In this document: piece by piece, positions 1-64,000 of the stretch
How positions within the stretch are numbered: the first letter of the stretch is position 1
Layout: each line of letters opens with the position of its first letter
IMG/VR virus record: IMGVR_UViG_3300017767_005578
Coordinates: 9-64,008 of that record
DNA length: 64,000 bases
Reading direction: 5' to 3' (one strand)
DNA from: a virus
Notes under the pieces: model-generated
Databases searched by the model: none
What the model was told of the DNA's origin: nothing
The model's input: only the letters and a program-made list of their open reading frames with translations
Translations under genes and position numbers: made by a program

Positions 1-125
1 TTTGTGAAAGTTCTTCAATAAAGTCTAAAAGAAGTATGTCTAGCATTACGTTTATTGGCATCAGTTGACTCCATGTAAGCTCTCCTTCTTCGTACCCCTC
101 TTCGACAGCTAAAGATCTTCCAATC

Positions 126-473
126 TTATATGTGTATTTTTCCATTACTAGCAGTTTTACCTCTCAATTTAATAAATTCAGATTTAATCTGTTTTATCTT
201 TTGGTAAAGCTTTTCATCCTTTTTTACAAGGTACTGCTCGCTTAGGTTTTTGTGTTCTTTTTCTAATTGTGCAATCTTCTCTCCTTTGGTTATTACACTG
301 TTGAGATAGTCCCTGACTGCTTTAATGGAGTCTATTGTTTCGATAGAGAACTGCTTAGAAGGAATGTGTAATCCTTTGATGTAATATTCACCTACCATAA
401 TAGTTATTTTGTCAAACTTATCATTGGTTGTGATAACCGCATTTCCTTCTTTATCTAAAATTAATGTTCTCAT
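126..473 (-). CDS. hypothetical protein (115 aa, coiled-coil C-terminus)
   Basis: ORF track; co-oriented with neighbours, plausible composition. Confidence 0.6.
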   Translation of the reverse strand: MRTLILDKEGNAVITTNDKFDKITIMVGEYYIKGLHIPSKQFSIETIDSIKAVRDYLNSVITKGEKIAQLEKEHKNLSEQYLVKKDEKLYQKIKQIKSEFIKLRGKTASNGKIHI

Positions 474-488
474 ATTTTTTATAAAAAT

Positions 489-551
489 TAACAGGTTGTA
501 AACGCAACCTCGTTCCTCGGTAGTCGCTCAAGCTCGTTTACAAGGGCGTTA
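489..551 (-). repeat. attC-like hairpin site A (63 bp)
   Basis: Minus strand reads TAAC-GCCC-TTGTAAACG...CGTTTACAA-CCT-GTTA; 50/63 identical to site at 6525-6587. Confidence 0.8.
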
Positions 552-560
552 GTGGTAATA

Positions 561-746
561 CTACTTACTACCAAAATATTTTTTAGGTATCATACATTTT
601 TCTATAAGTCTTTTATGAACTTCTTCTTGTGAAGGAATCAATTCAAGAAAGCTTTTTAAAGAATCAGACATACCTAAATCAATAGGTTTTATTTCCGTAC
701 TACCACTAACATTATTTAAATTCAATTTATCTTTCGCTTTGCTCAT
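561..746 (-). CDS. hypothetical protein (61 aa), fused across an attC-like junction
   Basis: ORF track; NV|SGS junction = AAT GTT AGT GGT AGT, complementary to ATTACCACTAAC after the stop. Confidence 0.6.
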   Translation of the reverse strand: MSKAKDKLNLNNVSGSTEIKPIDLGMSDSLKSFLELIPSQEEVHKRLIEKCMIPKKYFGSK

Positions 747-798
747 TCTAAACAGTATTTACATTTATCATTGTAATCACATTAAAACGTGTTACAAA

Positions 799-999
799 AA
801 CGTGTATAGGTAATTATTACCCTTGCTTTTCTGCGTTATCAAAGGCATTATCTATCCATTCTTGTATGGTTTGCCCTTGTGGTATAAATAATTGGTTGTT
901 TTTATAAAGTGCATACATAAGTATTTCAAATTGTTCTTTCTTCATAATTATATTTTTAAGTTATTAAATCGGGCAAAAACTACCCATACACAATGCGTT
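799..999 (-). repeat. long-loop attC-like site D
   Basis: AAC...TGTATGGGTAGTTTTTGCCC (990-971) pairs with GGGTAATAATTACCTATACA (822-803), then C-GTT; 3 G-T wobbles and 1 mismatch. Confidence 0.65.
817..945 (-). CDS. small hypothetical protein (42 aa, MKKEQFEILMYALYKNNQLFIPQGQTIQEWIDNAFDNAEKQG), absent from ORF track
   Basis: Translated by hand; A-rich leader; lies in the loop of site D. Confidence 0.55.
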   Translation of the reverse strand: MKKEQFEILMYALYKNNQLFIPQGQTIQEWIDNAFDNAEKQG

Positions 1000-1007
1000 G
1001 TACGCAA

Positions 1008-1226
1008 TTATTCGGGAAACCATTCAGTTATTGTTGTATCAACAAACTCTTGTCCACCAACTGCATTTATCATATCATTAGTATAAGCAACCGCTTCGTT
1101 GTACCTAATAAATACTTGGTCATCAGAAGTTGCATAAAAACTCAGAAGTTGTTGTCCAAGTTCTGTTTCAAAAATCTCATTAGCTTTTTCTTGTGTCATT
1201 GTCGTAAATTTAACTGCGTACAACAT
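1008..1226 (-). CDS. hypothetical cassette protein (likely start Met10, MTQEKAN)
   Basis: ORF track; flanked by GTTGTACGCA (997-1006) and TGCGTACAAC (1215-1224). Confidence 0.65.
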   Translation of the reverse strand: MLYAVKFTTMTQEKANEIFETELGQQLLSFYATSDDQVFIRYNEAVAYTNDMINAVGGQEFVDTTITEWFPE

Positions 1227-1308
1227 TGCATAAAGTTAATACGCTATGATGGTCAGTACTTTAATTTAAAAGTTTAGGTAAAGCGTACTAACCTTATACT
1301 TTACCGTT
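1222..1308 (-). repeat. long-loop attC-like site C
   Basis: AAC-GGTAAA-GTATAAGGTTAGTACGCT / AGCGTATTAACTTTATGC-AAT-GTT; 18-bp stem with 3 G-T wobbles, 36-nt loop. Confidence 0.75.
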
Positions 1309-1322
1309 AGTTAGCAATAACA

Positions 1323-1961
1323 CTAAGTCCATTGCTCTGCCATAGCTTTTGCAATTCCTGGATATGTCTTACTTCTTAATTTAGCCCTATCTTTTGTTGG
1401 GGGTAGTTTATTTTGTCCTGTGTCTGTTTGATTATCCCAATATTTTTTTCTTCCAAATATTCTAGGTTCAATATATTTTGTTCCATTAAGATTTGGAAGC
1501 CCTTTAAGCCACAAACACGTTCTTTTACTTGCGTTATCTCCAAATTCATAAGGCTGTATTGTTTGATTTGGTTTTTTAAACATTGTGCTTAATTTACCTA
1601 CTGGATTTTCTATTGCTATTTTTGGTATTCCTGAGTTCCATAGTTTTTTAACAAAATCAACAGCTTCTATCCTAGCTTTTTTTCTTTTTGTTCCAACAAG
1701 TGTTCCTTTTTTTACTTTTTGGTGATAAGGAGGTTCTTTGTAAGCCCATTCTGCACTACAAGTTAAATAAGTGCAATCAGGAAAAAATATTCCCATATCC
1801 CATTTTTTTAAATTTATTGCTTCAAAAACATCCATTTGTAAATGCCATTCAGGATGACCTCCGCTACAAGGAATTATGTCACAAGAAAAAGCCTCATGTC
1901 CTCGCTTTCTCAACTCTATTGTTACCGCTTGGCTCTCTTCGCAGCCTACTAATATTTTCAT
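1323..1961 (-). CDS. phage DNA cytosine methyltransferase-like protein (atypical)
   Basis: MKILVGCEESQ...SCDI..CSGGHPEWH N-terminus, FPDCTYL catalytic-like motif, IAIENPVG, KRTCLWLKGLP, RSKTYPGIAKAMAEQW typical of this phage family. Confidence 0.7.
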   Translation of the reverse strand: MKILVGCEESQAVTIELRKRGHEAFSCDIIPCSGGHPEWHLQMDVFEAINLKKWDMGIFFPDCTYLTCSAEWAYKEPPYHQKVKKGTLVGTKRKKARIEAVDFVKKLWNSGIPKIAIENPVGKLSTMFKKPNQTIQPYEFGDNASKRTCLWLKGLPNLNGTKYIEPRIFGRKKYWDNQTDTGQNKLPPTKDRAKLRSKTYPGIAKAMAEQWT

Positions 1962-1976
1962 AATTTAATTTACTAA

Positions 1977-2624
1977 TTAACAAGTCTGAACTCCAAAAAT
2001 ATCATCTTCATGGATAACCACATAATCTTCACCTTCTATCTTAAGATCAACAGCACCCAGAGGTTTAACAACAATCACATCACCTTTACTAACTTCATCA
2101 GCAATAAACCTTGAAGGAGCAACCACCTCTAATAAATCTTCTGTTTTTTTATTCTTAAGGTAGTCTGGAATTATTAAGGTTGTGGATTGGAATATGTTTT
2201 TATACTTCTTACAAATGGACCACTTGTGTATTGGGATTATCTCTCCGTCTACGATTTTACAATATGAGCTAGTAGCATACTTAGCAATCATATCTCTAAA
2301 GAACCGAAAGAAAAACTTACCGTCTTCTGTTCTTCTCTCAAAATTAACCACATGATGATGAAAGTAAACAACATCACCTTCATCTATTTCATCCAGAGTT
2401 ATTTGGTCTTTCTTAACTATACTACTAAGCCCTCTTGGTTTTCCTACTACCGTTCCTTTGTGAGGTATCAAAGAAGGATCTAAAGGAGCTGTGCCGTCTT
2501 CTTCCATTCTGGAGAATATTGTATCCATGTAAAGCTCTACTTCTTTTTCTCCTAATTTTATGGTTTTTTTCAAATGCTGTTTTAGGTCAATATCAACAAG
2601 CATAAAATCTTTTACGTATATCAT
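1977..2624 (-). CDS. co-chaperonin GroES-like protein with two tandem domains
   Basis: C-half IIPIH...LIIPD...EVVAPS...VSKGDVIV...LKIEGEDYVVIHEDDIFGV matches GroES; N-half GTVVGKP...IDEGDVVYFHHHV is also GroES-like. Confidence 0.7.
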   Translation of the reverse strand: MIYVKDFMLVDIDLKQHLKKTIKLGEKEVELYMDTIFSRMEEDGTAPLDPSLIPHKGTVVGKPRGLSSIVKKDQITLDEIDEGDVVYFHHHVVNFERRTEDGKFFFRFFRDMIAKYATSSYCKIVDGEIIPIHKWSICKKYKNIFQSTTLIIPDYLKNKKTEDLLEVVAPSRFIADEVSKGDVIVVKPLGAVDLKIEGEDYVVIHEDDIFGVQTC

Positions 2625-2824
2625 AGCTTCTCAAAAAAATAATCAAAAACTTCTTTAGTGTAAATCTCAAACTTACCGTCTGTATGTTTTACGACAAAAT
2701 CTGTCTTAAAAGGAAACATAAAGGTGTCTTTCTTTGTTCCAACGAAGTCTAGAATTTCTTTAGCATTTTTTCCGTTGTATTGCAATGCCTGAATTACTTC
2801 AGGTTTTTTTCTATAAAAATCCAT
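2621..2824 (-). CDS. conserved phage hypothetical protein (YRKKPEVIQALQY family)
   Basis: ORF track; N-terminal KKP.V.A.Q motif common in phages. Confidence 0.6.
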   Translation of the reverse strand: MDFYRKKPEVIQALQYNGKNAKEILDFVGTKKDTFMFPFKTDFVVKHTDGKFEIYTKEVFDYFFEKL

Positions 2825-2844
2825 GTTTTGTATAAAATTATTGT

Positions 2845-3102
2845 TTAATGTTCTTTATCGTACATGTCCTGCGCCCTTTCGTTTAGCTGCTCTAAAATAT
2901 CATCGTTATCTGTTAGTGACTCAAACATCTCAGTAACATCAACTGGTGGGCTTAAAGGTCTTAAACAGGTTAAAACTTTATTGTACCCTATCACACCACC
3001 TTCGTATGGAGGGGTGTAATAATCCCCAGGGCAGCCTTCTTCTATTTCCACATCTGTAAATGTGTACTCTATTCCTTTGAATGATAAATCTATATCCGTC
3101 AT
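2845..3102 (-). CDS. hypothetical acidic protein (GDYYTPP motif)
   Basis: ORF track. Confidence 0.55.
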   Translation of the reverse strand: MTDIDLSFKGIEYTFTDVEIEEGCPGDYYTPPYEGGVIGYNKVLTCLRPLSPPVDVTEMFESLTDNDDILEQLNERAQDMYDKEH

Positions 3103-3248
3103 TTTAATTTAATTTTCGTTATTGCTTTTTATTTTTTTATCTCTTTCGTTTAGCTTTTTTTGACACTCCACAGAGCAAACCGTAAAAATAGTGGTTATTT
3201 TACGGTTACATATTACGCAGTTACCAGGGAACAAACTTACTTGTAATT

Positions 3249-3944
3249 TCATATATGGTCTTTATAAAAATCCTTATCTCTAATGATTCTACTTACAATG
3301 TTGTAGCCTAATACTAGGTCGATTGATAACTTCCTCTTAGAGCGTGTCTGGTGCAACATAATAACCTTCCTAACCTTATCCAAATCCTTTTCAACAGGGA
3401 TAAGCTTTTTACCTCTTTTTTTAAATCCAAAAGGTGCTTTTCTGCTGTAGACTTCTAAGTTCTTTTTTTTGTTTTGAAGAATTGTAGACGTTCTCTCAGA
3501 GATAATACCTCTCTCCATTTCGTTAAGAGATAGCATTAATGATATGAAGAACTTTCCTGTTGCTGTATTGGTATCTATTGATTCACCATTTAAGTCTAGG
3601 ATTGACATTCCTATTCCTTCTTTATTAAGTGTGTCAATAAAAGTAAGACCGTCTATTACTTTTCTGGATATACGATCAAGCTTCCATGATACAACGTGGT
3701 TTATCTCTTTGTTGTCGATTCTTTCCTTAAGGATAGAACCTCCTGGTCTTTTGAATATTTTAGAACCTCCTGAGATGTCTTCGTCAATAATTATATCAAC
3801 TACCTCATAATCTTTTTCTTTGCAGAACAGGACACATTTATCCTTCTGCATCTCTAATGAGTTATCTTGTTTGTTTGTAGATACTCTAATGTAAATAATT
3901 GCTTGGGTTTTCATAATGACTAATTTAATTATTTGTAATGACAA
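3249..3944 (-). CDS. serine recombinase (resolvase/invertase catalytic domain plus short C-terminal extension)
   Basis: IYIRVSTNKQ (catalytic Ser), SLEMQ, DEDISGG, KLDRISR, E..IISERT, APFGF; likely start Met11. Confidence 0.9.
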   Translation of the reverse strand: MSLQIIKLVIMKTQAIIYIRVSTNKQDNSLEMQKDKCVLFCKEKDYEVVDIIIDEDISGGSKIFKRPGGSILKERIDNKEINHVVSWKLDRISRKVIDGLTFIDTLNKEGIGMSILDLNGESIDTNTATGKFFISLMLSLNEMERGIISERTSTILQNKKKNLEVYSRKAPFGFKKRGKKLIPVEKDLDKVRKVIMLHQTRSKRKLSIDLVLGYNIVSRIIRDKDFYKDHI

Positions 3945-4053
3945 AACATATTTAAAGTATGTTTTTTTTGAACAGGGTATAGAAGTAGTAGTTAGATTAA
4001 TTCATCTATTATTCGATTGGACAAAAATGGTACAAGTCTAGAACGAAGTGATA

Positions 4054-4845
4054 CTACGAACACTTAATCCCCAAACTAAACTTAGATAGATAAGAAGTAT
4101 ACATCATATCTAATTTAAAGAGAAACCTCGAATCGTAGTCATCACCTCCTTGGTAGAACTTTGAATCTGGAACGTATTGATGTTTTTCTACATCAACCTT
4201 TAAAAAAGTAATTAGATTATTTAACTTCTTATATATCTTCCCTTTTTTGTGAAAGATAGTGGGATCATCGTATGCTCTTCTCAAAGCAGCAGCCGTCCTC
4301 TCGTCGCCTTTATCAATCATTCCTGCCCTTTTCCTGTCAGAGATAACTTTTCTCCCAGCCAGAGCGTTTAATGACCTTGAAGCGTCAATAAGGGAGCAAC
4401 CCCAAATTTCTGCACATTTCTCTCTTGAGGCAGTTACCTCTAAGCTTCTAAAAAACTGCGAATGCTCTTGTAATTCTTCTGGAGAATTGAGTAACCAAGC
4501 TTTGAGACCTTTTATCCCAAAGCTTTTAAGGTACTTCGTTGACTTCTTGCTTGCTTTTCTTAATGCTTTTGTTTCTTGAGCAGAAATGTGTTCTCTTAGA
4601 GACTCAGCTCTAAGTAATTCTTTTATCGTATATATTTTACTTGATTGGTGTCTTTTTTTATTTGGTTTATTATCGTTATATCTGCAGTCTACTGACTTGC
4701 ATATTTTTTTCAGTGATCTAAGGTAGATGTTTGGACCTTTTATGTCTATCCATCCTAAACTTTGAAGAGCTTGTAGTCTTCTGTTGATAGTTTTAACAGA
4801 GAGTTGGGTATCCATTTCAAGGACAACCATTTCATAATCTTTCAC
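4054..4845 (-). CDS. winged-helix DNA-binding protein, possibly replication-related
   Basis: LSVKTINRRLQALQSLGWI and CAEIWGCSLIDASRSLNAL HTH-like segments; frame is open 51 codons further upstream. Confidence 0.45.
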   Translation of the reverse strand: MKDYEMVVLEMDTQLSVKTINRRLQALQSLGWIDIKGPNIYLRSLKKICKSVDCRYNDNKPNKKRHQSSKIYTIKELLRAESLREHISAQETKALRKASKKSTKYLKSFGIKGLKAWLLNSPEELQEHSQFFRSLEVTASREKCAEIWGCSLIDASRSLNALAGRKVISDRKRAGMIDKGDERTAAALRRAYDDPTIFHKKGKIYKKLNNLITFLKVDVEKHQYVPDSKFYQGGDDYDSRFLFKLDMMYTSYLSKFSLGIKCS

Positions 4846-5006
4846 ACAGCCGCTGTATTCTAGTGTTTTTAAATAGCAGTAGAACTCGAAATCTTTAACT
4901 TTTTTCTTGTTAAGAATAGCTTTTGCTAACCCAGGAACTAGGGTTATTTGCGTGAGTGATATATATTTATTACTTTTGATGAAGTTCTTTTTATTTATTC
5001 ACAAAG

Positions 5007-5035
5007 CAAATATAAGGATTGGAATCCAGATTCAA
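5007..5035 (-). promoter_or_regulatory. Bacteroidota sigma-A type promoter
   Basis: Minus strand TTG-18nt-TATATTTG matches the -33/-7 (TAnnTTTG) consensus. Confidence 0.5.
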
Positions 5036-5045
5036 GATATGATTT

Positions 5046-5915
5046 TCATTGATTGGTCTGGATTTTCTTTTTTCTGTTGCTTTCATTTTGTAATATAATG
5101 TCAAATATTATTCTTTCGTGTTTGTAGGCTACTTTTCTTAGTAGTTTAGAGTAGGGATATATGTCGAAATGGTCATTAATTTCTTCAAAAGTACACCCTT
5201 TTTCTATTTTTTTCTTAAAACTTTTTTTGTAGGTTTCTATTATTTTAGAAAGTCTAGTACGGTAGCCATTTCTTATAAATTTAGTATATTTTTTCTCTTC
5301 TAGCACAAAAAACTTTTTAACACTTCTATGGTCATTAAGTTGGAAGTATTTTTTATTAAGTTCGTTGTATGACATTATATTGTTGTTTATGTCGTATATG
5401 ATGTCTTTTTTATTTTGTTCAAATCTTTTTCGGGCTAAAGAATCTTTTTTTGCTTTTTCTTTAATGATTAGAAGATCATTTGAAACATCCTCGTTAAGGA
5501 TTTTACCTTTTAGTATCAGGAAGTGATTTGCTATATAATTTTTTTTACAGATTCTTCTATCAACTAGGTGTTGATTATCCTCAAACATTTTGGTGTAGTG
5601 ATAGAATGTGCATCTGGATTTGTCTGTTATTATTGAGAATGTTTCGTGAACATTTTTTGCTTTGTAGTCACCAAGAAGTTCGTGTATTAGGTATGTAAAC
5701 ACAGCCATTGGTCCAATATCTTCTGAGCTTCTGGATGGTGATACCAGGGTTTCTATTTCAAAGTATTCTTTAACTTTTTCAGCCAGTTCTATTATTTTAT
5801 TTCCTTGGTCTGTAAGTTTGTACTTTAGTTTTATAATGTTTTTGGCTTCTTCTAGGCTTTCACCACATTGGATTAGTAGAACTATTTCGTTTAGTTCTTT
5901 ATCGGTATATGTCAT
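5046..5915 (-). CDS. hypothetical protein with DnaA C-terminal-like HTH segment
   Basis: SPSRSSEDIGPMAVFTYLIHE...KSRCTFYHYTK resembles the DnaA domain IV pattern. Confidence 0.4.
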   Translation of the reverse strand: MTYTDKELNEIVLLIQCGESLEEAKNIIKLKYKLTDQGNKIIELAEKVKEYFEIETLVSPSRSSEDIGPMAVFTYLIHELLGDYKAKNVHETFSIITDKSRCTFYHYTKMFEDNQHLVDRRICKKNYIANHFLILKGKILNEDVSNDLLIIKEKAKKDSLARKRFEQNKKDIIYDINNNIMSYNELNKKYFQLNDHRSVKKFFVLEEKKYTKFIRNGYRTRLSKIIETYKKSFKKKIEKGCTFEEINDHFDIYPYSKLLRKVAYKHERIIFDIILQNESNRKKKIQTNQ

Positions 5916-5942
5916 ATTAATTTTAGTATAGGGTTTTTAGGG

Positions 5943-6185
5943 CTATCTTTTTTTTCCTTTGTGCAAACCATGTTTAGCGTGTTGCTTGCCTTGTTTTGTT
6001 GCTGCTCTTTTTTTTCTGTTTGCCGCTGCTAGTTTTTTTCTACCTGCGGCAGTAGATTTAAGCTTTGTGATTGTTTTTTTAGGAGCGTAAACTTCTCCTG
6101 TTTCAGAAGATTTTTTCCCTGAAGCTGTTGTCCATTTTTGTTTGGTCCACTTGTCTAGACTTTTCTGAGATTTAGCTTTAGCCAT
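5943..6185 (-). CDS. highly basic small phage protein
   Basis: SLDKWTKQKWTT..GKKS..TGEVY.PK family seen in aquatic phages; very Lys-rich. Confidence 0.7.
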   Translation of the reverse strand: MAKAKSQKSLDKWTKQKWTTASGKKSSETGEVYAPKKTITKLKSTAAGRKKLAAANRKKRAATKQGKQHAKHGLHKGKKR

Positions 6186-6189
6186 TTAA

Positions 6190-6378
6190 TTACTTTTTAG
6201 ATTTATAACCTCCTCCTGCTGCTTTATATTTCTTAGCAAGCATTTGGGCTTTTCTTGCAGACCACTGACCAGCGTTACCTCCTTTAGATCCTGCTTTTAT
6301 TTGATTAAAAAGCTTTTTCCTCATTGTTGGTTTTGTGTAGTTACCAGCTTTGTTGACTGTACTTTTCTTGGCTTTCAT
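6190..6378 (-). CDS. highly basic small phage protein (DUF5872-like)
   Basis: NYTKPTMRK...GGNAGQWSARKAQMLAKKYKAAGGGY motif. Confidence 0.7.
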   Translation of the reverse strand: MKAKKSTVNKAGNYTKPTMRKKLFNQIKAGSKGGNAGQWSARKAQMLAKKYKAAGGGYKSKK

Positions 6379-6486
6379 CTAATAGTATTTATTTGTTTTT
6401 TTTGGAGCAGGTTTTTTCTTACCTGTTGCTTTCTTTTTTGTTGTAATTTTCTTTACTAATTTTTTATTACCGCTTCCGTATTTCAT
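6379..6486 (-). CDS. 35-aa Lys-rich peptide MKYGSGNKKLVKKITTKKKATGKKKPAPKKTNKYY, absent from ORF track
   Basis: Translated by hand; its TAG abuts the ATG of the next gene; TATATTGA element upstream. Confidence 0.65.
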   Translation of the reverse strand: MKYGSGNKKLVKKITTKKKATGKKKPAPKKTNKYY

Positions 6487-6524
6487 TTTAATAATTTTTT
6501 TTCAATATACGAAAAAATAGTTAT

Positions 6525-6587
6525 TAACAAGTTGTAATTGCAAGCTCGTACCTCGCCAGTCGCACAAGCTCAATTACAAGTATGTTA
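6525..6587 (-). repeat. attC-like hairpin site B (63 bp)
   Basis: TAAC-ATAC-TTGTAATTG...CAATTACAA-CTT-GTTA; compensatory changes relative to site A. Confidence 0.8.
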
Positions 6588-6594
6588 GCAAACA

Positions 6595-6810
6595 TTACTT
6601 ACTTGCTTCATATCTTTCATTCCAACAAGGGAAACACAACCCATCATTTAAGTCTTGTACTTTATTTCCACACTTACACGTAAGCAACGATTTGCTAACA
6701 TTAGCTATACGTAATTGCTCTTCGTAAGCATCTATAATTCTTTGTGCTTCTAAATATTGTTCTTCTGTTATCATAAGTTTAGTTTTTAATACGCAACTAC
6801 GCATAGCCAC
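6595..6810 (-). CDS. small Cys-containing hypothetical protein (likely start MITEEQ), fused across an attC-like junction
   Basis: CKC...CFPC in C-terminal part; IANV|SKS junction. Confidence 0.55.
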   Translation of the reverse strand: MAMRSCVLKTKLMITEEQYLEAQRIIDAYEEQLRIANVSKSLLTCKCGNKVQDLNDGLCFPCWNERYEASK

Positions 6811-6818
6811 GTCCGTTA
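6697..6818 (-). repeat. long-loop attC-like site
   Basis: TAAC-GGACGTG-GCTATGCGTAGTTGC / GCAATTACGTATAGC-TAAT-GTT; 15-bp stem with 2 G-T wobbles, 74-nt loop. Confidence 0.75.
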
Positions 6819-6880
6819 TCTAGATCTTAATGCTAAACAAGCGATTAAGAATTTTAATATTAAGAATCCTATAAAGTAAA

Positions 6881-7369
6881 TCATGATTCTTTGATTTGAA
6901 TAATTCCTAAGTCACTTTCGTAATTAAATCTTTCGCATTCTGTTGGTATGTTGATTGGAGGTATATATCCTGCGTGTATTGTTATTACTTCTCCGTTGAA
7001 TACGTATGCTATACCCTTACCTTTTTTGTAACAGTCAGGAGTGTTTTCTGGCATCACAGCGTATCCTTCATTAATAAAACCGATAGGGTTTTGTTTGAAG
7101 AAGTGAACCATTTCTTCTCTAAAGTTTGTTTGTTGTTTTCTTTGATGGCTTAAATTTCCTAGCCATGTTTTAATTATTTTCTTGATAGTCATTTTTGCTG
7201 TTGTATAAGTTTTAGATCTTCTGACTAAAGGATTAATTTGTATTCCTTTGTCGTTTATTAACACACCTACGTTCATCATTTTGTCGATGTCTTTTTGTTG
7301 GTCCAGGTGTTCTTGTGAATTTTTTTTAATTGTGAGTCCTTGTTTGAACTCTTGAAATAAGTTTTCCAT
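6881..7369 (-). CDS. hypothetical protein
   Basis: ORF track. Confidence 0.55.
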   Translation of the reverse strand: MENLFQEFKQGLTIKKNSQEHLDQQKDIDKMMNVGVLINDKGIQINPLVRRSKTYTTAKMTIKKIIKTWLGNLSHQRKQQTNFREEMVHFFKQNPIGFINEGYAVMPENTPDCYKKGKGIAYVFNGEVITIHAGYIPPINIPTECERFNYESDLGIIQIKES

Positions 7370-7374
7370 GATAT

Positions 7375-7518
7375 TTATTTTAGGTATAATCGTTTGTATA
7401 ATTTGTAGCTTGATATGTAACTAATTGTGCAAGCTCCGAGGAACATCCATATATTAAATAAGAATGGAGCAGAGATTGTTGATATTAGCCATATTGCTAT
7501 TAGTATGTTGTTAACCAT
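7375..7518 (-). CDS. small membrane protein (47 aa), absent from ORF track
   Basis: MVNNILIAIWLISTISAPFLFNIWMFLGACTISYISSYKLYKRLYLK; hydrophobic; overlaps upstream stop. Confidence 0.45.
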   Translation of the reverse strand: MVNNILIAIWLISTISAPFLFNIWMFLGACTISYISSYKLYKRLYLK

Positions 7519-7684
7519 AAGCTTTCCAGTTTAGTACTCTTTTGACATCGTATCCTTCTATTTGAAGGAGGGTTTTAATGTCGTAATAAGATTGTTGTTT
7601 TTTTGTTTTAATCACTTCCCATTTCATCTGGAAGGAACTGTCTATAAATTTAATAACAAAGGTTTTCATATTGATTTTAAGCAT
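7511..7684 (-). CDS. small hypothetical protein (57 aa), absent from ORF track
   Basis: TAATG coupling with the methyltransferase stop; translated by hand. Confidence 0.45.
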   Translation of the reverse strand: MLKINMKTFVIKFIDSSFQMKWEVIKTKKQQSYYDIKTLLQIEGYDVKRVLNWKAYG

Positions 7685-8571
7685 TATGTTAGTGGTATAT
7701 TTTTAAAGATGTGTGCTATTACGTCAACTGTCCAACCGTTGCCTATCATTTTTTTTCTTTGATTGTCAGAAACACCTTTGGTATATCCTTCTGGTATTGT
7801 TTGTAACTTTTCTATTTCTGTTATGTTTAGCTTGTATATTTTAAAGTCTTTTACAAATCCGTAGTTACAAGCGGTATTTAAAGTGTTTATTTTTCCTTTA
7901 GAAACTCTACCTCTTCTAGTTTTAGATTTAGGAAAATCTAAGTTTACACCGTCTCCGTTTTCTGCTATTAAATATCCTTTTTTTGTAGCGTTTCTAACGT
8001 AAACACCTTTATCGTCTGTTTTTAATATTAAGTCTTTATCAACGTATTCTTTTCTATCAGAGTCAATTAAAACATCACTAAGTGTGATACCTTTGTCTAA
8101 GGGTTGTTCTATATTAGGTATGTTGGTCCAGTATAGCCTTTCTCTTTTTTGAGCAGACACTAGACTACTATTTATTAAAATACAGTCTACTCCTAATTCT
8201 TTTGTTATTATATGCTCCCATTCTTTTTTCATAAGCACATTTTCTAGAAGAAAGTATTTAGGTTTTGTTTCTTTTAATAATCTTAAAAATTCCCAAAACA
8301 ATTTACTTTTACCATCGAATCCGCTTCCGTCACCTGATCTACTAAAACTTTGGCAAGGGCTACCACCAAAAAGTAAATCAATCTTTGGCAAATCTTCTGC
8401 TTTTACATCAACTACATTACCAATTTGTTTAGTGTTAGGGTAGTTCTTCTGTGTTATTTGTATAGCGTATTTGTCAATCTCGCTTGCAAAGTAATTATCA
8501 TAATTAATCCCTAGCTTGTTGAGTGCTATCTGTCCACAGCTCATTCCGTCAAATAAACTTAATACATTCAT
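7684..8571 (-). CDS. dcm: C5 DNA cytosine methyltransferase
   Basis: Motif I LSLFDGMSCG, motif IV GGSPCQS, motif VI LLENV, QKRERLYW, KMIGNGW. Confidence 0.92.
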   Translation of the reverse strand: MNVLSLFDGMSCGQIALNKLGINYDNYFASEIDKYAIQITQKNYPNTKQIGNVVDVKAEDLPKIDLLFGGSPCQSFSRSGDGSGFDGKSKLFWEFLRLLKETKPKYFLLENVLMKKEWEHIITKELGVDCILINSSLVSAQKRERLYWTNIPNIEQPLDKGITLSDVLIDSDRKEYVDKDLILKTDDKGVYVRNATKKGYLIAENGDGVNLDFPKSKTRRGRVSKGKINTLNTACNYGFVKDFKIYKLNITEIEKLQTIPEGYTKGVSDNQRKKMIGNGWTVDVIAHIFKNIPLT

Positions 8572-8630
8572 TTTTTAAAAATTTAATTATACGTTTTTAT
8601 TGTTTTCTATACCAGGAGTGTTGGTTGTAA

Positions 8631-9407
8631 TTAATCCCATTGTTCTGTTATCTTTATCTGTTCGATTTTAAAATACACTCTTGATATGTGTCTGTAGTCA
8701 TTTAAAAAAACAGGAACTAATTTTTTCTTATTCCTTTCACCTATTTTTATAATTTCATCAACTATCTTTTTGCTTCTAAAATCTTCCAGTTTTTTAATTC
8801 CGTAATGTCTCCTGACAAAATCTAATCTTTTCCATCGTTTGTGTCCCATTTCTCCTAAAGTTATTATTAACCCTTTTTTAGCCATTTTTATACATAAATC
8901 AAAGCAATCAAAAGCAGAGCCAAATGGATCTATATCTATTAAATCAAACTTTGCGTTTTCGTAGTATAATTTGCACACTAGCTTTTCAGCTTTTTCAGAA
9001 TAGTATGTATTAAATCTTTCGTCTATATCGTTTGTGTAAAGTTCATCTACTTTACCTTCGTAATAAGATTTAGCACCAGAAAATAGGTCTAAAACTATTT
9101 TGGGTTTTATTTGTTCTAAAAACAAATCATTGTGTAAGTACTTATCTTCTCTATGAGGATCATTATAAGTAACACCATTTTTTTTAGATAGCCTTTTCAT
9201 TTTAATAGAAACGCTTACCAGTTCTCTGTATAAAAACTTAGCAATGTCTTTGTTTTTAAAGCCTTTATCCTTAAGATTTAACGCCCATTCAATTTCTTTT
9301 TCTGTCCATTTTCTTGGGTTGTTTTTAGTTAAGCCACTGTTTTTTGTTTCTTTACCCATATACTTTTTAGGTAAATAAAATTGCTCGTCTAGTTCAAATA
9401 GTTTCAT
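8631..9407 (-). CDS. Myb/GcrA-like HTH fused to a SAM-dependent methyltransferase
   Basis: RKWTEKEIEWA...IAKFLYR..VSV HTH; VLDLFSG motif I; DLIDIDPFGS motif IV. Confidence 0.6.
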   Translation of the reverse strand: MKLFELDEQFYLPKKYMGKETKNSGLTKNNPRKWTEKEIEWALNLKDKGFKNKDIAKFLYRELVSVSIKMKRLSKKNGVTYNDPHREDKYLHNDLFLEQIKPKIVLDLFSGAKSYYEGKVDELYTNDIDERFNTYYSEKAEKLVCKLYYENAKFDLIDIDPFGSAFDCFDLCIKMAKKGLIITLGEMGHKRWKRLDFVRRHYGIKKLEDFRSKKIVDEIIKIGERNKKKLVPVFLNDYRHISRVYFKIEQIKITEQWD

Positions 9408-9419
9408 GACTGTTTGTTT

Positions 9420-9686
9420 TTAAAGTTCTAATAATTCTGATTCCACTTCCTCCAGATTCCACTTTTCAATTAGCTTGTTTAATCGCTTTTCAAAAGAATT
9501 AAATGTTTTAGAAGTATGAACCATTTCACCATTAAATTCAATGCTAAATCCATTTGCCCATGAATGATTTTGCCTTTGAATTAATGTTGCCATTCTAATA
9601 TCATCATCCCCTGTAATTGCTTGAAAATTTTCATTAGATAATGTTATTACAAATCCCTTTTTTAATCTTGTTTTTAAATTTTCCAT
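9420..9686 (-). CDS. early hypothetical protein (true start likely MENLK; the track's MCD start comes from the repeat motif)
   Basis: A-rich leader aaaacaaacaatc-ATG. Confidence 0.6.
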   Translation of the reverse strand: MENLKTRLKKGFVITLSNENFQAITGDDDIRMATLIQRQNHSWANGFSIEFNGEMVHTSKTFNSFEKRLNKLIEKWNLEEVESELLEL

Positions 9687-9716
9687 GATTGTTTGTTTTT
9701 TAATGTCACACATTTA

Positions 9717-10259
9717 TTATATGGCTCTATAATATATAAAAGCTCTTATCCTATCACATATAGACTGTTCTAGTTCAGAAGCCAGGTCATAAAACTCATG
9801 ACCTAAGTTACCTAAACAACCGTCTGAGAATAAGCTAAAATGATATTGAGGAGTTATGGTTTCGTATAGTCCTTCGTTAATCTTATTTGAAATAATACAC
9901 ACATCTAACCTTTGTCTTATCTCCAATTGTTTTACGCTTTCAGTATCTATTGTTTTATACATTTCAAAACTAACTTTAACGTGGTTTTTTCCTTGTGTAA
10001 ATTCAGCAAATGGAATCCTGTGTTTATTGTCATCTATCCAATCAAAGTCACACCCTTCAATCTCAGCTTCTGTTATTTTAGAATATATTTTACTGATTGT
10101 TTCTCTTAGTATGTCTTCAAACTGGTTAAGAATAGTTTTATTGATCTTGTTAGCGTTTGCTTTTTCTTGTTCAATTTCTGAATGAGTTTTAGAAATTGTT
10201 GTGAAGATGTTGTCACTTGCAACATCCTGTTCTTTAAATTTTAAAATTATTGTTTTCAT
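9717..10259 (-). CDS. early hypothetical protein
   Basis: ORF track; A-rich leader. Confidence 0.6.
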   Translation of the reverse strand: MKTIILKFKEQDVASDNIFTTISKTHSEIEQEKANANKINKTILNQFEDILRETISKIYSKITEAEIEGCDFDWIDDNKHRIPFAEFTQGKNHVKVSFEMYKTIDTESVKQLEIRQRLDVCIISNKINEGLYETITPQYHFSLFSDGCLGNLGHEFYDLASELEQSICDRIRAFIYYRAI

Positions 10260-10723
10260 GATTGTTGTTTTTTAATTGTTTGAATTATATCTCGTTCCAT
10301 TATTTTTAAAACATCATCTACTGTTTTAACTCTAGAGCCATGTAGTTCAAGATAATAGTCTCCAGTGTATGTTGTGTATTTACTGTCTTTAAAATCTCTG
10401 TTATTTTCAGGTATTATTTTAAGATTATAAACATTACCATTAATAACAGCTTCAGCTTTGCTACCCATACACTCGTTTGAGTATTTAATAAACAGGCAAG
10501 GCTCTTTAAATCCGAATATATGTGCAACATTTAATTCTCTGTTTATGCTTTCCACAAAGTCACAAAGAATTTTATTGTAGATTTTTGTTGACTTTTTGTT
10601 GATAGCTTCGGTTATATTAATTTGATTCTGTTCATCATTAGCTGTGTTGATAAAGCTATTTATTAATGAATTTTCTTCTGCGTGGACACTTTCCACTTCT
10701 ACTGTAAAGTTGTAAGTTTTCAT
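10256..10723 (-). CDS. early hypothetical protein (N-terminus similar to that of 9717-10259)
   Basis: ORF track; A-rich leader. Confidence 0.6.
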   Translation of the reverse strand: MKTYNFTVEVESVHAEENSLINSFINTANDEQNQINITEAINKKSTKIYNKILCDFVESINRELNVAHIFGFKEPCLFIKYSNECMGSKAEAVINGNVYNLKIIPENNRDFKDSKYTTYTGDYYLELHGSRVKTVDDVLKIMERDIIQTIKKQQS

Positions 10724-10742
10724 GATTGATTGATTTTAATTG

Positions 10743-11039
10743 TTATCTACTTTTTATGTTGTCAATTTTTGATGTACCAGAGTTGATCATATCAAAAACT
10801 TTATTCCAGTTACTGTCATCAGCTTCCCATTCGATGTCATCTATATCAAATTCTATTTGAAAGTTTCTATAGGAATCTCTATGAGAGTTAAGTTTAAAAT
10901 CACCGTCATCATTTTTCTTGAGGGTAATTTTATGTCTGTTATCACACATACAAGATATAAGGTTAATAACTACTTCTCTTGCATTTTCTTTTACCTCCAG
11001 CTTCGGAGGGTTGTTTAGTAATTCTGTGTATTTGTCCAT
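10743..11039 (-). CDS. early hypothetical protein
   Basis: ORF track; motif and A-rich leader upstream. Confidence 0.6.
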   Translation of the reverse strand: MDKYTELLNNPPKLEVKENAREVVINLISCMCDNRHKITLKKNDDGDFKLNSHRDSYRNFQIEFDIDDIEWEADDSNWNKVFDMINSGTSKIDNIKSR

Positions 11040-11065
11040 GATTGTTTGTTTTTAAGGTCACACAT

Positions 11066-11674
11066 TTAGTAATATTGTTCTCCATCTTCTGTAAATTCAT
11101 ACTCATTAGCTATAATACTCTCCTCTATAGCTTCTCTAGAAGTATAGTACTCGTATCCTTGTTCTAGTGAATCGTATATCTTGTTACATATATCTTCGTA
11201 GTGTTCTCTTATTTCATATAAGATGTCTTCGCAGATGTCTTCTATATTGGAATAGTTTTTATATTGCCAATCGTTAGTAAATTCAGTTTCTAAGTTATCT
11301 GAATAACTTTTTGAATGGTAGTAATGTCCACTTTGTTTGAAGCTACCGTATATGTTTATATCACCGTTTTTAATTAGCTTGATAACTCTGGACCAATTTT
11401 TTTGATATTGCTGGTTGTTATATCCTGGAGTTATGAAGTTTAGTATATCTTCGTTTGGTGATCCTTCAAACATAGCACCGTCACCTTGTGACCAGAATCC
11501 TCTGAAATATATTTTATCAATATCGAATCCTGTTTCATCTTCCTTGTACATTTCGTATACGTGTTCCCACCAATCATAATGTGTATTAATGTCGTGAAAT
11601 TTTTCAATTACTTTTTCTTGTGCTTCTTCACTAAGTTCCTTGAACTTGTAAATTTCAATTGTTTCTTTTCTCAT
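11066..11674 (-). CDS. conserved phage/MGE hypothetical protein (YKFKELSEEAQEK...DWWE...FWSQGDGA family)
   Basis: Family motif recognised; function not established. Confidence 0.6.
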   Translation of the reverse strand: MRKETIEIYKFKELSEEAQEKVIEKFHDINTHYDWWEHVYEMYKEDETGFDIDKIYFRGFWSQGDGAMFEGSPNEDILNFITPGYNNQQYQKNWSRVIKLIKNGDINIYGSFKQSGHYYHSKSYSDNLETEFTNDWQYKNYSNIEDICEDILYEIREHYEDICNKIYDSLEQGYEYYTSREAIEESIIANEYEFTEDGEQYY

Positions 11675-11754
11675 GATATTTATATTTTATCCTCATTAGA
11701 TTAAGTGTGTAACCTTGAGCGAGGATATTACTCAAGGTCACACATTTATTATTA
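11672..11754 (-). promoter_or_regulatory. structured intergenic leader, copy 1 (14-bp hairpin plus possible pseudoknot)
   Basis: TGTGTGACCTTGAG-11nt-CTCAAGGTTACACA; loop ATCCTC is complementary to downstream GAGGAT. Confidence 0.6.
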
Positions 11755-12723
11755 AGCCCAACCCAACTTAGTAGCTAGATTAAGCATTTCACTGTATTCT
11801 ATCTTATGGCATCCTACTACCATATCTCCTGAACTATGTATAAGGTCAACACTATATACACCTATCTCAAAAGTTACACCGTTACGCTTCCATTGTTGTC
11901 CCGTTTCAACAACGTGTTGAACTAGCTTCCAAAGTTTCTTAGCGTTATCCATAGGTACTTCTGCTCTCCTACTGGTTTCAATGGTTTCACTGTCTTTTAC
12001 TCTTAACAAGTACCCTGCTACGTATGGACAGTAGCTTGTTTCGTGGTTTCTCCACTTCTCAATACCTTCTTTTGCTTCAGCTAATTCCCTAGCTTTTTTA
12101 CGCTTTTCAGCTTCTATAGCTTTACGCTTATTTTCTTTTATCTTTTTTATAGCATCTTCAGATAAAAGTATTTCTAAGGGATTGTCAGAATATATTAATT
12201 CTTTTTCTGACTTTTTGAGTTTAGATTTTAGCTTGAATATATTGGTTAAGTTAACAGCGTGTTCTATATGAGAATTTATTTCTCTAGTATAGTCATATTT
12301 TCTAGCTCTTAACTGTTTTTTAGCTAGTTCTTCAACGCTTTTAATGTGTTCACGTACATTGTTAACAAATGTTTCTTTTTCTTTAGAATAATCATTGTCT
12401 CTATGCGTGTAGCCGTAGGGCATTTTATTAACATTTATACGTGTATAGTGACTAGGAATAGCATAACTAACGGCATTCTGTTGTTTTGCTGTTGTGTTAC
12501 TATAAGAGTGATCATACCAAAGGACCAAAGTTCCGTAATCTTTGTTTTTGTGTTCTTCTGGTGTTACTATTCTAGCAATTTCAAAGTGACTACCGTATGA
12601 GTAGATACTTTTATTGTTAAAATAGAAGCTGTTTCCGCTGTTTCTAGCGTGTTCTTGTGATTGATGCGCCCAAAGGTGAGCGATTTCATCTTTGCTTGAA
12701 AATACTTGTTTTATTCGTGCCAT
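11752..12723 (-). CDS. conserved early phage protein (YSYGSHF / YSNTTAKQQ family)
   Basis: Family motifs recognised; function unknown. Confidence 0.6.
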   Translation of the reverse strand: MARIKQVFSSKDEIAHLWAHQSQEHARNSGNSFYFNNKSIYSYGSHFEIARIVTPEEHKNKDYGTLVLWYDHSYSNTTAKQQNAVSYAIPSHYTRINVNKMPYGYTHRDNDYSKEKETFVNNVREHIKSVEELAKKQLRARKYDYTREINSHIEHAVNLTNIFKLKSKLKKSEKELIYSDNPLEILLSEDAIKKIKENKRKAIEAEKRKKARELAEAKEGIEKWRNHETSYCPYVAGYLLRVKDSETIETSRRAEVPMDNAKKLWKLVQHVVETGQQWKRNGVTFEIGVYSVDLIHSSGDMVVGCHKIEYSEMLNLATKLGWA

Positions 12724-12803
12724 AACTTTTATATTTTATCCTCTTAATTTTTTGTGTGTAACCTTAAGTGAGGATGTTACTCAAGGTTGCACATTTATTA
12801 TTA
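12721..12803 (-). promoter_or_regulatory. structured intergenic leader, copy 2
   Basis: TGTGCAACCTTGAG-11nt-CTTAAGGTTACACA, same loop/GAGGAT arrangement as copy 1. Confidence 0.6.
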
Positions 12804-13166
12804 GTAAATTGTTTTAAGATAGTTTCTTAGTTCTCTCATTTCCCATGTAGCATCTTGACCAGCACAATAAGATATTCTAGCATTGCTTTTATTATACTTA
12901 GATAAGAAGAATCTACCCAAAGCCCAATGCTGAGGAGATCTAAACAGTAAACACCGTTCTATTATTTCTTTTGTTCTATGTATACCACCTATTTGCTGTG
13001 TTAACATATCACAAAGCTGTCTTTTAAATTCGTCTGTTAATTGAACTTTGGACCATCCTGTTGTCTTTAGATACATCCTACCGTTTAATAATTCTTGTGC
13101 AGATGTTTGTGAACCTGCTACTTTCCATGCTTTTTCTAAACTGTCAATTTTTGTAATTCGTCCCAT
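12801..13166 (-). CDS. early hypothetical protein
   Basis: ORF track. Confidence 0.6.
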   Translation of the reverse strand: MGRITKIDSLEKAWKVAGSQTSAQELLNGRMYLKTTGWSKVQLTDEFKRQLCDMLTQQIGGIHRTKEIIERCLLFRSPQHWALGRFFLSKYNKSNARISYCAGQDATWEMRELRNYLKTIY

Positions 13167-13228
13167 TGTAATAGAGTTTTATATTATTGGCTCACTTTAT
13201 AGGCTGAGCTAATTACCTTTTTACTAAG

Positions 13229-13441
13229 TTAGTGATTTTCTTTTGTACTGACAATCTTAAATTCACTAAAGTTTGTTTTTATTATTAAATCTGTTCTTTT
13301 TTCTTCTATCCATTTTTGAAACCATGATTGTAGAAATTTAGGTGCAGGTTGCATGTCGCTACCTTGTTCAATATAGAATGTATCGTTTACTTTGTAAATC
13401 GGATTGTTTCTAAGATCTTTGTATACTTCAAAATTTTTCAT
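13229..13441 (-). CDS. early hypothetical protein
   Basis: ORF track. Confidence 0.55.
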   Translation of the reverse strand: MKNFEVYKDLRNNPIYKVNDTFYIEQGSDMQPAPKFLQSWFQKWIEEKRTDLIIKTNFSEFKIVSTKENH

Positions 13442-13448
13442 AATTGAT

Positions 13449-13682
13449 TTAGTTTATTTCTATTATTTCTAATATGTTGTGATCTGTTTCGTGGTCATAT
13501 TCCATTGGGTGAATCTCACTTTCAAAAAATTCATCTTCGTTTGGTGTTCCTAGTTCGCCCATTGTAATTTCGTCACCTGTTTTTACTTTTTTTGCTTCTG
13601 GGTATTTTTTTTCGTCAACATCTACAGAAAAGAATGTTTTGTAGTTTGTTGCGTCCCTGTATCTAAATTCTATTGTTTTCAT
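13449..13682 (-). CDS. early hypothetical protein (true start likely MKTIEF)
   Basis: ORF track; YRDATNYK motif; upstream MCN start comes from the repeat motif. Confidence 0.55.
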   Translation of the reverse strand: MKTIEFRYRDATNYKTFFSVDVDEKKYPEAKKVKTGDEITMGELGTPNEDEFFESEIHPMEYDHETDHNILEIIEIN

Positions 13683-13698
13683 GTTTTCAAATTTAAGG

Positions 13699-13962
13699 TT
13701 ACACATTTACTCTAATTACCATATTAAGAGGTATGTCATATCCATCAGGATCAATAACGGGCTCAGATTCCTTGTATCCTTCTTCATCAGGCTCTGAGTC
13801 TTCGTCTATTACATATTCAATTTCTAGCCATTCACTAATTATTGGGTTATCGCTTCCGTAGCTATCTTTTACTCTTGCCATTGTTCCGCAATCGCTTAAT
13901 TGAATTTCGTATCCTCCCCAATTCGACACTGTGTAGTGTCCATGTGTTATAAAGTCTTCCAT
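13699..13962 (-). CDS. early hypothetical acidic protein (SNWGGYEI family)
   Basis: ORF track. Confidence 0.55.
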   Translation of the reverse strand: MEDFITHGHYTVSNWGGYEIQLSDCGTMARVKDSYGSDNPIISEWLEIEYVIDEDSEPDEEGYKESEPVIDPDGYDIPLNMVIRVNV

Positions 13963-13973
13963 TTTGTTTGTTT

Positions 13974-14225
13974 TTAGTTAGTAAATATTTTTAATAGTTT
14001 TTTGTAGTGTTTTTTAGCGTCTGTCAGGTTTTCGTATGTTTCCCATATCTTACAGTCGTTTCTAGTTATTAGAATTTTTTTGTCGTTTCTAAATGCCTGG
14101 ACATGATAAACGCCATGTTCACGATACATAGTTATTTTAGTTGTTTTTGTTTGGATGTTTTCTATGTATCCGCACATAAAACCGTATTCGCTAGTAAATC
14201 CGTCTTTGTTTTTGATCTTTTTCAT
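13974..14225 (-). CDS. early hypothetical protein (SEYGFMCGY motif)
   Basis: ORF track. Confidence 0.55.
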   Translation of the reverse strand: MKKIKNKDGFTSEYGFMCGYIENIQTKTTKITMYREHGVYHVQAFRNDKKILITRNDCKIWETYENLTDAKKHYKKLLKIFTN

Positions 14226-14236
14226 GGTTCTTTTTT

Positions 14237-14461
14237 TTAGTTGTTATACATATAAGGTTTTCCTATTAAATCACCGTTTTTGTCTATTTCTATAATTCCT
14301 TTGTCTGTTGATACTTCAAACGTGCTACTAATAGGGTTTAAAGATACCCAAGGATTTAAAGAAATTTCTATTTCTGTGACTGCTTCAGCTAATGGTGTTT
14401 TTAGCCCTGATATAGACAAATTTATTAATTGGTCTAATATTTTTTGTTCTATTTCGTTCAT
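14237..14461 (-). CDS. early hypothetical protein (true start likely MNEIEQK)
   Basis: The upstream part of the tracked ORF overlaps the lipoprotein ORF in another frame. Confidence 0.5.
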   Translation of the reverse strand: MNEIEQKILDQLINLSISGLKTPLAEAVTEIEISLNPWVSLNPISSTFEVSTDKGIIEIDKNGDLIGKPYMYNN

Positions 14462-14483
14462 GGTTCTTGTTTTTAAATTGTGT

Positions 14484-14612
14484 TTATTCATAAGCGGAAC
14501 AGTGCTTGTAATTATCCCAAATTTTAAAATGAGTTTTTTCTGAACTTGCACAGCTTGTTAAAATTAAAATTAGTGTTATAATGGCTATTGGTTTAAAAAT
14601 TGTTTGTTTCAT
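14484..14612 (-). CDS. 42-aa lipoprotein, absent from ORF track
   Basis: MKQTIFKPIAIITLILILTS-CASSEK...: basic N-terminus, hydrophobic core, LTSC lipobox; A-rich leader. Confidence 0.65.
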   Translation of the reverse strand: MKQTIFKPIAIITLILILTSCASSEKTHFKIWDNYKHCSAYE

Positions 14613-14624
14613 TTTTGTTTGTTT

Positions 14625-14780
14625 TTAAAGTTCAAATGTTTTGTAAATTCCTGTATTGAAAGGAAGCCAGATATAAAAAGTTTTATCTTTTTTGTTGTTA
14701 AAAATAGTTACCGCAAAAACTGTTTTTTGCTTCATTTTTTTTGTTATGCCCGTATGCATGAAGATTCTGATCTTTTTCAT
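14625..14780 (-). CDS. early hypothetical protein (true start likely MKKIRIF)
   Basis: ORF track; A-rich leader. Confidence 0.45.
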   Translation of the reverse strand: MKKIRIFMHTGITKKMKQKTVFAVTIFNNKKDKTFYIWLPFNTGIYKTFEL

Positions 14781-15488
14781 TTTGTTTGTTTTATTTTGTG
14801 CGACATTGCACATTTATAATAGAAACCCTCTAAAGATTTGAACTTTACTAAAGACACAATATAAAATTTGTCTAAGGGTTTTAGCTTTTTTATTTATCAC
14901 CGCTTGCAAGCTGTTAAACAATACGATTGCAATTTTTAGTTGATTGCTAACTATATAAAGGCAAGGTGACACATTTAATATATGCCACCTTGCAAGTATA
15001 CCATATAAGAATACAGTATATAACATGTAGATCTTTTTTATCTTACATTTATTGATTCATTTGTTTACACTTTCGGTTTGTTCCGAACTGTTTTTTTAAA
15101 CTGTAGTAACTGAAGACTACGTGTAAAAATTCAATTTAGCTTTTTACTTGCTAGTTGTAAATAGGCTTTTTTATCGCATAGCAACTAAACTATGAGTTTA
15201 CAACATAGGTTATATTTCAAACCGCCTTAATACTAGGTTTTTTAATTGCGCTACTAATTAAAAAACTTTTTTTAATATCAATACTTCAAAGAAAATTCAA
15301 ATCCGTTTAAAAGTGTTAACACGTCAATTCAACACTACCCAATTAAGGGCTAATTATCCCGCTATAATTTAAACGCTTTAAAATGAACGAATAATATAGT
15401 TTTAGTTTAAAAGCCCCTTTGCTACGTCAAAGCACTATATTTTAAAAGGGGTACACGTTTTTAAAAGGAACGTGCAAACCGTTATTAA

Positions 15489-15887
15489 TTAGCCTAGTTT
15501 CTCGTTTAACGTCTCAAAATCTTGAGTAGTAAATTGTTTTATTTGGTATCTCGATGCCTCAATACAGATTGAAACGTTATTTTTGAAACGTGTTCTACCT
15601 TTTTTGTTCCATTGCAATTTGCATTTTTGTTGTAATTGCGTGAAGGCTAGGCCAGTATTTAATATTGTTTCGTGTTCGTTTTCGTCGTTAACGTTTTCAA
15701 CACGTACTAAAACAGGTAAAGAGAAATTAAACAATTTTGCATTTGAGTTTTTAAAAAAACTTAACATTTCATAGAAATTGCCTACTAAAGTGTTAACGTT
15801 TGTTTCGTCCGTTAATTCATAGGTTAAATTATTCGTTAAATCAACCGTTTGATTTTTGTCTAATTGGTAAAAAGTTACTTTTTTCAT
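15489..15887 (-). CDS. hypothetical protein, first gene of the leftward early block
   Basis: ORF track. Confidence 0.55.
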   Translation of the reverse strand: MKKVTFYQLDKNQTVDLTNNLTYELTDETNVNTLVGNFYEMLSFFKNSNAKLFNFSLPVLVRVENVNDENEHETILNTGLAFTQLQQKCKLQWNKKGRTRFKNNVSICIEASRYQIKQFTTQDFETLNEKLG

Positions 15888-16430
15888 TTTAATAAAGTTT
15901 AAATTGTGGTTAACCTTAAAACGGTGTTAACCTTAACCGTCTGAGACAAAGTACGTTTAAATTATTCGTTAAATCAAATTTTAAGACTAAAAAAATTAAA
16001 CTTTTTTTTCAATTATCTTGTAACTCATTGATTATCAACTAAATAAATTTTATTAATAGTATTGTACAACACCAGGAAAATTAAAAAAAAAGGGCCTCAA
16101 GGTGACACAATTACAAAAAAGAAACAATAAGAATAATACTACTATAATAGAGAAGACATACAGGAACTATGAAAAAAAATTGTGTGTATTTAGTTTTGAT
16201 CTCTCAAGGTGGGGAAATAAAAAAAAGTATCTGATGTATTAAACAAACGATTTAAACAGATACAAAATTTTTTAAAACTATATACGCTTTGAATTTTTCC
16301 CCAAACAGAAACAAAAACAAAGTTTTCTCAACCGTTCGATAGGGTAAACACAAGGTATTGAACGGCAAATAGTTAAGGCCATAAGACTAAAAACAAAAAC
16401 AGTTAATTGTGACGGGAGGAAACGAAAAAC

Positions 16431-16513
16431 GCGCCCACCCCCCAAAAGTTTTGCGCCTCCCCCAGGAACGATCACCCCCGACGCACACCCCTATAACCCC
16501 ACTCCTTTAACCC
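16431..16513 (-). other. C-run cluster (G-tracts on minus strand) at the transcription divergence point; candidate pac/terminus/origin
   Basis: Seven runs of 3-6 C in about 80 nt of an AT-rich genome; strand skew flips here. Confidence 0.5.
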
Positions 16514-16762
16514 TGTAGATTTCAGGCGGTTACGTGGTCTATACTGGAGCATTCTAAACATATCTGTAACTTTTTATTGTTGTAGGTGTATGTTTTGTTA
16601 CCTAACCGTAATGATTTACGGTTTGTATAAGAGTGGTTAATTATTCATGTGTAGGAATTGGTATTTTGTGGGATAAAGTTGTTATATTAGTAATTCAATT
16701 ACCTCATGGCTGTGCAAATATTATCGTGTTTTCTCGGGTCAAGAGGTTCAAAGTAGTGTAAA

Positions 16763-17056
16763 ATGGCATATAAGGGATATAAGAAAGAACCAGAGCGAAG
16801 GAAGAAGTATGATCCTTTGTATTTGGATTGGTTGGACAGGTATCGTCAGTTGCGTTGTTTACGGAATGTAAGCAGGAAGTATATGGCGAGGGAGTTGGGT
16901 TTAACGGACAGGACTTATTATAAGAAGGAGGTTTGTATATCCAGTTTTACTTTTTATGAGTTGGTAAAGGCTTTTCGTATTTTGGGTTATGATTTGCGAG
17001 TTGTGGTTGATGATGTTTTCAGTCATGACAAGAGGGGAAGGCGAATAGATTATTAG
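16763..17056 (+). CDS. XRE/Cro-like HTH transcriptional regulator
   Basis: LRCLRNVSRKYMARELGLTDRTYYKKE...FTFYELVKAFRILG HTH_3 pattern. Confidence 0.7.
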   Translation: MAYKGYKKEPERRKKYDPLYLDWLDRYRQLRCLRNVSRKYMARELGLTDRTYYKKEVCISSFTFYELVKAFRILGYDLRVVVDDVFSHDKRGRRIDY

Positions 17057-17073
17057 GATTAAGTTATTGTGTT

Positions 17074-17283
17074 ATGTCGGGAGTTAGGCATTTGGATGTT
17101 AATGGAGATAGGATAGTTTGGCGTAGTCGTCATCATTTGGATCTTCATTTGGAGGATTTGCATGACAATCATTTGTTGGCTATATATCGGAATCAGATAA
17201 GGAGTAAGCCTGACAATCCTGTTTTGGATTATGTATGGTCTGAGATAGAGTTTAGGGGTTTGGAGGATTCGGTAGAGTTGTAA
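17074..17283 (+). CDS. hypothetical protein
   Basis: ORF track; W..R...L.LEDLHDNHL motif. Confidence 0.5.
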   Translation: MSGVRHLDVNGDRIVWRSRHHLDLHLEDLHDNHLLAIYRNQIRSKPDNPVLDYVWSEIEFRGLEDSVEL

Positions 17284-17324
17284 CAAAGGGGTTAAAAAAG
17301 GAGTTAATAGGGGGTTAGTATATT

Positions 17325-17525
17325 TTGGTAGGAAAGATTTTAGATAGGGATAAGTTTTTGGAGTCTCATAGGCAGGCGATTTTGTTTAGTGTTGGGAGGG
17401 TTCGTGATGCTTATTTGGATAGGTTGAAGGGGTATGCTTTTGATAATGGGTTAAAGATATGTCGAAACTGTTATAGGGTTTATGAGAAAGATTGTGCCGA
17501 GTGTGGCAAAGGAGTTGAATATTAA
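17325..17525 (+). CDS. small zinc-ribbon protein
   Basis: CRNC...CAEC. Confidence 0.5.
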   Translation: MVGKILDRDKFLESHRQAILFSVGRVRDAYLDRLKGYAFDNGLKICRNCYRVYEKDCAECGKGVEY

Positions 17526-18084
17526 TTTCCCAGAGATAGAGTTGGGTGATTTACGTTCTGATGAGGAGTTTTTTTATTTGTGTTGGTTGAGTGAGTTGTG
17601 TAATGCTGGTTATGTTGATAATGTTTGGTATGAGTATACTACGTTTGAGTTGTATGGTGGTTATGAGAAGTTGTATGAGGAGCGTTTAAAGACTAAGGTT
17701 AATCATAAGTGTGAGAGGTTGATAAAGCCTACTGTTTATACTCCTGATTTCAAGGTTGAGTGGACGCAGAAGGCTGAGGGTGTTTTTTATTATGATTATG
17801 TGGATAAGGCGAGGTTGACGAGTAATAATAAGCCTTTGTATCATTTGGGTAGTAGGTTGGTGAGTCATGTAGAGATAAAGCCTGTTCATAATCAGAATAA
17901 TATGACGAGTTATGCACAGTTGAAGATTAATTGGTTGTTTGCCACTCAGGGTGTTTATATTAATATGTTTAAGATACCGACTATGTTTGGGTTAAATTTT
18001 TATCCAGGAGAGTATTTGGTTACGGATGTAAAGCGTTCACCTCGGAATGTTGGTTTTCCTGTTATTGGTGATTATTTAAAATAA
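17482..18084 (+). CDS. PD-(D/E)xK endonuclease (DUF1064/TnsA-like)
   Basis: RSDEE, YTPDF, VEIKP motifs. Confidence 0.65.
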   Translation: MRKIVPSVAKELNINFPEIELGDLRSDEEFFYLCWLSELCNAGYVDNVWYEYTTFELYGGYEKLYEERLKTKVNHKCERLIKPTVYTPDFKVEWTQKAEGVFYYDYVDKARLTSNNKPLYHLGSRLVSHVEIKPVHNQNNMTSYAQLKINWLFATQGVYINMFKIPTMFGLNFYPGEYLVTDVKRSPRNVGFPVIGDYLK

Positions 18085-18120
18085 AAATGTTTATATTGGT
18101 CTAGGGTTTATTGATTGATT

Positions 18121-18159
18121 GGGGGGGGTGTTTCTTGTTTGTCGCTCCCCTTTTTTTTT
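18121..18159 (+). terminator. intrinsic terminator
   Basis: G-rich/C-rich stem followed by T9. Confidence 0.55.
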
Positions 18160-18191
18160 GTTGTAGGTATCACATTTAGGGTAAAAAATAA

Positions 18192-18494
18192 TTGTTATAT
18201 ATTTACAATATGGACAGGGATGTTATTGACAATGTTTATCAGTTGATAGTTTTGAATAAGACGTTGGGTGATACTCCTGGATTTGTTTGGCAGATTGGTA
18301 AGAGTTATCGGGTAGCTGGACAGAGGTTTGAGTGTTCTAGGATATTGCATGATGACACAGCGTATCATTTTAATGGTCAGAGTCGTTGGGTAGTTTTTTT
18401 GAAGGCTTCTAATGGAGAGGAGTTCAAGCATGCTTATTATGAGAATGCTAGTTTAGAGGTTAAGAGGGGAGTTCCAGAGCATTTATTGGTTTAG
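18192..18494 (+). CDS. hypothetical protein
   Basis: ORF track. Confidence 0.55.
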   Translation: MLYIYNMDRDVIDNVYQLIVLNKTLGDTPGFVWQIGKSYRVAGQRFECSRILHDDTAYHFNGQSRWVVFLKASNGEEFKHAYYENASLEVKRGVPEHLLV

Positions 18495-18523
18495 TATAAG
18501 TATAAATTTAAAAATAAGAAATA

Positions 18524-19546
18524 ATGGCAATTACATTAAGTACGTTAAATATTGTTGGTAAGGATGGTAATACTACTACTGTTTTATCGGACAAGGTAAA
18601 GGCGGTAAACTCTTTTCAGGGTGACGTTGATGTGGAGATTGATGTTTATGGTCAAGATCCTCAGATTATTAAGACAGAAAATACGGCATCTACGGGTAGT
18701 GTTACTTTGAACTCAGGTTCGGGAACTATCACAGATTTGACTGTAAACTCTGTAAGTATTTTTGATACTACTACAGCGGTATCGGGTTCTTCGTTGGCAG
18801 AGCTTGCTGCTAATTTGGTTATAGCGGTAAATTCGTTTACGAGTGTTCCTAATTATACGGCTAGTGCGGCAGGTGCGGTTGTGACTATCTCTGCTGATAA
18901 GGCTGCTGCTGATGGTCCTAATACTTATGCGGTTGCTTCTACGGTTACTGGTACATTGGCTAAGACGGATGTGAATTTGTCTGGAGGTACTAATCAGAAG
19001 AGTATTATAGATGCTTTGTTGTCATCTTATAATATAACAGTTAATGTTCCAGGTTATAATACTTCGGCAACTTCTTCTGTTAAGTTTACTAACGCAGGTG
19101 GTAATCTTACAAATTTAGTTTACAATTCTGTTTCTGTTTTTGATACAGGTACTCCTGTTACTGGAGCTACGGTTCAGGCTAAGGCTACAGCTTTGGCTGC
19201 TGCTGTTAATTCACACACTAGCACACCTAATTACTCTGCTAAGGTTGATCCTGATAATGATGATACTGTTATTATTTCGTTAGCTTCGTCTTCTGGTTCA
19301 ACTTTAAATGGTCAAGCAGGAACTCCTACTTTCACTTCTACAGGGGCTGCTACTGTTACAAATTTAGCAGGTGGTGCATTTCCAACAAGGTCTTTAAATG
19401 TTTTAAGAATTAGATCTGTAAACGAGCAGCCTGATGGTCAGAGTGTTATTTACTACAATGAAGCTGGTAATACTTTTCAAAAAGTTGAGGAGGTTCTTTG
19501 TACTCAGTCATTCTCTGCTGTTAAGACTTTGATAGACGCATTATAA
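18524..19546 (+). CDS. virion structural protein with two internal ~110-aa repeats
   Basis: T/S/A/V-rich; repeat shared with the protein at 30484-32349. Confidence 0.6.
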   Translation: MAITLSTLNIVGKDGNTTTVLSDKVKAVNSFQGDVDVEIDVYGQDPQIIKTENTASTGSVTLNSGSGTITDLTVNSVSIFDTTTAVSGSSLAELAANLVIAVNSFTSVPNYTASAAGAVVTISADKAAADGPNTYAVASTVTGTLAKTDVNLSGGTNQKSIIDALLSSYNITVNVPGYNTSATSSVKFTNAGGNLTNLVYNSVSVFDTGTPVTGATVQAKATALAAAVNSHTSTPNYSAKVDPDNDDTVIISLASSSGSTLNGQAGTPTFTSTGAATVTNLAGGAFPTRSLNVLRIRSVNEQPDGQSVIYYNEAGNTFQKVEEVLCTQSFSAVKTLIDAL

Positions 19547-19587
19547 GATTTTCCATTTTGTATTGATATATATTTTTAATTGTTATG

Positions 19588-19615
19588 ACCCTAACTTTCA
19601 TAGTTAGGGTTTTTT
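19588..19615 (+). terminator. intrinsic terminator
   Basis: ACCCTAACT-TTCAT-AGTTAGGGT followed by a T-run. Confidence 0.75.
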
Positions 19616-19621
19616 ATTATA

Positions 19622-20008
19622 TTGTGTTTAAATAAAATTAAAATTAAAATGAAACTAGAGGATATTAAGGACGTAAAGGTTCGCAGGTATGTGCGTGGTC
19701 TTCAGCTAAAGCTTGAGGAGTTTGAGGCAAATACCACTAAGGTTAAATCTTTTTTAGCTTTAAAAAACTTTATTACGCAGAACAATAAGCTGCTGACTAA
19801 TTATCGTGTATCGGATTCAGCGGATGAGCTTTCAGACAAGGAGGATAAAGCGTTGGAAAGGGGTTTAAAATTTTCGGAGAAGCTTGATTATCTACAGACG
19901 TTGTTGGATAAGATGTATGGAGAGATAGGAGAGATTCCTGAAGAGCAAGGGAAACAAAAAGCTGCTTCAGCGTATGAGCAGGTAATGAGGGATTTGAAAA
20001 ATGGGTAA
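19622..20008 (+). CDS. probable terminase small subunit
   Basis: Helical 128 aa, overlapping the start of terL; positional inference. Confidence 0.45.
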   Translation: MCLNKIKIKMKLEDIKDVKVRRYVRGLQLKLEEFEANTTKVKSFLALKNFITQNNKLLTNYRVSDSADELSDKEDKALERGLKFSEKLDYLQTLLDKMYGEIGEIPEEQGKQKAASAYEQVMRDLKNG

Positions 20009-22088
20009 GTTGTCTACAAGGGCGATGAGGTCCGTTAATTTTAAAAGAGTTAGAGAGATAACGTTAAATGGGAATATTGAGTTTACTGTTGATCTTCCTA
20101 ATCCTCCTGCATATTATAAGATTGCTAATTGGGATAAAAAAATAAAAGACCAGAGGTGGATGATTCCTGATTGGATTTTATCTCAACGGGATTTTGACAT
20201 GCTTGACATGGATAATCAGATTGATTATTTAAAGCAGGTCACTCACCACAGGATAAATGGGTATTGGTTTTACAACAAGGGTACGATAGAGTATTTAACT
20301 GGCGACCATTTTTTTTATTTAGCATTTTGGAGGATTGATGGGATTGTTCCTTATTGGAAGGATAGCGATGCTACGTTTTTTTATATCGAGCGTCATTGTC
20401 AGATGTTGGATTCTTGTTTGGGTTGGATGCAGGTTACTAATCGTAGGGATGGTAAGACTGGTAAGGCTACTTCTATTATTTACAATCGGATTACGTTAAG
20501 TTATGATGCCAATGGAGGTATTCAGAGTAAGACGAATAAGGATGCCAGTATGATCTTCAAGAAGATGGTCAAGAGTTGGCAGAAGTTGCCTGATTATTTA
20601 AAGCCTGAAGATTCGGGTGACACTAATCCAAGTTCAGCGTTAAAGTTTGAAGAACCAGCCAAGAGGAGTACTAAGGGTGGTAAGAAGATTTACAAGGAGG
20701 TTTTGAACTCAATGATTGATTACAAGCCTTCTGTTGAGAATGCTTATGATGGTAATAAGTTGAAGTATTACTATGATGATGAGTATGGAAAAACTACTGA
20801 GGTGGATGTTAATGACCGTTGGCAGGTTGTCAAGGAGTGTTTGGTCCAGGGTAAGAATATTGTAGGAAAGAGTTTGCATACTACTACTGCCGAGGAGATG
20901 GAGGAAAAGGGTGGAGCTGCTGCTAAGGATATGTGGGATGACTCTAACATTTTGGAGTCTGAGGTTCAGGGCAGGGAGTTTACTGTTTCGGGATTGTTAA
21001 GGTGGTTTAAGCCTGCCACTCATGGTTTGGAGGGGTTTATAGATAAGTATGGATATAGTGTTGTTGAAGACCCTGCGAAGCCTGTTGTTGGCATTGACGG
21101 AAAGAAGATAGAGATAGGTAGTCTTACTTACATTAATCGTAGGAGAAAGGGGTTAACGGGAAATAAGTTAGCAGGAGAGAAGAGGAAGTATCCTTTGACT
21201 GTTGATGAAGCTTTTATTGAGGAGGGGAAGTTGAGTCCTTTTGATATTATTAAGTTGAATGATCAAATATCTTATAATGGCACACTTAATAATAAGGTCA
21301 TACAAGGAAACTTCGTATGGATAGACAGACATAATTTAGAGGTCGGTTGGCAGCCTTCGGTACATGGAAGGTGGAAGGTGTTATGGATGCCAGTTGTTGA
21401 TGACAGGAATAAGACGATACAAACTTCCAGGGGTTTAAAGCCTCGTAACTTTGATAAGTTTGTAGCAGGGTGTGACCCTTTTGACCATAAGGTAACTACG
21501 GATAATAAGAAGTCCAATGGAGCTAGTTATGTGTATAGGAAGTTAGACCCTTTTGACCAGGAGCAGAGTGATACTTTTGTTTGTGAGTATGTTAATCGTC
21601 CTGCCACTCCTGATATGTTTTATGAGGACATGATAAAGCAGTGTATTTTTTATGGTTGTGAGTTGTTGTGTGAGAACAATAAGATTGGTTTAATAAATTG
21701 GTTTGAGAACAATGGTTATGGTGGTTACTTAATGGACAGACCAGATTTCACTCATACTGATTATAGTAGGAAGCGTCAGAAGGAGAAGGGGATACCTATG
21801 AACTCGGAGGCTGTTCGTCAGAGGGCTATAGAAGTTACTGAAAGTTTTGTGTATGCTAATACTGGTTATGACTTCGAGAACAACATTTATGGGAAGGTTT
21901 TTTTTAATGATTTATTAAAGTGTTGGATAAAATTCAATCCTCAGAAGTGGACAGATTACGATGAGTTTGTTGCGGCTGCTTTGTGTCTTTTTGGTAAGGA
22001 AAGGTATGTAAGAAAAAAGACTCGAAAAAGCACTCGTTCTGTGGGTAGATTCATCAAAACATATAAGAGGCATGGGGGTTTCAAGTGA
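20001..22088 (+). CDS. terL: terminase large subunit
   Basis: Walker A NRRDGKT, Walker B YYYDDEYGK, nuclease AGCDPFD, terminal D-x-x-D-x-F/V-A-A motif (DYDEFVAA). Confidence 0.88.
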   Translation: MGKLSTRAMRSVNFKRVREITLNGNIEFTVDLPNPPAYYKIANWDKKIKDQRWMIPDWILSQRDFDMLDMDNQIDYLKQVTHHRINGYWFYNKGTIEYLTGDHFFYLAFWRIDGIVPYWKDSDATFFYIERHCQMLDSCLGWMQVTNRRDGKTGKATSIIYNRITLSYDANGGIQSKTNKDASMIFKKMVKSWQKLPDYLKPEDSGDTNPSSALKFEEPAKRSTKGGKKIYKEVLNSMIDYKPSVENAYDGNKLKYYYDDEYGKTTEVDVNDRWQVVKECLVQGKNIVGKSLHTTTAEEMEEKGGAAAKDMWDDSNILESEVQGREFTVSGLLRWFKPATHGLEGFIDKYGYSVVEDPAKPVVGIDGKKIEIGSLTYINRRRKGLTGNKLAGEKRKYPLTVDEAFIEEGKLSPFDIIKLNDQISYNGTLNNKVIQGNFVWIDRHNLEVGWQPSVHGRWKVLWMPVVDDRNKTIQTSRGLKPRNFDKFVAGCDPFDHKVTTDNKKSNGASYVYRKLDPFDQEQSDTFVCEYVNRPATPDMFYEDMIKQCIFYGCELLCENNKIGLINWFENNGYGGYLMDRPDFTHTDYSRKRQKEKGIPMNSEAVRQRAIEVTESFVYANTGYDFENNIYGKVFFNDLLKCWIKFNPQKWTDYDEFVAAALCLFGKERYVRKKTRKSTRSVGRFIKTYKRHGGFK

Positions 22089-22103
22089 GTTAAAATAATT
22101 GCT

Positions 22104-22111
22104 TACATTTG
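22104..22111 (+). promoter_or_regulatory. -7 element TACATTTG upstream of portal
   Basis: Matches Bacteroidota TAnnTTTG; related TATATTTA/TATATTAG at 16683, 18198, 24536, 28651, 48666. Confidence 0.4.
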
Positions 22112-22138
22112 TTAGTATAACTATTTTTTAGTAAGAGA

Positions 22139-24523
22139 ATGACAAAATCAAATACTAAGCTTCCTAATTTTCCGAATCCCACCTTATCTAAAGAGGAGAA
22201 ATCAACTAAAAAATACGGATTAGGTTGTGCGAAAGCGATATACGGAAAACACAGGGGTACTGATTGGTCGGTTTACAATAAAATCGCAAAGTTCGTAGAA
22301 AACAGAAAAGCAGCAGAGGGTTTAGCTAGTATTGACAAGTTCAAGGACTTGTTGGATTTGAATGGAGATTCTTCTTACTTAAATTTAGATTGGCAGTCGG
22401 TTTCTGTAGTTCCTAAGTTTGTTCAGTTGGTAGTTGGTGAAATGATTAACCAAGAGTTTAAGGTTAATGCGGTTGCTATGGATGAATCCTCAATGGAAAA
22501 ATTTGAGGAGGAGAAGAACAAGATATATGCCAATATGTTGATGGCTGAATTTTCTCAGAAGATGGAGGCTGAGACTGGTTTTTCTATGGTTGATAAATCT
22601 ATTCCAGTTCCGAAAGATTTGGAGGAGGCAGATGTTTTAATAGAGACAACTTTAAAGCAGGCTGTAGAAATAGCTATGGAGGTTTGTGTGTCTTTTGTTT
22701 TGCGTTCTAACAATTTTGACAAGGAGGTAAAGGAAAGGTTAATTAGAGATTTGGTGGTTATAAAGATATGTGCTACTAGAACTTATTTTGATGACAACAA
22801 CGACATTAAGTTAAGGTATGTAGATCCTGCTAATTTAGTTTTACCATATTCAAAAGACCCTTACTTTAGGGATACTCCTTATACGGGTGAGGTGTTAAAG
22901 ATGAGCTTTCATGATTTTGTTGCTTTGGTTGGTGATGAGATGACTGAGGAGCAGTATTATGATATTGCTAAAAGAGTTGGAAAGCAAAACATTAGTGTAG
23001 ATGGATTAACGCAAGAGAATGGTAGGTACTATCAGTCACCTTATTACGGTAGGGGTCAGGTTGATGATTTTTACATTGAGGTTTTAGATTTTGAGATTAG
23101 GTCCACTAATTACGAGTTGACTTATGAGCAAAAATACATTAGCAAAGGAAATTTTTTCTTAAACAAAAAGAAAACAGGTTACGAGCCTAAGAAGTATAGT
23201 AAGAAAAAAAGGGATGTAACCAGAAAGAAGGTAGAGGTTTTTTATGAGGGGTTATATGTTATAGGTTCTGATTATATCTATAAGTATGGTCTTCAGGAAA
23301 ACATGAATAGACCTAAGAAGAGTGGTGCTTACTGCTCTGAGGTTAAGAGTAGATATAGCATTATTGCTCCAGGCATGTATGACATGGAGAATAAGTCTAT
23401 GGTTGAGCAGATGTTACCTTTTGATAATCAGATGACTTTAGCTTATTTAAAGCTTCAGCAACAGATGATTAAGGCTAGACCAGCAGGTTTGGCTGTTGAT
23501 TCTTCTTCTTTGGAGGATGTGTTAAAAGGTAGAGGTGAGGATTTCCTAGACCCAACTGATATTGTAGAGATCTTTGATCAGACGGGTAACTTATATTACA
23601 GAAGTGAGGATTCGGAGTTTGGTGGGATGATTAATCAGAAGCCTATTCAGGAACTTGCTAATGGTCTTAGTCCAAGTGCTTTGTATTTCGTTGAGGTTTG
23701 GAATCACAACTTGAATATGATTAGGACAATTACGGGGTTGAATGAAGCTAGGGATGGTTCTACTCCTTCTTCTAAAGCTTTGGTTGGCGTTCAGAAAATG
23801 GCTGTAAATATGAGCCGTAATGCCACCAGGTCTTTAAACGATGCTTATATCCACAGTTTTAAATCATTGGCTGACAATATAGCTATGATGGTCCAGAATA
23901 AGGCTATTGCAGATGGGTTGAGAGGTTATGAATTGTCTTTAGGTAAAGAGGTTGTTGATGTTGTTAAAATAATAAAAGAGCTAAGTCTAGCGGAACTAGG
24001 CATAGAGATTGAAATACTTCCTAGTGCCGAAGAGATGCAAGAGTTAAATATTTTAATTGAGAAAGCTATAACGGCTCAATCTATAGAGCTGGAAGACGCT
24101 ATGGAGGTTAAGGATGTTGCTAAGGTTAATATCAAGAAGGCGACACACTTATTAAAGAAAAGAAGAAAAGAAAAGCAGGAGTCAGATATGGCTATAGCTA
24201 ATAACGCTTCACAACAGAACGCTCAAGCACAGATGCAGTCACAACAATCTGCTGCTCAGTCTCAGATGCAACTAAAACAAATGGAGCATCAAATGGACAT
24301 GGAGAAACTTCAAATGGAGTATCAGTTAAAGATGCAGTTAGAGCAGATGAAAGCCAGAACAAAAGGTATGGCAGACGCAGAGGTTGCTATGATTAATAAT
24401 GATGAAAAGTTAAAGCAGATAGATGCTGCTAAAAAGAATAATATTGATGATACTTCCATAGGTAATTCGGTGAGAGAGCCTCAAGTATTTAAGGGAGTGG
24501 GAGATAGCAGAAAATTAGATTAA
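22139..24523 (+). CDS. portal protein
   Basis: 794 aa directly after terL; LRYVDPANL, ITGLNEARDG, Gln-rich coiled-coil C-terminus as in crAss-like portals. Confidence 0.82.
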   Translation: MTKSNTKLPNFPNPTLSKEEKSTKKYGLGCAKAIYGKHRGTDWSVYNKIAKFVENRKAAEGLASIDKFKDLLDLNGDSSYLNLDWQSVSVVPKFVQLVVGEMINQEFKVNAVAMDESSMEKFEEEKNKIYANMLMAEFSQKMEAETGFSMVDKSIPVPKDLEEADVLIETTLKQAVEIAMEVCVSFVLRSNNFDKEVKERLIRDLVVIKICATRTYFDDNNDIKLRYVDPANLVLPYSKDPYFRDTPYTGEVLKMSFHDFVALVGDEMTEEQYYDIAKRVGKQNISVDGLTQENGRYYQSPYYGRGQVDDFYIEVLDFEIRSTNYELTYEQKYISKGNFFLNKKKTGYEPKKYSKKKRDVTRKKVEVFYEGLYVIGSDYIYKYGLQENMNRPKKSGAYCSEVKSRYSIIAPGMYDMENKSMVEQMLPFDNQMTLAYLKLQQQMIKARPAGLAVDSSSLEDVLKGRGEDFLDPTDIVEIFDQTGNLYYRSEDSEFGGMINQKPIQELANGLSPSALYFVEVWNHNLNMIRTITGLNEARDGSTPSSKALVGVQKMAVNMSRNATRSLNDAYIHSFKSLADNIAMMVQNKAIADGLRGYELSLGKEVVDVVKIIKELSLAELGIEIEILPSAEEMQELNILIEKAITAQSIELEDAMEVKDVAKVNIKKATHLLKKRRKEKQESDMAIANNASQQNAQAQMQSQQSAAQSQMQLKQMEHQMDMEKLQMEYQLKMQLEQMKARTKGMADAEVAMINNDEKLKQIDAAKKNNIDDTSIGNSVREPQVFKGVGDSRKLD

Positions 24524-24566
24524 AAATTTTTATTATATATTAGTTAAACCGTAAATTAAAATTAAA

Positions 24567-25649
24567 ATGAGTTTTGAAGATTTATTAAAAGCCCAAGGGC
24601 TTAAAGTTGTTGGTTCTGGAGATGCGTCAAGAGAAGAGCAACCAAAACAAGAAGCTGAACCTCAACAGGAGGTTAAAGATACAGAGGAAACCCCTCAACC
24701 AGAAGCTAAGGAGGAATCTGAGGCTGAGGTTAAAGAGATTAGTTTTGAGGATTCTTTTAAAGAGAAATACGGTTCTTTAGAAGACCTAGAAGCTAAATTA
24801 AGTTCTTTGGAAGAAAAGGCAAGTGCTTCAAAATTTGAAGACAAGTACGAGTCTGATAGTATAGATAGACTAGAAAAGGTGTTAGGTTCTGGGTTCTCTT
24901 GGGATAAGATAAAAGAGATTGCAGACGTTAAGACGCTAAATGTTGATTCATTAGATGGTCGTCAAGCATTATCTAAAATGTTAGAAATGAAAGACGGCTT
25001 ATCCACAGCAGAGATAAACGCTAAGTTAAGGGAGTATGACAAACTTAATGATGCAGATTTAGATTTGATGGATGACGATGAGAAAATCGAACATAAAGCA
25101 GCTTTAGCACGTTATGATAGGCTACAAAAGGAAAGTAAAGATTTCTTAAATTCTGTAAAGAATGATGAGAAGTATTCTTTGCCAGACTTGAAAAAACCTA
25201 CAGATGACAAAGAACTAATAGAGAAGCAACAAAAAGAATTTGAAGAATTGAAGAATCGTTATGAGTCTTCTGTTTCAGAATCATTAAAAGAATTTAACTC
25301 AGTAAGTCTTAAACTCGGAGAGGATAATGAATTTACGTTTGAGTTGAATGATGAGATGAAGCAAAAGGTTCAGGAAAGGATGAATGGTATCAATGAGTAT
25401 TATAGCAACTTCGTTAGTGCTAACGGTGTAGATTATAATAATATGAAGGAGACTATCGCCAAAGAACTTTTTTTCGATCAAATATTGAAGTCGGCAGTTG
25501 AGGCTAACATTAACAAAGGCGAGATAAATGCTGTGAAGGAGATTAACAACGTAGTTGATAAATCTAAGAAATCACAAGCACCATCTTCTAATGCTAGTGT
25601 TCAGGATCAGATAATTGACGGTTTCTTAAAAGGTCAAGGAATTAGATAA
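24567..25649 (+). CDS. probable capsid scaffolding/assembly protein
   Basis: Very acidic coiled-coil protein between portal and MCP. Confidence 0.55.
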   Translation: MSFEDLLKAQGLKVVGSGDASREEQPKQEAEPQQEVKDTEETPQPEAKEESEAEVKEISFEDSFKEKYGSLEDLEAKLSSLEEKASASKFEDKYESDSIDRLEKVLGSGFSWDKIKEIADVKTLNVDSLDGRQALSKMLEMKDGLSTAEINAKLREYDKLNDADLDLMDDDEKIEHKAALARYDRLQKESKDFLNSVKNDEKYSLPDLKKPTDDKELIEKQQKEFEELKNRYESSVSESLKEFNSVSLKLGEDNEFTFELNDEMKQKVQERMNGINEYYSNFVSANGVDYNNMKETIAKELFFDQILKSAVEANINKGEINAVKEINNVVDKSKKSQAPSSNASVQDQIIDGFLKGQGIR

Positions 25650-25667
25650 TTTTAAAAACTAAAAAAA

Positions 25668-27095
25668 ATGGCATTACCATATCAAGGAGGTAGTTTTAAC
25701 AGAGTTGGAGATTATAACTTTGTAACTACAATGGATTTACACAAGCCAGAGATTGAGTCAGAATTAACTCAAACTTTTGGTAATCAAATGTTAACAGGAA
25801 TGTTATCAATGATTGGAGCAGAAAAAGGTGTTTCTGCTTTGGAATATACTCACTACGAGGAAGAAAGAATTTACCCTAAGCTTTACGCTACTTCAGCAGG
25901 AGCAGCAGCAGGAGCGCAAGCAACTTTCACTATGGCTGCATCATCTAAATATGATGTTCCAGAATTTGCTTCTCCTTATGATGGAAGTACTACTTCTTCT
26001 ATCACTATTCCAAGAAGAGGTGAATTAATCTTAATTAAGCCTGCATCAGGAATTGTTTCTGCTGACAGATACATTAAGGCTATTATAGACGAGGTTACTG
26101 CAACAACTTTCAAGGCTTCGCCTTTGGATTCTGGTGACAGTGTTCCAGCTATAGGTTCAGCTCAAGAAATCGTTATCTACGGTAACGCTTACGGAGAAGG
26201 TTCTATGCAGCCAGGAGCTAGACAGACTAAAGTTAAAAAAGAGATTAACCAAATTCAGACTGTAAAAGGAACTTATGAAGTTACTTCAACAGAAAGAGAT
26301 ATGTTATCTTGGGTTGACTTTGTAGGTAAAGACGGTAAGGCAGGTAAGATGTACTACCTAAAAGGAGAGGCTGATGAGTATAAAAACTTCATGTCTCAAA
26401 AGGAATTGACTTTACTTTTGGGTGAGAAGCTTAACAACGATACTGTAGCTAATGCTTGGGTTGCTAACGCTAATAACGATAACAACTTTGGTCCACTTTC
26501 TCTAACAGAGGGTCTTATACCAGGTATCCTATCAAAAGGAAACACTTCTGCTTACGCTCAAAACACAGGTTGGGATAAGCAAGATGCTGAGTCTTTAGTT
26601 AAGGTTTTGGATAAGCAAAAAGGTTCTAAGAGCAATCTATTAGCTCCAGGAATTGACTTGTCTATTGCGATTGACAACACTCTAGCTTCTTACAAGACTG
26701 CAGGTGCTATTACTTATGGTAACTACACTTTCTCTGAAGAGGCGAGCGTAAACTTCCAGTTTGACAAGTTCAAGATTGATGACTACATCTTCTCTAAGAA
26801 GAAGTTTGATTCTTTCAATGACCTTCAGACTTTAGGTGCTGATGGTTTTGGTTTCACAAACGAAGGTCTTGTTATCCCAATGGATCAGACTAGAGATGCT
26901 GGAACAGGAGAGAAGACTAATCACTTAAGACTTCGTTACTTGGTTAATCCTGCTACAGGAGAAAGAAACCAAAGATCGGAGATTATTGATAACTACAAAA
27001 TCACTGGTAAGGATACTTATAGCGTATTCTACAAGGACAACGTAGGTCTAGAGTCTTTCTGTTTGAACAAGTTCGCTTACATCAAGCAAGGATAA
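25668..27095 (+). CDS. major capsid protein
   Basis: 475 aa after scaffold; optimised codon usage; followed by a strong terminator; crAss-like position. Confidence 0.8.
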   Translation: MALPYQGGSFNRVGDYNFVTTMDLHKPEIESELTQTFGNQMLTGMLSMIGAEKGVSALEYTHYEEERIYPKLYATSAGAAAGAQATFTMAASSKYDVPEFASPYDGSTTSSITIPRRGELILIKPASGIVSADRYIKAIIDEVTATTFKASPLDSGDSVPAIGSAQEIVIYGNAYGEGSMQPGARQTKVKKEINQIQTVKGTYEVTSTERDMLSWVDFVGKDGKAGKMYYLKGEADEYKNFMSQKELTLLLGEKLNNDTVANAWVANANNDNNFGPLSLTEGLIPGILSKGNTSAYAQNTGWDKQDAESLVKVLDKQKGSKSNLLAPGIDLSIAIDNTLASYKTAGAITYGNYTFSEEASVNFQFDKFKIDDYIFSKKKFDSFNDLQTLGADGFGFTNEGLVIPMDQTRDAGTGEKTNHLRLRYLVNPATGERNQRSEIIDNYKITGKDTYSVFYKDNVGLESFCLNKFAYIKQG

Positions 27096-27110
27096 TTCTA
27101 CAAGGATTAA

Positions 27111-27141
27111 AAAAAGAGGGGTGTTAGTTCATCCCTCTTTT
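27111..27141 (+). terminator. intrinsic terminator after MCP
   Basis: AAAGAGGG...CCCTCTTT hairpin with T-run. Confidence 0.7.
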
Positions 27142-27166
27142 AATATTAACACTAAGCTTAATTAAT

Positions 27167-27436
27167 ATGGCAGCTAAAACTCCAGCAAAAGGTAAAAGAT
27201 TTGTAAAAGTTGTAAAAAACAGTAAAACTGGAAGAACTAAAAAAGTTTCTTATGGTCAAGCAGGAAAAGCTAAAGGAGGAGGAGACAGAATACGTCCTGG
27301 TACTAAAAAAGGTGATGCGTACTGCGCTAGAAGTGCAGGTATTGCTAAGAAACACCCTTCAGCACGTAAGGCTAACTCTCCTAACGCTTTATCAAGAAAA
27401 AAGTGGAAGTGTAAAGGTAAAAAATCAATGAAGTAA
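27167..27436 (+). CDS. highly basic small phage protein (DUF6321-like)
   Basis: VSYGQAG...RPGTKKGDAYCARS...SPNALSRKKWKC motif. Confidence 0.65.
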   Translation: MAAKTPAKGKRFVKVVKNSKTGRTKKVSYGQAGKAKGGGDRIRPGTKKGDAYCARSAGIAKKHPSARKANSPNALSRKKWKCKGKKSMK

Positions 27437-27473
27437 GTCTTAGGACTTTAAATTAATTAAAACTAAAATTAAA

Positions 27474-28592
27474 ATGGCACAATTAGCAAAGCAGCCAAAA
27501 CAGGCTGTAAATTCAGGAATGCGTAATGTCGTATATACGCTAGTTAAATCAAAAAACGGAAAGTACCCTCCTTTCTATCAGATTCCTGCAGAGGACGAAG
27601 TTTATATGGAGTGGGAAGATGATTTCGGGAATCAACAATCAGGGTTAAGAAGAATTAGGTATTCAATTGGTGAGACATCTATATTTGTAGATGAGCAATC
27701 AGAAACTGCCGAAAAAAGAAGAGGTGTTTTACTCTTTAATGACGGTAATTTAATTTCTCATCCAATGGAGGTTACAAAGCAAAAGTACTTAGAGTATACT
27801 AATCACAATATTGCTAATCACGAAGAGGGAACTGCTGCACCTAATAAGTCAGCTATCTTTAGGTCTAACTCTAGTCAGTATAAGACAAATGTAAAATTAC
27901 AAAGACAGGAGAAGATTTTATCTTTATCTCAGATTGTAAACGACTTGTCTGCTGAAGAGATTGAAGGACTGGCAATTACTTTAAATGTAGCTTTTGACAA
28001 TACTAATAATGACACAATTATTGCTAGTATAAAAAGTGCAAGAAGCATATTCTTTGACATGATAAACTATGACCCTTACAGATTTGAGAAGGAGTTAGAA
28101 TCAGAAACAAGAAGATTTAAAGAGGTGTTGTCTTTAGCATTAAGAGATAATGTTATTTCTTACGACAAAGCAGGTAGGTCTTTCTATAATAATATAGGTG
28201 GTAAAACAAGAATACTTGATGTCCCTTCTTATGCAGATCCTTTAGATTTCTTTGTAGACTTAGCTACAACAAGAACAGAAATAAAAGAGGCTTATAAGTC
28301 AATTAAGGACGCTGTAGAAAACAACAAGAAGCCAGCTAAAGAGAAGTTTGAAGGAACTAAGGAGTATAAGATGCTTAAGAAAGCTTTAAGATTCAAAGTT
28401 TGTAAGAATGCTTTTGGTAGTATTTCAGCCAACAATATTGGTATGTTGGGAGAAAGAGGCACAGGAATAAAAGGAGCTACTCAGCACTTAGAGTTTAATC
28501 CTGATGTTTATAAACAGATAGAGGAAATGGTAGTTGAGTGTGAGAACGAAAAACTGCTAGAAGAAGAGAAAAAGGAAGCTGCTAAAAAGTAA
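27474..28592 (+). CDS. conserved virion-region protein following MCP
   Basis: 372-aa ORF in the position of conserved crAss-like post-MCP genes. Confidence 0.55.
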   Translation: MAQLAKQPKQAVNSGMRNVVYTLVKSKNGKYPPFYQIPAEDEVYMEWEDDFGNQQSGLRRIRYSIGETSIFVDEQSETAEKRRGVLLFNDGNLISHPMEVTKQKYLEYTNHNIANHEEGTAAPNKSAIFRSNSSQYKTNVKLQRQEKILSLSQIVNDLSAEEIEGLAITLNVAFDNTNNDTIIASIKSARSIFFDMINYDPYRFEKELESETRRFKEVLSLALRDNVISYDKAGRSFYNNIGGKTRILDVPSYADPLDFFVDLATTRTEIKEAYKSIKDAVENNKKPAKEKFEGTKEYKMLKKALRFKVCKNAFGSISANNIGMLGERGTGIKGATQHLEFNPDVYKQIEEMVVECENEKLLEEEKKEAAKK

Positions 28593-28613
28593 GTTTTTTA
28601 TGTATTAAAAGCT

Positions 28614-28647
28614 AAAGAGAGGTCAAAAAAGCCTCTCTTTTTTTTTT
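28614..28647 (+). terminator. intrinsic terminator
   Basis: AAAGAGAGG...CCTCTCTTT plus T-run. Confidence 0.75.
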
Positions 28648-28684
28648 ATGTATATTTACTAATCAATAATGTTATTATAAAAAG

Positions 28685-30484
28685 ATGGCTTTAACAACAA
28701 CAGATTTTAACGTATCGTTTTTATTGGGTGGAAGCGATAAAGTCTTTAAGTTTACCGATATAACAGACTATCCTTCTCAAAGTGTAGCTTTAGCTGATGT
28801 AACAGGTAGGATTAAAATTACAGCTCCAAGTGGAGTTGTTTACAATAATTTAGCAGGTTCGGCAGATATAACAGGCTCAACTTCAACAGTTAATACAACT
28901 TCAATAAATGTACCTCTGTTATCAGGAGGAACGCCAGAGGTCGGTCTTTATACTTTTGAGTACAGGGCTACAGTAGGTAGTGACACCGTTTCTAAAATTA
29001 AGACTTTTACTTACTCATACGCAAAACCGAAAGCAACTAATCAGCTAACAGCGGATTGTTTATCACCTGAGCTAAAGGGTGCTGACACTACTAATTATTT
29101 GGTTAATGCTGTCACACCTAATGATAGGTTTAATATTTCAGCGGCAAGTTCTTCAGCAAATACTTTTAGTGTTTCGGGAGAAAAGGTTGGTTTTTTTACT
29201 GTTGGCAATAAGTTTGATGTAATAAGCTCAACTGGAAATAATGGTCAATACACTATAACAGGTGTTAATTATGTCCAAAGTTCGGATACTACGGTTGTAA
29301 GTGTTGCTAGTGTTACCGATAATACGGCAGACGGAACAATAGTTCAAAGAAGAACTACATTATACTTTACTTCAGTTCCAGGTATAGCTCCTTTAGTGGG
29401 TTATAGCACTATTTTATCAACTAATTCTTTTTACAGTCAACTACAATCTTTCTCTTTTGAGGCTCATGTTTTATACGATTTTGGAGGTGGGATAACTTTG
29501 TCAGATTCTTTCTCTTCTTCGGATTCAATAAATGTAGATTGTGACAACAACCTTTGTGATGTATTCTGTTGTATTAATACTGTTTTTGGGGAATACATGA
29601 AGTATAAGTGTACTAATAAAACTTTAGCAGACTTAGCTTTAGAAAGATACACTATAATAACTTCTCATTTAGCTTCTTTAAGAACTGCTTATGAATGTGG
29701 AGACTCAGCCGCTATCACGAGCTTAACTGCTCAAATAAAAGAAGTTTCTCAATGTGATGACGATTGCGGTTGTACATCAGGAGATCCTATTCCAATTACA
29801 GGAACAGGCTCTTCAGCAGGGTCTACTTCTGTTGTTGCTGACGGAGGAACTGGTGTTAATGTTACAACAAGTGTTAATGGAAATGAGACTACCTATACCC
29901 TTAACCTTAGTCCTTCTGTTCTTCAAGATATACAAAACGGTGCAGCTACATCAAGCGTCACTGGTGGAACAGGTATAACAGTAACTCCTTCATCTACTGG
30001 TGTTAATAACACTCAATACGCTGTCTCTTTAACAACCCCTTCGGTTGCTCCAAAGGAGACTTTAGTAATGAAGTTAGAGTGTGCTAAAACCCTTCCTACG
30101 GCTAGAATTTTCACTCCTAAAGATGTTACAATACAAAACCCAACAAACCTACAGCAACCAGCTACTATTACAGAGGTTGCCGTTTCTAGTGATTGGGATT
30201 TGTATACGGTTAGAGTTACAGGTTTTCAATCTACTCCAAACTCTACATACAAAGTAGATGTTAGCAGCTATTTTCAAGAATATGCACAAAACTCTGTTAC
30301 AACAGTAGATTCATCAGCAATAGGCTATCAAGCATATTATTTAGAGGCAAAAGTTGTTAAACTTGAATCCAATTCTTTTGATTTAGTTTTTATAAATAAA
30401 TTTTTAAATATTTATATGACATCAGGGGGAAGTGGTCTTTATAAATATTTAAAAATTTATTTAAACATTAAAATATACGAATAA
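28685..30484 (+). CDS. virion structural protein (Ig-like segments and Cys-rich helical middle)
   Basis: S/T/V-rich beta segments; CDVFCC...CDDDCGC region. Confidence 0.55.
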   Translation: MALTTTDFNVSFLLGGSDKVFKFTDITDYPSQSVALADVTGRIKITAPSGVVYNNLAGSADITGSTSTVNTTSINVPLLSGGTPEVGLYTFEYRATVGSDTVSKIKTFTYSYAKPKATNQLTADCLSPELKGADTTNYLVNAVTPNDRFNISAASSSANTFSVSGEKVGFFTVGNKFDVISSTGNNGQYTITGVNYVQSSDTTVVSVASVTDNTADGTIVQRRTTLYFTSVPGIAPLVGYSTILSTNSFYSQLQSFSFEAHVLYDFGGGITLSDSFSSSDSINVDCDNNLCDVFCCINTVFGEYMKYKCTNKTLADLALERYTIITSHLASLRTAYECGDSAAITSLTAQIKEVSQCDDDCGCTSGDPIPITGTGSSAGSTSVVADGGTGVNVTTSVNGNETTYTLNLSPSVLQDIQNGAATSSVTGGTGITVTPSSTGVNNTQYAVSLTTPSVAPKETLVMKLECAKTLPTARIFTPKDVTIQNPTNLQQPATITEVAVSSDWDLYTVRVTGFQSTPNSTYKVDVSSYFQEYAQNSVTTVDSSAIGYQAYYLEAKVVKLESNSFDLVFINKFLNIYMTSGGSGLYKYLKIYLNIKIYE

Positions 30485-32349
30485 TGTCAGTTAGTTCAGA
30501 ATTATCAAAATTAGGTTCAGGAGTAGGTAGGATTTATCTTACAGACTCCAGTGGAACATTAACAGGCTTAGAGTTCTTTAATGACAAGATAGGAAGAGAG
30601 GCTGCCGAGAAAGCTATGGTTGTTTCAGCTACTTTAAGCTCTAATATCTCAGCAACTTCAAGTGTAACTATAACTTCAGCAGGTGGTACTATTACAAATT
30701 TATCATACAATGGAGTTTCTGTTTTTAATACAGCTTCTCCTATAACAGGAGGGACAACAACAGAGTTGGCAACTGCTCTGGCTTTGGCTATAAACGCAAA
30801 TGTAAGCACCCCTTCTTACACCGCTATTTCAGCAGGAAGTGATGTAATTATTTATTTAGACCCAGACAACGGAAGTTCATTAAATGGTACGGTAGCTGCT
30901 TTTGCTACAACAGGAACAGCAGCAATGACTGCTACAAATTTAGATGGAGGTGCTTATCCTACAGAACTTGTTGATGCTCAGATAGGTTATAGAGTTTACA
31001 TAAATAACTCCCTTACAGCTCCATCAGCTAGTTTAGTTGGAGCAACAGATATAACTACAGGTGTTTTAAGAAAGGCTGCTAGTTCTCCTTATTCTGTAAA
31101 AGATGTTCAAATATCTTCTGGAGCTTTATCTATAGATAGAGACGGAGCTTTTACTATTGTAAGTGTGCAGACTGAAGGTGCAACAGCATCGGATGATTTA
31201 ACATCCATAAATGCAGGTATATTTAATGACGGAGACGTAGTTGTATTAAGGGGTAAAGAATCAGGAAAGGTTACAACGGTAAAAGAAGGTGGTAATATAG
31301 AGTTAGCCAATAATGCTGATTTTCTTACAGCTACCAAAGATTACGCAATAATACTTCAGTATAGCACTTCAGATAACAAGTGGTATGAAATATCTAGAAG
31401 CCCAGGAAACAACTTATCGGTTGCCTCATTGAGGTCTGCTAGTATTGCAGCTCCTGTACAGGGTGTTCAAGCAACAACGCTAACCACAGGAGGAGGTTCT
31501 GTTACTGTTCAGCCAGGTGTTGATAAAGGACACATAGTCCTTACAGGAACAGGAACATTAACGGGTTCTTGGAGTTATAATTTAGGTGGAACTCCTATAG
31601 ATGGTGACACATTTATTGTTGACTACAAAGGAACATTTACACCAAGCGGAAACAATGTAACTATATTTGGGGTTTCCTTAACGGATTCTCAAATAGCAGG
31701 AGAAAAGGTTACCGTAAAAGCCACGTATATTTTATCTTCTACATCATGGTCTGTTGTTACTGTTAGGGACACAGCAGGAGTAGATTTAGTAGATACAACA
31801 GATTTAGCAACAAAAGAAACAGGGTTAGGTAATCCTGCTGCGAATGGATATATTCTTTCTTCCACTACTGGTGGAGTTAGATCTTGGGTTCCAAGTGCGA
31901 CAGACATAGCGTATGACTCAGATTATACCACTACTGGAAACTCAGCAGGGGTTGTAACAACTTTAAGAAGTGTGTCTTTACCAGGAAACACCCTGTCTTC
32001 TGATGGGAGTTGTATAGTTTTTAAGTTTACAGGGCAGTTTGGTTCAAACGCTGGAGCTAAAACTTTTAAAGTTGTTTTTGCAGGGACAGATGTTTTGCAA
32101 AACTTGAACAGCACATCACCTAATGGTTCTGATTTTACAGGAGAGGTTGTAGTTGTAAGGTCTGGGTCTACTGTTGCAAAAGTAAGCGGTAGTCTTCAGA
32201 TAAATGGACTTCCTAATGAGGTTAATTTTTCTCAAGTAACTTCACTAAACTTTACAACAACTTCTTATAATTTAGATATAACAGGAACAGGTGCAGTTAG
32301 TAGTGACGTAAATATTTACACCACTATTGCTACTAAAATTATATTTTAA
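30484..32349 (+). CDS. tail fibre/hub-like structural protein
   Basis: T/G/S-rich; TEG..ASDDL..I..G...GD.V.LR motif; shares a domain with 18524-19546. Confidence 0.55.
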   Translation: MSVSSELSKLGSGVGRIYLTDSSGTLTGLEFFNDKIGREAAEKAMVVSATLSSNISATSSVTITSAGGTITNLSYNGVSVFNTASPITGGTTTELATALALAINANVSTPSYTAISAGSDVIIYLDPDNGSSLNGTVAAFATTGTAAMTATNLDGGAYPTELVDAQIGYRVYINNSLTAPSASLVGATDITTGVLRKAASSPYSVKDVQISSGALSIDRDGAFTIVSVQTEGATASDDLTSINAGIFNDGDVVVLRGKESGKVTTVKEGGNIELANNADFLTATKDYAIILQYSTSDNKWYEISRSPGNNLSVASLRSASIAAPVQGVQATTLTTGGGSVTVQPGVDKGHIVLTGTGTLTGSWSYNLGGTPIDGDTFIVDYKGTFTPSGNNVTIFGVSLTDSQIAGEKVTVKATYILSSTSWSVVTVRDTAGVDLVDTTDLATKETGLGNPAANGYILSSTTGGVRSWVPSATDIAYDSDYTTTGNSAGVVTTLRSVSLPGNTLSSDGSCIVFKFTGQFGSNAGAKTFKVVFAGTDVLQNLNSTSPNGSDFTGEVVVVRSGSTVAKVSGSLQINGLPNEVNFSQVTSLNFTTTSYNLDITGTGAVSSDVNIYTTIATKIIF

Positions 32350-33047
32350 TGGATATAAATAAGGTATACGATTTTTTAAAATATTTAGCTGATAAGGACC
32401 AATCTGGTAACATCACCCCTAAAGAATTTAATTTGTCTATAGACCGAGCTTTTTCTGAGTGGACTATGAAGCGTTATAATAATCTAAAAGATAACACTCA
32501 AAATAAAACTGGTTGGCAAAAGAATCAAAAAGTAACGGACGATTTAAAATTTCTATTAGTCAGGAATGATGTTTCTACTATTGGTAGTGATGGTAAGCTT
32601 GCTTTGCCGACAGACTATTTGCATTTATCAAGTTTGGTATATAATTATAAGTTTGAAGAAAATGGAGAAACAGTTGTTGTGCCTAGTCAGGTTGATATTG
32701 TCAACGATAACGAGATTTCTTCCTTTTTAGGTTCTAGTATTTACGCAAAGCGTATTAAGGCTAAAAAATATGTCATAGCAGCTTTTTATAAAGACCATAT
32801 ACAGATATATCCAAAAAACATAGGTGTAGTAGACTTTACTTACTTAAGGCAGCCTGTAAGTCCTTATTGGGCTTTTACAGTAGTAAACGGTAGACCTGTT
32901 TACGATGCTGCAAACTCTGTTGATTTAGAAGCTCCTGACGAGGTTGTAAATGAAATAATAATGATGTGTGCTTCATACTTAGGAATTAACTTGAGAGAGC
33001 CTCAGTTGATTCAGTATGCCGAACAAATGAAACAACAGGGAGTATAA
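32349..33047 (+). CDS. tail tubular/ring (adaptor) protein
   Basis: FNLSIDRA, LALPTDYLHLSS, FTYLRQP, YLGINLRE typical of podovirus ring proteins. Confidence 0.65.
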   Translation: MDINKVYDFLKYLADKDQSGNITPKEFNLSIDRAFSEWTMKRYNNLKDNTQNKTGWQKNQKVTDDLKFLLVRNDVSTIGSDGKLALPTDYLHLSSLVYNYKFEENGETVVVPSQVDIVNDNEISSFLGSSIYAKRIKAKKYVIAAFYKDHIQIYPKNIGVVDFTYLRQPVSPYWAFTVVNGRPVYDAANSVDLEAPDEVVNEIIMMCASYLGINLREPQLIQYAEQMKQQGV

Positions 33048-33059
33048 CACATTTAAGAA

Positions 33060-33689
33060 ATGACAAGGGATACTAGAGAAATAATAGCGGAACAGGCACA
33101 AAGGATTATAGAGGGTGGTACTCCTACTCCAGACTCTGAGGTTAGAAAAGATGAGTTAATGATCTATGTGGACCAAGCTTTTGGTCAAATGATAAAACAA
33201 AGTTTTTATCAGAACAAGGCGGAGGGTGTTAGTTGGCTAGATGGTGGTTTTGTTTACACATTTATAGAAGAAGTAAAAGAAGATAAGATAAGGGGAATGA
33301 AGTATGTTAAAATACCTTCTACTTATGTTGGTCTCCCATTAGGAATGGGTATAGTCCATGTTTCAAACGTTACTTCAGAGATGGATACTTTCGTTCCTTC
33401 AAACCCAAACTTTTTAGGATTGTCTAGAGGTTTGTTGGTTGCTAACTTAGGAGGTAGAAGAGGTTATTTTGTTGAGAACACAAAGATGTATTTTATTAAT
33501 TTAAAACCTTCTGATTGTGTTGATAATGTTTTAATAAAATTAGCAGGTGGTATCCAATCAGAGGAGATAGATCCTGAAGTTGATATTCCTTTAGATATGC
33601 AGCAAGCTTTAGTAGGGTTTACAGTAGAACTTTACAGACAGCAAAGACAGATGCCTAAAGACGATATAAACGATAACAGCAAAGACTAA
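33060..33689 (+). CDS. tail ring/connector protein
   Basis: Size and position among ring genes; VDIPLDMQQAL. Confidence 0.5.
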   Translation: MTRDTREIIAEQAQRIIEGGTPTPDSEVRKDELMIYVDQAFGQMIKQSFYQNKAEGVSWLDGGFVYTFIEEVKEDKIRGMKYVKIPSTYVGLPLGMGIVHVSNVTSEMDTFVPSNPNFLGLSRGLLVANLGGRRGYFVENTKMYFINLKPSDCVDNVLIKLAGGIQSEEIDPEVDIPLDMQQALVGFTVELYRQQRQMPKDDINDNSKD

Positions 33690-34447
33690 TGGAATTAGAA
33701 AAAGTAGTTAGAGAGTTTTTAATAGAAACAGGAAGAACAGAACATAGGTTTGTTCAGGCACTTCAATTGGGTATAGCGTGCTTAAGAGAGCTTCATTATG
33801 ACATCATGGGAGTTCCTGTAATAAAAGAGCTTACTGTTTCTGAAATAGACACTGTTGACTTACCTAATGACTACTTAAATTATATACGTATAGGTTTTAC
33901 AGATTCACATGGTTTCTTTAGAGAAATTGGTGTAAATGACGGTATAGCCTTAAACAGGACTTTAAACGACTGCGGAAAAAGAATTTCAAGAAAAAAAAGC
34001 ACAGATGACTCTTCTTCTAGTGACTATAACATTGGTAACGTTGAGTACTCTTCAGTTCATTATACAAACGGTGAAAACGTTGGTAGGTATTTTGGTCTAG
34101 GAGGGGGAAACAATATTAACGGTGGATTTAAAATAGATAAGAATTATCAGCAAATTCAATTAGACAGGTATCAAGGAGGTGCTACTATCACCTTAGAGTA
34201 TCTGGCAGACCCTAATAAAACAGATGGTGAATTTACGGTTCATCCATTTGCCATAGAAACTATTAAAGCTTGGATAGACTGGAAGTTGACAGAGAACAAT
34301 GCTAACATTGGAGCTGGTGTTTCGGAAAGAAAAAGACAGCTTTATGGTGGTAACAAAAAACTTTTAAGGTCTAGGATGTCATCTAAAAGTGTTCAAGACC
34401 TTTTACAAGCGTTTAGAAAAGGTAATAAAGCATCACCTAAATTTTAA
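33689..34447 (+). CDS. tail ring/connector protein
   Basis: VDLPNDYLNYIRIG, ITLEYLAD, VHPFAIETIKAWI. Confidence 0.55.
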   Translation: MELEKVVREFLIETGRTEHRFVQALQLGIACLRELHYDIMGVPVIKELTVSEIDTVDLPNDYLNYIRIGFTDSHGFFREIGVNDGIALNRTLNDCGKRISRKKSTDDSSSSDYNIGNVEYSSVHYTNGENVGRYFGLGGGNNINGGFKIDKNYQQIQLDRYQGGATITLEYLADPNKTDGEFTVHPFAIETIKAWIDWKLTENNANIGAGVSERKRQLYGGNKKLLRSRMSSKSVQDLLQAFRKGNKASPKF

Positions 34448-34450
34448 AAA

Positions 34451-37400
34451 ATGGGTTACGAGAAAAGACAGTTTTTATACGGTATGGATTTAGATACCGA
34501 AGAGAGGTTAATAGAGCCTGGTTTTTCACGAAAGAATGTTAATGTACGAATAGGTTCTTCTACTGATAACGGTGTTTATTCTGCTGAAAATATTCAAGGT
34601 AACACATTTATACCAAATACAGAACTACCTTCAGGAACTAATAAGGTTATAGGCTCATGCTGGGATAAGCTAAGAGACTTAAGTTATTACTTTGTATATA
34701 ACTCAGAGGGTAATCATGGTATATTCGAGTACAACCATGTAGAGAGTAAGATAGACAAGGTTATGATTGCAAGTGTTTTAAACTTTCAATCTGAAGAATT
34801 AATAACAGGTCATAATGTTGTAGAGTTTGATGAAAGCAACCACTTGCTTTACTTTACTGATGGATTTAACCCTCCTCGTAAAATAAACATACAAAAGGCA
34901 AAGGCAGGCTCTTACATAGAGCCAATAAAAGAAGAGGTGATAGATGCTATTAAGTATCCTCCTTTAAAGCCGCCAACTTTTAAGTTTGAATTAGACGAAA
35001 ATCAGCTTGTTAATCATTTAACAGATAAAATAGTTCAATTCAAAGCGGCTTATGTTTATGATGATCAAGAAGAAAGTGCTTATTCACCTATATCTATTCA
35101 GGCTATTCCTGGTGATAATAATGTTATCGAGGTTACTATACCTAAAGGAGGAGAGCTTGTAAAAAGAGTTATAGTCGCTTTTAGGGTTGGCAATATAGGA
35201 GATTTTTTGGAGGCAGAGGATAAAGATGCTTCTGATTATGATACAGACGCAGACGGGAATTATTTGTATAAATTCAAAAATGAAAAAAACTACAATAATA
35301 TTTCTTTACCTAGGTCCAATAAACTTTTTGATTCTCTTCCTCAGTTAGCACAAGCACAAGAGTACATAGAGGGAAATAGACTAGCTTATGGAAACATAAC
35401 AGAAGGTTATGATAATGTAGATGTGAATTTAGATTTAGAAGTAGATTATGAACCTGAGTTTTCAACTAGCGAAAATACAATAAAGGGTTTTTTAAGGATT
35501 TCAAATGCGAGACAACCTTCGAATAAAGCTTACAGCAGGTATCAACCTATAACTAGGACTGGAGACTCCTCTACTTATGCTTTTGGAGGTTTCGGAAAAA
35601 ACACCACAGTACCTAATACAGGTTTAAGGTCAAGCTATCAGCAGCAAATTCCTTTAGGTGGTTTTGTTATATATCTAGCAGGAACAGACTATTATTGTGT
35701 TTCTACTCAGATTCCAGAGGGAGGCTCAGGTTCAAGTTCGGCTGCTCCTCTTCAAGACGGAAGAGGTGTATATCTTGCTACAAGTACAAACCAAAATAAT
35801 AGAATTAGAAATGCTATAGAAGGACCAAGTGGGGGTAATACACCTTACCCAGAATCAAGGGTTTTTTCAACGTGGGAGATGAATAACGTTCCAGATGGAA
35901 CATATATAATGAGGGTAGCTTCTCATTGGACTACGGAGGCAGATTTGCAAGACCCAGAAAGGAGTTATCAAAAAACATCTACTTTTTTAAATAGAATAGG
36001 TTTTGGTGTCATTGATATTCCAACAGGCGAAGTTCAACAACCTGTTAAAGAGTTACAAGTAACTGTTTCTAACGGTCAAATATTAGATAATATAGAGGTT
36101 ATTATAGCAGATTTGTCCGACACTGTTATTTTTGCAGGTAATCTACCTTTTAATAACGCAGGTTATGTTTGTGATTTCGTGCAAGATGATTACACTCAGT
36201 TTGTCAACCCTGCTTCTGTGGCAGAAGCTTTGGGTCAAAAAAGAATAGAGTTGTGCTTAGTGAATTATACTGGTCCTGACGGTTCATTTTCTAATTTTAC
36301 TGACCACAATGGGTTCTTTTTTAGTTCGCCAAAAGACTCTACTTCTATTCAAAAAATAACTTCAGGCGTAGAACAATATTCTTTCAACACTGATGCGTAT
36401 AATTTGTTAGACACTTCTACAAATCCAACAGCTTCGTTTCCTAGTAATCAAACACCTGGATCTACTAAGTTTTGGGTGTTGCCAAATAAAAATACAGGCT
36501 TAACTAAAAAATCAAGAACGAAGTTTACGGTTATAGTTAAGGATGCTTTAGGTATTCCCCAAAGTGATGTTAGTATCGTCAGTAGTCAGGGAGATGTTCA
36601 GGAAACAAATACAAATGGAGAAGCGCCATTTATCGCTTACTCTCCTGGAAACTCAGTCGGTTTCCTTTTTGAAAGAACTCTTAATTTTATTCCTACTTTA
36701 AATTATGGTGTTATTGGGAATTACAACCCTGTTCTTTTAACGGATACAGTAACTATAGGGAGTGTTGGTAATCAAAATGATGACACTAAAGACCTTGAGG
36801 ATATAATCTTAACTATTCAAACAACCTCAGACGCTTCTAAGTTGAAAAATGGCGGTGTTTATAGTTTTGGTATAGTTTATTACGACAGGGCAAATAGAAG
36901 TGGAACTACAAATTTTGGTTACAACTTAGATTTACCTTTTTACGATACTCAGATAACAACAGCTCCTGTAGTTGGCTGGGAAATCACAAACGCAGCTCCT
37001 AGTTGGGCTACTCATTATCAGATTGTTAGGACGTTAAATACAGAACTAAGTAAATACATTCAATGGTTTACCTCAGATGTTTCTTATTCTGTTGGTGGAA
37101 CTAACTTTAATGACGCTTCAATTATAGATTTTGATATTACTAATTTAACTGATGAGTATAAGACAACTAATCCAGATTCTGTTTTAGTTTATGATTTTAC
37201 CACAGGAGATAGAATGCGTCTTATTAAAGACGCTAATAATAATTACTACGAAGATTATATAGATTTAAAGGTTGTTTCTTTTGAGGCTGGTATATTAAAG
37301 GTTAAAAACGACATTCAAGATAAAGATTTGACTGGCGGTGCTTTTTTTGAGATATACACTCCAAAGCTTGATGTGGACCAAGAAATATATTATGAAATAG

Positions 37401-38974
37401 GAGAGTGTTACGATGTCTTAAAAGCTGTTGACCCTGTAAGTGGTGACACAATTAGTTACCACCAAGGTCGTACTCAAGACCAAGACCCATTTAACTTGTT
37501 GGATGGAGCTAAGGGTATATTTACAGGAGGTGATACTTATTATAGAACAAGAAACATAACAACTGCTCCTAGTGGTTTTTATAAAACAAATATAGATAGT
37601 CAGTTAGTTTCTGATTTTTTCCAATCTAAAGTATCAGATATAGGAAGACCTAACATTGTTGATAAAGATGCTCAAAGAGTAAACAGGATAACATCTATTT
37701 ATTATTCTGATAGATTCATACCAGAAACAAATATAAACGGCTTAAACAGCTTCTTTGATACGGCATTTGAAACTTATGACAGAAAGTATGGCTCTATCCA
37801 AAAGTTATTTTCTCAGGATAAGCGTTTAGACTGTTACCAAGAAACAAAAACAGGAAAGATATTAGTAGAGGAGAATGTTATTTTTGACCAATTTGACCAA
37901 GGTACTGTCGCTTCTTCAGCAAAAGTTTTATCAAAAATAATATATTACAGCGGTGACTATGGTACTTTAAATCCAGAAAGCTTTGTAGAAAACGAGGGTA
38001 GAAGATATTGGTTTGATGTTAGAAACGGTAAGGTATTAAGGTTGTCTAATGATGGTATTACTCCTTTATCTGACAAAAAAATGCACGCTTATTTTGAGAG
38101 CAAGAGTAATTTCTACTCAGCTTTTAATTTAATGCCTGAAGTTTGGGGTGTTTTTGATGAGAACTTTGATGAGTATATAATCGCTTTTGGAAGTGTAAGT
38201 AGAGAAGAAGGGTTTACTCCTGATGAACTAGCTTTAGTTTCCTCACAAGCAGATCAGATTACAGAAACTAGGGATGGTCTCACATTTACCTTTGACATCT
38301 TATATACAGCTAACGAACAGGGAGTACCCACAGAGTTTGAGGTTGTAAGAGATTTATCTAACGGAACTTTTATTATAAACAGTGTTGCAGGAGATATATC
38401 TCTGGACAGACAAAGGCTTTTAACAATACCTGCTGAAACATTGGCTTTTTCTGAAAAGACAGGTCATTGGACATCTTTCTATTCTTACGCTCCTGAGTGT
38501 ATGGTTAGAATAGGTATTGATTTCTTAAGCTTTAGAAATGGTCAAGCATATTTGCACAACACCTCTGGAGCGAAAAGAAATAGCTTTTACGGAGAAGAAA
38601 GAGGTAGTGAGGTTTGGGCGGTATTTAATCAAAACCCAAGTAATGTAAAAGTATTCCAAGCGTTAAGCGAGGAGTCTGATTCTGTGTGGCAGGTTAGGGA
38701 TATATTTACTCAAGGAGGTCAGAGAAGTAATTTAACTAAAGACGATTTCTCTGTAGCTTATGGTCAAGGTCACACACTTTATAGTAAAGAAAACATCCAT
38801 TACGCACCTATATGGAAAGACGAGAACACACCTAATGTAGAAAACCCATTAATAGAAGGAGACTCTATGAGAGATGTGAGCATATTGTTTAAGTTAATTA
38901 ACGATTCAACTAATGAAGAGAGGTTGTTTGCGGTTAGCATGAACTACTCACTTTCGGAGCGAAGTAATAGATAA
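34451..38974 (+). CDS. tail stabilisation/muzzle protein (P22 gp10-like / crAss muzzle)
   Basis: 1507 aa; beta-propeller-like N-term (LYFTDGFNPPRKINI, AQAQEYIEGNRLAYGN), C-term YGTLNPES, WTSFYSY.PE. Confidence 0.7.
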   Translation: MGYEKRQFLYGMDLDTEERLIEPGFSRKNVNVRIGSSTDNGVYSAENIQGNTFIPNTELPSGTNKVIGSCWDKLRDLSYYFVYNSEGNHGIFEYNHVESKIDKVMIASVLNFQSEELITGHNVVEFDESNHLLYFTDGFNPPRKINIQKAKAGSYIEPIKEEVIDAIKYPPLKPPTFKFELDENQLVNHLTDKIVQFKAAYVYDDQEESAYSPISIQAIPGDNNVIEVTIPKGGELVKRVIVAFRVGNIGDFLEAEDKDASDYDTDADGNYLYKFKNEKNYNNISLPRSNKLFDSLPQLAQAQEYIEGNRLAYGNITEGYDNVDVNLDLEVDYEPEFSTSENTIKGFLRISNARQPSNKAYSRYQPITRTGDSSTYAFGGFGKNTTVPNTGLRSSYQQQIPLGGFVIYLAGTDYYCVSTQIPEGGSGSSSAAPLQDGRGVYLATSTNQNNRIRNAIEGPSGGNTPYPESRVFSTWEMNNVPDGTYIMRVASHWTTEADLQDPERSYQKTSTFLNRIGFGVIDIPTGEVQQPVKELQVTVSNGQILDNIEVIIADLSDTVIFAGNLPFNNAGYVCDFVQDDYTQFVNPASVAEALGQKRIELCLVNYTGPDGSFSNFTDHNGFFFSSPKDSTSIQKITSGVEQYSFNTDAYNLLDTSTNPTASFPSNQTPGSTKFWVLPNKNTGLTKKSRTKFTVIVKDALGIPQSDVSIVSSQGDVQETNTNGEAPFIAYSPGNSVGFLFERTLNFIPTLNYGVIGNYNPVLLTDTVTIGSVGNQNDDTKDLEDIILTIQTTSDASKLKNGGVYSFGIVYYDRANRSGTTNFGYNLDLPFYDTQITTAPVVGWEITNAAPSWATHYQIVRTLNTELSKYIQWFTSDVSYSVGGTNFNDASIIDFDITNLTDEYKTTNPDSVLVYDFTTGDRMRLIKDANNNYYEDYIDLKVVSFEAGILKVKNDIQDKDLTGGAFFEIYTPKLDVDQEIYYEIGECYDVLKAVDPVSGDTISYHQGRTQDQDPFNLLDGAKGIFTGGDTYYRTRNITTAPSGFYKTNIDSQLVSDFFQSKVSDIGRPNIVDKDAQRVNRITSIYYSDRFIPETNINGLNSFFDTAFETYDRKYGSIQKLFSQDKRLDCYQETKTGKILVEENVIFDQFDQGTVASSAKVLSKIIYYSGDYGTLNPESFVENEGRRYWFDVRNGKVLRLSNDGITPLSDKKMHAYFESKSNFYSAFNLMPEVWGVFDENFDEYIIAFGSVSREEGFTPDELALVSSQADQITETRDGLTFTFDILYTANEQGVPTEFEVVRDLSNGTFIINSVAGDISLDRQRLLTIPAETLAFSEKTGHWTSFYSYAPECMVRIGIDFLSFRNGQAYLHNTSGAKRNSFYGEERGSEVWAVFNQNPSNVKVFQALSEESDSVWQVRDIFTQGGQRSNLTKDDFSVAYGQGHTLYSKENIHYAPIWKDENTPNVENPLIEGDSMRDVSILFKLINDSTNEERLFAVSMNYSLSERSNR

Positions 38975-39008
38975 TATATATTTCATAAATTAGTAAAAAG
39001 AAAAAGAT

Positions 39009-39776
39009 ATGCCAATACCATTAGCACTAGCACTAGCACCAGCAGTAATCCAAGCAGGAACAGGTATCTACCAGGCTGTAAGAGGTAATCAGTTGAGAAG
39101 CTCTATGGATAGACCAACTTATGAAATCCCTCAAGAGATTTTAGATAGCTTAACAGATGCTCAAATCCAAGCTCTAAGAGGTATGCCTGCTGAACAGAAA
39201 GAACAATATTTAAGCAATATAATGAGAGCGCAACAGGCTTCTTTTGATGCTATGGGTGATAGAAAAGCAGGATTGGCAGGATTGCCTGGGGTTCAGCAAA
39301 CAGCTTTGGATGCTTATAGAAATATGTTGTCAATGGATGCTCAACAAAGGCAAGCGAATGAGCAGGCTTTACAGAACACTAGAGGCGTTGTTGCAGGTTT
39401 TAAGGATAAAGAATTTGAGTACAATCAAGCTTTGCCTTATCAACAAACTATGGCAGCGGCAGAAGGAATGACAGGAGCAGGAATGCAAAACATTATGGGT
39501 GGTGTTCAGGCAGGTTCTCAAATGGGATTAGACGCTATGCAGTTTAATCAGTATATGAATGCTTTAGGTGGTTCAGGATCTACTGTTCCAACTACAGTTG
39601 CTTCAACAACAGCTACTGTTCCAACTAATCCAACTTTTCCTCCACCTAACAACATGGGTATATATAACCAAGGTCAAGCATCTCCTTTTAATAATGATTA
39701 CTCGTTTGGGAATATTTATAACAACAGTAGTCTTCGTTATAATCCTGATAACAAATTTAAAATACCAGGGCAATGA
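39009..39776 (+). CDS. probable ejection/internal virion protein
   Basis: Hydrophobic Ala/Gly N-terminus, Gln/Ala-rich helices, located after the muzzle gene. Confidence 0.55.
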   Translation: MPIPLALALAPAVIQAGTGIYQAVRGNQLRSSMDRPTYEIPQEILDSLTDAQIQALRGMPAEQKEQYLSNIMRAQQASFDAMGDRKAGLAGLPGVQQTALDAYRNMLSMDAQQRQANEQALQNTRGVVAGFKDKEFEYNQALPYQQTMAAAEGMTGAGMQNIMGGVQAGSQMGLDAMQFNQYMNALGGSGSTVPTTVASTTATVPTNPTFPPPNNMGIYNQGQASPFNNDYSFGNIYNNSSLRYNPDNKFKIPGQ

Positions 39777-39973
39777 TTTCAGATAACTTAGGAATATATA
39801 ATTCGTATAAAAGGGCAAAAGCTATGGATGAGGTAAGGTCTACACCTTTTTCTCCTCCGCAGGCTGAAAGTTCACCAGAGATGGGAGGTGATGATAAAAC
39901 TAAAAAATTTACTCCAGAGGATCATAAAAGATACAATGAGTTAAGAAGGCGTATGTCTATAAAAAGAAGGTAA
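39773..39973 (+). CDS. small hypothetical protein
   Basis: ORF track; coupled to neighbours. Confidence 0.45.
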   Translation: MISDNLGIYNSYKRAKAMDEVRSTPFSPPQAESSPEMGGDDKTKKFTPEDHKRYNELRRRMSIKRR

Positions 39974-39978
39974 CTATA

Positions 39979-41580
39979 ATGGCAAAGAAAAACAACCCTA
40001 CAGGTTTATCTACAGGACAAGGAAAAGGTGCGGCTCAAGTTTTTGGGAACACTTATAATCCTTATTTTAAGGAAAGGCTAACAGAGGCAAAAAAGAAAGA
40101 CGAAGAGGTTACTGATGCTATAGCTAAGGCTTCTGATATGAGTCAGTTATGGTCTAGGGATGTTGGTACTTTTAAGCCAATGGTTAATGATTTGCAGCAG
40201 TTTTATAGAGACAATGCTAGAGCAATAATTAAAGGTGATTTTGATGCCACACTTAAGCTTAGGCAGAAGCAGAATGAAATGGCTCAACATGTTGCCTCAT
40301 CAAAAGATACTCAAAAGTATGCTAACGAGTTGTTAAAGTTGATAAACAAGCCAGGTTCTAATTATACAGAAGAGTCTAGACAGAAGGTTTTTGACTTTGT
40401 TAGTGAAGCCCAAGCTGGAAATTTTGATACTTCAGGATTGATATTAAGTGAAAAATATGATGCGGCAGATACCTTGAAGGCTATGACCGATGAGATTAGT
40501 AAAATAAAATATGATTATGACACGCCTGTAGTAAAAACAATAGGAGGTAAGAAAGTTATGATAAACAAAGGTGTTCAGTCTACTGAAGGGATTGAATTTA
40601 TTGTGGATTCATACATAGATAAAGATATTAAATTTTACGGTGAAGAAGCTAGGAAATATTACACTCCAGAAAGAAGGCAAGAGCTTATAGACAAAGGGGT
40701 AGCAGCAGCAGGATCAACTCAGCAAGCTTATGGATTTACGGATTATACTCAACCTAGACCAACACAAAGAGGTCAAGAAAAAATAGAGGCTGCTAATAGA
40801 AGAAATATTTTATTAGGAACAGTTCATTATGATAAAGACACTGATAAGGCTAACGTAGAGCTTTCTAACTTAGTGAATCAAATAAACAAGTCTTATGGTA
40901 AACAGCAAATTATTAAAGCTGTAAGAGAAACTCCTAAAGAAAACCCAAGATTAGCAACAACTTCTGTGGTTATAACTATGTCTAATGGGGATAAAAAGGT
41001 AATACCTTTAGGTGTAGGTTTTGAGGAGCAGTTAAACTCGTTTATAAACAACACAGGGGTAGAAAATGTTATTACTAATGAAGAAAGGGTTAGTGGTAGT
41101 CCATACACCAAGCCTAAAGATTATTTAGAGGTTCAAGAAGGCGATCAAGGTGTTCATGATTGGAAATTTGCATTCAAGAAAATGGCAGCTTTTTCTAAGG
41201 GTATTAAAAATATATTTACAGACTTAGACGGCTCTGCAACGAGTCAGTGGATAGGAGGTTTTGCCTCAAGCGAAAACCAAGCGAAAATGAAAGAAGTAAA
41301 AGGTTCTCTTTCGAGTTCAAATGAAAAAACAAGAGAGGGAGCTTGGTCTGATTTATTGACTGAATCTTGGTCGGGAGCAAATCATGACGGCAAGTCTATA
41401 TCTTCGGTAAAAGCAGAAAGTGCTTCTGGTTCTTCAGATTATATTACAATAACTTATAGCGATGGCACTACATCAGCAGAGATAAAAACAAACTCTGATG
41501 GCTTCACTAACCTTTTAAAAGGTTTAGGAAGTAAAACCTCAAAGCTATTACCTCCATTAAAATTCCCACCAAAACCATAA
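39979..41580 (+). CDS. probable ejection/internal virion protein
   Basis: 533 aa helical; position. Confidence 0.5.
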   Translation: MAKKNNPTGLSTGQGKGAAQVFGNTYNPYFKERLTEAKKKDEEVTDAIAKASDMSQLWSRDVGTFKPMVNDLQQFYRDNARAIIKGDFDATLKLRQKQNEMAQHVASSKDTQKYANELLKLINKPGSNYTEESRQKVFDFVSEAQAGNFDTSGLILSEKYDAADTLKAMTDEISKIKYDYDTPVVKTIGGKKVMINKGVQSTEGIEFIVDSYIDKDIKFYGEEARKYYTPERRQELIDKGVAAAGSTQQAYGFTDYTQPRPTQRGQEKIEAANRRNILLGTVHYDKDTDKANVELSNLVNQINKSYGKQQIIKAVRETPKENPRLATTSVVITMSNGDKKVIPLGVGFEEQLNSFINNTGVENVITNEERVSGSPYTKPKDYLEVQEGDQGVHDWKFAFKKMAAFSKGIKNIFTDLDGSATSQWIGGFASSENQAKMKEVKGSLSSSNEKTREGAWSDLLTESWSGANHDGKSISSVKAESASGSSDYITITYSDGTTSAEIKTNSDGFTNLLKGLGSKTSKLLPPLKFPPKP

Positions 41581-41583
41581 AAA

Positions 41584-44500
41584 ATGCCAGACAGTATAAG
41601 TATAAATATCCCAGAATACGGTAGTTTCACTAAAGAGCAACTTCAAGAAGAGTATGGTGAAAATTGGTTACAAGCGATAGATCAGCTCAATGGAACTGTT
41701 GATGTTCCTGATTATGGTAGTTATAGCTACTCAGAATTAAAAGAATCTTATGGCGAGAACATTGAGGATGCTTTAGACCAACTTTCGGGTAAAAAAAAAG
41801 ACCAAGAAGAGCCTCAAGAAGAAGTTCAAGAAGTGGTTCAGGAAGAACCTCAAGAGGTGGTTCAAGAAGATACGGAATCTGTATCGGAAGATGGTTCTTT
41901 GGAATCTCAAGATTGGAGGGGTGAGCAAAAGAAGTCAGTAACTCCTGTTGTAACTTCTGACGAAGAGACTTTTAAATCTTTACAACAACAAGGAAGATTA
42001 GAAGAAGAGAAAAAGGAAGAGTTTTTAGAGGCTTCAGAACAAAAAGCAGAGTCTGATTTTAGACCTAAAGAAGAAAAAGGAGGTCAAGAGGCTGTTTCTA
42101 AATTTTTAACAGAAAACAATTTTAGCTCTTTAGACGCACTGCCTACTGAGTTTTTAGAAACAATAAAAGAGCAAAATCCTACTGTGTTTAACACAGATAT
42201 AGAAAGAAATTTATACTCTGCTAGAAACGAAGAATTAACAAGCATTTCAAAATCTTATTTAGAAAACAGAAAAAATGCTATTCAATCAGAAGAAGTTTCG
42301 GCTGGAAAGACAGAAGAAGAGGCTAAGAAAATAGCAGATTTAGAGATACAAGATGAAACTGGTAGAATTGGTATTTCTAGTCTAGGGTATGATGAAGATG
42401 AAATAAACCAATACAAAGGTGCGATAAAAAATAGGTCAAATGCTTTATTAAAAATAAGCAAGATAAAAAGAGACCCTAGTAAAAAAGCAGAGTTAGAAAA
42501 GCTACAGGAAATAGTTAAAGTTTCTGATAAAAAAATATCAGAATTAAGAGAAAACTCAGACAAGGCTTTTATAGATGAAAACGGTGATGTAAACAAAGAC
42601 CTTAAGGAGGATGTAAAGCAAAGAGAAATAGGTTTTGAAAAAGAGTATAAATCAGATTACGTTAAGCTCCATGATAGACTAAAGTTAGAGATAGCCAAGA
42701 GAGATGCTCTTAGAGAAAACTTTGTTAAAACATTAACTCCTGAGCAGTATCAAAATTTTGGTGGAGATAAGTTTATAATAAACAAAGGAACAGATAACGA
42801 GCAAGAAAAAGGTGCTTATGCTACTGTTGATAATATACTAGGAGGTAAGGATGCTGATTATTCTGAATATTTCATGGGAGATATTTATGATGCTAAATTA
42901 AAAGCAAAATCAGAATCTTATGTAGAGGCTTACGACGATGCTGATAGAAACATCACAGCACTATCAAGGTTATTATTACTCAACGAAGACCCTGCTGCTG
43001 TAGAAAGAGGTTGGGGTACTGTTTTTAGTGCAGAGGATAGTGAGTTTTATTTACCAGGTTTAGACAAGTTTGGTGAGGTTGTTACGTCTTTTGGTGAATC
43101 TATTTATGAGGAAATAACAGGAGTGGACTACAGCTCTAATCTTGATTTTAGGCAAAATGCAGTTAATATCCTTCAAGACGAAGGAATGAAACTGACCGAA
43201 GAGCAAATAGAAGCAGGGGAAAAGAATTTTTCAGAAAAACTAGGAGAAACTTTAGGGGTTTCAGGGGCGATAGGTTTAGAGATTCTAGCAACTAGAAATG
43301 TTATAGGTGGCGGTTACAAGCTTTTAAACATACCTAAATATTTGTCTAAAATTTCTTACTTAAGAAAAAGCCCTAAGCTTGTTAAGTTTTTAGACAACAC
43401 AGCAGAAATAGTAACAGAAGGTTTAGCTTTTGAACTTGCTGATGATAGAACAGATTTCTTCATGGGTGCGGCAGAGTCTACTTCAGCAAAAGGTTTTGAT
43501 GCTTTAATAAGTAAGCTTTCCAAGTCTAAGTATGGTAAGTTCCTAAAGTACTTAGATAATTACGCAGGTAGATTTGCAAAAGAGGTTACATCAAGAACGG
43601 TTGGTGGTGTTACAGAGGAGTATGTTGGTGATTTTGTTTCTGAAGGTGTTAAGAATGGATTCTTCACAGAGGAGCAATATAAAAATGTTTTTGGAGAGGG
43701 CGAAGAAGGTGTAGAGAAGTTTTTACTTACTCTAGGGTCTGTTGGGTTTATGACCTTCCCTACAGGATTTGTAGAAGCTGCTAAGAAGAGAGCTGAAGGA
43801 GACCCTACGGGTTCTTTAGCACAAGCTATAGAGGCTTATGAGTCAGCTCAGAACCCAGAGGTTACTACTGAAAAAGTTAAAAAATCAATAGAAAATCTTA
43901 CTAACACACTAAAAGGAGAAGATGTTGATTTAGAAGGTTTAACAGATGAGAAAAAATTAGAGATTATTGGTTTAGATGTTTTTGATAAGAACCAAAGAGC
44001 AGTAGACGCTAAAGAGAAAGATGCTGAGATTGAGAAAATAGTAGGAGAAGAAGTGGAGTCAGAACCTCAAAGACTAGATGATATGTCTGAAGAGGAACTA
44101 GAGGCATACGCTAAGGAGAATGATATAGATGTATCAGAGTTAAAGAAAAAAGCGAAGGCTAAAGAACCTCAAAGACTAGATGATATGTCTGAAGAGGAGT
44201 TAGAGGTATACGCTAAAGAGAATGATATAGATGTATCAGAGCTAAAGAAAAAAGCGAAGGCTACAGAAGCTAAAACAGAAGAAGTTACAACTGAAGAAAC
44301 TACTGAAGATGCTTTAACTTCTGAAACTGTAACAGATAAAAAGGGAAGAACACTTACTTATTTTGAAAATACAGAAACTAAAGACGGTATAACAAAAACC
44401 ACTTATACATTTAACAGAAGTGACAAAGATTCTTCTCAAAGAAATACAACTGGGGTTAAACCAGAAGTAGCTTTAGATAATAAAGGATATGAGGTAACAG

Positions 44501-47500
44501 AAGACTCTGCTCCAGTTGGTGCAAAAATAAATAAAGTTTTTGAAGTTAGAGTTGATAAAAACAATCCCAATAAAGCAGCTGCTACTGTAGAATTTATATC
44601 AGAAGATGGAAAAATTTTTAGAGGTGAAGTAAAGTTAAAGCAAACACAACAAGCTACAACTGATACAACTACTGAAGAGGTTGTTGAGGAAGGTGACACA
44701 TTTACTCAAGAAGAATTAGACCAAGAGATAACCAAAGATAACTTACAATCAACAATAGATAAAATAGACTCTTTACAGAAAAAGATAAGAAGTACTACAA
44801 AATCTGATCTAGGTTTTTCTGCTGCTTTGGATGCTGTTCTTACTCTTACAAAAGCAGCTTTAAAAACAACTAAAACTTTTAGAGATGCTTACAATATTGC
44901 TGTCTCTAAATTTAGAGACCAAGACGGTTATAAAAAACTAACTGATGAGCAAAAAAACAAATTAGATTCTTTTTCTGAAAAAGAATTTAAAGACGCTTTA
45001 AAAGAAGAGTCAGAGAAAGCAGTTGAGCGAGGTGGCACATTTAATAAAGCAAAAGAAGCGTATAAGAAGGCTGGGGAATCAGGTTTAGATACAAAAGAAT
45101 CAATTTCAGAATCTTTTAAAACAGTAGAAAGAGCAGACTGGTATAAGTCTTTAAGCAAAGAAGACCAACAAGAAATAAAGGCAGACTATGTAAATAGGCT
45201 TGTTCCGAACTTTGAATCAGAGGGTAAGCCTCCTAAAAAGAACAGAAAAGGAATACCTAAGCTTGATGAGTCTAAAAAGATTATAACCACCGAAAAGCAA
45301 CAGTTAAAAAAGAGATTAATAGAGCAGAGAAAAGGTGCTAACAACTTAAGAAAATCACAACAAAAAATGATTGATGATTTGTTTGAGTCTATAGAAACCA
45401 ATTCAAAAAGCTTAACGAAAGCACAGCTAAAAGCAGCCTTAAAAAGAGCAGCAAAAGCAGACCCTGCTAAGATTAATGATTTCTTAGAATTAAGAGATAG
45501 CATAAACAAACAACTAAAAAAAGGAGAGCTAAAAGAAAAGAAAGCTGAGGCAAAAAGAATACAGTCAAGATTAAAAAGAAAAGCTAAAAAAACTACAGGT
45601 TTTAGAAAGTCTTTAGCGTTGGATTTATCCAGGTTAAACATAAACAGAGTAGATGACATAGACGCTTTCCTAGATGCTGCTAATGGACTTATTAAGTCTT
45701 TAGATGGTAAGGCTAGTATGAAAGATGTTAAAGATCAAACACAAGACATAATAGCTAAAGCATTAGATGCAGAAACTAAGTTTAGAGAAAAAAAACAAGA
45801 ACTTATTGAAGAAGCTTTAAAAGAAGAGTATGATGCAGCAAACCTTAGCATGTCTTTTGAAGAGTATAGAAAATTAAAAGAAGAGCAATCTAAACAGGAT
45901 GCCAAAGATAAAAAGTTAGAAGCAGCAGCCGAAGCTAGAGAGGATATGGTTAATTGGCTTAACTCTAGAATTGATAAGTTAAGAACTGATTTTAATGACC
46001 TAACAGACGGAATGACTGAGAGGCAAAAGGCAATCGTAAAAGATTTAATTAATGCTAAAAATCTTCTTAATAAAAAAGACGGTAAGGGAGAATACTTGTT
46101 ATTGGATAGTGAGTCTTTAATGGATTTGCATTCTGCAATAGATGAGGTTTTCACTTTTAATTCAACAGCAGGTGTTAATAAAATTGCAACAGCTTTAAAG
46201 TCAATTAAAAAAGCAGAAACATTTAGGATTAAGCTAAACAATATGATTGATGCTGGATTATTTACTAAAGGAATATTTGGTAAAAACACAGGTAACTTAT
46301 CAGCTTATGCTAAAGCAGCTACAATATCAGAAAGGGCTGCTAAAGATTTTGCATCTATTCTTTTTGGAGAATATAACAAAAGCTGGAATAAAACTCAAGA
46401 AGAAACAGAAGCATTCCTAAAAAGAAGAGCAAAAAAAAGAGATGAGCTAAAGATAAAAGAAAGACAGTCTAATAAAATTGGCGTTATATCTTGGTTAACA
46501 CAAGAAGATGAAGGATTGACTGTCGAGGAGTCTAACAAAAACTTAAAAGAGAAAATTGAATCTTTAAAGAATCAGATAAAAAAATTAAAAGAAGTTGGTA
46601 GAACAAAAGGTAAGAGTTATAGGATAACTAAAAGAGCAGAAACAAGAAAGGCTGAATTATTAGAAAAAATAGTAAAAGACTTAAATTTAGATAGTATAGA
46701 AACTAAGGTAGACCCTGTAACAGGAGAAAGTAATTTAGAAAATCTTTTAACACCTAACGAAAAGGAGTTTTTAAACTTTTTAAAAGACGAATTTGAGCAG
46801 TTGAAAGAGCCTTTAGCAGAATCTTATCTAAACGCTAAGGGGGAAGAAATTACTTTTGTAAAAAACTACCTACCTACTTTTGCTAAAAAATTAGGTGCAA
46901 AATCTGATGTAGAACTTGATAGTGATTTTTCATCTACAGGTATGTCGGCAGATCCTTCTGGTAGAACTATTCAAAGAACAGAAGTAGATACAACAGGAAA
47001 CACTTCTTATAATTTTGATGTGTTAGGAACTACAGAAGCTGGTTATGGTCAAATATCAAATGACATTAATTCGCTTTTTGAAAAACAAGTTTTAATTAAT
47101 GTTGTTAAATCTAAGCCTGTAAAAAAACTATATATACAAGAAGGTCAAGATCTAGCTGACCAGTATAATGTTTTACAAGAAAGGGTTAAAACATTAATTA
47201 ATAAGAGAAACCCCAACTTCGCAAGAGATATTGGTCTTGCTAACGAGTATTATAGATTTGCTGAAAATGCTGTTAGAAACACTATTGCTCTACCTCTAAG
47301 GAATACTTTTCAGTTAGCTAAACAGTTAGCTCCTATTGTTTTAAATACCGCAATAAAGAACCCTGTATTTTTTGCTCAAGGGTTTACTTTAACAACTCTT
47401 TCAATGGGGAAAAACAGACAGTTTGTTGATGCTTTGTTAAAAAAAGCGTCAAATACATCTTTAAGGGTTTTGGAAGGAGACGAGAGTTTAGCAAAAACAA

Positions 47501-48639
47501 AATCATTAGCTGAATACATTCAAGGTAAGGTAATGAGGGGTGAAACTCTAAGTAAAATAGAAAAAAAGTTTTTATCTAAAATAGGGGGAGGTGCTTTAAC
47601 TTTTGCGGATAGGTTAGCCAGTCAAGGCTCTTGGCTTTCTTTCTACATGGCAGAGAGAGCAAAACAAGAAAAAGGAAATAAAGACTGGTCTTTTGACATA
47701 GAGGAGGAGTCTAAAAACCCAAACACAGCAGCGGCAGAGAAGGCTAATGTAGAATCGGATTGGGTCAACAACAAATCAGATGTTACTACAGCTCCTGAAG
47801 AATGGTCGAAGCCAGGTGTTCATTCAAATATAAAACGAATATTTTTCTTATTTAAAAGTTTTGCTATTAACCAAACTTATAATGCAGTTTTAGATATTAG
47901 AAACATAGCTTACGGTGTAGGTGGTAAAGGTGAAATGACTACTAAACAAAGACAGCAAGCAGTCAAAGCATCAACATCAGGTCTTGTGGGTGCTTTAGCT
48001 TCTATGTGGATGTTTGAGATGATTAAGTCTAGCTTGGTGAATCCTATGTTGGATGAAATAGTAGAGTCTTTGTTCGATATAGATGATCCAGATGAAGATA
48101 AAGAAGTTTTTGACGAAGACGCTTTAGCAGAAAACAGTAAGGATGCTTTATTAAAAGCCTCTTTAGATTTAGCTATTGGTGGCTGGCCCGATATTGCAGG
48201 TCCAACATATCTAAAACAACAGCTTAATAAACACTTTTTTATTAATCCTGCTAAAGAGAAATATGAAAAAATGAAGGCTGATAACGAAGCGTTAAATTTA
48301 GATGAAAAATTAGAGCCGTTTAAAGAGTGGGACAATAAGGTTTTTTATGATAAATATGAAGTTCCTGGTTCTATTGGTTTGTTTAAATCGTATACAGAGC
48401 AAACGCTTAAAAATGCACAAATAATTTCAGGCGAAAAGTATATACCTTCTTATGATGATGTTTATGACGAAGAAACCCTTGTTGATTTAGGAAGCGAAGG
48501 CGAAACATTGGCTATGTTAAATTTCCTTGCGTTAGTAATGCAACATGGAGATTTAAAACTTCTTACAGACAGGGCTATTAAAAACAAAGAAAAACAAATA
48601 AAAAGAGAGTCAGAGCTGAGAAAGAAAGAAAATAAATAG
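41584..48639 (+). CDS. giant internal virion/ejection protein (2351 aa)
   Basis: Acidic N-terminus, Lys-rich coiled coils, hydrophobic C-terminal helices; position. Confidence 0.6.
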   Translation: MPDSISINIPEYGSFTKEQLQEEYGENWLQAIDQLNGTVDVPDYGSYSYSELKESYGENIEDALDQLSGKKKDQEEPQEEVQEVVQEEPQEVVQEDTESVSEDGSLESQDWRGEQKKSVTPVVTSDEETFKSLQQQGRLEEEKKEEFLEASEQKAESDFRPKEEKGGQEAVSKFLTENNFSSLDALPTEFLETIKEQNPTVFNTDIERNLYSARNEELTSISKSYLENRKNAIQSEEVSAGKTEEEAKKIADLEIQDETGRIGISSLGYDEDEINQYKGAIKNRSNALLKISKIKRDPSKKAELEKLQEIVKVSDKKISELRENSDKAFIDENGDVNKDLKEDVKQREIGFEKEYKSDYVKLHDRLKLEIAKRDALRENFVKTLTPEQYQNFGGDKFIINKGTDNEQEKGAYATVDNILGGKDADYSEYFMGDIYDAKLKAKSESYVEAYDDADRNITALSRLLLLNEDPAAVERGWGTVFSAEDSEFYLPGLDKFGEVVTSFGESIYEEITGVDYSSNLDFRQNAVNILQDEGMKLTEEQIEAGEKNFSEKLGETLGVSGAIGLEILATRNVIGGGYKLLNIPKYLSKISYLRKSPKLVKFLDNTAEIVTEGLAFELADDRTDFFMGAAESTSAKGFDALISKLSKSKYGKFLKYLDNYAGRFAKEVTSRTVGGVTEEYVGDFVSEGVKNGFFTEEQYKNVFGEGEEGVEKFLLTLGSVGFMTFPTGFVEAAKKRAEGDPTGSLAQAIEAYESAQNPEVTTEKVKKSIENLTNTLKGEDVDLEGLTDEKKLEIIGLDVFDKNQRAVDAKEKDAEIEKIVGEEVESEPQRLDDMSEEELEAYAKENDIDVSELKKKAKAKEPQRLDDMSEEELEVYAKENDIDVSELKKKAKATEAKTEEVTTEETTEDALTSETVTDKKGRTLTYFENTETKDGITKTTYTFNRSDKDSSQRNTTGVKPEVALDNKGYEVTEDSAPVGAKINKVFEVRVDKNNPNKAAATVEFISEDGKIFRGEVKLKQTQQATTDTTTEEVVEEGDTFTQEELDQEITKDNLQSTIDKIDSLQKKIRSTTKSDLGFSAALDAVLTLTKAALKTTKTFRDAYNIAVSKFRDQDGYKKLTDEQKNKLDSFSEKEFKDALKEESEKAVERGGTFNKAKEAYKKAGESGLDTKESISESFKTVERADWYKSLSKEDQQEIKADYVNRLVPNFESEGKPPKKNRKGIPKLDESKKIITTEKQQLKKRLIEQRKGANNLRKSQQKMIDDLFESIETNSKSLTKAQLKAALKRAAKADPAKINDFLELRDSINKQLKKGELKEKKAEAKRIQSRLKRKAKKTTGFRKSLALDLSRLNINRVDDIDAFLDAANGLIKSLDGKASMKDVKDQTQDIIAKALDAETKFREKKQELIEEALKEEYDAANLSMSFEEYRKLKEEQSKQDAKDKKLEAAAEAREDMVNWLNSRIDKLRTDFNDLTDGMTERQKAIVKDLINAKNLLNKKDGKGEYLLLDSESLMDLHSAIDEVFTFNSTAGVNKIATALKSIKKAETFRIKLNNMIDAGLFTKGIFGKNTGNLSAYAKAATISERAAKDFASILFGEYNKSWNKTQEETEAFLKRRAKKRDELKIKERQSNKIGVISWLTQEDEGLTVEESNKNLKEKIESLKNQIKKLKEVGRTKGKSYRITKRAETRKAELLEKIVKDLNLDSIETKVDPVTGESNLENLLTPNEKEFLNFLKDEFEQLKEPLAESYLNAKGEEITFVKNYLPTFAKKLGAKSDVELDSDFSSTGMSADPSGRTIQRTEVDTTGNTSYNFDVLGTTEAGYGQISNDINSLFEKQVLINVVKSKPVKKLYIQEGQDLADQYNVLQERVKTLINKRNPNFARDIGLANEYYRFAENAVRNTIALPLRNTFQLAKQLAPIVLNTAIKNPVFFAQGFTLTTLSMGKNRQFVDALLKKASNTSLRVLEGDESLAKTKSLAEYIQGKVMRGETLSKIEKKFLSKIGGGALTFADRLASQGSWLSFYMAERAKQEKGNKDWSFDIEEESKNPNTAAAEKANVESDWVNNKSDVTTAPEEWSKPGVHSNIKRIFFLFKSFAINQTYNAVLDIRNIAYGVGGKGEMTTKQRQQAVKASTSGLVGALASMWMFEMIKSSLVNPMLDEIVESLFDIDDPDEDKEVFDEDALAENSKDALLKASLDLAIGGWPDIAGPTYLKQQLNKHFFINPAKEKYEKMKADNEALNLDEKLEPFKEWDNKVFYDKYEVPGSIGLFKSYTEQTLKNAQIISGEKYIPSYDDVYDEETLVDLGSEGETLAMLNFLALVMQHGDLKLLTDRAIKNKEKQIKRESELRKKENK
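44062..44262 (+). repeat. tandem 102-bp (34-aa) in-frame duplication
   Basis: EPQRLDDMSEEELE(A/V)YAKENDIDVSELKKKAKA twice. Confidence 0.9.
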
Positions 48640-48688
48640 CCAAAAACTCAAAAATAAAAATTAACTATATTTATAAAAAATAATTAAG

Positions 48689-49345
48689 ATGATTCAAAGT
48701 AAACAATATCAAGCTCCTAAATCAGATGATGCGAGTGGAATGAGAGATATTAATAACGTAATTGTAGATTCGGGTTATAGATTCGGTCAGCAAGTGTATC
48801 AATTAATTCTAAGACAAGAGGGAAATGCTACTCCTGATAATATAGACTTAGACACTTACTCCAATGGTTTAACGGTCAAGGTAGGGTCTAGTACTATATC
48901 AACTTCGTTCTCAACTGATACGGCAACTACTATTGCTGCTTTTGCTACAGCTATTGCTTCTAACGCTAATATAGAGTCAGCAGTTGTTGTAGGTCACACG
49001 ATTAATATAAAGGTCGTAGAAAACACAGAAGTAGCATTAACAGACTCAGGAGTAACAGGAGGTACTATAAGAACATCTTTAACAGTAAATCTAGTAGCTG
49101 ACTTAAGAATAGTTCCTGCTATTGTTACAATAAACCAAGAGCCTGAACCATTAAGAATAGATACTAACAACCCTTCAGGAACTAATTACGTAGGCTTTGC
49201 AGAAATAGGTACTGCTAATGCTGATGCTAAATGGAGAATTAAAAAGACTGTAACGGCTGGAACTGTAACTACAGTTACTTATGCAGACGGTAACAAGCTT
49301 TTTGACAATGTTTGGGACAACAGAACATCTTTAAGTTACTCTTAA
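48689..49345 (+). CDS. tail-associated structural protein
   Basis: C-terminal YVGFAEIG...AKWRIKK...FDNVWDNR domain common in phage tail regions. Confidence 0.55.
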   Translation: MIQSKQYQAPKSDDASGMRDINNVIVDSGYRFGQQVYQLILRQEGNATPDNIDLDTYSNGLTVKVGSSTISTSFSTDTATTIAAFATAIASNANIESAVVVGHTINIKVVENTEVALTDSGVTGGTIRTSLTVNLVADLRIVPAIVTINQEPEPLRIDTNNPSGTNYVGFAEIGTANADAKWRIKKTVTAGTVTTVTYADGNKLFDNVWDNRTSLSYS

Positions 49346-49356
49346 AAAAATAGATT

Positions 49357-50046
49357 ATGGGAATTAAGTATGATTACGTATTAGGAAAATTAAGAGAATC
49401 TGACGCTGGTGGCGGAGGTGGTGGAAGCACTGACTCAGATGCGGTACACGTTAACGCAGCAGGGGAGATAAATGGTGTATCTGCAAAAGCTACTCCAACA
49501 ACCAGTGATATTCTATTAATAGAGGATGCTGCTGATAGTAACAATAAGAAGAAAATTACTATTGGAAATTTACCAGCTACGAGTGATGCTAATGCTGTTC
49601 ATGTAAATGCTGCTAATGAGATTACGGCAATAACTGAAAAAACAACAGTAGATAATCAAGATGAGTTTATTATTGAGGATAGTGCAGATTCTGGTAATAA
49701 AAAGAGCATTAAGAGAAAAAATATTGTAAGACCTATTGTAAACAGTACAACAACAGCAACTACACTAACTCCTAATATTGATGAGTATGAGCAAGAGGAT
49801 GTAACAGATTTAGCCAGTGCTATGACCATAGCAGCTCCAACGGGTACACCATCAACGGGTATGAAGTTAGTTATTAGAATAACAGATGATGGTACAGCAA
49901 GAGCGTTAACATGGAATGTTATTTATAGGGCTATTGGGGTTACAACACCTAGTACAACAACGGCAAATAAAATTTTGTATGTTGGATGTATTTATAATGA
50001 AGCTGGTAGTAAATGGGATGTAGTAGCAGTTAAAGAAGAAGCTTAA
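49357..50046 (+). CDS. tail fibre-associated protein with ~50-aa internal duplication
   Basis: AVHVNAA...IED.ADS.NKK twice; C-terminal QD.TG.R.LTW-like domain. Confidence 0.55.
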   Translation: MGIKYDYVLGKLRESDAGGGGGGSTDSDAVHVNAAGEINGVSAKATPTTSDILLIEDAADSNNKKKITIGNLPATSDANAVHVNAANEITAITEKTTVDNQDEFIIEDSADSGNKKSIKRKNIVRPIVNSTTTATTLTPNIDEYEQEDVTDLASAMTIAAPTGTPSTGMKLVIRITDDGTARALTWNVIYRAIGVTTPSTTTANKILYVGCIYNEAGSKWDVVAVKEEA

Positions 50047-50048
50047 TT

Positions 50049-50330
50049 ATGATAACAATTATTTCAAAAATAGAATTAGAAGGTACAGACAGTTTAAAGT
50101 ATACTGATATTGGTCATACTGAAGATGACGCTATTGTTAATCAGATAAACGAGAATTATGATTATACACTAGGGAAGTTCTTAGGAGAGAACAGGACTAA
50201 ATTAGAAATAGGAGAGGTGTCAATAAGTGCTTTTTTCAATGGTATTGATTCTGTTAATGAAGCTAGAACTCAAGTAGAAATTGTTGAAGATTCAAGTTTA
50301 ATTAAAATTACTGATATAAGTCAATTATAA
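50049..50330 (+). CDS. hypothetical tail-region protein
   Basis: ORF track. Confidence 0.5.
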   Translation: MITIISKIELEGTDSLKYTDIGHTEDDAIVNQINENYDYTLGKFLGENRTKLEIGEVSISAFFNGIDSVNEARTQVEIVEDSSLIKITDISQL

Positions 50331-50995
50331 TGGCAGTACCTACTAAAGGAAATACTACAAGTGCAAATCCTACTCCAGGAGCTAATTTTAAAACTCAAAA
50401 CCATACCCAAAATACAGGTAGTGATGGTTTAATTATTGCTCAGTTTACTATGAGTAACACTAGAACTTATTCAAGTTGTACTTATGGAGGTGTAGCAATG
50501 ACACAACTATATCAAATTAATAGGAGTGGCCTTTCTCAAAGAATGGCTTTTTTTTATTTAGAAAACCCACCAACAGGAAATAACACATTAAGAGTTAATT
50601 TTAGTGGTTCACAATGGAATCCCATTAGTATGCATATTAGAAGCTTTACTAATTCAGGAGGCATAGGAGCTAGTTTAAGAACTGGTGGGCAATCAACACC
50701 AAATACTCAGAGTTTAACAGTTGAAGATGATTCGTTAATAATGATTACTTCGTGTAGTATTAACGCTATTACAAGCCAACAAATACCACAGGGTACTAAT
50801 AGAACTTATATTCAACATAACACTAATAGACAGGTAGCAACAGGTGCCATTAGTGCTGATGGTGGACATAGTGCTGGTAGTATTTCTTTAAGGTCTACAT
50901 CTACCTTTGGAAGTATAACATTAGATAGGACAGAGATAAAAGGGTTGTCAAGTTCAGTAGATACTAGCGGTGGTGACTTCTTTAGTTTATTTTAA
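50330..50995 (+). CDS. tail-region beta-sandwich protein
   Basis: S/T/G-rich; TYGGVAMTQ motif. Confidence 0.5.
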   Translation: MAVPTKGNTTSANPTPGANFKTQNHTQNTGSDGLIIAQFTMSNTRTYSSCTYGGVAMTQLYQINRSGLSQRMAFFYLENPPTGNNTLRVNFSGSQWNPISMHIRSFTNSGGIGASLRTGGQSTPNTQSLTVEDDSLIMITSCSINAITSQQIPQGTNRTYIQHNTNRQVATGAISADGGHSAGSISLRSTSTFGSITLDRTEIKGLSSSVDTSGGDFFSLF

Positions 50996-51009
50996 ATTAA
51001 ATTTATAAA

Positions 51010-53910
51010 ATGCCAAATCAAAAAATTGAACTAATAGATGCTATAGCAATAGCAAGAGGAACGGAAGAACCAACTAATAGAGATGTTTTTTGGTTGGATA
51101 AAAGTTTAACGGGAGGTTTTTATGATAGGCTTAAATCTTACAACTACGACACTGAAAAGTGGGAATTGGTATCTAGATCCAATCAAGAAATTTTATCAGA
51201 CTTAAGGACTGTTGACGGTGCAGGCTCAGGGTTAGATTCTGACACCTTACAAGGTTATACTCCTGACCAGTTAATATCGCAAGGAGCTTCGGGATTACCT
51301 GCTATGTCTACTGGAAAGATAATAGTTGGACAAGGTGACACAATTGGACAAGCAAAAACATTAGGGGGGATAGCAACAATAGACGCTAATGGCTCTATGG
51401 CTTATGTAACTAATAGTATTAGCCACACAGGTCTAACTGATGTAGGAACAAACACCCATGTTCAAATAGATTCCCATATAGCAGATAGTGCAATACATTT
51501 AAGTGCTGCTCAATCTACTAAGCTAGGTCACATAAGTGTTACTCAAGCTGTAGACCTGGACCAAATGGAAACGGATATTACAGCTAATAATGCTAAACCT
51601 ACTAACAATCTAGCAACAGGGAATTTAACTCAAGCTGCTGCTGCTAGAACGTACAATATGAATAGCCAAGACCTTTTGTTTACAGATGGCTTTTTAAAAG
51701 TAACTGAAGCAGGAACTGGTGACATGTTTTATTTAGAACAAGGAGGAGGGGATATAACATTTGGTGGTGCAAGCGGTGTGGGTACAGGAGGATCTAACTG
51801 GATACATCAAACAAATTTTAACACCGCATCTTCTACAGTGTGGGAGCATAGAGATTTTGGAAACAACACAGGATTAAAGTTTGTAAACTGGACTACAACA
51901 GGCGGATTAAATCATTATGCTACATTAGAATACGGAGGCTCTGGAATTATGTATATCCTTCAAAACGGAGGAGGAGCAATACAGATGGGTTCTTCAACTA
52001 CTATAAATGTTGGTTATGGAACAGGAGCGCAACGCCCTGAGACTGTAAGGTTAATAGCAGGCGCAGGACAATTTGAAGTGTCTGGAACAAGTGGAGGGAC
52101 GGGTGCTACGACCTTTACGGATAACTCTAGCACAACAGCAGGGATTGAATATGCTGCTGATTATAGTTCAGACTTTACAGCAAGGAGTTTAGTGGACAAA
52201 GCTTATGTTGATGCTAATGCTGGGGGGAGTAATTTCGCCAATGCAGATTTGCAATTGACAGGGGATAGAAACCATGAGCTAAACAGTAATAAATTAATTT
52301 TTAGATGCAAATTAACCGCAAATGCAGATAGGATAGAGAGTTTTTACGACAATAATCCAGTAGGGGGTATGGTCGTTGATCACTACGATAAATTTGGAAC
52401 AAAAATGCACTCTATAAACAGGGATAGTTTTGAAAATTTAGCCTATGCGGTTGGTTATTTTCGTGCTGGTATGGATGTTGGTCCTAAGAGTGCAATTAAG
52501 ATGAGAGGCTTTTCTGGGACTGGTTCATATATTAAGTTCTCTAACCAGTTTGGTGACCCTTATTCTCAGATAGGTGCTAATATGCCTCATTACTTTTTAG
52601 CTGCTTCTGGAGCTTTGGCGACTAATAAATTTATTGTAGGTGAAAATTCTGCTGTAGGTAGTGAAAGTATTAGTTTACAAGGTTCGACATTAATAAAGGG
52701 AGAAGGAACTTCCACAGGTTCAACCTTAGCTTTATACGATAATGACACAACACCTTACAAAAGGTTTGAAATTTTAGACAATGGACAGTTTAGATTAGAT
52801 TCAAGTAATGCGGTTGTAGCAACACCTTTTAAAATTGAAATGCGACCATTAGGAGGAACGGGGACACCTCCTTACTTTATGATAAAAAACTATGGTGAAG
52901 TTGAGATTTATGGAGGGCTTTCAAATTTATTTAATGTCCAAAACACTTTAGGAGCAAAGCAATTTGAGGTGTTAAATGGCACAACAAAAATAAATGGTGC
53001 AAGTCAAATAAATTCAACATGGTTTCAAGTTTTAACAGACACTCAAAAAATGTCTTTTAATGCTGGAAGTGGAGGTGCGTTACACCACGAAATTAGAACA
53101 AATGGTGGTGGAGGTCCAATAACCACAAAATTTAATATACCAGGAGGTGGGTATCAATTTATCGTTGGTGCTTCTGCTATAATTGGTACTGAAAAAATAA
53201 GTTTACAAGGTTCGACATTAATAAAAGGAACTGATACGCTTTCAACATCATCAGCTTTACAGGTTTATGATGGGGATAGTACACCAAATTTATTAGTAGA
53301 TTTTAAAAATAGCGGAAATGTAGATATTAACGCAAATTGGAGAGCGAATGAAGGTACTTTAAAAATAAACAGTAATAATCAATCTTTTGTTGGAATGGGA
53401 TTGACTGATACAACAAATGGGTATTATGGTGGTTTCTTTTGGAGACCAACAACACAATATTTAACCATTGGTAGTAATACATCAGGTTTTGCTATTGAGC
53501 CAACAGCAAACAATCAAGACTTTGTTTTTACATCTTCGAGTTTTACAAGTGAAAATGAATTAATAGTAAATGATGATTTTACGTTAAACGGTAATCAAGA
53601 AGTAAATGCTAATTGGGTTGCAAGTAAAGGAACTATCAATATTAATTCAAGTAATCAATCTTTTAATGGTTTTGGGTTAACAGATACGGCTACTGGTTAT
53701 ATGGGGTTTTTTGGCTATCGACCTACTAATGATTATTTTGTAATAGAATCAACAAGTGCAATTAGTGGAATATCATTTAATACCAATGGAAATAATAGAA
53801 GAATGACCATTACTGATAACGGTTTAAATATTTCAAACTTACCTACTAGCTCTGCTGGTTTATCTAGTGGTGATGTTTACAACGATTCAGGAACTTTAAA
53901 AATAGTTTAA
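51010..53910 (+). CDS. tail fibre / receptor-binding protein
   Basis: 966 aa Gly/Thr-rich; SGLDSDTLQG, SLVDKAYVD, C-terminal LPTSSAGLSSGDVYNDSGTLKIV; internal repeats. Confidence 0.75.
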   Translation: MPNQKIELIDAIAIARGTEEPTNRDVFWLDKSLTGGFYDRLKSYNYDTEKWELVSRSNQEILSDLRTVDGAGSGLDSDTLQGYTPDQLISQGASGLPAMSTGKIIVGQGDTIGQAKTLGGIATIDANGSMAYVTNSISHTGLTDVGTNTHVQIDSHIADSAIHLSAAQSTKLGHISVTQAVDLDQMETDITANNAKPTNNLATGNLTQAAAARTYNMNSQDLLFTDGFLKVTEAGTGDMFYLEQGGGDITFGGASGVGTGGSNWIHQTNFNTASSTVWEHRDFGNNTGLKFVNWTTTGGLNHYATLEYGGSGIMYILQNGGGAIQMGSSTTINVGYGTGAQRPETVRLIAGAGQFEVSGTSGGTGATTFTDNSSTTAGIEYAADYSSDFTARSLVDKAYVDANAGGSNFANADLQLTGDRNHELNSNKLIFRCKLTANADRIESFYDNNPVGGMVVDHYDKFGTKMHSINRDSFENLAYAVGYFRAGMDVGPKSAIKMRGFSGTGSYIKFSNQFGDPYSQIGANMPHYFLAASGALATNKFIVGENSAVGSESISLQGSTLIKGEGTSTGSTLALYDNDTTPYKRFEILDNGQFRLDSSNAVVATPFKIEMRPLGGTGTPPYFMIKNYGEVEIYGGLSNLFNVQNTLGAKQFEVLNGTTKINGASQINSTWFQVLTDTQKMSFNAGSGGALHHEIRTNGGGGPITTKFNIPGGGYQFIVGASAIIGTEKISLQGSTLIKGTDTLSTSSALQVYDGDSTPNLLVDFKNSGNVDINANWRANEGTLKINSNNQSFVGMGLTDTTNGYYGGFFWRPTTQYLTIGSNTSGFAIEPTANNQDFVFTSSSFTSENELIVNDDFTLNGNQEVNANWVASKGTININSSNQSFNGFGLTDTATGYMGFFGYRPTNDYFVIESTSAISGISFNTNGNNRRMTITDNGLNISNLPTSSAGLSSGDVYNDSGTLKIV

Positions 53911-53919
53911 TAAATAAAT

Positions 53920-54267
53920 ATGATGATTAATAACAAAGAATATTACAAAATTACAGGAGAGGTTAATGCTGATTTCGGAATAACGGTAACAGACCCAATT
54001 ATTAAAGTATTTGTTACTGCTAAAGGCGTTGAAGATACAGGTCTTTTGCAATGTGAGTATAATGTATATTATTCTGAAGATAACTACTTAAATGGTGCTT
54101 ATTTTTTTAAAGCTTCCAAAGATGGTGAGAGAATGATTAATTTTACTTATCCAATTGCTGATGTTCCTAATTGGGGTTGGCAAACTTATAAGGATGACCA
54201 AAAGAAAATTATTGCAGATACTTTTGGAATTGATGTAGTAAATATAGAACTTGTACAAGAAGATTAA
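53920..54267 (+). CDS. tail fibre assembly-like protein
   Basis: 115 aa directly after the fibre gene; positional. Confidence 0.4.
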   Translation: MMINNKEYYKITGEVNADFGITVTDPIIKVFVTAKGVEDTGLLQCEYNVYYSEDNYLNGAYFFKASKDGERMINFTYPIADVPNWGWQTYKDDQKKIIADTFGIDVVNIELVQED

Positions 54268-54690
54268 ATGTATTTCGGAAACATATACCCATACTTCACA
54301 GAGGAAGAGATAAGAACTGCTTTAATAAGGCAAATTAAGCAATACAATCTTAATTATGTTATGCCTGCTTTTGAGGAGGCTTGGCAGAGTAAATTCTGGA
54401 GGGAAAAAGGCTATGATGGTGCTACGTTTATCCAAGATAAGACGCACCCTAGCGTAGATGCTTTTTTGCACGATTGGGGTTATAGGATATACGGTGGAAA
54501 CAAGTACGATGACTATGTGTTTTACAAGCTTCAGAAAATACTAAAAGATAAAGCTAAACGTAACTATATAGGTGTTAGGTTAGGTGGATTCTTTTTAAGA
54601 ATGAAAAACAAATATATACAGAAGAAGCCAGGAACTTCTACGGAAAACCTTATAAGGCTTTATGAAATACTAAAAAAAATTAAAATATAA
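54268..54690 (+). CDS. DUF1353-like protein
   Basis: DGAT...AFLHDWGYR...DDYVFY motif. Confidence 0.55.
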   Translation: MYFGNIYPYFTEEEIRTALIRQIKQYNLNYVMPAFEEAWQSKFWREKGYDGATFIQDKTHPSVDAFLHDWGYRIYGGNKYDDYVFYKLQKILKDKAKRNYIGVRLGGFFLRMKNKYIQKKPGTSTENLIRLYEILKKIKI

Positions 54691-54694
54691 TAAA

Positions 54695-54862
54695 ATGGAA
54701 CAATTAACAGAAGAACAGAAGGCTTACATTCAATTAATACAACTTTTAGATGCCGCTACTCAAAGAGGAGCTTTTTCTAGACACGAAGTATTATCTTATA
54801 ATAAATCATTAGGAATATTAGACAAACTTTTCGTAGAGAAAAATAAACAGCCTGAAGATTAA
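54695..54862 (+). CDS. small hypothetical protein (55 aa), absent from ORF track
   Basis: MEQLTEEQKAYIQLIQLLDAATQRGAF...; translated by hand. Confidence 0.55.
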   Translation: MEQLTEEQKAYIQLIQLLDAATQRGAFSRHEVLSYNKSLGILDKLFVEKNKQPED

Positions 54863-54877
54863 ATCAAACTTTAGGGT

Positions 54878-55201
54878 GTGTCTTTCGTTGTAAAAAGCAA
54901 AAGATTTTATTTTTCTATCTTTATGAGAAATGAGGGTGTAATGGATAATACTAATTTGGGTATTTTTATAAATACTGTTTTTTCTTTTTTCGGTTGGGGA
55001 TGTTTGAATCAGAATGTAGAAACGATAAAAGATAGTATTCCTTCATTAGATTATCTAAAAATCATAGTCACTCCAGCAGCCGAATCAGGCATAGATGTGA
55101 CAAGTAAAATATCTGTATTAGTACTAACTTTCCTTTCTATAATCACTTCTTCAATCACAATAGGTCAATTTATTTATAAGTTTTATAAGAAAAAAAAATA
55201 A
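54878..55201 (+). CDS. small membrane protein (holin/antiholin-like)
   Basis: Hydrophobic helices, basic C-terminal KKKK; precedes endolysin. Confidence 0.45.
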   Translation: MSFVVKSKRFYFSIFMRNEGVMDNTNLGIFINTVFSFFGWGCLNQNVETIKDSIPSLDYLKIIVTPAAESGIDVTSKISVLVLTFLSIITSSITIGQFIYKFYKKKK

Positions 55202-55210
55202 CCTAGTCAG

Positions 55211-55708
55211 ATGAAATATGAATGGAGTAAAAGAAGTAGGGGTGTTTTAGAAACACTTCATCCAGATTTACAATTAATAATAAACTTAGCAATACAGAGG
55301 ACATCTGTGGATATTGTGTTAGTGGAAGGGTCTAGGGATGTGTCTACTCAAAGAAGGTATTTCAAAGATGGTTTGAGCAAGATAGACCCAGATAAGTACA
55401 GGTCAGACGAGGACTTGTGTAAGGCTGCTAAACATATAACCATTGAAGATCATTCTTTGTATCATTATTCAAGAGCTGTAGATTTCTGTGCGTATGCTTT
55501 TCATAATGGCAAAAACTTAACCTACGACATGACACACTTAGTATACATATCCACTGTAATAGAGCAGAGTGGAAAAGACCTGTATTCAAGAGGTGTTACA
55601 TCTCATATAATAAGGACAGGAGTGAATTGGGATATGGATGGTATATTAAAGTTTGACCAATCGTTTTTAGATGCTCCTCATGTTGAAATAATAAAACCAA
55701 AGTTATGA
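55211..55708 (+). CDS. endolysin, M15 family L-Ala-D-Glu peptidase
   Basis: SKRS...LHPDL...EGSR...Q...GLSK, H...AVD, W..D....DAPHVE. Confidence 0.82.
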   Translation: MKYEWSKRSRGVLETLHPDLQLIINLAIQRTSVDIVLVEGSRDVSTQRRYFKDGLSKIDPDKYRSDEDLCKAAKHITIEDHSLYHYSRAVDFCAYAFHNGKNLTYDMTHLVYISTVIEQSGKDLYSRGVTSHIIRTGVNWDMDGILKFDQSFLDAPHVEIIKPKL

Positions 55709-56181
55709 AGAAGTTTACTGGATTTTTAAAGAAAGCTAAGGGGTTTTTAGCCACTAAAGGTAAAGATGTAGGTCAGTTAGCTATTAATGCTGCTACAGGT
55801 AACTTTAAGGGTGTTATAAAAGAGATTGGAGATGTATTAGGAACTGACTTATCAGAAGAAGGTAAAGCTTTATCAGAAGAGTTCCAGTTAAAGATAAAAG
55901 AGTTTGAGGTAGAGCATGATAGATTAATGATGGAAGATAGGAAGTCTGCTAGAGATATGCAGAAAGAATCTTTAAAACAAGGTGGAAAGCTTTCTAAAAA
56001 TTTTATTTATTATTTAGCTGCTTTTTGGAGTGTTGTTGGAGCTACCTTCATGATATTTTCTTTCTTCATAGTTGTTCCAGAGGGTAACACACACTTAGTA
56101 GATACTTTAGAAGGGTTTATACTTGGTAATATAGTGGCTTCTATTATAGCGTTCTTTTACGGAGGGATGAACAAGAATTAA
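55705..56181 (+). CDS. holin
   Basis: DRKSARDMQ motif followed by two TM helices ending FFYGG. Confidence 0.65.
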   Translation: MKKFTGFLKKAKGFLATKGKDVGQLAINAATGNFKGVIKEIGDVLGTDLSEEGKALSEEFQLKIKEFEVEHDRLMMEDRKSARDMQKESLKQGGKLSKNFIYYLAAFWSVVGATFMIFSFFIVVPEGNTHLVDTLEGFILGNIVASIIAFFYGGMNKN

Positions 56182-56495
56182 TCGTCACCAAATAATTTAC
56201 AGTAAAGCAAGTAGTTATGTTCTCTGACTATTTGCTTTTTTGTTTTGGACCAAGTAAAGTTTCTTTTAGTTTCTAGATCTCCTGTTTCCCATTCCATGTG
56301 GTGTTCTGCACATAGAAGTTCTATGTTGTCTTTGTTTAACCTAAGCTCAGGTGTTCTTCCTTTGGTTAGTATATGAGAAAAGAATATTGGTTGAGGTTTG
56401 TTTCCTAGCTTTTTACCACAGTTAGCACATACATGTTTTCGTTCTTTCCATATCTCCATAAACATTTCCCATTCTCCTGTTTTTTTTCTACTCAT
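56178..56495 (-). CDS. HNH/NinG-like endonuclease
   Basis: CANC...SHIL.KG..PELRLNKDNIELLCAEHH. Confidence 0.75.
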   Translation of the reverse strand: MSRKKTGEWEMFMEIWKERKHVCANCGKKLGNKPQPIFFSHILTKGRTPELRLNKDNIELLCAEHHMEWETGDLETKRNFTWSKTKKQIVREHNYLLYCKLFGDD

Positions 56496-56695
56496 TAAAA
56501 CATGTTCTTTTTATGGTCAGGATTGGATTTAAAATACTCGTCTTTTATCTCTACTGATTTATGTATATAAAATGTGTAACCATCAGGAGAGGTGTTTTTA
56601 CAAGTAACAAATGTTTCATCAATCTTACACACTTCGTATTCTTCTCCTTTGTAGGTAAAGACATCTCCTTTTTTTAAATGTAAAATTTTACTCAT
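56495..56695 (-). CDS. small hypothetical protein
   Basis: ORF track. Confidence 0.5.
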   Translation of the reverse strand: MSKILHLKKGDVFTYKGEEYEVCKIDETFVTCKNTSPDGYTFYIHKSVEIKDEYFKSNPDHKKNMF

Positions 56696-56709
56696 GCTAA
56701 AATGTTTAT

Positions 56710-56734
56710 AAAAAAAAGAGGGTTTTACCCCTCC
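56710..56734 (-). terminator. intrinsic terminator
   Basis: GAGGG/CCCTC stem followed by T-run on the minus strand. Confidence 0.5.
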
Positions 56735-57870
56735 TTATAATTTTTAATGTTCACTCTAAAAGTAGCTCTTTTTCCTTCAGGGCGTTTATTAAGTATTCTA
56801 CCATTGTCTCCAAAAGAGATAACCTCATCATACTTAGAGAAAGCCATAATCTTTTGCTTTAGCTTGTCCTTGGTTTTTTCAAGCAAAGCTATATCATCTG
56901 TACAAGTTTTATACTGTACAGCTATATCCCATTCTTCCTCTTCTCCTTTTCTAGATGTGTCTTCGTAAGATACTTTATACTTGTCTTTATAAAACTCTAA
57001 ATAAGCTTCGTTTCCTGACGGCTCTGGTTCTATGTCTGTTATTTGCCTATCTATCTCCAGCTCATCACCTTCAGAGTTGTATATGTCTCTAGCCATAGTC
57101 ACACGATTCCAGAACTCATAAGACTTTACGATAATCTCTTGACATAATTCTAGGTCCATGTCTAAAGGCAATACATTAAAGTCCACACCTGCTACTAGGT
57201 ATGCAAGTTCAGAGTATGTAATACCTAACACTATCATTTGAAGGTTTGTTTGAACTACGTACCTGTGTGGTATTCCTAGTTCATACTTCTCTGCTGCGAA
57301 CTGAGAAACCATCTTTATTTCTAGAGAAGCGTCTGACTCGATTACCTCACCTGTAAAGGGTGAAACCTGTCCTCCTGGGATAAAGAAGTCTAAGGAAGCT
57401 GATAAATGCGGATAGTTGATGTTTACAGCGTAACAAGGGATAGGAACTTTAGTTCTAATCTTTTTAGCTTGCGTCCAGTTATCTACCCAACCTGTTTCAG
57501 TTCCATCGTAGAACTCCCATAGGTCTGATATTTTCTCCTCAAAGTGCAAACCGTTTACAGTAAACTTTGTTGCAAAGGGAGGTATGTCGTAATCTATCTT
57601 ACTTCTGAAAAGTTTTACAGAATCACCATACTCATCCATTTCTATAATTGTAGCTATCTCTGATGATCCTATTGTATTTTTTCTAAACGAATACCAATCT
57701 TCATTTCTTTTACCTTCAATAAACTGAGGGATAAAAAAACCGTATACATCTTCTTTTATTTGTTTAGCGTACTTAGCGTATTCTCCTAAGTGTGCGATTT
57801 CCTCTGGTAGGTTACACCCAAGATTATCTAATGATAAATCTATTTTATTCATTTCCAATGTTGTTGACAT
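56725..57870 (-). CDS. YqaJ-like (lambda-Exo family) exonuclease
   Basis: WYSFRKNTIGSSEIATI, G..FE, LSASLD, LEIK, YVVQTNLQM. Confidence 0.85.
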   Translation of the reverse strand: MSTTLEMNKIDLSLDNLGCNLPEEIAHLGEYAKYAKQIKEDVYGFFIPQFIEGKRNEDWYSFRKNTIGSSEIATIIEMDEYGDSVKLFRSKIDYDIPPFATKFTVNGLHFEEKISDLWEFYDGTETGWVDNWTQAKKIRTKVPIPCYAVNINYPHLSASLDFFIPGGQVSPFTGEVIESDASLEIKMVSQFAAEKYELGIPHRYVVQTNLQMIVLGITYSELAYLVAGVDFNVLPLDMDLELCQEIIVKSYEFWNRVTMARDIYNSEGDELEIDRQITDIEPEPSGNEAYLEFYKDKYKVSYEDTSRKGEEEEWDIAVQYKTCTDDIALLEKTKDKLKQKIMAFSKYDEVISFGDNGRILNKRPEGKRATFRVNIKNYKEG

Positions 57871-57950
57871 ATTAATTGTAGATTAAAGAAACGGGCTTCA
57901 CCTACTCCCGTTTTGAATTAAGGCTTCTTTATAACTGCTACGTGTAATAT

Positions 57951-58610
57951 TTAAAAAGGTAAATCGTCATCCTCCTCATACGAAGGCTCTTCTTTTTTTG
58001 TTTCTAATGGCTTTGATTTTAAAAAGTTATCTACTTCTTCCGCTGCTTGTTTTAGTTCAGGAGAAACGGTGTTTAGTATGTTGTCCTCAGCAGGTTTTAA
58101 TTGAGAACACATTTCTTTAAGCTTTTCATGAAGCTCGAAACGGTCATAGTCTGTTCTATCTCTAAGCTTTGTTACCTTAGTCAATTCCATTTGCTCTTCG
58201 ATACTAAGTTTCCACTTAGGTCTGTCATCTCCGTTTATCGTTAGATAAGCTGTTGGAAATGATTTACCGTCTTTAGATCTTGTTGCTAATGAAATCTTAA
58301 TCAATCCTAACTCTGGGTAAGAGGAAAGTGTATTAAGAATACCTCTACCCACCATGCTTAGTGATGATTCAATAACATAGTCCATACCGTCATCGGTAAT
58401 GGTAAGATTAAAAACTTCTGTTTTGTCGCCTTTATATTCATTAACCTGAAAGTTAATAGATTTAAAATAGCCACTAACAAATGTTTCGCTTTGTGTGTGC
58501 TGATACTTTCCTGTTTCAGCGTTCTTCTGATAAACCTTAAACACTGGTTTTTCTTCTTTAGTGTTTAGTTTTAAATAAGTCTTCGGAGCATTATCTCTTC
58601 CTAGTCCCAT
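57951..58610 (-). CDS. probable single-stranded DNA-binding protein
   Basis: Acidic C-terminal tail EEDDDLPF; beta-rich; located between exonuclease and primase-helicase. Confidence 0.6.
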   Translation of the reverse strand: MGLGRDNAPKTYLKLNTKEEKPVFKVYQKNAETGKYQHTQSETFVSGYFKSINFQVNEYKGDKTEVFNLTITDDGMDYVIESSLSMVGRGILNTLSSYPELGLIKISLATRSKDGKSFPTAYLTINGDDRPKWKLSIEEQMELTKVTKLRDRTDYDRFELHEKLKEMCSQLKPAEDNILNTVSPELKQAAEEVDNFLKSKPLETKKEEPSYEEDDDLPF

Positions 58611-58638
58611 AATATATAAAATTTAATTGTTTACTAAT

Positions 58639-60684
58639 TTAATAAGGAGGTTCTTCTGGTCTACTGTCCTTGAAAACCGTTCCCTTGTTGTAATTGTTAA
58701 TACCTTCTGCTTCAGAGGGTTGTTGCTGTTCAAATACGTAATCATCAAAGTTTGGTCTTTCATCTTTCGTACTGACAAATTCTTCCCCTAAGATAGTCTT
58801 TTTAAACCATCCTCGCAAAGGACTTTCGTTGTCAGAATCATAAAAACTGAAAAAATCTCTATGCTTACCTCTACCCATATTCAGGAGTACAGGGCTATCC
58901 ATTGGAGTTTCTAAACCGCCAGTATGTTTTGACTTTACTTTTTTAACAGCTATCTGTGTTTGGTTTCTTAATTCCTCAACAAACTTGTATCTATGAACTA
59001 ATAACATGTGGGTGCATTTGTTTTCCCATACTACACCATCAGCAAGGTCAGCAGCATTCAACGGAGCAGGATTACCTTTTAAATCTCCTGATTGATGAAC
59101 TCTTCGTGCTGACTCTGTATTGGAGTGCATACCTATGTATAAAGACATATTCTTATGCTTACACCACTTCTGTAGCTTGGTGGCCACTTGAAGTGTGTAT
59201 TGATAAGTATTAAGCTTTCTGTCAACCTCTGTATAATCCACAGTTAAAGCGTTCCAAGGGTCTATAAACAGATAATCAAACTTACCCTTTTTAGCCTCTA
59301 TCTTTTCAACCATACTAAGAATATCCAAGTAGCTTAACATATCTTCTGTTTCTATAAAAGCAAAGTTTTTGTCAAGGTATTTCAATCCTTTGTCTATATG
59401 TTGTTTGGGTATGTCTTTAACTTTTTCACCATACAAAAACTCAAGCACAAATACCTTAAGTTCCCATGCAGGATTCTCGGTGCTGTATATGATGACACGC
59501 TTACCATGAAGGGCATTAGCTAGAGCAAAAAGAAAACAAGCGATAGTGGTTTTACCTAAACCTGCCGTACCTCCTATAATATCAAAAGCTTGGTCCTTAA
59601 ACCTATAATGCCTATCTAAGTCTTTATACCCTGTTGATAGTCCCATTGGTATCTTACCACTAGCAAAGTCATGTATATAAGAGTTAGCCTCATCACCTAC
59701 AATAAACTCATGGGTGTTATCAACCTCAACAGGCTCATCTTTGGTTTTATACTTAGACTCTGGATTAGTTCCATAGCCCATATCTCTAAGCTCCCTAGCA
59801 GCTTGTTTAGGGTCTCCTCCGCATTGTAGTACTGTGTATATTCCAAAAGGACTATATGATCTAGTGCTATCAAATATTGAAGATGTGCTAAACACTCTAA
59901 GCAAGTTGTGTGCTATTGAAAAGTTACCCGATGTAGGGCTGTTGCTTCCTGGTCTTACAACTGGTATTTTCTCATTCTTCACTTCTTTTAATTCCCAACC
60001 ATGACTTTCCATAACCATTTTCCAATGGTGGTTGTCATCGTTATAAGCATCCCAAGGCGGTATCCCTACGCTGTTATATACAACTTGTGGCTTCTCTTGA
60101 AATACGGGAGGTAGAATCTCATCAAAAGTTCTACAACAAGCAAAAAGAGTATCTCTTTCTTTTTGGGTAATTAACTTTAAATTAAGAAGTTTACCTTGCT
60201 CTATCTCGTAACCTTCAGAAGGGTGGCAAACAACATAAGCGTTGGCTGACCTAGTTTCTAAAAGCACTAACCTTTTTTGTCCTTCTTTAGCTTCCTTTTC
60301 TGTAGGTTCTCTTTGAGCAAGTTTAACACTTCCCTCTTGTTTTCCTTCCACTTTGTATAAAAGGTGAAAGCCTTTGTTTTTTGTTGTCGATATAGTTAGC
60401 TTTTTCCAAAGTCCAGGACAGAAGAGTTCTACTCTGTCTTCTAAAAGCTCCATAAAGTCACCCTCTCCTATCCAGTATTTAGCGTCTACATCTACAACTT
60501 GAACACCTGCTATCTCACCTGTTACAAGTCCTACAGATTGAAACTCAGATATGTCGTCACCTAGTTTGTAAAGTTCTTTGGTGTATTTCTGCCAAGAACT
60601 TATGTTGGGTATTTTATTTTTTTTAAGCGGTATTATGCTATACCCTCTACCTAAGAGGGATTCAAGTTTGTCTCTAGTAATCAT
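58639..60684 (-). CDS. primase (Prim-Pol type)-DnaB-like helicase fusion
   Basis: GYSIIPL..KIP...W, VGLVTG..VVDVD, LLETR; Walker A GGTAGLGKTT, Walker B FIDPWN. Confidence 0.85.
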   Translation of the reverse strand: MITRDKLESLLGRGYSIIPLKKNKIPNISSWQKYTKELYKLGDDISEFQSVGLVTGEIAGVQVVDVDAKYWIGEGDFMELLEDRVELFCPGLWKKLTISTTKNKGFHLLYKVEGKQEGSVKLAQREPTEKEAKEGQKRLVLLETRSANAYVVCHPSEGYEIEQGKLLNLKLITQKERDTLFACCRTFDEILPPVFQEKPQVVYNSVGIPPWDAYNDDNHHWKMVMESHGWELKEVKNEKIPVVRPGSNSPTSGNFSIAHNLLRVFSTSSIFDSTRSYSPFGIYTVLQCGGDPKQAARELRDMGYGTNPESKYKTKDEPVEVDNTHEFIVGDEANSYIHDFASGKIPMGLSTGYKDLDRHYRFKDQAFDIIGGTAGLGKTTIACFLFALANALHGKRVIIYSTENPAWELKVFVLEFLYGEKVKDIPKQHIDKGLKYLDKNFAFIETEDMLSYLDILSMVEKIEAKKGKFDYLFIDPWNALTVDYTEVDRKLNTYQYTLQVATKLQKWCKHKNMSLYIGMHSNTESARRVHQSGDLKGNPAPLNAADLADGVVWENKCTHMLLVHRYKFVEELRNQTQIAVKKVKSKHTGGLETPMDSPVLLNMGRGKHRDFFSFYDSDNESPLRGWFKKTILGEEFVSTKDERPNFDDYVFEQQQPSEAEGINNYNKGTVFKDSRPEEPPY

Positions 60685-60989
60685 TATTTATATTTTTCAG
60701 CAAACTTTCTTAAACCATTAATCTCCTCTTCTTCTATATTACCCTCGTTATCTATTTTATTAATAAACTCTAGCAGCCCTTCTGATAGTAGTACATGTTG
60801 TTTAAGCAGTTCTGATACGGCTTCTACGTACCTTAATCTAAACTCTGCTTCTTTTTTATATCTATTGTAGGCTTTAGGGTCTTTCGGGGTAAAATTTCCT
60901 TTCTCTAACGCTCCTAATGAGTTAAGCTTTGCTTCACATTGGTCAATTAAGTAATCGTTACCTTTTTGGATTTTATCTATTAAGTTCAC
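60684..60989 (-). CDS. hypothetical protein
   Basis: ORF track; coupled to neighbours. Confidence 0.55.
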   Translation of the reverse strand: MNLIDKIQKGNDYLIDQCEAKLNSLGALEKGNFTPKDPKAYNRYKKEAEFRLRYVEAVSELLKQHVLLSEGLLEFINKIDNEGNIEEEEINGLRKFAEKYK

Positions 60990-60992
60990 TGT

Positions 60993-61634
60993 CTATTCTT
61001 TTTTATCAAACTCATAAAAATAACCATCTTCTACAGCCCATTTGTGAGCATTCTCACAGAAGAACTCATGGGTGCTTACCTTGAAGTCTGGCGGAGTTAG
61101 TTTATTTGATGTCAAAGACTGATCATAGAATAAAACCCTGTTGTTTGGTTGAGCAGCAAACTGACCGTTATCCATCTTTATAATATTAAAAGACTTGTGT
61201 TCGTTAGGTGTTTGCGAAAGGCTCACATTTAATTCATTAGGCTCTGAATGACAGCTATCAATAGTAAATAGATAATAACCCTTGTGGAACTTTTTATCTT
61301 TCATATACACTTGACAGTCTATATTCTTTAATATTGTTTTTTCAATGACAGTTATATTATACGAAAAACAATCCCATATTTGCAAGTAATCTAATGGAAC
61401 AAATGTATCAACATCAACGTCTTTTTTCCAGACAAAAGCTGATATAGGTAGTTTATCATATAAAGCTCCGTATTCAGTTAGGTAGGCTTCAATGTAAAGT
61501 GCTTTTCCTAATATGGACTTTACACTTACCCAATAACATGGTTCATAATCTCCATGTCCTTCGTCAAAATCATACAGGTATTCTCTTCTGACATAACACT
61601 GTATCTGTGGTAGGTTGGCTACTAGATAACTCAT
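60993..61634 (-). CDS. conserved aquatic-phage protein (YLVANLP..CYVRREYLYD family)
   Basis: Family motifs incl. QIWDCFSY, HK..NIIKMDNGQFAAQPNNR; function unknown. Confidence 0.65.
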   Translation of the reverse strand: MSYLVANLPQIQCYVRREYLYDFDEGHGDYEPCYWVSVKSILGKALYIEAYLTEYGALYDKLPISAFVWKKDVDVDTFVPLDYLQIWDCFSYNITVIEKTILKNIDCQVYMKDKKFHKGYYLFTIDSCHSEPNELNVSLSQTPNEHKSFNIIKMDNGQFAAQPNNRVLFYDQSLTSNKLTPPDFKVSTHEFFCENAHKWAVEDGYFYEFDKKE

Positions 61635-62263
61635 TTTTTATTATTGACAACATATTCAGTAATAAAAGTCTTAAGTTCTTCGGTAGGCATGGTAACCATA
61701 AACTCTGCTAGGTCTTTGTATTTACCCTCATGGTCGTATCTTTTAAAAGCAGGAGTTAATTGTAGTCTGGTAATACCGAACATCTTTAATCCGTCAGCTA
61801 TTTTTTTCAAGTCAGATACTTTTCTATCGTCTGTAATAAAACTAAGGTCTAACTTCTTGGTGTTTTTCTTAGCTTTCTCCGTAAGGAATTTTCCTTTGGA
61901 AACTTTTTCTTTCTTCTCAACAGTGCCTAACTTTTCTTTAGCGTTACTAACTTCTTCTTTAGAGGCGTAGTTCTCGTTATCACCAATACCTAATGCTCTG
62001 AATGCCCTTCCTATTGCAGAGGTCTCGGCATTCTCTACCCAGCTTGTTTTGTTGATGTTGTTAGTACCTTCTCTTTCAGAAGCTATTCCTGTTGCTACAA
62101 CCTTACCTGAGCCGTTGAGTATCTCACACTTAATAATAACCTGATGCTTACCGTCAATAACACAGGTGTCTAGTAAGTGTGTGGTGATTTTATGGGTTGA
62201 AAATTCTTTTTTAAATATAGCTTGTCGTTCAGCTACTTTCTGATAGTCTTCGTTATAAGTCAT
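61631..62263 (-). CDS. single-strand annealing protein (Sak/Rad52/ERF-like)
   Basis: VATGIASE...SWVENAETSAIGRAF..LGIG motif; same module as the YqaJ exonuclease. Confidence 0.65.
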   Translation of the reverse strand: MTYNEDYQKVAERQAIFKKEFSTHKITTHLLDTCVIDGKHQVIIKCEILNGSGKVVATGIASEREGTNNINKTSWVENAETSAIGRAFRALGIGDNENYASKEEVSNAKEKLGTVEKKEKVSKGKFLTEKAKKNTKKLDLSFITDDRKVSDLKKIADGLKMFGITRLQLTPAFKRYDHEGKYKDLAEFMVTMPTEELKTFITEYVVNNKK

Positions 62264-62387
62264 AAGTCTTCTTGATTGATTTTCGTATTAATTTAGCAAC
62301 AGATACCTTCTTTTGTTTTGCTAGTTCTTTTAGCTTAACAATTACGTCACCCTCTACCCTTATCTGGAACTTTCTATCTTTATTCAT
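62253..62387 (-). CDS. ribbon-helix-helix (CopG-like) protein, 44 aa, absent from ORF track
   Basis: KFQIRV strand, KLKELAKQKKVSVAKLIRKSI helices; ATGA coupling with upstream gene. Confidence 0.65.
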   Translation of the reverse strand: MNKDRKFQIRVEGDVIVKLKELAKQKKVSVAKLIRKSIKKTYDL

Positions 62388-62770
62388 TTTGTTTTTGGAT
62401 TAGCTTTACTTTTTAATTTCTTAGCTTGTTCTTTTGTTACTTTCAAAACCTCACCAGATATTAAGTCTTTAATAAAGTACTTAAGATCTATAAGTTGTTC
62501 AATATTAATATCAGCCATATCCTTAAATATCTCTTCGTATATTTTCTGAATATCCTGAACAAGCTTAACTTCTTTTTCGTTTTTGTGCATAGCACGTTCT
62601 ACGGGGAGTGTTTTCTTTTCAAGTTCTGAAAGAAATTTATTCCCATAATATTTTAATTCTTTAGACCATATTGGGGTTTCTTTAAGGTCTTCAATGTTTT
62701 CCAACATTATAATAGCGTTGGACATAAAAGAGGTGCATAGCCTCTTGTGTTTATTAATAGCTGCTTCCAT
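62384..62770 (-). CDS. hypothetical helical protein
   Basis: ORF track. Confidence 0.55.
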   Translation of the reverse strand: MEAAINKHKRLCTSFMSNAIIMLENIEDLKETPIWSKELKYYGNKFLSELEKKTLPVERAMHKNEKEVKLVQDIQKIYEEIFKDMADINIEQLIDLKYFIKDLISGEVLKVTKEQAKKLKSKANPKTK

Positions 62771-62921
62771 ATTTGTTCATGTTTCCAAGATTGGGTTTAC
62801 TTATTTTTTTTATCATAAATGTGTCACATTTAGGACACTTAACTTTTGTTTTATAAGACTGTACTAGCTTGTCTTTAACTTCGGTTTTGCAATTTTCGCA
62901 AATGTAATCGAATATAGGCAT
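62754..62921 (-). CDS. FmdB-like zinc-ribbon protein (55 aa), absent from ORF track
   Basis: MPIFDYICENC...VKCPKC pattern. Confidence 0.65.
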   Translation of the reverse strand: MPIFDYICENCKTEVKDKLVQSYKTKVKCPKCDTFMIKKISKPNLGNMNKYGSSY

Positions 62922-63100
62922 ACTTAATTGTTTGTTGCTTGATACGTATATATTATTTCAATAGTGACATCTTTATTGCACTTTTCGCATATAAATTTTG
63001 AATCCTCTACGTACCAGTCTGAGTCACAGCATTCTGTTTTAATTTGTTTTAAAGCTTTTTCTGCGTCCACTATACTAAATATTAAATTCTGTTAGTTTTT

Positions 63101-63388
63101 TCATAATCCTGTTTCTTCTATTATTACTATTAATTCCTCTAGTAGTTGCTTTTGAGCCTCTTCGTATCCTTTGCAGTATGGATACCTTGTGCCTATTGTG
63201 TTTTTTGGTCTGTGGTAAGTACCCCTTGCATATATTTTGTAGCAATATTCACTGCCTGTTTTTTCTATCCAAGAAACATACCCCCATCTTCTTCTGAACC
63301 AATCAAAGACCTTGCAGTATGTTACATTATCATCGTATCCTAACTGTCTAACAGCAGATAATTCTTTAGTAGTTATTACATCACTCAT
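63101..63388 (-). CDS. hypothetical protein (start likely MSDV)
   Basis: ORF track; VFDWFR..WG...YEEAQ motif. Confidence 0.55.
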   Translation of the reverse strand: MSDVITTKELSAVRQLGYDDNVTYCKVFDWFRRRWGYVSWIEKTGSEYCYKIYARGTYHRPKNTIGTRYPYCKGYEEAQKQLLEELIVIIEETGL

Positions 63389-63609
63389 ATAAAACAGTTT
63401 AAAACTCTTCAGGTTTTCCAAGGAAAATACTCATAATTCACTTATACTTAAAGCTCCGTAAACGTATAGCACCCAATCTCCAAACTAACACTCTTGGTCG
63501 TGCATTCGCTTCTTAATTAGCCTGAAGAGTTTTGTTAAATTAATCTAATTCACTATCAATGATTGATTCTGTTGCTAAATCATTAACATACTCCTCTAAA
63601 AAGCACATG

Positions 63610-64000
63610 TTAAAAGGAATATACCGCTGCCAGAACTATGCTAGACAGGTTGTCCTTTTGCTCAAATACTTGCTCACTTGCTTTGTCTAATCTATACTCT
63701 AACTTTAGATTCATATTCTCTATTGCATAATCCAAAGTAGTAGTAAAGTTTATAACATTAGCGTCTGCTCCAATTGCTCCAACTCCACTTCCAACTTCAG
63801 CGAAGTACTCACCTCTCAACCCTGCGGTTAATTTACCAAAAGAATATTGAGGATACAAAGCTGCTCCATAAAAACCGTTGCCATCAGTGTCATTATATGT
63901 AGAATTTATTCCTAAATAAAATTTCTCTGACAAGTCATAACCACCTGTTAAGTCAATCTGGAACGTAGCTTCAGAGCTAGGATCTTGCTTTCCTAATAAA
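63610..64000 (-). CDS. outer-membrane beta-barrel porin (BBP2/OmpL-like), 5' part outside the window
   Basis: Frame open to the window edge; amphipathic strands, LRGEYF, KLEYRLD, terminal AAVYSF. Confidence 0.7.
   Translation of the reverse strand, partial: LLGKQDPSSEATFQIDLTGGYDLSEKFYLGINSTYNDTDGNGFYGAALYPQYSFGKLTAGLRGEYFAEVGSGVGAIGADANVINFTTTLDYAIENMNLKLEYRLDKASEQVFEQKDNLSSIVLAAVYSF

Follow-up and report, generated by a model that had tools for sequence, protein, structure and literature searches.

Why is a 15 nt sequence repeated at the junctions between the early genes of a phage? The window, 64,000 nt of the IMG/VR record IMGVR_UViG_3300017767_005578, belongs to an uncultured marine phage, which is crAss-related and of the podovirus type. 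The original prediction saw in this sequence either a phage-specific early promoter or operator, or a modular junction similar to the PeSLs, the promoter-early stem-loops of T4-type phages (Arbiol 2010, PMC2839356; Comeau 2014, PMC4122927). In our analysis, its most likely role is the phage-specific control of early transcription. The general kind is already known: cassettes at the junctions between phage genes that can be swapped.

Distribution of the motif

In the whole window, TAAATGTGYNACMTT is matched 15 times with at most one mismatch, against 0.25 expected. This is an enrichment of about 60-fold, and none of 100 shuffles reaches 15. The most over-represented 9-mers of the genome are both words of this motif: TAAATGTGT (11 copies, 0.54 expected) and TGTGTCACC (6 copies, 0.18 expected). 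The motif at early junctions is real. Exact copies are found at 9702, 11054, 11734, 12783, 13695 and 14963, all on the minus strand. In fact, every copy between 9702 and 16113 has the direction of the minus-strand block of early ORFans (16100 to 9400). Eight co-oriented copies had been described. The six exact ones and the copy at 16099, with one mismatch, stand, but the copy at 14802 matches only in the first eight bases: it shares TAAATGTG, while its tail CAATGTC has three mismatches. The main features are given in Table 1.

Table 1. Motif copies and associated structures in the window.
Feature	Position	Strand	Description
Class A copy	9702–9716	-	ACATT tail, perfect AATGT-N3-ACATT dyad; ATG 15 nt downstream
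Class A copy	11054–11068	-	TAA is the stop of the 202-aa gene; A-rich leader, ATG 14 nt downstream
Class B cassette	11672–11754	-	Motif 11734–11748, inverted partner 11702–11716, GAGGAT box, ATG of 202-aa gene
Class B cassette	12721–12803	-	Double stop, motif 12783–12797, 13-bp hairpin with inverted partner, GAGGAT box, ATG of 323-aa gene
Class A copy	13695–13709	-	TAA at positions 9–11 is the stop of ORF 13699..13962; next ATG 12 nt downstream
Half copy	14802–14816	-	TAAATGTG and divergent tail; small hairpin TGTGC-N6-GCACA
Hairpin	14961–14993	-	3' arm is motif copy 14963–14977; upstream partner AAGGTGGCATAT; T-rich tail after
Head copy	16099–16113	-	TAATTGTGTCACCTT, one mismatch; in divergent non-coding region upstream of the entire early block, then CCC-T9
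Embedded antisense copy	31601–31615	-	621-aa late gene; codons GGT GAC ACA TTT (GDTF)
Embedded antisense copy	34596–34610	-	145 nt into muzzle-protein gene; GNTF; kept in L022 and L029
Weaker embedded copy	38766–38780	-	Core GTGTGACCTT only; similar copy at 51332–51346
Embedded antisense copy	44690–44704	-	2351-aa gene; GDTF
Embedded antisense copy	45029–45043	-	2351-aa gene; GGTF, with rare GGC codon
Perfect 17-bp palindrome	62816–62832		TAAATGTGTCACATTTA; within 55-aa zinc-ribbon ORF (62754–62921, peptide CPKCDTF)

Many early ORFs have a motif copy immediately before their A-rich leader. The distance from the end of the motif to the next ATG is 12–15 nt at 9702, 11054 and 13695, about 22 nt at 14802, about 60 nt at the two hairpin cassettes (11734 and 12783) and 184–212 nt at 14963 and 16099. 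The expected spacing of 15–30 nt therefore applies to about half of the copies. A role in translation alone does not fit, since the copies at 16099 and 14963 have no start codon nearby. It does explain some false gene starts (MCD/MCN), as had been suggested: ORFs 9420..9713, 13449..13706 and 14625..14813 begin at the ATG of the motif.

The motif is a near-palindrome, AAKGTG-T-CACMTT, and is frequently one arm of a hairpin. Five of six positions pair around position 9 in C-type copies; in most junction copies the dyad is broken at position 10. Of the junction copies that follow a gene, 17 in all, every one has a purine here, and this creates a stop codon in a second frame. The junction copies, 17 or more, all have a single orientation relative to the genes. 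Such a near-palindrome would suit a dimeric DNA-binding protein, which speaks against a promoter.

The inverted pairs noticed at 11706–11744, 12754–12793 and 14961–14993 do fold as 13–15-bp hairpins (dG -23.9, -15.2 and -21.6 kcal/mol; z -6.5, -3.3 and -4.9, respectively). The last one looks like a terminator, because of its T-rich tail, and its partner is conserved in four relatives with differing flanks. No stem-loop partner is present at the class A copies (9702, 11054 and 13695) or at the head copy, which is kept in place in three to four relatives, including G001, G002 and G003, while nearby sequence diverges. The half copy at 14802 lies 4–6 nt after a tRNA-like minihelix. The stem of its small hairpin (14797–14812) is kept in the window and in G001, with a different loop. 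A tRNA-like RNA is found downstream of a copy, at 10–20 nt in G001 and G003 and at about 85 nt in the window and in G002, and its stems show compensatory changes among relatives. Judging from the sequence, this is the layout of a putative small-RNA gene with its own promoter. Against a promoter role, a degenerate copy at 18164 would fire straight into a terminator.

Copies inside late genes

The late module was thought to have no clear intergenic copy, and we have found none there. Instead, it contains four intragenic antisense copies. Only 0.087 such copies are expected when the order of codons is shuffled, and four are reached in none of 1500 of these shuffles, nor in any of 500 synonymous-codon shuffles. 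The motif codons are used in four of the five xG[DNG]TFx peptides. Among relatives, 2 of 60 columns are variable in the embedded motifs, against 88 of 443 in their flanks (p=4e-4). The embedded copies are under selection and are kept by codon choice. Codon usage would lead us to expect an antisense bias of only about 2.4-fold; the motif in sense orientation is almost absent from late and replication genes. The perfect palindrome at 62816 precedes the first replication-block gene by about 45 nt and is also present, conserved, in G004, G001 and L026. These hidden, codon-selected copies within late genes are a new finding.

Related phages and recombination

The same motif arrays are found on at least five related marine phage contigs. 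The TAAAT part varies among them (TAATCGTG, TAAACGTG, CAAATGTG), while GTGYNACMTT stays. Plus-strand copies are embedded in minus-strand genes of L026, whose replication module has four plus-strand copies and one minus-strand copy. A conserved plus-strand copy is also found in gene 126–473 of relatives.

Some copies are recombination joints, such as that at 11054, which is a joint in both L009 and L010. L009 has a 1.07-kb insertion of four genes between two class B cassettes, where the window has a single cassette. L010 has a chimeric junction, whose left flank is that of 11054 and whose right flank is that of 12783, the crossover being within the motif; this otherwise different phage has a single exact copy, which arrived with the 323-aa gene. 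The idea of a modular junction is supported by the architecture and by these individual joints. On the other hand, no preference of breaks for motif junctions is seen when breakpoints are mapped among relatives: they occur at gene junctions generally. Of 45 homology-block ends, 35 are within 30 nt of a start codon; 18 of these 35 are at motif junctions, which make up 7 of the 16 junctions, and the others are used just as readily. Survival of those recombinants alone that keep their genes intact biases the breaks towards junctions. Contigs from metagenomes end at 9699, 11037, 12755 and 13701, which we attribute to an assembly effect of the motif repeats.

Relation to promoters

Bacteroidota sigma-A promoters have a -33 TTTG and a -7 TAnnTTTG element (PMC9723704). 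We have taken as a sigma-A promoter a TAnnTTTG box at -12 to -5, usually with TTTG 17–23 nt upstream. The similarity of the motif to the -7 box is only partial and weaker than claimed: TAAATGTG matches five of the six fixed positions, but the middle T of TTT, which is kept in experimentally mapped flavobacterial promoters (PMC9723704), is a G. We have not found a conserved -33 element upstream of the motif copies, and conservation is centred on GTGYNACMTT, downstream of the -7-like part, rather than on the AT-rich part. Proper -7 boxes are present upstream of late genes of this phage (TATATTTA three times and TACATTTG), and a canonical TAAATTTG box abuts the 13695 copy. The motif does not fit a plain sigma-A promoter, given the deviating T and the lack of a -33 element, and plain host sigma-A is an improbable reader. 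In the early block we found no sigma-A promoter of good quality, only a weak candidate at its head, TTTG-N21-TAGTTTTA (about 16303–16273, minus strand). This candidate, near-canonical in sequence, could drive the whole early block, which speaks against the motif as a promoter.

Nor does the motif fit the promoter of a virion or phage RNA polymerase on present results. Neither such a polymerase nor a sigma factor was found, with no match in Pfam, PDB or PHROG. No T7- or N4-like polymerase is apparent, DFDxD is absent from every ORF longer than 150 aa, and polymerase motifs B and C were not found in the big proteins. The giant virion protein resembles polyvalent-protein families in an atlas search, and the predicted fold of its C-terminal part is of low confidence (pLDDT only 49.8), so that a polymerase may be hidden there.

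Interpretation

The early promoter or operator first proposed remains the best reading, with a promoter role which is putative and a weak likeness to the -7 box. We tentatively regard the motif as the core of a PeSL-like early promoter/operator cassette, with a presumed transcription start and reader. The order of the cassette would be stop codon or codons, motif, optional stem-loop, A-rich leader and ATG. Each motif would open a separate early or delayed-early minus-strand unit. The sites would be the head of the early block and the positions before the tRNA-like RNA, before about half of the early ORFans and before the replication block. With TAAATGTG at the place of the sigma-A box (-12 to -5), the predicted transcription start is motif position 13, with leaders of about 7–35 nt. 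This predicted length fits flavobacterial 5'UTRs (median 24 nt; PMC9723704). Hairpins with a motif arm may attenuate or stabilise read-through RNA, as in T4-type PeSLs, and the embedded antisense copies may make early "anti-late" RNAs or bind the same factor. Since the copies are near-identical direct repeats, recombination between them would move genes together with their control site.

The main rival, somewhat unlikely in our opinion, is that the motif is only an operator, bound by a putative phage-encoded and probably dimeric regulator among the ORFans. Host RNA polymerase would transcribe the early block from the head region, where a promoter candidate is present, and would be halted or modulated by the bound factor as it passes the junctions, as in early shut-off or with stoperators; embedded sites would simply be more binding sites. 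The near-palindromic shape, the perfect palindrome at 62816 and inverted pairs of copies in three different geometries all point this way, as does the difference from the host -7 box. The motif is limited to the phage lineage, with only four chance hits in bacterial genomes. Embedded copies are found in either absolute orientation in relatives such as L026; with the small codon-usage bias, this means that orientation may not matter. Nevertheless, junction copies keep one orientation relative to genes and a dyad mostly broken at position 10, roadblocks within late genes would hinder late transcription, and one copy lies directly before the small-RNA gene. A DNA-binding protein of small size escapes notice more readily than a polymerase, but our search found only weak hints: an XRE-like helix-turn-helix gene at 16763–17056 (E=0.002, below the cut-off) and the 55-aa zinc-ribbon gene. 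A prophage-type repressor is doubtful, since neither an integrase of the usual size nor a lysogeny module was found, only a 231-aa serine recombinase. No prophage copy is present in 185,579 species genomes.

It is less probable that the motif acts in RNA, as a processing, stability or attenuation signal at each junction of an early polycistronic message. Its parallels would be the RNase III sites in the early region of T7 or a RegB-like shut-off site, with the hairpin versions as the full form. The hairpins are strong, most differences between their arms are G-U wobbles if the sense strand is read (6 versus 2), and one path, G-C to G-U to A-U, can be followed across copies. The loop ATCCTC and the downstream GAGGAT either co-occur or are both missing, as in L010, and the scarcity of sense copies in late and replication genes would also agree. 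Nevertheless, class A copies cannot fold, a sequence-specific 15 nt RNA signal also requires a reader, and class B copies differ too little from one another for covariation to be tested properly. To explain the selection on the antisense embedded copies, antisense RNAs or RNA-RNA pairing would have to be assumed as well.

We consider it improbable that the motif is mainly a recombination joint or a junction repeat that spreads by itself (REP/MITE-like or cassette-site-like), without a role in expression. The joints in L009 and L010 and the contig breaks could be read in this way, as could the stop codons in two frames supplied by junction copies. Motif junctions are not favoured as block ends, however, survival bias favours breaks at junctions, and contig ends at repeats are an assembly effect; a cassette role does not apply to the head copy or to the copies kept by codon choice within genes, and the site family differs from the attC-like sites at 489–6587. 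Integron attC or CALIN sites close each cassette at its 3' end with an imperfect inverted repeat that has R''/R' cores. The motif does not fit this definition: class A copies lack a second arm, and the sequences are unlike the attC-like sites at 489–1323 and 6525–6884. Least probable is a strand-polar DNA signal outside transcription (Chi-like, a nick site as in T5 or phiKMV, a priming site or a DNA-entry aid): 12 of the 15 window copies are on one strand across modules of opposite gene direction, but the mixed strands in relatives mean that polarity follows the resident gene rather than the genome. The copies are also placed with great precision at stop codons and leaders, and 15 nt is long for a Chi or primase site.

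Comparison with known systems

PeSLs are also repeated cassettes, placed before ORFans in a plastic early region. Their layout is an upstream stop, a conserved motif, a stem-loop of variable position which often overlaps the motif, a ribosome-binding leader and a start (PMC2839356); our cassettes match it, with the stem-loop at some of the copies. In PeSLs, recombination between copies gives insertions, deletions and swaps, and the individual joints in L009 and L010 fit this. The phage motif has this same placement, between the upstream stop codon and the ribosome-binding leader. The PeSL core, however, is a textbook host sigma-70 promoter with demonstrated activity, while the motif, with a putative promoter role, is off the Bacteroidota consensus: it has no -33 element and deviates at the middle T, and canonical boxes are found elsewhere in the phage. 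Unlike PeSLs, about half of the motif copies lack a stem-loop, selected copies are embedded within late genes, and the phage that carries them is not T4-like but crAss-related and of the podovirus type.

Stoperators of Cluster A mycobacteriophages are sites for the immunity repressor of temperate phages (L5 gp71, Bxb1 gp69). Like our motif, they are asymmetric 13–15-bp sites in many copies, mostly in short gene gaps, often over stop or start codons and in a fixed orientation. Stoperators are bound by a repressor in temperate phages, whereas no repressor or lysogeny module was found here and late copies are antisense within coding sequence. Stoperators have one orientation to transcription in both genome arms; here early copies are in sense and late intragenic ones in antisense, so the motif is not placed among them. 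Cluster K mycobacteriophages reportedly have start-associated sequences (SAS/ESAS; attributed to Pope, 2011), 13 nt oriented motifs just upstream of many start codons. They are said to include the ribosome-binding site, some with flanking inverted repeats. Both motifs are oriented and upstream of starts, but in our phage the motif and the A-rich leader are distinct elements, and two copies have no start nearby.

The intergenic repeats of halovirus HF2 carry promoters tested with reporters (PMC8707807). They are also short, conserved in the virus lineage and proposed as promoters between genes. They differ in their archaeal host and promoter type and in their length (29 and 58 bp), and no embedded copies are reported for them (PMC8707807). 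Most motif copies cannot form a hairpin of the N4 promoter type. The crAss-like phage phi14:2 has a virion RNA polymerase, gp66, and no common early motif was found for it (bioRxiv 10.1101/2020.03.07.982082). The giant protein of our phage, unlike the crAss-like virion polymerase, has no DFDxD or other polymerase motif. The structural module, with its muzzle protein, is crAss-related, and the giant virion-type gene lies where crAss-like phages keep their polymerase gene. In phi14:2, as in our phage, host-type promoters are found at late genes and not at early genes.

The Motif and Its Genomic Setting

The 15-nt motif TAAATGTGYNACMTT is found 15 times with at most one mismatch, while 0.25 matches are expected, and the most over-represented 9-mers of the genome are TAAATGTGT and TGTGTCACC. 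Eight sites had been named in the original prediction as co-oriented copies, and all of them are on the minus strand, in the same direction as the ORFs. Six are exact and the one at 16099 has one change, while the one at 14802 shares only TAAATGTG, the first eight bases. An ATG lies inside the motif, which explains false ORF starts, as had been suggested. Copies fall into several classes, as shown in the Table. A role as translation signal can be dismissed, as the copies at 16099 and 14963 are far from the next start. At 14963, the copy makes up the 3′ arm of a terminator-like hairpin of 14 bp; this type of copy and the head copy are kept in place among related phages despite differing flanks.

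Coordinates of motif copies and neighbouring features in the window
Feature	Position	Strand	Description
Class A copies	9702, 11054, 13695	-	Motif, immediately followed by A-rich leader; ATG 12–15 nt off
Class B copies	11734, 12783	-	Motif is 5′ arm of 13–15-bp hairpin, then GAGGAT box, ATG
Copies distant from start codons	16099, 14963	-	184–212 nt to next start
Embedded copies	31601, 34596, 44690, 45029	antisense to late genes	All in one reading frame, x-G-[D/N/G]-T-F-x
Late-gene -7 box regions	18085–18191, 22100–22138, 28593–28684, 48640–48688	+	Host-type boxes
TAAATTTG box adjoining 13695 copy	13682–13709	-	5 nt before ATG at 13682
2351-aa gene	41584–48639	+	
tRNA-like minihelix	14817–14881	-	
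Conserved non-coding stretch	15890–16095	-	About 200 nt, head motif copy to first early gene
G-rich block	16420–16505		GTGGGGTTATAG..CGCAAAACTTTTGGGGGGTGGG

The window is nearly the entire 64,031-bp IMG/VR virus record. Plus-strand genes at 16.8–56.2 kb are structural; among them are those for terminase, portal and a protein of 1507 aa that has a Crassvirus muzzle domain (PF25731). Flavobacterium ('elemo') and Cellulophaga phages have terminases only about 31% identical to the one here. Minus-strand genes run from about 16.1 kb down to the window start and continue from 64 kb to 56.2 kb. They begin with a block of small ORFans (16.1–9.4 kb), whose PHROG matches are only of unknown function, followed by methylases, a serine recombinase and replication genes. 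This gene layout suggests that the ORFan block is early.

Related contigs, recovered by DNA pattern scans of IMG/VR and protein database look-ups, are of marine metagenome origin. Six of them (G001, G002, G003, G004, L009 and L036) form a clade of uncultured marine phages with an array of the motif, each with 7–15 copies. G001 is 62 kb long and 92% identical to the window in aligned parts. It has about 2.9 kb extra (10494–13427) between the two ends of the window (63999/1), and this part includes one degenerate copy of the motif. Either the insert is absent from the window record, or the record is permuted and slightly incomplete. L010, an otherwise different phage, has one exact copy before its homologue of the 323-aa gene. 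L011, also a different phage, whose homologue of the 323-aa protein is 54% identical, has zero copies. Another word, TTACACTCA, is present 13 times in L011 (3357–19755), always on one strand and mostly inside genes of both orientations; it is strand-polar.

An IMG/VR single-protein scan with the 323-aa protein finds no close ones, the phage GenBank collection has no near DNA match to the window, and a species-genome search finds no related prophage. In bacterial genomes, the motif plus an A-run has four matches in unrelated bacteria, which is the chance level. A search of the available literature for the motif words finds nothing relevant, and the stretch is present in none of the sequencing runs recorded as RNA.

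Copies Embedded in Late Genes

The embedded copies are unusual, as sequence alone can rarely demonstrate that coding sequence also carries a regulatory DNA word. Four of the five x-G-[D/N/G]-T-F-x peptides, all in late proteins, use exactly GGT-(G/A)AC or GGC-ACA-TTT, with a chance of 0.01–0.06 each by codon usage alone, and all four GDT[F/I] peptides use GGT GAC ACA. Synonymous-codon shuffles give 0.68 expected copies, and at least four in none of 500 cases; for codon-order shuffles the values are 0.087 and none of 1500. Among relatives, only 2 of 60 columns vary in the embedded motif, compared with 88 of 443 in flanking coding sequence (p = 4e-4). These copies are clearly held by codon choice and purifying selection, and they therefore function as DNA or antisense RNA. 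In summary, the motif is real, conserved in the clade and selected even inside coding sequence.

Codon usage alone biases embedded copies to the antisense orientation about 2.4-fold, so their orientation says little. In the more distant relative L026, embedded copies are on the plus strand in minus-strand replication genes, where they code for G-D-T-F and G-R-T-F. They are also antisense to their host gene: Embedded copies are thus antisense to the resident gene, and there is no genome-wide polarity. A uniform strand polarity (Chi-like, nick site or DNA entry) is weakened by L026 and by a plus-strand copy in gene 126–473 of relatives.

Fine Structure of the Motif

Copies differ at position 10. 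With C at this position, the motif becomes a near-palindrome, AAKGTG-T-CACMTT, as in the head, 14963-type and embedded copies. All 17 non-redundant junction copies which follow a gene have A or G, which creates TAA or TGA in a second frame, in addition to the TAA at positions 1–3. In 17 other copies, position 10 is C in 11 and a purine in only 4. Such systematic stop codons in two frames at junctions are an unusual feature. An extra TAA immediately precedes the motif in 14 of 34 copies. At 62816 the palindrome is perfect and 17 bp long; this copy is within a zinc-ribbon ORF of 55 aa (peptide CPKCDTF), about 45 nt ahead of the first gene of the replication block. The nine class B hairpin copies are too alike for a covariation test.

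Comparison with Host-Type Promoters

The sigma-A box of Flavobacterium psychrophilum, TAnnTTTG, spans -12 to -5, and TTT is kept in the mapped promoters examined (PMC9723704). The motif has TGT where this box has TTT, and no conserved -33-like element is found upstream. The likeness to the Bacteroidota -7 element is weaker than had been proposed. Relatives vary the TAAAT part of the motif, and GTGYNACMTT is constant. Readings as a sigma-54 or ECF-type promoter were rejected, as there is no second element. We should also note that the 13695 copy adjoins a canonical TAAATTTG box, a layout conserved in G001; this box would yield a leaderless message.

Proper -7 boxes are found before late genes: TATATTTA before 18192, 28685 and 48689, and TACATTTG before 22139. 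Two of them follow terminator hairpins, one of which (18100–18150) shows compensatory changes among relatives. A full TTG-N-TAnnTTTG is found at 5007–5035. The early block has a single host-type candidate, TTTG-N21-TAGTTTTA near 16303–16273, which is weak and conserved only in part. Judging from these boxes, the late genes look host-transcribed, and there is no convincing host promoter in the early block.

Possible Readers of the Motif

In N4 and crAss-like phages a virion polymerase makes early RNA, and the window shows the same pattern of late and early promoters. We know of no early promoter motif for crAss-like phages. The virion polymerase of phi14:2 makes early transcripts without a common motif (bioRxiv 10.1101/2020.03.07.982082). 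In the window, the 2351-aa gene is in the syntenic place where crAss-like phages keep their virion RNA polymerase gene. In its product, no polymerase is evident: It has neither DFDxD nor T7-like motifs, and PDB, Pfam and PHROG give no match. By language-model features it resembles polyvalent proteins (LPD38/LPD3/MuF_C). It has fifteen homologues of 2000–3100 aa, with conserved parts at residues 430–760 and 1700–2100 (ENYxPT, SGRTKxR). An AlphaFold model of the C-terminal 662 aa, with 15 homologues, is too poor to use (pLDDT 49.8). No sigma factor is found in any ORF scanned. A motif unlike the host promoter, yet with no evident phage polymerase or sigma factor, is unusual in a crAss-related lineage.

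Motifs that recur at the junctions of small early phage genes are already known, such as PeSLs, stoperators and SAS. What is new here is the departure from the host promoter, together with the codon-embedded copies. The composite of hairpin and motif resembles the PeSLs of T4-type phages, in which the stem-loop terminates transcription from upstream and can overlap the promoter (PMC2839356). We tentatively favour a PeSL-like early promoter/operator cassette of which the motif is the core, with a reader that is not simply host sigma-A. If the motif starts transcription, it would give access to the control of early genes in marine Bacteroidota phages and provide a portable expression cassette. 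The phage-specific early promoter/operator of the original prediction is thus still the favoured reading. Its PeSL-type junction agrees with the layout and with individual recombinant joints, although motif junctions are not favoured in recombination.

Only slightly less probable is that the motif is no more than an operator for some phage regulator, which would then have about 15–20 sites. It is quite unlikely, in our opinion, that early transcription has a system of its own here, with the motif as a start signal which host sigma-A does not read. In that case, the usual DFDxD virion polymerase would have been lost from the lineage, and the motif would be read by some unrecognised factor, either delivered with the virion or first-early. 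The phage would have placed the extra copies in late genes by codon choice, to give early antisense ('anti-late') RNAs. Such a clear 15-nt signal would make what crAss-like early transcription recognises directly testable. RNA-level, recombination-only and polar-DNA readings together account for what is left.

Recombination at Gene Junctions

Several joints are found at the motif. At a place where the window has a single class B cassette, L009 has two, with a four-gene insertion of 1.07 kb between them. Homology blocks end inside the 13695 and 11054 copies. In L010, a junction whose crossover is inside the motif combines the left flank of the 11054 junction with the right flank of the 12783 one. 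Contigs of other metagenomes break at 9699, 11037, 12755 and 13701, although ends at repeats are partly an assembly effect. A sponge-metagenome contig (X7) is without exactly the 155-aa gene at 10256–10723, by a deletion across a 13-nt identity in two leaders (window 10251–10716). Therefore the A-rich leader plus ATGAAAAC is also a recombination joint.

Breakpoint mapping among relatives, which had been suggested as a check, does find ends near motif copies, but motif junctions (7 of 16) are not favoured over motif-free ones. Of 45 block ends in five relatives, 35 are no more than 30 nt from a start codon, where 14.5% would be expected, and 18 are equally close to a motif copy, where 8.6% would be expected. 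As an explanation, the motif does no better than the shared A-rich leader together with selection for intact genes. Gene shuffling at motif joints is real, and probably a by-product. An attC-type site was rejected on comparison with attC-like sites.

A Possible Small RNA and Non-Coding Neighbours

The tRNA-like minihelix is also found in G001, G002 and G003. It consists of an acceptor-like stem of 7 bp, one internal stem-loop and a canonical T arm (GTTCAAATC / GGTTCGATCC). When G003 is compared with the other genomes, compensatory changes are seen in the acceptor and T stems. Neither ARAGORN nor Rfam calls it, and nothing is found when the early region is scanned for tRNAs and Rfam families. 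The 14963-type copy is upstream of it, by 10–20 nt in G001 and G003 and by about 85 nt in the window and G002; the next motif copy is 4–6 nt past the minihelix. By analogy, this would be the layout of a small-RNA gene behind its promoter. In the F. psychrophilum table of PMC9723704, a tRNA-Cys gene has a 12-nt leader. The minihelix may represent a tRNA mimic, a small RNA made by processing, or a punctuation mark for RNase P/Z.

Two other non-coding regions are highly conserved. In the stretch behind the head copy there are a palindrome, TTGATAATCAA, a sequence related to it, CAAGATAATTG, and an A8/T7 tract; this stretch may serve as a leader, an operator or a small-RNA region. The G-rich block is near-invariant in four relatives, with flanks only 70–85% identical, and no other non-coding sequence of the divergent region is as conserved. 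It may be an origin, a packaging site or a structured RNA.

Follow-up and report, generated by a model that had tools for sequence, protein, structure and literature searches.

A conserved hairpin-containing leader and candidate pseudoknot ahead of variable early genes in a clade of marine phages

Why are two early genes of one phage introduced by nearly the same 83 nt, and would such a shared leader act as RNA, as a DNA signal or as a seam of gene exchange? The question is raised by the window analysed here, a stretch of 64,000 nucleotides that represents nearly the entire 64,031-nt IMG/VR record, which is classed as a provirus with an estimated completeness of 92%; the GC content of the window is about 32%. 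An earlier note had described two leader copies, each with a 14-bp stem, a loop containing ATCCTC and a GAGGAT located 14 nt before the ATG, and both coordinates and anatomy were verified in our analysis, with the 83-nt copies lying exactly at 11672-11754 and 12721-12803 on the minus strand and sharing 83% identity. The two copies belong to a conserved, hairpin-containing and phage-specific leader that precedes certain early genes. We discuss this leader as a candidate structured RNA and as a putative regulatory linker resembling the PeSLs, the promoter-early stem-loop cassettes of T4-type phages (PMC2839356, PMC4122927).

Anatomy and genomic setting of the two leader copies

The genes of the locus and the parts of the two leaders are, in the direction of reading:

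12801..13166, minus strand: 121-aa gene (family F7), in most related loci the immediate 5' neighbour of the first hairpin leader
12721..12803, minus strand: leader copy A, spanning the interval between the stop of the 121-aa gene and the ATG of the 323-aa gene; 86 bits with covariance model R1
12779..12793, minus strand: 5' arm of copy A, TGTGCAACCTTGAGT, overlapping the junction motif at 12783-12797
12770..12778, minus strand: loop of copy A, AACATCCTC, which includes ATCCTC
12755..12769, minus strand: 3' arm of copy A, ACTTAAGGTTACACA
12738..12743, minus strand: GAGGAT box of copy A, 14 nt 5' of the ATG at 12723
11752..12723, minus strand: 323-aa gene (phrog_7247), the sole gene between the two copies in the window
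11672..11754, minus strand: leader copy B, spanning the interval between the stop of the 323-aa gene and the ATG of the 202-aa gene; 100.5 bits with covariance model R1
11730..11744, minus strand: 5' arm of copy B, TGTGTGACCTTGAGT, overlapping the junction motif at 11734-11748
11721..11729, minus strand: loop of copy B, AATATCCTC
11706..11720, minus strand: 3' arm of copy B, GCTCAAGGTTACACA
11689..11694, minus strand: GAGGAT box of copy B, 14 nt 5' of the ATG at 11674
11066..11674, minus strand: 202-aa gene (phrog_5162), preceded by a hairpin leader in 10 out of 10 loci with the complete gene

The cassette is composed of a junction motif, TAAATGTGTRACCTT, its inverted copy, a variable spacer, a GAGGA(T) box and a variable A/T leader. 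In both elements the motif is followed by GAG, the loop, the inverted motif, the spacer, the GAGGAT box and the A/T-rich leader, in this order. The stem comprises 14 bp in each copy, or 15 if the closing U.R pair is counted, and encloses a loop of 9-11 nt. All 14 pairs of copy B are Watson-Crick or G.U pairs (one internal G.U), to which a closing U.G is added, and the stem of copy A contains one C.A mismatch and one G.U pair. According to shuffles of the window, 0.00 occurrences of this hairpin pattern are expected, and the sense RNAs of the two copies fold with -28 kcal/mol (z -4.2) and -15.2 kcal/mol (z -2.5). The pairing between loop and box had been put at 6-8 bp in the earlier note; copy A has 6 bp and copy B has 7 bp, whereas the upper value of 8 bp is found only in relatives.

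Searches of Pfam, PHROGs, PDB sequences and the ESM Atlas returned no function for the 121-, 202- and 323-aa proteins. RNA-library contigs (X20, X22 and X23) cover only portions of the 323-aa gene at a depth of 2-3, a coverage that neither reveals transcript ends nor proves transcription. The phage encodes a RecE-like exonuclease and no S21 gene. Matches to its large terminase, all at ~31% identity, came exclusively from phages of Flavobacterium, Cellulophaga, Tenacibaculum and Maribacter, and, judging from these sequence matches, the hosts of the clade are probably Flavobacteriia. Bacteroidetes lack Shine-Dalgarno (SD) sequences and use TAHHTTTG as the -7 promoter box (PMC6847099). Consistently, none of the 54 genes in the window carries an SD-like motif at positions -15 to -4, the usual leaders having AAAAACAAACAATC ahead of the ATG, and this absence, together with the terminase matches, fits a host from the Bacteroidota. 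Within the window, GAGGA near a start codon is restricted to the two elements, where it is located at -20.

Recurrence in relatives, junction motif and gene exchange

Pattern scans and a protein-guided scan recovered 24 distinct sequences of the element on 17 marine phage or metagenome contigs, the window included; the other carriers are three IMG/VR contigs and 13 contigs of marine metagenomes that were collected by Tara Oceans and further surveys. In the fetched loci, covariance model R1 detected 34 sense-strand copies at 79-106 bits, and the antisense of the same sites reached 34 bits at most. Each genome carries one or two copies, ~1 kb or more apart, always in the same orientation as the downstream gene. 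Across the loci, members of at least seven unrelated gene families follow the element, which can therefore not be an autogenous operator. Where homologues are more distant, at 35-40% identity for the 202-aa gene and 43-54% for the 323-aa gene, the leaders are different. A search of Rfam and viral metagenomes, which had been proposed earlier as a check, thus assigned the element to no Rfam family and at the same time revealed it on 16 other contigs: no Rfam match at gathering score was obtained over the window, and the four weak matches over 11600-12900 at E up to 10 were not credible. Among 185,579 bacterial and archaeal genomes there were 0 matches to the hairpin pattern and 0 to the motif with a plain leader. 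Neither blastn of positions 10700-13500 against 50,697 phage records nor the use of the 323-aa protein as query for relatives in IMG/VR gave anything useful. The more speculative idea of a ToxI-like protein sponge was rejected, since there is no tandem array, only one or two dispersed copies per genome, and no Rfam match.

The junction motif itself extends beyond the hairpin leaders. The window contains 8 copies of TAAATGTGTRACCTT, compared with 0.02 expected. Six of them, at 9702, 11054, 11734, 12783, 13695 and 14963, are found on the sense strand in non-coding parts of the early region; five of these six are located at a gene's stop codon, and the sixth, at 14963, lies within a long non-coding stretch (14813-15489). 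The motif is found without the hairpin at the following positions:

13695..13709, minus strand: junction motif without hairpin
11054..11068, minus strand: junction motif without hairpin at the stop of the 202-aa gene, followed by a plain A-rich leader and the ATG of a 98-aa gene
9702..9716, minus strand: junction motif without hairpin, followed by a plain leader

At most junctions the motif runs straight into a plain A-rich leader and the ATG, and related contigs hold dozens of junctions of this motif type. As the motif is shared with the plain-leader junctions, the hairpin leader is one of several alternative leader modules placed on a common junction signal.

Several further features near copies of the motif were inspected. 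At 14961-14993 the junction motif is paired with an upstream inverted copy. Another copy (44690-44704) lies antisense within a coding region, and a palindromic one at 62816-62830 was rejected as an operator because it falls in the CPKC-coding part of a zinc-ribbon ORF. A T-arm-like appearance suggested a tRNA beside the motif at ~14813, but ARAGORN finds no tRNA there. A mini-ORF in the 5' arm, reading MC(D/N)(L/P)(E/K) and a stop, was likewise discarded, given that its residues vary, ACG replaces ATG in one copy and the same ATG is out of frame at plain junctions. The literature contained no relevant mention of the junction motif, and the 27 matches obtained were unrelated primers.

Copies of the element bracket a hypervariable gene block, and mosaic breakpoints between related phages are located at the element. 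When the window is compared with a 62-kb relative (L006), the shared blocks are 90-98% identical and the breaks occur at the motif or the element; similarly, two further loci (L008 and L009) are identical from TAATAAATG downstream and unrelated upstream. Gene order is also affected, as the window shows the 121-aa gene, hairpin, 323-aa gene, hairpin and 202-aa gene, and locus L064 shows the reverse, namely hairpin, 202-aa gene, hairpin, 323-aa gene and plain junction. The content of the block between two hairpin leaders varies by locus, consisting solely of the 323-aa gene in the window and of three to five genes in other loci, and contigs from another sample carry alternative junction types at 11054 and 11734. 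Variable positions within the element are reshuffled among the copies, which argues for homologous and dispersed rather than site-specific exchange, as has been described for the PeSLs of T4-type phages (PMC2839356, PMC4122927). Some of the mosaic junctions in these short-read assemblies could be metagenome assembly chimeras formed at the repeat.

Stem variation and the pairing of loop and box

The structure was tested on an alignment of 23 sequences (A2), in which 95% of the stem is paired and seven pairs are invariant. Three pairs vary exclusively within standard pairs (GU/AU/GC, GC/GU/AU and UA/UG): pair 16/44 is GU in 15, AU in six and GC in two sequences, pair 22/38 is GC in 13, GU in eight and AU in two, and pair 25/35 is UA in 12 and UG in 11. 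Five stem pairs are broken in some copies, with a mid-stem U.U in eight and a C.A in five. The G.U and U.G pairs represent wobble states of the sense strand, because they would become C.A mismatches on the opposite strand, and in 11 of the 16 distinct hairpins the sense strand gives the more stable fold (mean -18.0 kcal/mol, versus -15.9 kcal/mol for the antisense). The earlier observation that wobble pairs favour the sense strand is thus borne out by stem variation as well as by hairpin stabilities, and together the wobble bias and the stability difference provide a modest argument for a sense-strand RNA.

Covariation in homologues, by which the fold was to be judged, was found neither for the stem nor for the helix between loop and box, the covariation score being reached by 53 of 500 shuffles. 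The set contained only close copies, as the distant homologues carry other leaders. Divergence of the hairpin (~9%) is not below neutral, the fourfold sites of the 202-aa gene differing by ~9-10%. Considering that the clade is this shallow, the missing covariation is uninformative rather than negative, and the constancy of the hairpin sequence may partly result from recency or recombination.

Complementarity between the loop and GAGGAT is present in every copy. The spacer (at least five alleles, 9-11 nt) and the leader after the box (at least six alleles, 14-16 nt) have diverged far beyond the level of synonymous sites and show free recombination, and the sole conserved block 3' of the hairpin, A.GAGGA(T), is the exact complement of the conserved loop. 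Of random trials, 5-7% yield a 6-nt complement of the loop at some place within the 31 nt downstream; for a fixed 6-mer to match one of the six 6-mers in the 11-nt loop, we estimate a chance of ~6/4096. The parts follow each other in the interleaved order a-b-a'-b' (arm, loop, arm', box), which is a pseudoknot topology, and the match of loop and box is consequently not a by-product of a simple palindrome. The predicted duplex has a free energy of -7.7 to -11.6 kcal/mol, and the spacer of 9-11 nt is long enough for the 15-bp stem, where 37-50 Å are needed according to a crude A-form geometry. The pseudoknot helix ATCCTC/GAGGAT is invariant, except that GAGGAC in one lineage breaks the terminal pair, and C28 always faces A67, leaving an extension of the helix uncompensated; covariation is absent from this helix because its partners never vary. 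With the only conserved downstream block exactly complementary to the loop, an H-type pseudoknot is plausible. For the pseudoknot leader proposed in the earlier note this means that the complementarity stands, kept in all copies despite unrelated flanking alleles, although it is not accompanied by covariation.

Possible modes of action and relation to known systems

We tentatively favour, at a little short of an even chance, a leader cassette of the sense transcript that would fold as a candidate H-type pseudoknot and double as a homology patch for module exchange. The hairpin would form in the sense transcript and its AUCCUC loop would pair with GAGGAU, so that the resulting H-type pseudoknot would end ~15 nt 5' of the start codon and the A/U-rich initiation region would stay free. 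For this folded block we infer an action at the RNA level, in which it may tune the translation or the stability of the first gene of the variable module or, alternatively, offer a docking site for a trans-acting factor, comparable to the pseudoknot of the T4 gene 32 operator; masking of an SD sequence is not part of the proposed action. Since the cassette is conserved, it would also serve as the patch of homology through which co-infecting relatives exchange modules in the manner of PeSLs.

The same features can be read at the level of DNA, with the junction motif as a host-type -7 promoter box (TAAATGTG compared with TAHHTTTG), the inverted repeat as an operator or cruciform, and the RNA fold as incidental. 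TAAATGTG agrees with five of the six near-invariant -7 positions of Bacteroidetes (PMC6847099), and the motif, whose copy number in the window greatly exceeds expectation, lies ~29 nt 5' of many ATGs and is followed by a short A-rich leader; moreover, the hairpin is conserved as a sequence, with its seven invariant pairs and fixed loop, and the motif is joined by an upstream inverted copy at 14961-14993 as well. However, a G takes the place of T at -7, no consistent -33 element is found upstream of the motif, and the wobble bias points to one strand. The spacing differs among the three inverted-repeat contexts, the distance between half-site and GAGGAT is variable by 2 nt, a rigid protein dimer on DNA would hardly accommodate the changes in spacer length, and searches of protein families yielded no candidate binding protein. 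If TAAATGTG did fire as a promoter, transcription would begin within the 5' arm and only ~7 bp of the stem would be retained, in which case an operator in the DNA would be the likelier role of the full inverted repeat. We regard this DNA-level explanation as unlikely. It is distinctly improbable that the hairpin is mere punctuation of the PeSL type, i.e., an intercistronic terminator or attenuator or a stabiliser of the 3' end of the upstream message, with no folding role for the match of GAGGAT and loop: the hairpin does begin at the upstream stop codon, in 12 of the 23 copies 4-5 consecutive T follow the stem at a distance of no more than 2 nt, and the hypervariable block is flanked by the elements in the same way as by PeSLs (PMC2839356), yet the T-run is missing in the other spacer alleles, including both copies of the window, the base of the stem is A/U-rich, and the invariant GAGGA box with its exact loop match would be left unexplained.

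Masking of an SD-like GAGGAU by the loop, which would gate ribosome binding as the earlier note had suggested, draws on the fact that GAGGA is conserved and that no other motif resembling an SD precedes any of the 54 genes, and on the resemblance of the loop CCUC to an anti-SD. Against it, no other gene of the window has an SD, the relatives infect Flavobacteriia, whose mRNAs lack SD sequences (PMC6847099), GAGG is placed 16-17 nt from the AUG instead of at the 7-9 nt usual for a functional SD, the start region itself is unpaired, and S21 is not encoded by the phage. Given SD-free genes throughout the window, a phage of the Flavobacteriia type and the long distance to the AUG, we consider SD sequestration very unlikely. 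It would take a still more special case, to which we assign next to no weight, for AUCCUC/GAGGAU to be a true switch, in which the opened pseudoknot would expose the SD to SD-competent ribosomes, e.g., ribosomes without bS21, and would make the expression of variable early genes depend on the host ribosome and its state. Bacteroidota ribosomes normally hide their own anti-SD. An integron attC-like folded recombination site, at which a host enzyme would move the cassettes, is an equally slight prospect: the arms bear a loose likeness to RYYYAAC/GTTRRRY, from which each deviates at one position, and the cassette order is permuted, but most junctions consist of a half motif without hairpin, most copies lack extrahelical bases or a central unpaired spacer, the exchange points are dispersed over arm, spacer, box and leader with no fixed crossover, and both the hairpin and the motif-plus-leader are absent from the genome collection mentioned above.

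If the fold of the favoured sense-transcript cassette is real, it would add a new structured leader RNA, carried by phages of Bacteroidota, to the very few cis-regulatory RNAs that are, to our knowledge, known in this phylum. A conserved regulatory block would then at the same time be the place where accessory early genes pass between marine phages, and the PeSL principle would be extended beyond T4-type phages. A conserved pair resembling SD and anti-SD in an SD-less system is an oddity in its own right.

Among known systems, leader hairpins and thermometers that sequester the SD share with the element a purine box (GAGGA) complementary to an upstream pyrimidine stretch in the leader, and they differ from it in that here the host group does not use SD sequences, the box is too distant from the AUG and the start region is unpaired. 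Integron attC sites and the CALIN arrays reported in phages (PMC9892861) likewise consist of imperfect palindromes between cassette-like genes in permuted order. In attC, however, only the structure is conserved, whereas in our element the sequence is; furthermore, extrahelical bases are lacking here, most junctions carry half-sites, crossovers are dispersed and bacterial genomes are devoid of the element. The translational operator of T4 gene 32 combines a 5' pseudoknot with an unstructured A/U-rich initiation region (PMC535899), and the leader described here resembles it in its compact 5' fold, followed by an unstructured A/U-rich stretch with the start site, and in its setting before early or middle phage genes. 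The differences lie in the stem of 15 bp, in an unstructured stretch of only 14-16 nt, in a pseudoknot that is predicted only, and in the unrelated gene families, at least seven, found downstream.

With the PeSLs the element has in common that a conserved sequence of 70-100 nt fills the gap between the upstream stop and the downstream ATG, that it contains a stable stem-loop and flanks accessory genes in a hypervariable region, and that breakpoints of insertion, replacement and permutation between related phages fall within it. Unlike in PeSLs, no promoter of sigma-70 or Bacteroidetes type can be recognised 3' of the stem-loop: a TAnnTTTG box is absent between stem and ATG, sigma-70-like matches reach only 9/12, and promoter-like sites in the region are not more numerous than in shuffles and not of the Bacteroidetes type. 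The promoter-like box of our element, if real, would instead sit inside the 5' arm. The phage lineage and the host phylum are different, and each genome has one or two copies rather than dozens. Finally, the complementarity of loop and box, missing in PeSLs, is conserved here, and it is this feature, in a host without SD sequences, that sets the element apart from the familiar PeSL-like kind.

Repeats and hairpins beside the leftward genes

The junction motif, a generic short motif after the stop codon at many early-gene junctions, recurs in a third hairpin and as a palindromic variant, and repeats resembling part of the hairpin leader (the ~83-nt cassette present twice in the window) lie ahead of the first leftward gene.

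14961-14993, minus strand: third hairpin built on the junction motif (14 pairs, 5-nt loop)
14797-14860, minus strand: junction-motif variant, short palindrome TGTGCAATGTYGCACA (also L006:10993, L055:7607 and L064:8653)
15903-15940, minus strand: two direct repeats of TTAAGGTTAAC, immediately preceding the first leftward gene, whose ATG is at 15887

The third hairpin, located within a ~680-nt non-coding stretch (14813-15489), uses the junction motif as its 3' arm and is followed by CTTTATATAG; it is flagged as terminator-like, and the same arrangement was found in the related contigs L006, L055 and L064. Ahead of the palindrome, the sequence resembles the T-arm and acceptor 3' strand of a tRNA (GTTCAAATC.../GGTTCGATCC...), and ARAGORN detected no tRNA at 14797-14860 on the minus strand. 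The element is possibly an attP-like copy of the 3' end of a host tRNA. The direct repeats, which are similar to the hairpin-leader 3' arm AAGGTTACACA, may represent a regulator binding site.

The window also encodes three enzymes, of which the RecE-like exonuclease could be a source of the homologous exchange at the short linkers.

3249-3944, minus strand: small serine recombinase (integrase/invertase type)
56725-57870, minus strand: RecE-like exonuclease
56178-56495, minus strand: HNH endonuclease

Gene starts and RNA-library matches

62760-62925, minus strand: region with the perfect 17-nt palindrome TAAATGTGTCACATTTA, located within a zinc-ribbon coding region

Because this palindrome lies inside zinc-ribbon coding sequence (CxxC...CPKC, ATG near 62921), the true start of the ORF listed at 62384-62770 is probably ~150 nt further upstream. 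For ORF 9420-9713 (minus strand; relevant stretch 9686-9713), the listed start is the ATG of the junction motif, and translation probably begins instead at a second ATG (9686), after the plain, hairpin-free A-rich leader.

Three RNA-seq libraries made from marine samples in two studies, two of them oligo-dT libraries, yielded contigs that match parts of the 323-aa gene between the two hairpin leaders (11822-12476) at 95-100% identity; at a contig depth of 2-3, these matches are compatible with expression of the gene and not proof of it.

Leaders and junction signals in relatives

L058:3855, L059:1196, L067:2251 and L074:1221-1499: another alternative leader module, AAAATCCTAGAAATAGGT, preceded either by the junction motif or by a stop codon

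This module, separated from the ATG by ~10 nt, is predicted to be capable of forming a CCUA-GAAA-UAGG tetraloop hairpin. In a more distant phage group (L070:2340-4125), a homologue of the 323-aa gene with 54% identity is accompanied by a separate junction motif, TAATGTGAGNCCCC-like, and by a distinct leader that recurs there, GTTTCCACTCATCA, suggesting that these phages may generally use lineage-specific junction signals.

Follow-up and report, generated by a model that had tools for sequence, protein, structure and literature searches.

The 64,000-bp window (the whole stretch of DNA analysed here, bases 9-64008 of a 64,031-bp IMG/VR record, IMGVR_UViG_3300017767_005578) breaks off at its right end within the gene of an outer-membrane porin. 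We consider it probable that this porin is the phage-borne third gene of a glnK-amt-porin ammonium-uptake cassette, in the ~67-kb genome of a tailed phage of marine Flavobacteriaceae. Comparison with related contigs shows the regulator, the inner-membrane ammonium channel and the outer-membrane porin to form a phage-borne, conserved and intact unit.

The porin frame runs on the minus strand from 63999 to a stop codon at 63610-63612, with its 5' end open at the window edge (63610..64000; 129 codons plus stop, from the ORF and Pfam annotations). The 129-residue fragment has the C-terminus ...SSIVLAAVYSF, i.e. the ...LAAVYSF ending with aromatic last residue of a beta-signal, and it matches Pfam family BBP2 (PF07642, described as 'putative beta-barrel porin-2, OmpL-like') with an E value of 4.4e-20 and 72.7 bits (cut-off 26.2). 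These results confirm the first-pass annotation of this DNA, made from the letters alone, which had seen a BBP2/OmpL-like porin in a frame that reaches the window edge and ends in AAVYSF. The match is far above chance and covers positions 196-339 of the 339 in the profile, by which measure the fragment amounts to the C-terminal 40% of the protein; the missing 5' part of ~200 codons lies past the ends of both the window and the record. The fragment is 98% identical to the full-length, 329-aa porin of contig L099, and it keeps all 18 of the residues that prove invariant in its region when 52 viral and host porins are aligned. The N-terminus that the window lacks is found in relatives 94-98% identical in the common part, and consists of MKK, a hydrophobic run and then ...SYGQ. 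No PHROG family matched the porin. No homologue of it was found in the phage genomes deposited in GenBank, and the porin group therefore belongs to phages that are still uncultured.

To the right of the window the record has only 23 further bases, all still porin, and the question of host or phage was therefore answered from relatives. A 52-mer from the porin was used for exact-match scans; it had no match in genome contigs or in viral contigs and one in metagenome contigs, a 3193-bp contig (L002) with the order amt (409 aa), porin (329 aa), a homologue of orf95 (the small gene that follows the porin, treated below) and another gene. L002 is 91% identical to window positions 63085-64000. IMG/VR yielded about 30 porin loci (25 distinct sequences) at 72-98% identity, among them a 62,158-bp contig (G001; CheckV 98%, 'linear') with 94% nucleotide identity to the window and colinear with it in circular permutation. 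G001 1-10494 corresponds to window 54267-63999 and G001 13427-62158 to window 1-50421, while the intervening 2.9 kb of G001 (10494-13427), not in the window, hold two small ORFs, glnK, amt and the first 200 porin codons. Window 50421-54267 is in turn the stretch absent from G001. The same join of the window's two ends occurs in L099, L121, L102, L116 and L113, which come from other metagenomes. As far as these alignments go, the window and G001 close a circle of about 67 kb that contains no host DNA. Because the circle closes without a host segment, the comparison shows the porin to lie inside the phage genome, in its leftward early/replication arm and co-oriented with its neighbours. For the phage of this particular record, the presence of the cassette is deduced from relatives 90-98% identical to it, together with L002.

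Two other explanations for a porin at this position had been raised at first sight, a prophage/host junction and a misassembly, and neither holds up well. The reading that the porin belongs to the host chromosome, with a prophage/host junction at the window's right end, would agree with the IMG/VR class of the record ('provirus', CheckV completeness 92%), with the gene's place at the record's extreme edge, and with the porin-amt pair being a conserved chromosomal arrangement in Flavobacteriaceae. We nonetheless hold it to be very improbable. Beyond the edge, close relatives have phage DNA on both sides of the cassette: in G001, L099, L121, L102, L116 and L113 it is flanked on either side by DNA colinear with the window. 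The viral genes are at most ~60% identical to those of the 80 best host loci and 72-98% identical among phages, and the pipeline cut lies at the record's left edge rather than at its right. Of the marks of an integrated prophage (integrase, att/tRNA target, chromosomal genes beyond the junction) none was found: tyrosine integrase (PF00589) is absent from this record and from four related records, there is no tRNA in the window, and a comparison of the right end with the remainder of the window for att-type repeats, direct or inverted, gave nothing longer than chance-level 11-13-mers. The only recombinase of this kind present is a resolvase-type serine recombinase (231 aa, 3249-3944), with which some form of lysogeny is conceivable. 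An assembly chimera of host and phage reads has in its favour that contig ends are where chimeras are commonest; yet the junction of porin, hairpin and orf95 recurs at 70-100% identity in more than 20 independent contigs from different metagenomes, the 3.2-kb contig of an unrelated assembly among them, so that we give this explanation almost no weight. The suggestion of the first-pass annotation that a phage-encoded porin would be an auxiliary nutrient-uptake candidate gains support instead, as the porin lies directly downstream of glnK and amt in the relatives; for its other suggestion, a receptor-altering factor, nothing specific was found.

The record's edges bear on its 'provirus' label. 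At the left edge is a 50-aa ORF (window 1-145, minus strand) whose stop codon begins at the record's first base; next to it on this other side of the cassette is a 115-aa ORF (126-473, minus strand). Because record base 1 falls on the last base of that stop codon, we take the left edge to be where the pipeline cut, between genes; the right edge, which breaks the porin mid-gene, we take to be a natural contig end. When the record start is aligned to L098 and L121, these relatives continue past the 50-aa and 115-aa ORFs with two small ORFs and then directly with glnK-amt-porin; the 50-aa ORF is in relatives the last recognisably phage gene ahead of the small ORFs and the cassette. The label is most likely an artefact, produced when a host-like cassette was trimmed as host flank. 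In the simplest reading, drawn from the relatives, the parent contig had wrapped round, and glnK, amt and porin were removed as 'host flank'. A multi-gene host-like cassette can in this way make virus-mining pipelines label a free phage 'provirus' and trim the cassette, and auxiliary cassettes so trimmed would be under-counted in viral catalogues.

That the replicon is a tailed phage is shown by its hallmark genes for large terminase subunit and portal (20001..24523, plus strand; phrog_6681, E 1e-102, and phrog_6547, E 3e-109). The nearest deposited TerL proteins, those of Flavobacterium and Cellulophaga phages, are 31% identical, and the terminase thus points to phages of Flavobacteriaceae. 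Next to the porin, as had been noticed from the sequence at the outset, and co-oriented with it is a replication/recombination module identified by PHROG matches (56725..62263, minus strand), with a RecE-like exonuclease (56725-57870, minus strand), a primase/helicase (58639-60684, minus strand), a 213-aa phrog_3704 protein (labelled ferredoxin; 60993-61634, E 1e-90) and a phrog_11717 protein. Besides the serine recombinase named above, the early arm also encodes a 215-aa protein with a C-terminal Cpn10/GroES domain (1977-2624) and a C5 cytosine methylase (7684-8571).

The window itself contains only the 3' part of the porin, and the one-strand order glnK, amt, porin was read in relatives. In G001 the P-II protein has 112 aa (Pfam P-II, E 6e-20), the Amt 409 aa (Pfam Ammonium_transp, E 2.5e-117) and the full-length porin 329 aa (BBP2, E 6e-62, 210 bits). 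Alignment of the viral Amt with Amt channels of solved structure (E 3e-76) spans the whole protein, both conserved histidine motifs included, and in the viral GlnK, read by eye, Y50 seems to correspond to the tyrosine of the T-loop that is uridylylated. At 38 nt upstream of glnK there is a -7 box of Bacteroidetes type, TAACTTTG, and between amt and porin a G+C terminator-like hairpin. The order glnK-amt-porin is present in about 25 viral contigs, and every viral contig with enough flank has it; no viral contig has the porin without amt, except where the contig ends.

The cassette occurs on at least five different phage backbones: (i) that of the window-like phages; (ii) that of L105, L107 and L108, whose replication proteins, on the other side of the cassette, are 28-45% identical; (iii) that of L117; (iv) that of L119/L120, with TerL at 24% identity; and (v) that of L109 and L111 (103-172 kb), in which the flanks carry phage DNA-polymerase-exonuclease and RNA-ligase genes. 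Backbone and cassette do not always agree in their identities. The backbone proteins of L116 and L113 are 81-99% identical to those of the window (most 90-98%), whereas their cassette proteins are only 74-86% identical to those of G001; L100, in turn, combines a different backbone with a G001-like cassette (glnK 100%, porin 95%). Because of these discordances we judge that the cassette is exchanged between phages. A pair with and without the cassette was also found, L120 and L096, both flanks of which are 79-84% identical: where L120 has glnK-amt-porin (8319-11047), L096 has an unrelated 177-aa ORF (6006-6539). Another record (G002; IMGVR_UViG_3300030110_003801, 128,733 bp) has two cassettes, with porins at 52376-53362 and 97190-98161, 44.8 kb apart and respectively 94% and 76% identical to that of L002; two phages may have been joined into a chimera here, or one large phage may have both copies.

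For host relatives of the porin 185,579 species genomes were scanned, from which the 80 best loci were returned. The porin is common in species-representative genomes of Flavobacteriaceae, and viral and host porins are 57% identical in the best tblastn segment and up to 60% in full-length alignment. The statement of the first-pass annotation that such porins often neighbour ammonium-transport genes proved correct for Bacteroidota chromosomes, as amt is present in the fetched locus, and mostly adjoins the porin, in 71 of the 80 best. Homologues of orf95 or of any other window protein were absent from these 80 loci, orf95 being sought within 10 kb of the porin. The chromosomal glnK-amt-porin operons of Flavobacteriaceae, such as Galbibacter, Joostella and Salegentibacter, share with the phage cassette the gene families, their order and strand, and the invariant residues; they differ from it in that their porins are 50-60% identical to the phage porin and that neither phage genes nor orf95 are nearby.

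A tree built from 107 porins unites the 25 viral sequences and that of L002 in a single clade (SH-aLRT 100) on a stem of 0.35 substitutions per site, and the window fragment falls inside it. The viral clade is placed within Bacteroidota, close to Galbibacter/Joostella, Salegentibacter and Aquimarina. The Amt tree agrees, its viral members being one clade (support 100) embedded in Flavobacteriaceae genes. The order in the nearest host clades is glnK-amt-porin, as in the phages, while a larger, more distant clade has porin-glnK-amt. Trees and gene order together show derivation of the cassette from a Bacteroidota operon of the same gene order; because the nearest host clades have the phage order, the data would fit one capture en bloc and later spread from phage to phage. 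Outside the viruses, the porin nearest to the viral clade, on a long branch, is that of an 18-kb contig (L008; JBLIBC010000022.1) binned as Glaciecola sp., which bears a Bacteroidota-type glnK-amt-porin and was probably mis-binned in this gammaproteobacterial MAG; no proteins of the window phage were found on it.

All three cassette genes are under strong purifying selection, with median pairwise dN/dS in the viral clade of 0.09 for glnK, 0.06 for amt and 0.09 for porin. The porin fragment of the window has values of 0.08-0.19 against its relatives (0.08 against L002).

An AF2 model of the porin was built on a full-length relative with the 52-sequence alignment (pLDDT 81.6, pTM 0.78). It has a signal-like N-terminal helix (residues 2-17) and 16 strands, with a long loop containing a short helix after strand 5. 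Foldseek matched the model to BpsOmp38, PorB, OmpF and Omp32 with TM scores of 0.6-0.66 at 10-14% identity; no PDB sequence was matched when the porin alignment was used as a search profile. The four known porins are like the model in their 16 strands and in a long inward loop after strand 5, and unlike the phage porin in sequence, at the identities just given, and in Pfam family, the phage protein belonging to BBP2. Across viral and host porins 73 alignment columns are invariant, including a motif in the loop (around S141-H151).

What AmtB and GlnK are established to do, and the linkage of the genes in hosts, allow a role for the cassette to be proposed. Early in infection, the phage would make its own porin, inner-membrane Amt channel and GlnK gate. 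The porin would be exported by a putative Sec signal peptide and inserted by way of the C-terminal beta-signal ...VYSF, and with Amt and GlnK it would make up a complete ammonium route through two membranes. Ammonium import would be increased or secured, providing nitrogen for nucleotide and protein synthesis in nitrogen-poor seawater. It is the gene linkage that suggests ammonium as the substrate of the porin.

In other systems, phages are known to encode outer-membrane proteins by which other phages are excluded, and the phage porin might instead have been selected for outer-membrane remodelling, a receptor being displaced or masked against superinfection, or as an unspecific pore, with the linkage to amt merely inherited. 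Such a role would suit the predicted fold, which is that of general diffusion porins, and the BBP2 family, which has no member with a known substrate; moreover, the terminator-like hairpin between amt and porin could allow the porin to be expressed differently. Several observations speak against it. The viral porin always comes with glnK-amt unless the contig ends, and the three genes have been kept together through transfers onto at least five backbones. All host-invariant residues are kept in the viral porins, including the motif of the predicted constriction loop, and the porin has a dN/dS as low as that of amt, whereas divergence from the host type would be expected of a protein that masks a receptor. 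We therefore regard a role outside ammonium uptake as unlikely, and prefer that of third gene in an ammonium-uptake cassette.

Viral P-II genes adjoining amt have been described (Roux et al. 2016, bioRxiv 10.1101/053090), and so has the cassette with its porin. Gazitúa et al. (2021, ISME J, PMC8115048) reported two 'PII-1' viral contigs with glnK, amtB, a terminator and then an ompL porin, and found the PII-Amt-OmpL association to be confined to Flavobacteriales; their viral porin was a predicted beta-barrel whose substrate was left unassigned, and pN/pS for glnK was not computable. The PII-1 cassette is like the present one in its glnK-amtB-OmpL order, in its contigs with phage hallmarks, in its Flavobacteriales affinity, in the terminator-like hairpin after amtB and in the predicted beta-barrel porin. 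Likened in this way by gene order and description, the two show no difference in kind, and the phage studied here is a further example of a cassette already published. New relative to that work are the closed map of ~67 kb that places the cassette in the early arm; its occurrence on at least five backbones, including contigs of 100-170 kb, and in a phage pair with and without it; the monophyly of viral porin and Amt; and the dN/dS values for the cassette genes. The closed map confirms that phages of marine Flavobacteria carry regulator, inner-membrane channel and outer-membrane porin, and the presence of one viral clade on several unrelated backbones points to phage-to-phage exchange. A further comparison is offered by Ostreococcus tauri virus, for which, according to ref. 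118 of PMC8115048, a host-derived ammonium transporter was shown to raise ammonium uptake of infected cells. As described there, that case resembles the present one in a virus-carried Amt taken from the host and in the proposed gain of uptake, and differs in involving a eukaryotic virus and a single gene, the description including no P-II regulator and no outer-membrane component.

Directly downstream of the porin stop is a hairpin (63401..63533, minus strand), an inverted repeat with perfect 13-bp arms, AAAACTCTTCAGG / CCTGAAGAGTTTT (63401-63413 / 63521-63533), and 107 nt between them. Its RNA fold has a z score of -2.4. Rfam at gathering threshold found no family in the window, and a permissive search of 62900-64000 gave chance-level hits only (rli51, E 1.2; ceN69, E 2.9). 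Alignment of the region between porin and orf95 in seven phages showed identical hairpin arms with a short loop in L121, a long loop insert in L002 in common with the window, and in L098, L101 and L105 another G+C hairpin with a T run after it; the 107 nt may have entered a terminator loop as a small insertion. An integron-like attC reading of this hairpin was set aside on a comparison of arms, which are unlike the GTT...AAC-type arms at 548-710, 997-1224 and 6582-6701.

After the porin and this hairpin comes orf95 (63101..63388, minus strand), a small phage-specific protein of 95 aa. Translation probably starts from the ATG at 63388 (MSDV...) rather than from the TTG at 63421, which is inside the hairpin arm. 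Homologues, 43-100% identical, adjoin the cassette in most viral contigs; in L109 and L110 the gene is upstream of the cassette, L111, L112 and L118 lack it, and L096 has it without the cassette. Pfam and PHROG gave no match for orf95, and the ESM Atlas returned viral hypothetical proteins only, with scores below 0.9. The dN/dS of 0.15 indicates purifying selection. The gene may mark a variable slot, or act as a homology arm for exchange of the cassette. More speculatively, the BBP2 porin could be a dedicated ammonium channel that makes the two-membrane path complete and self-regulated, the block moving as a unit between unrelated Flavobacteriaceae phages (~65 kb to >170 kb) by recombination at a variable slot beside orf95; we consider this fuller scheme doubtful. 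Within it, orf95 may be a fourth functional partner, e.g. one that uncouples viral GlnK/Amt from nitrogen signalling of the host. Just downstream of orf95 in L100 is a 218-bp piece (7872-8089) that is 88% identical to window 998-1215, although the two backbones are different.
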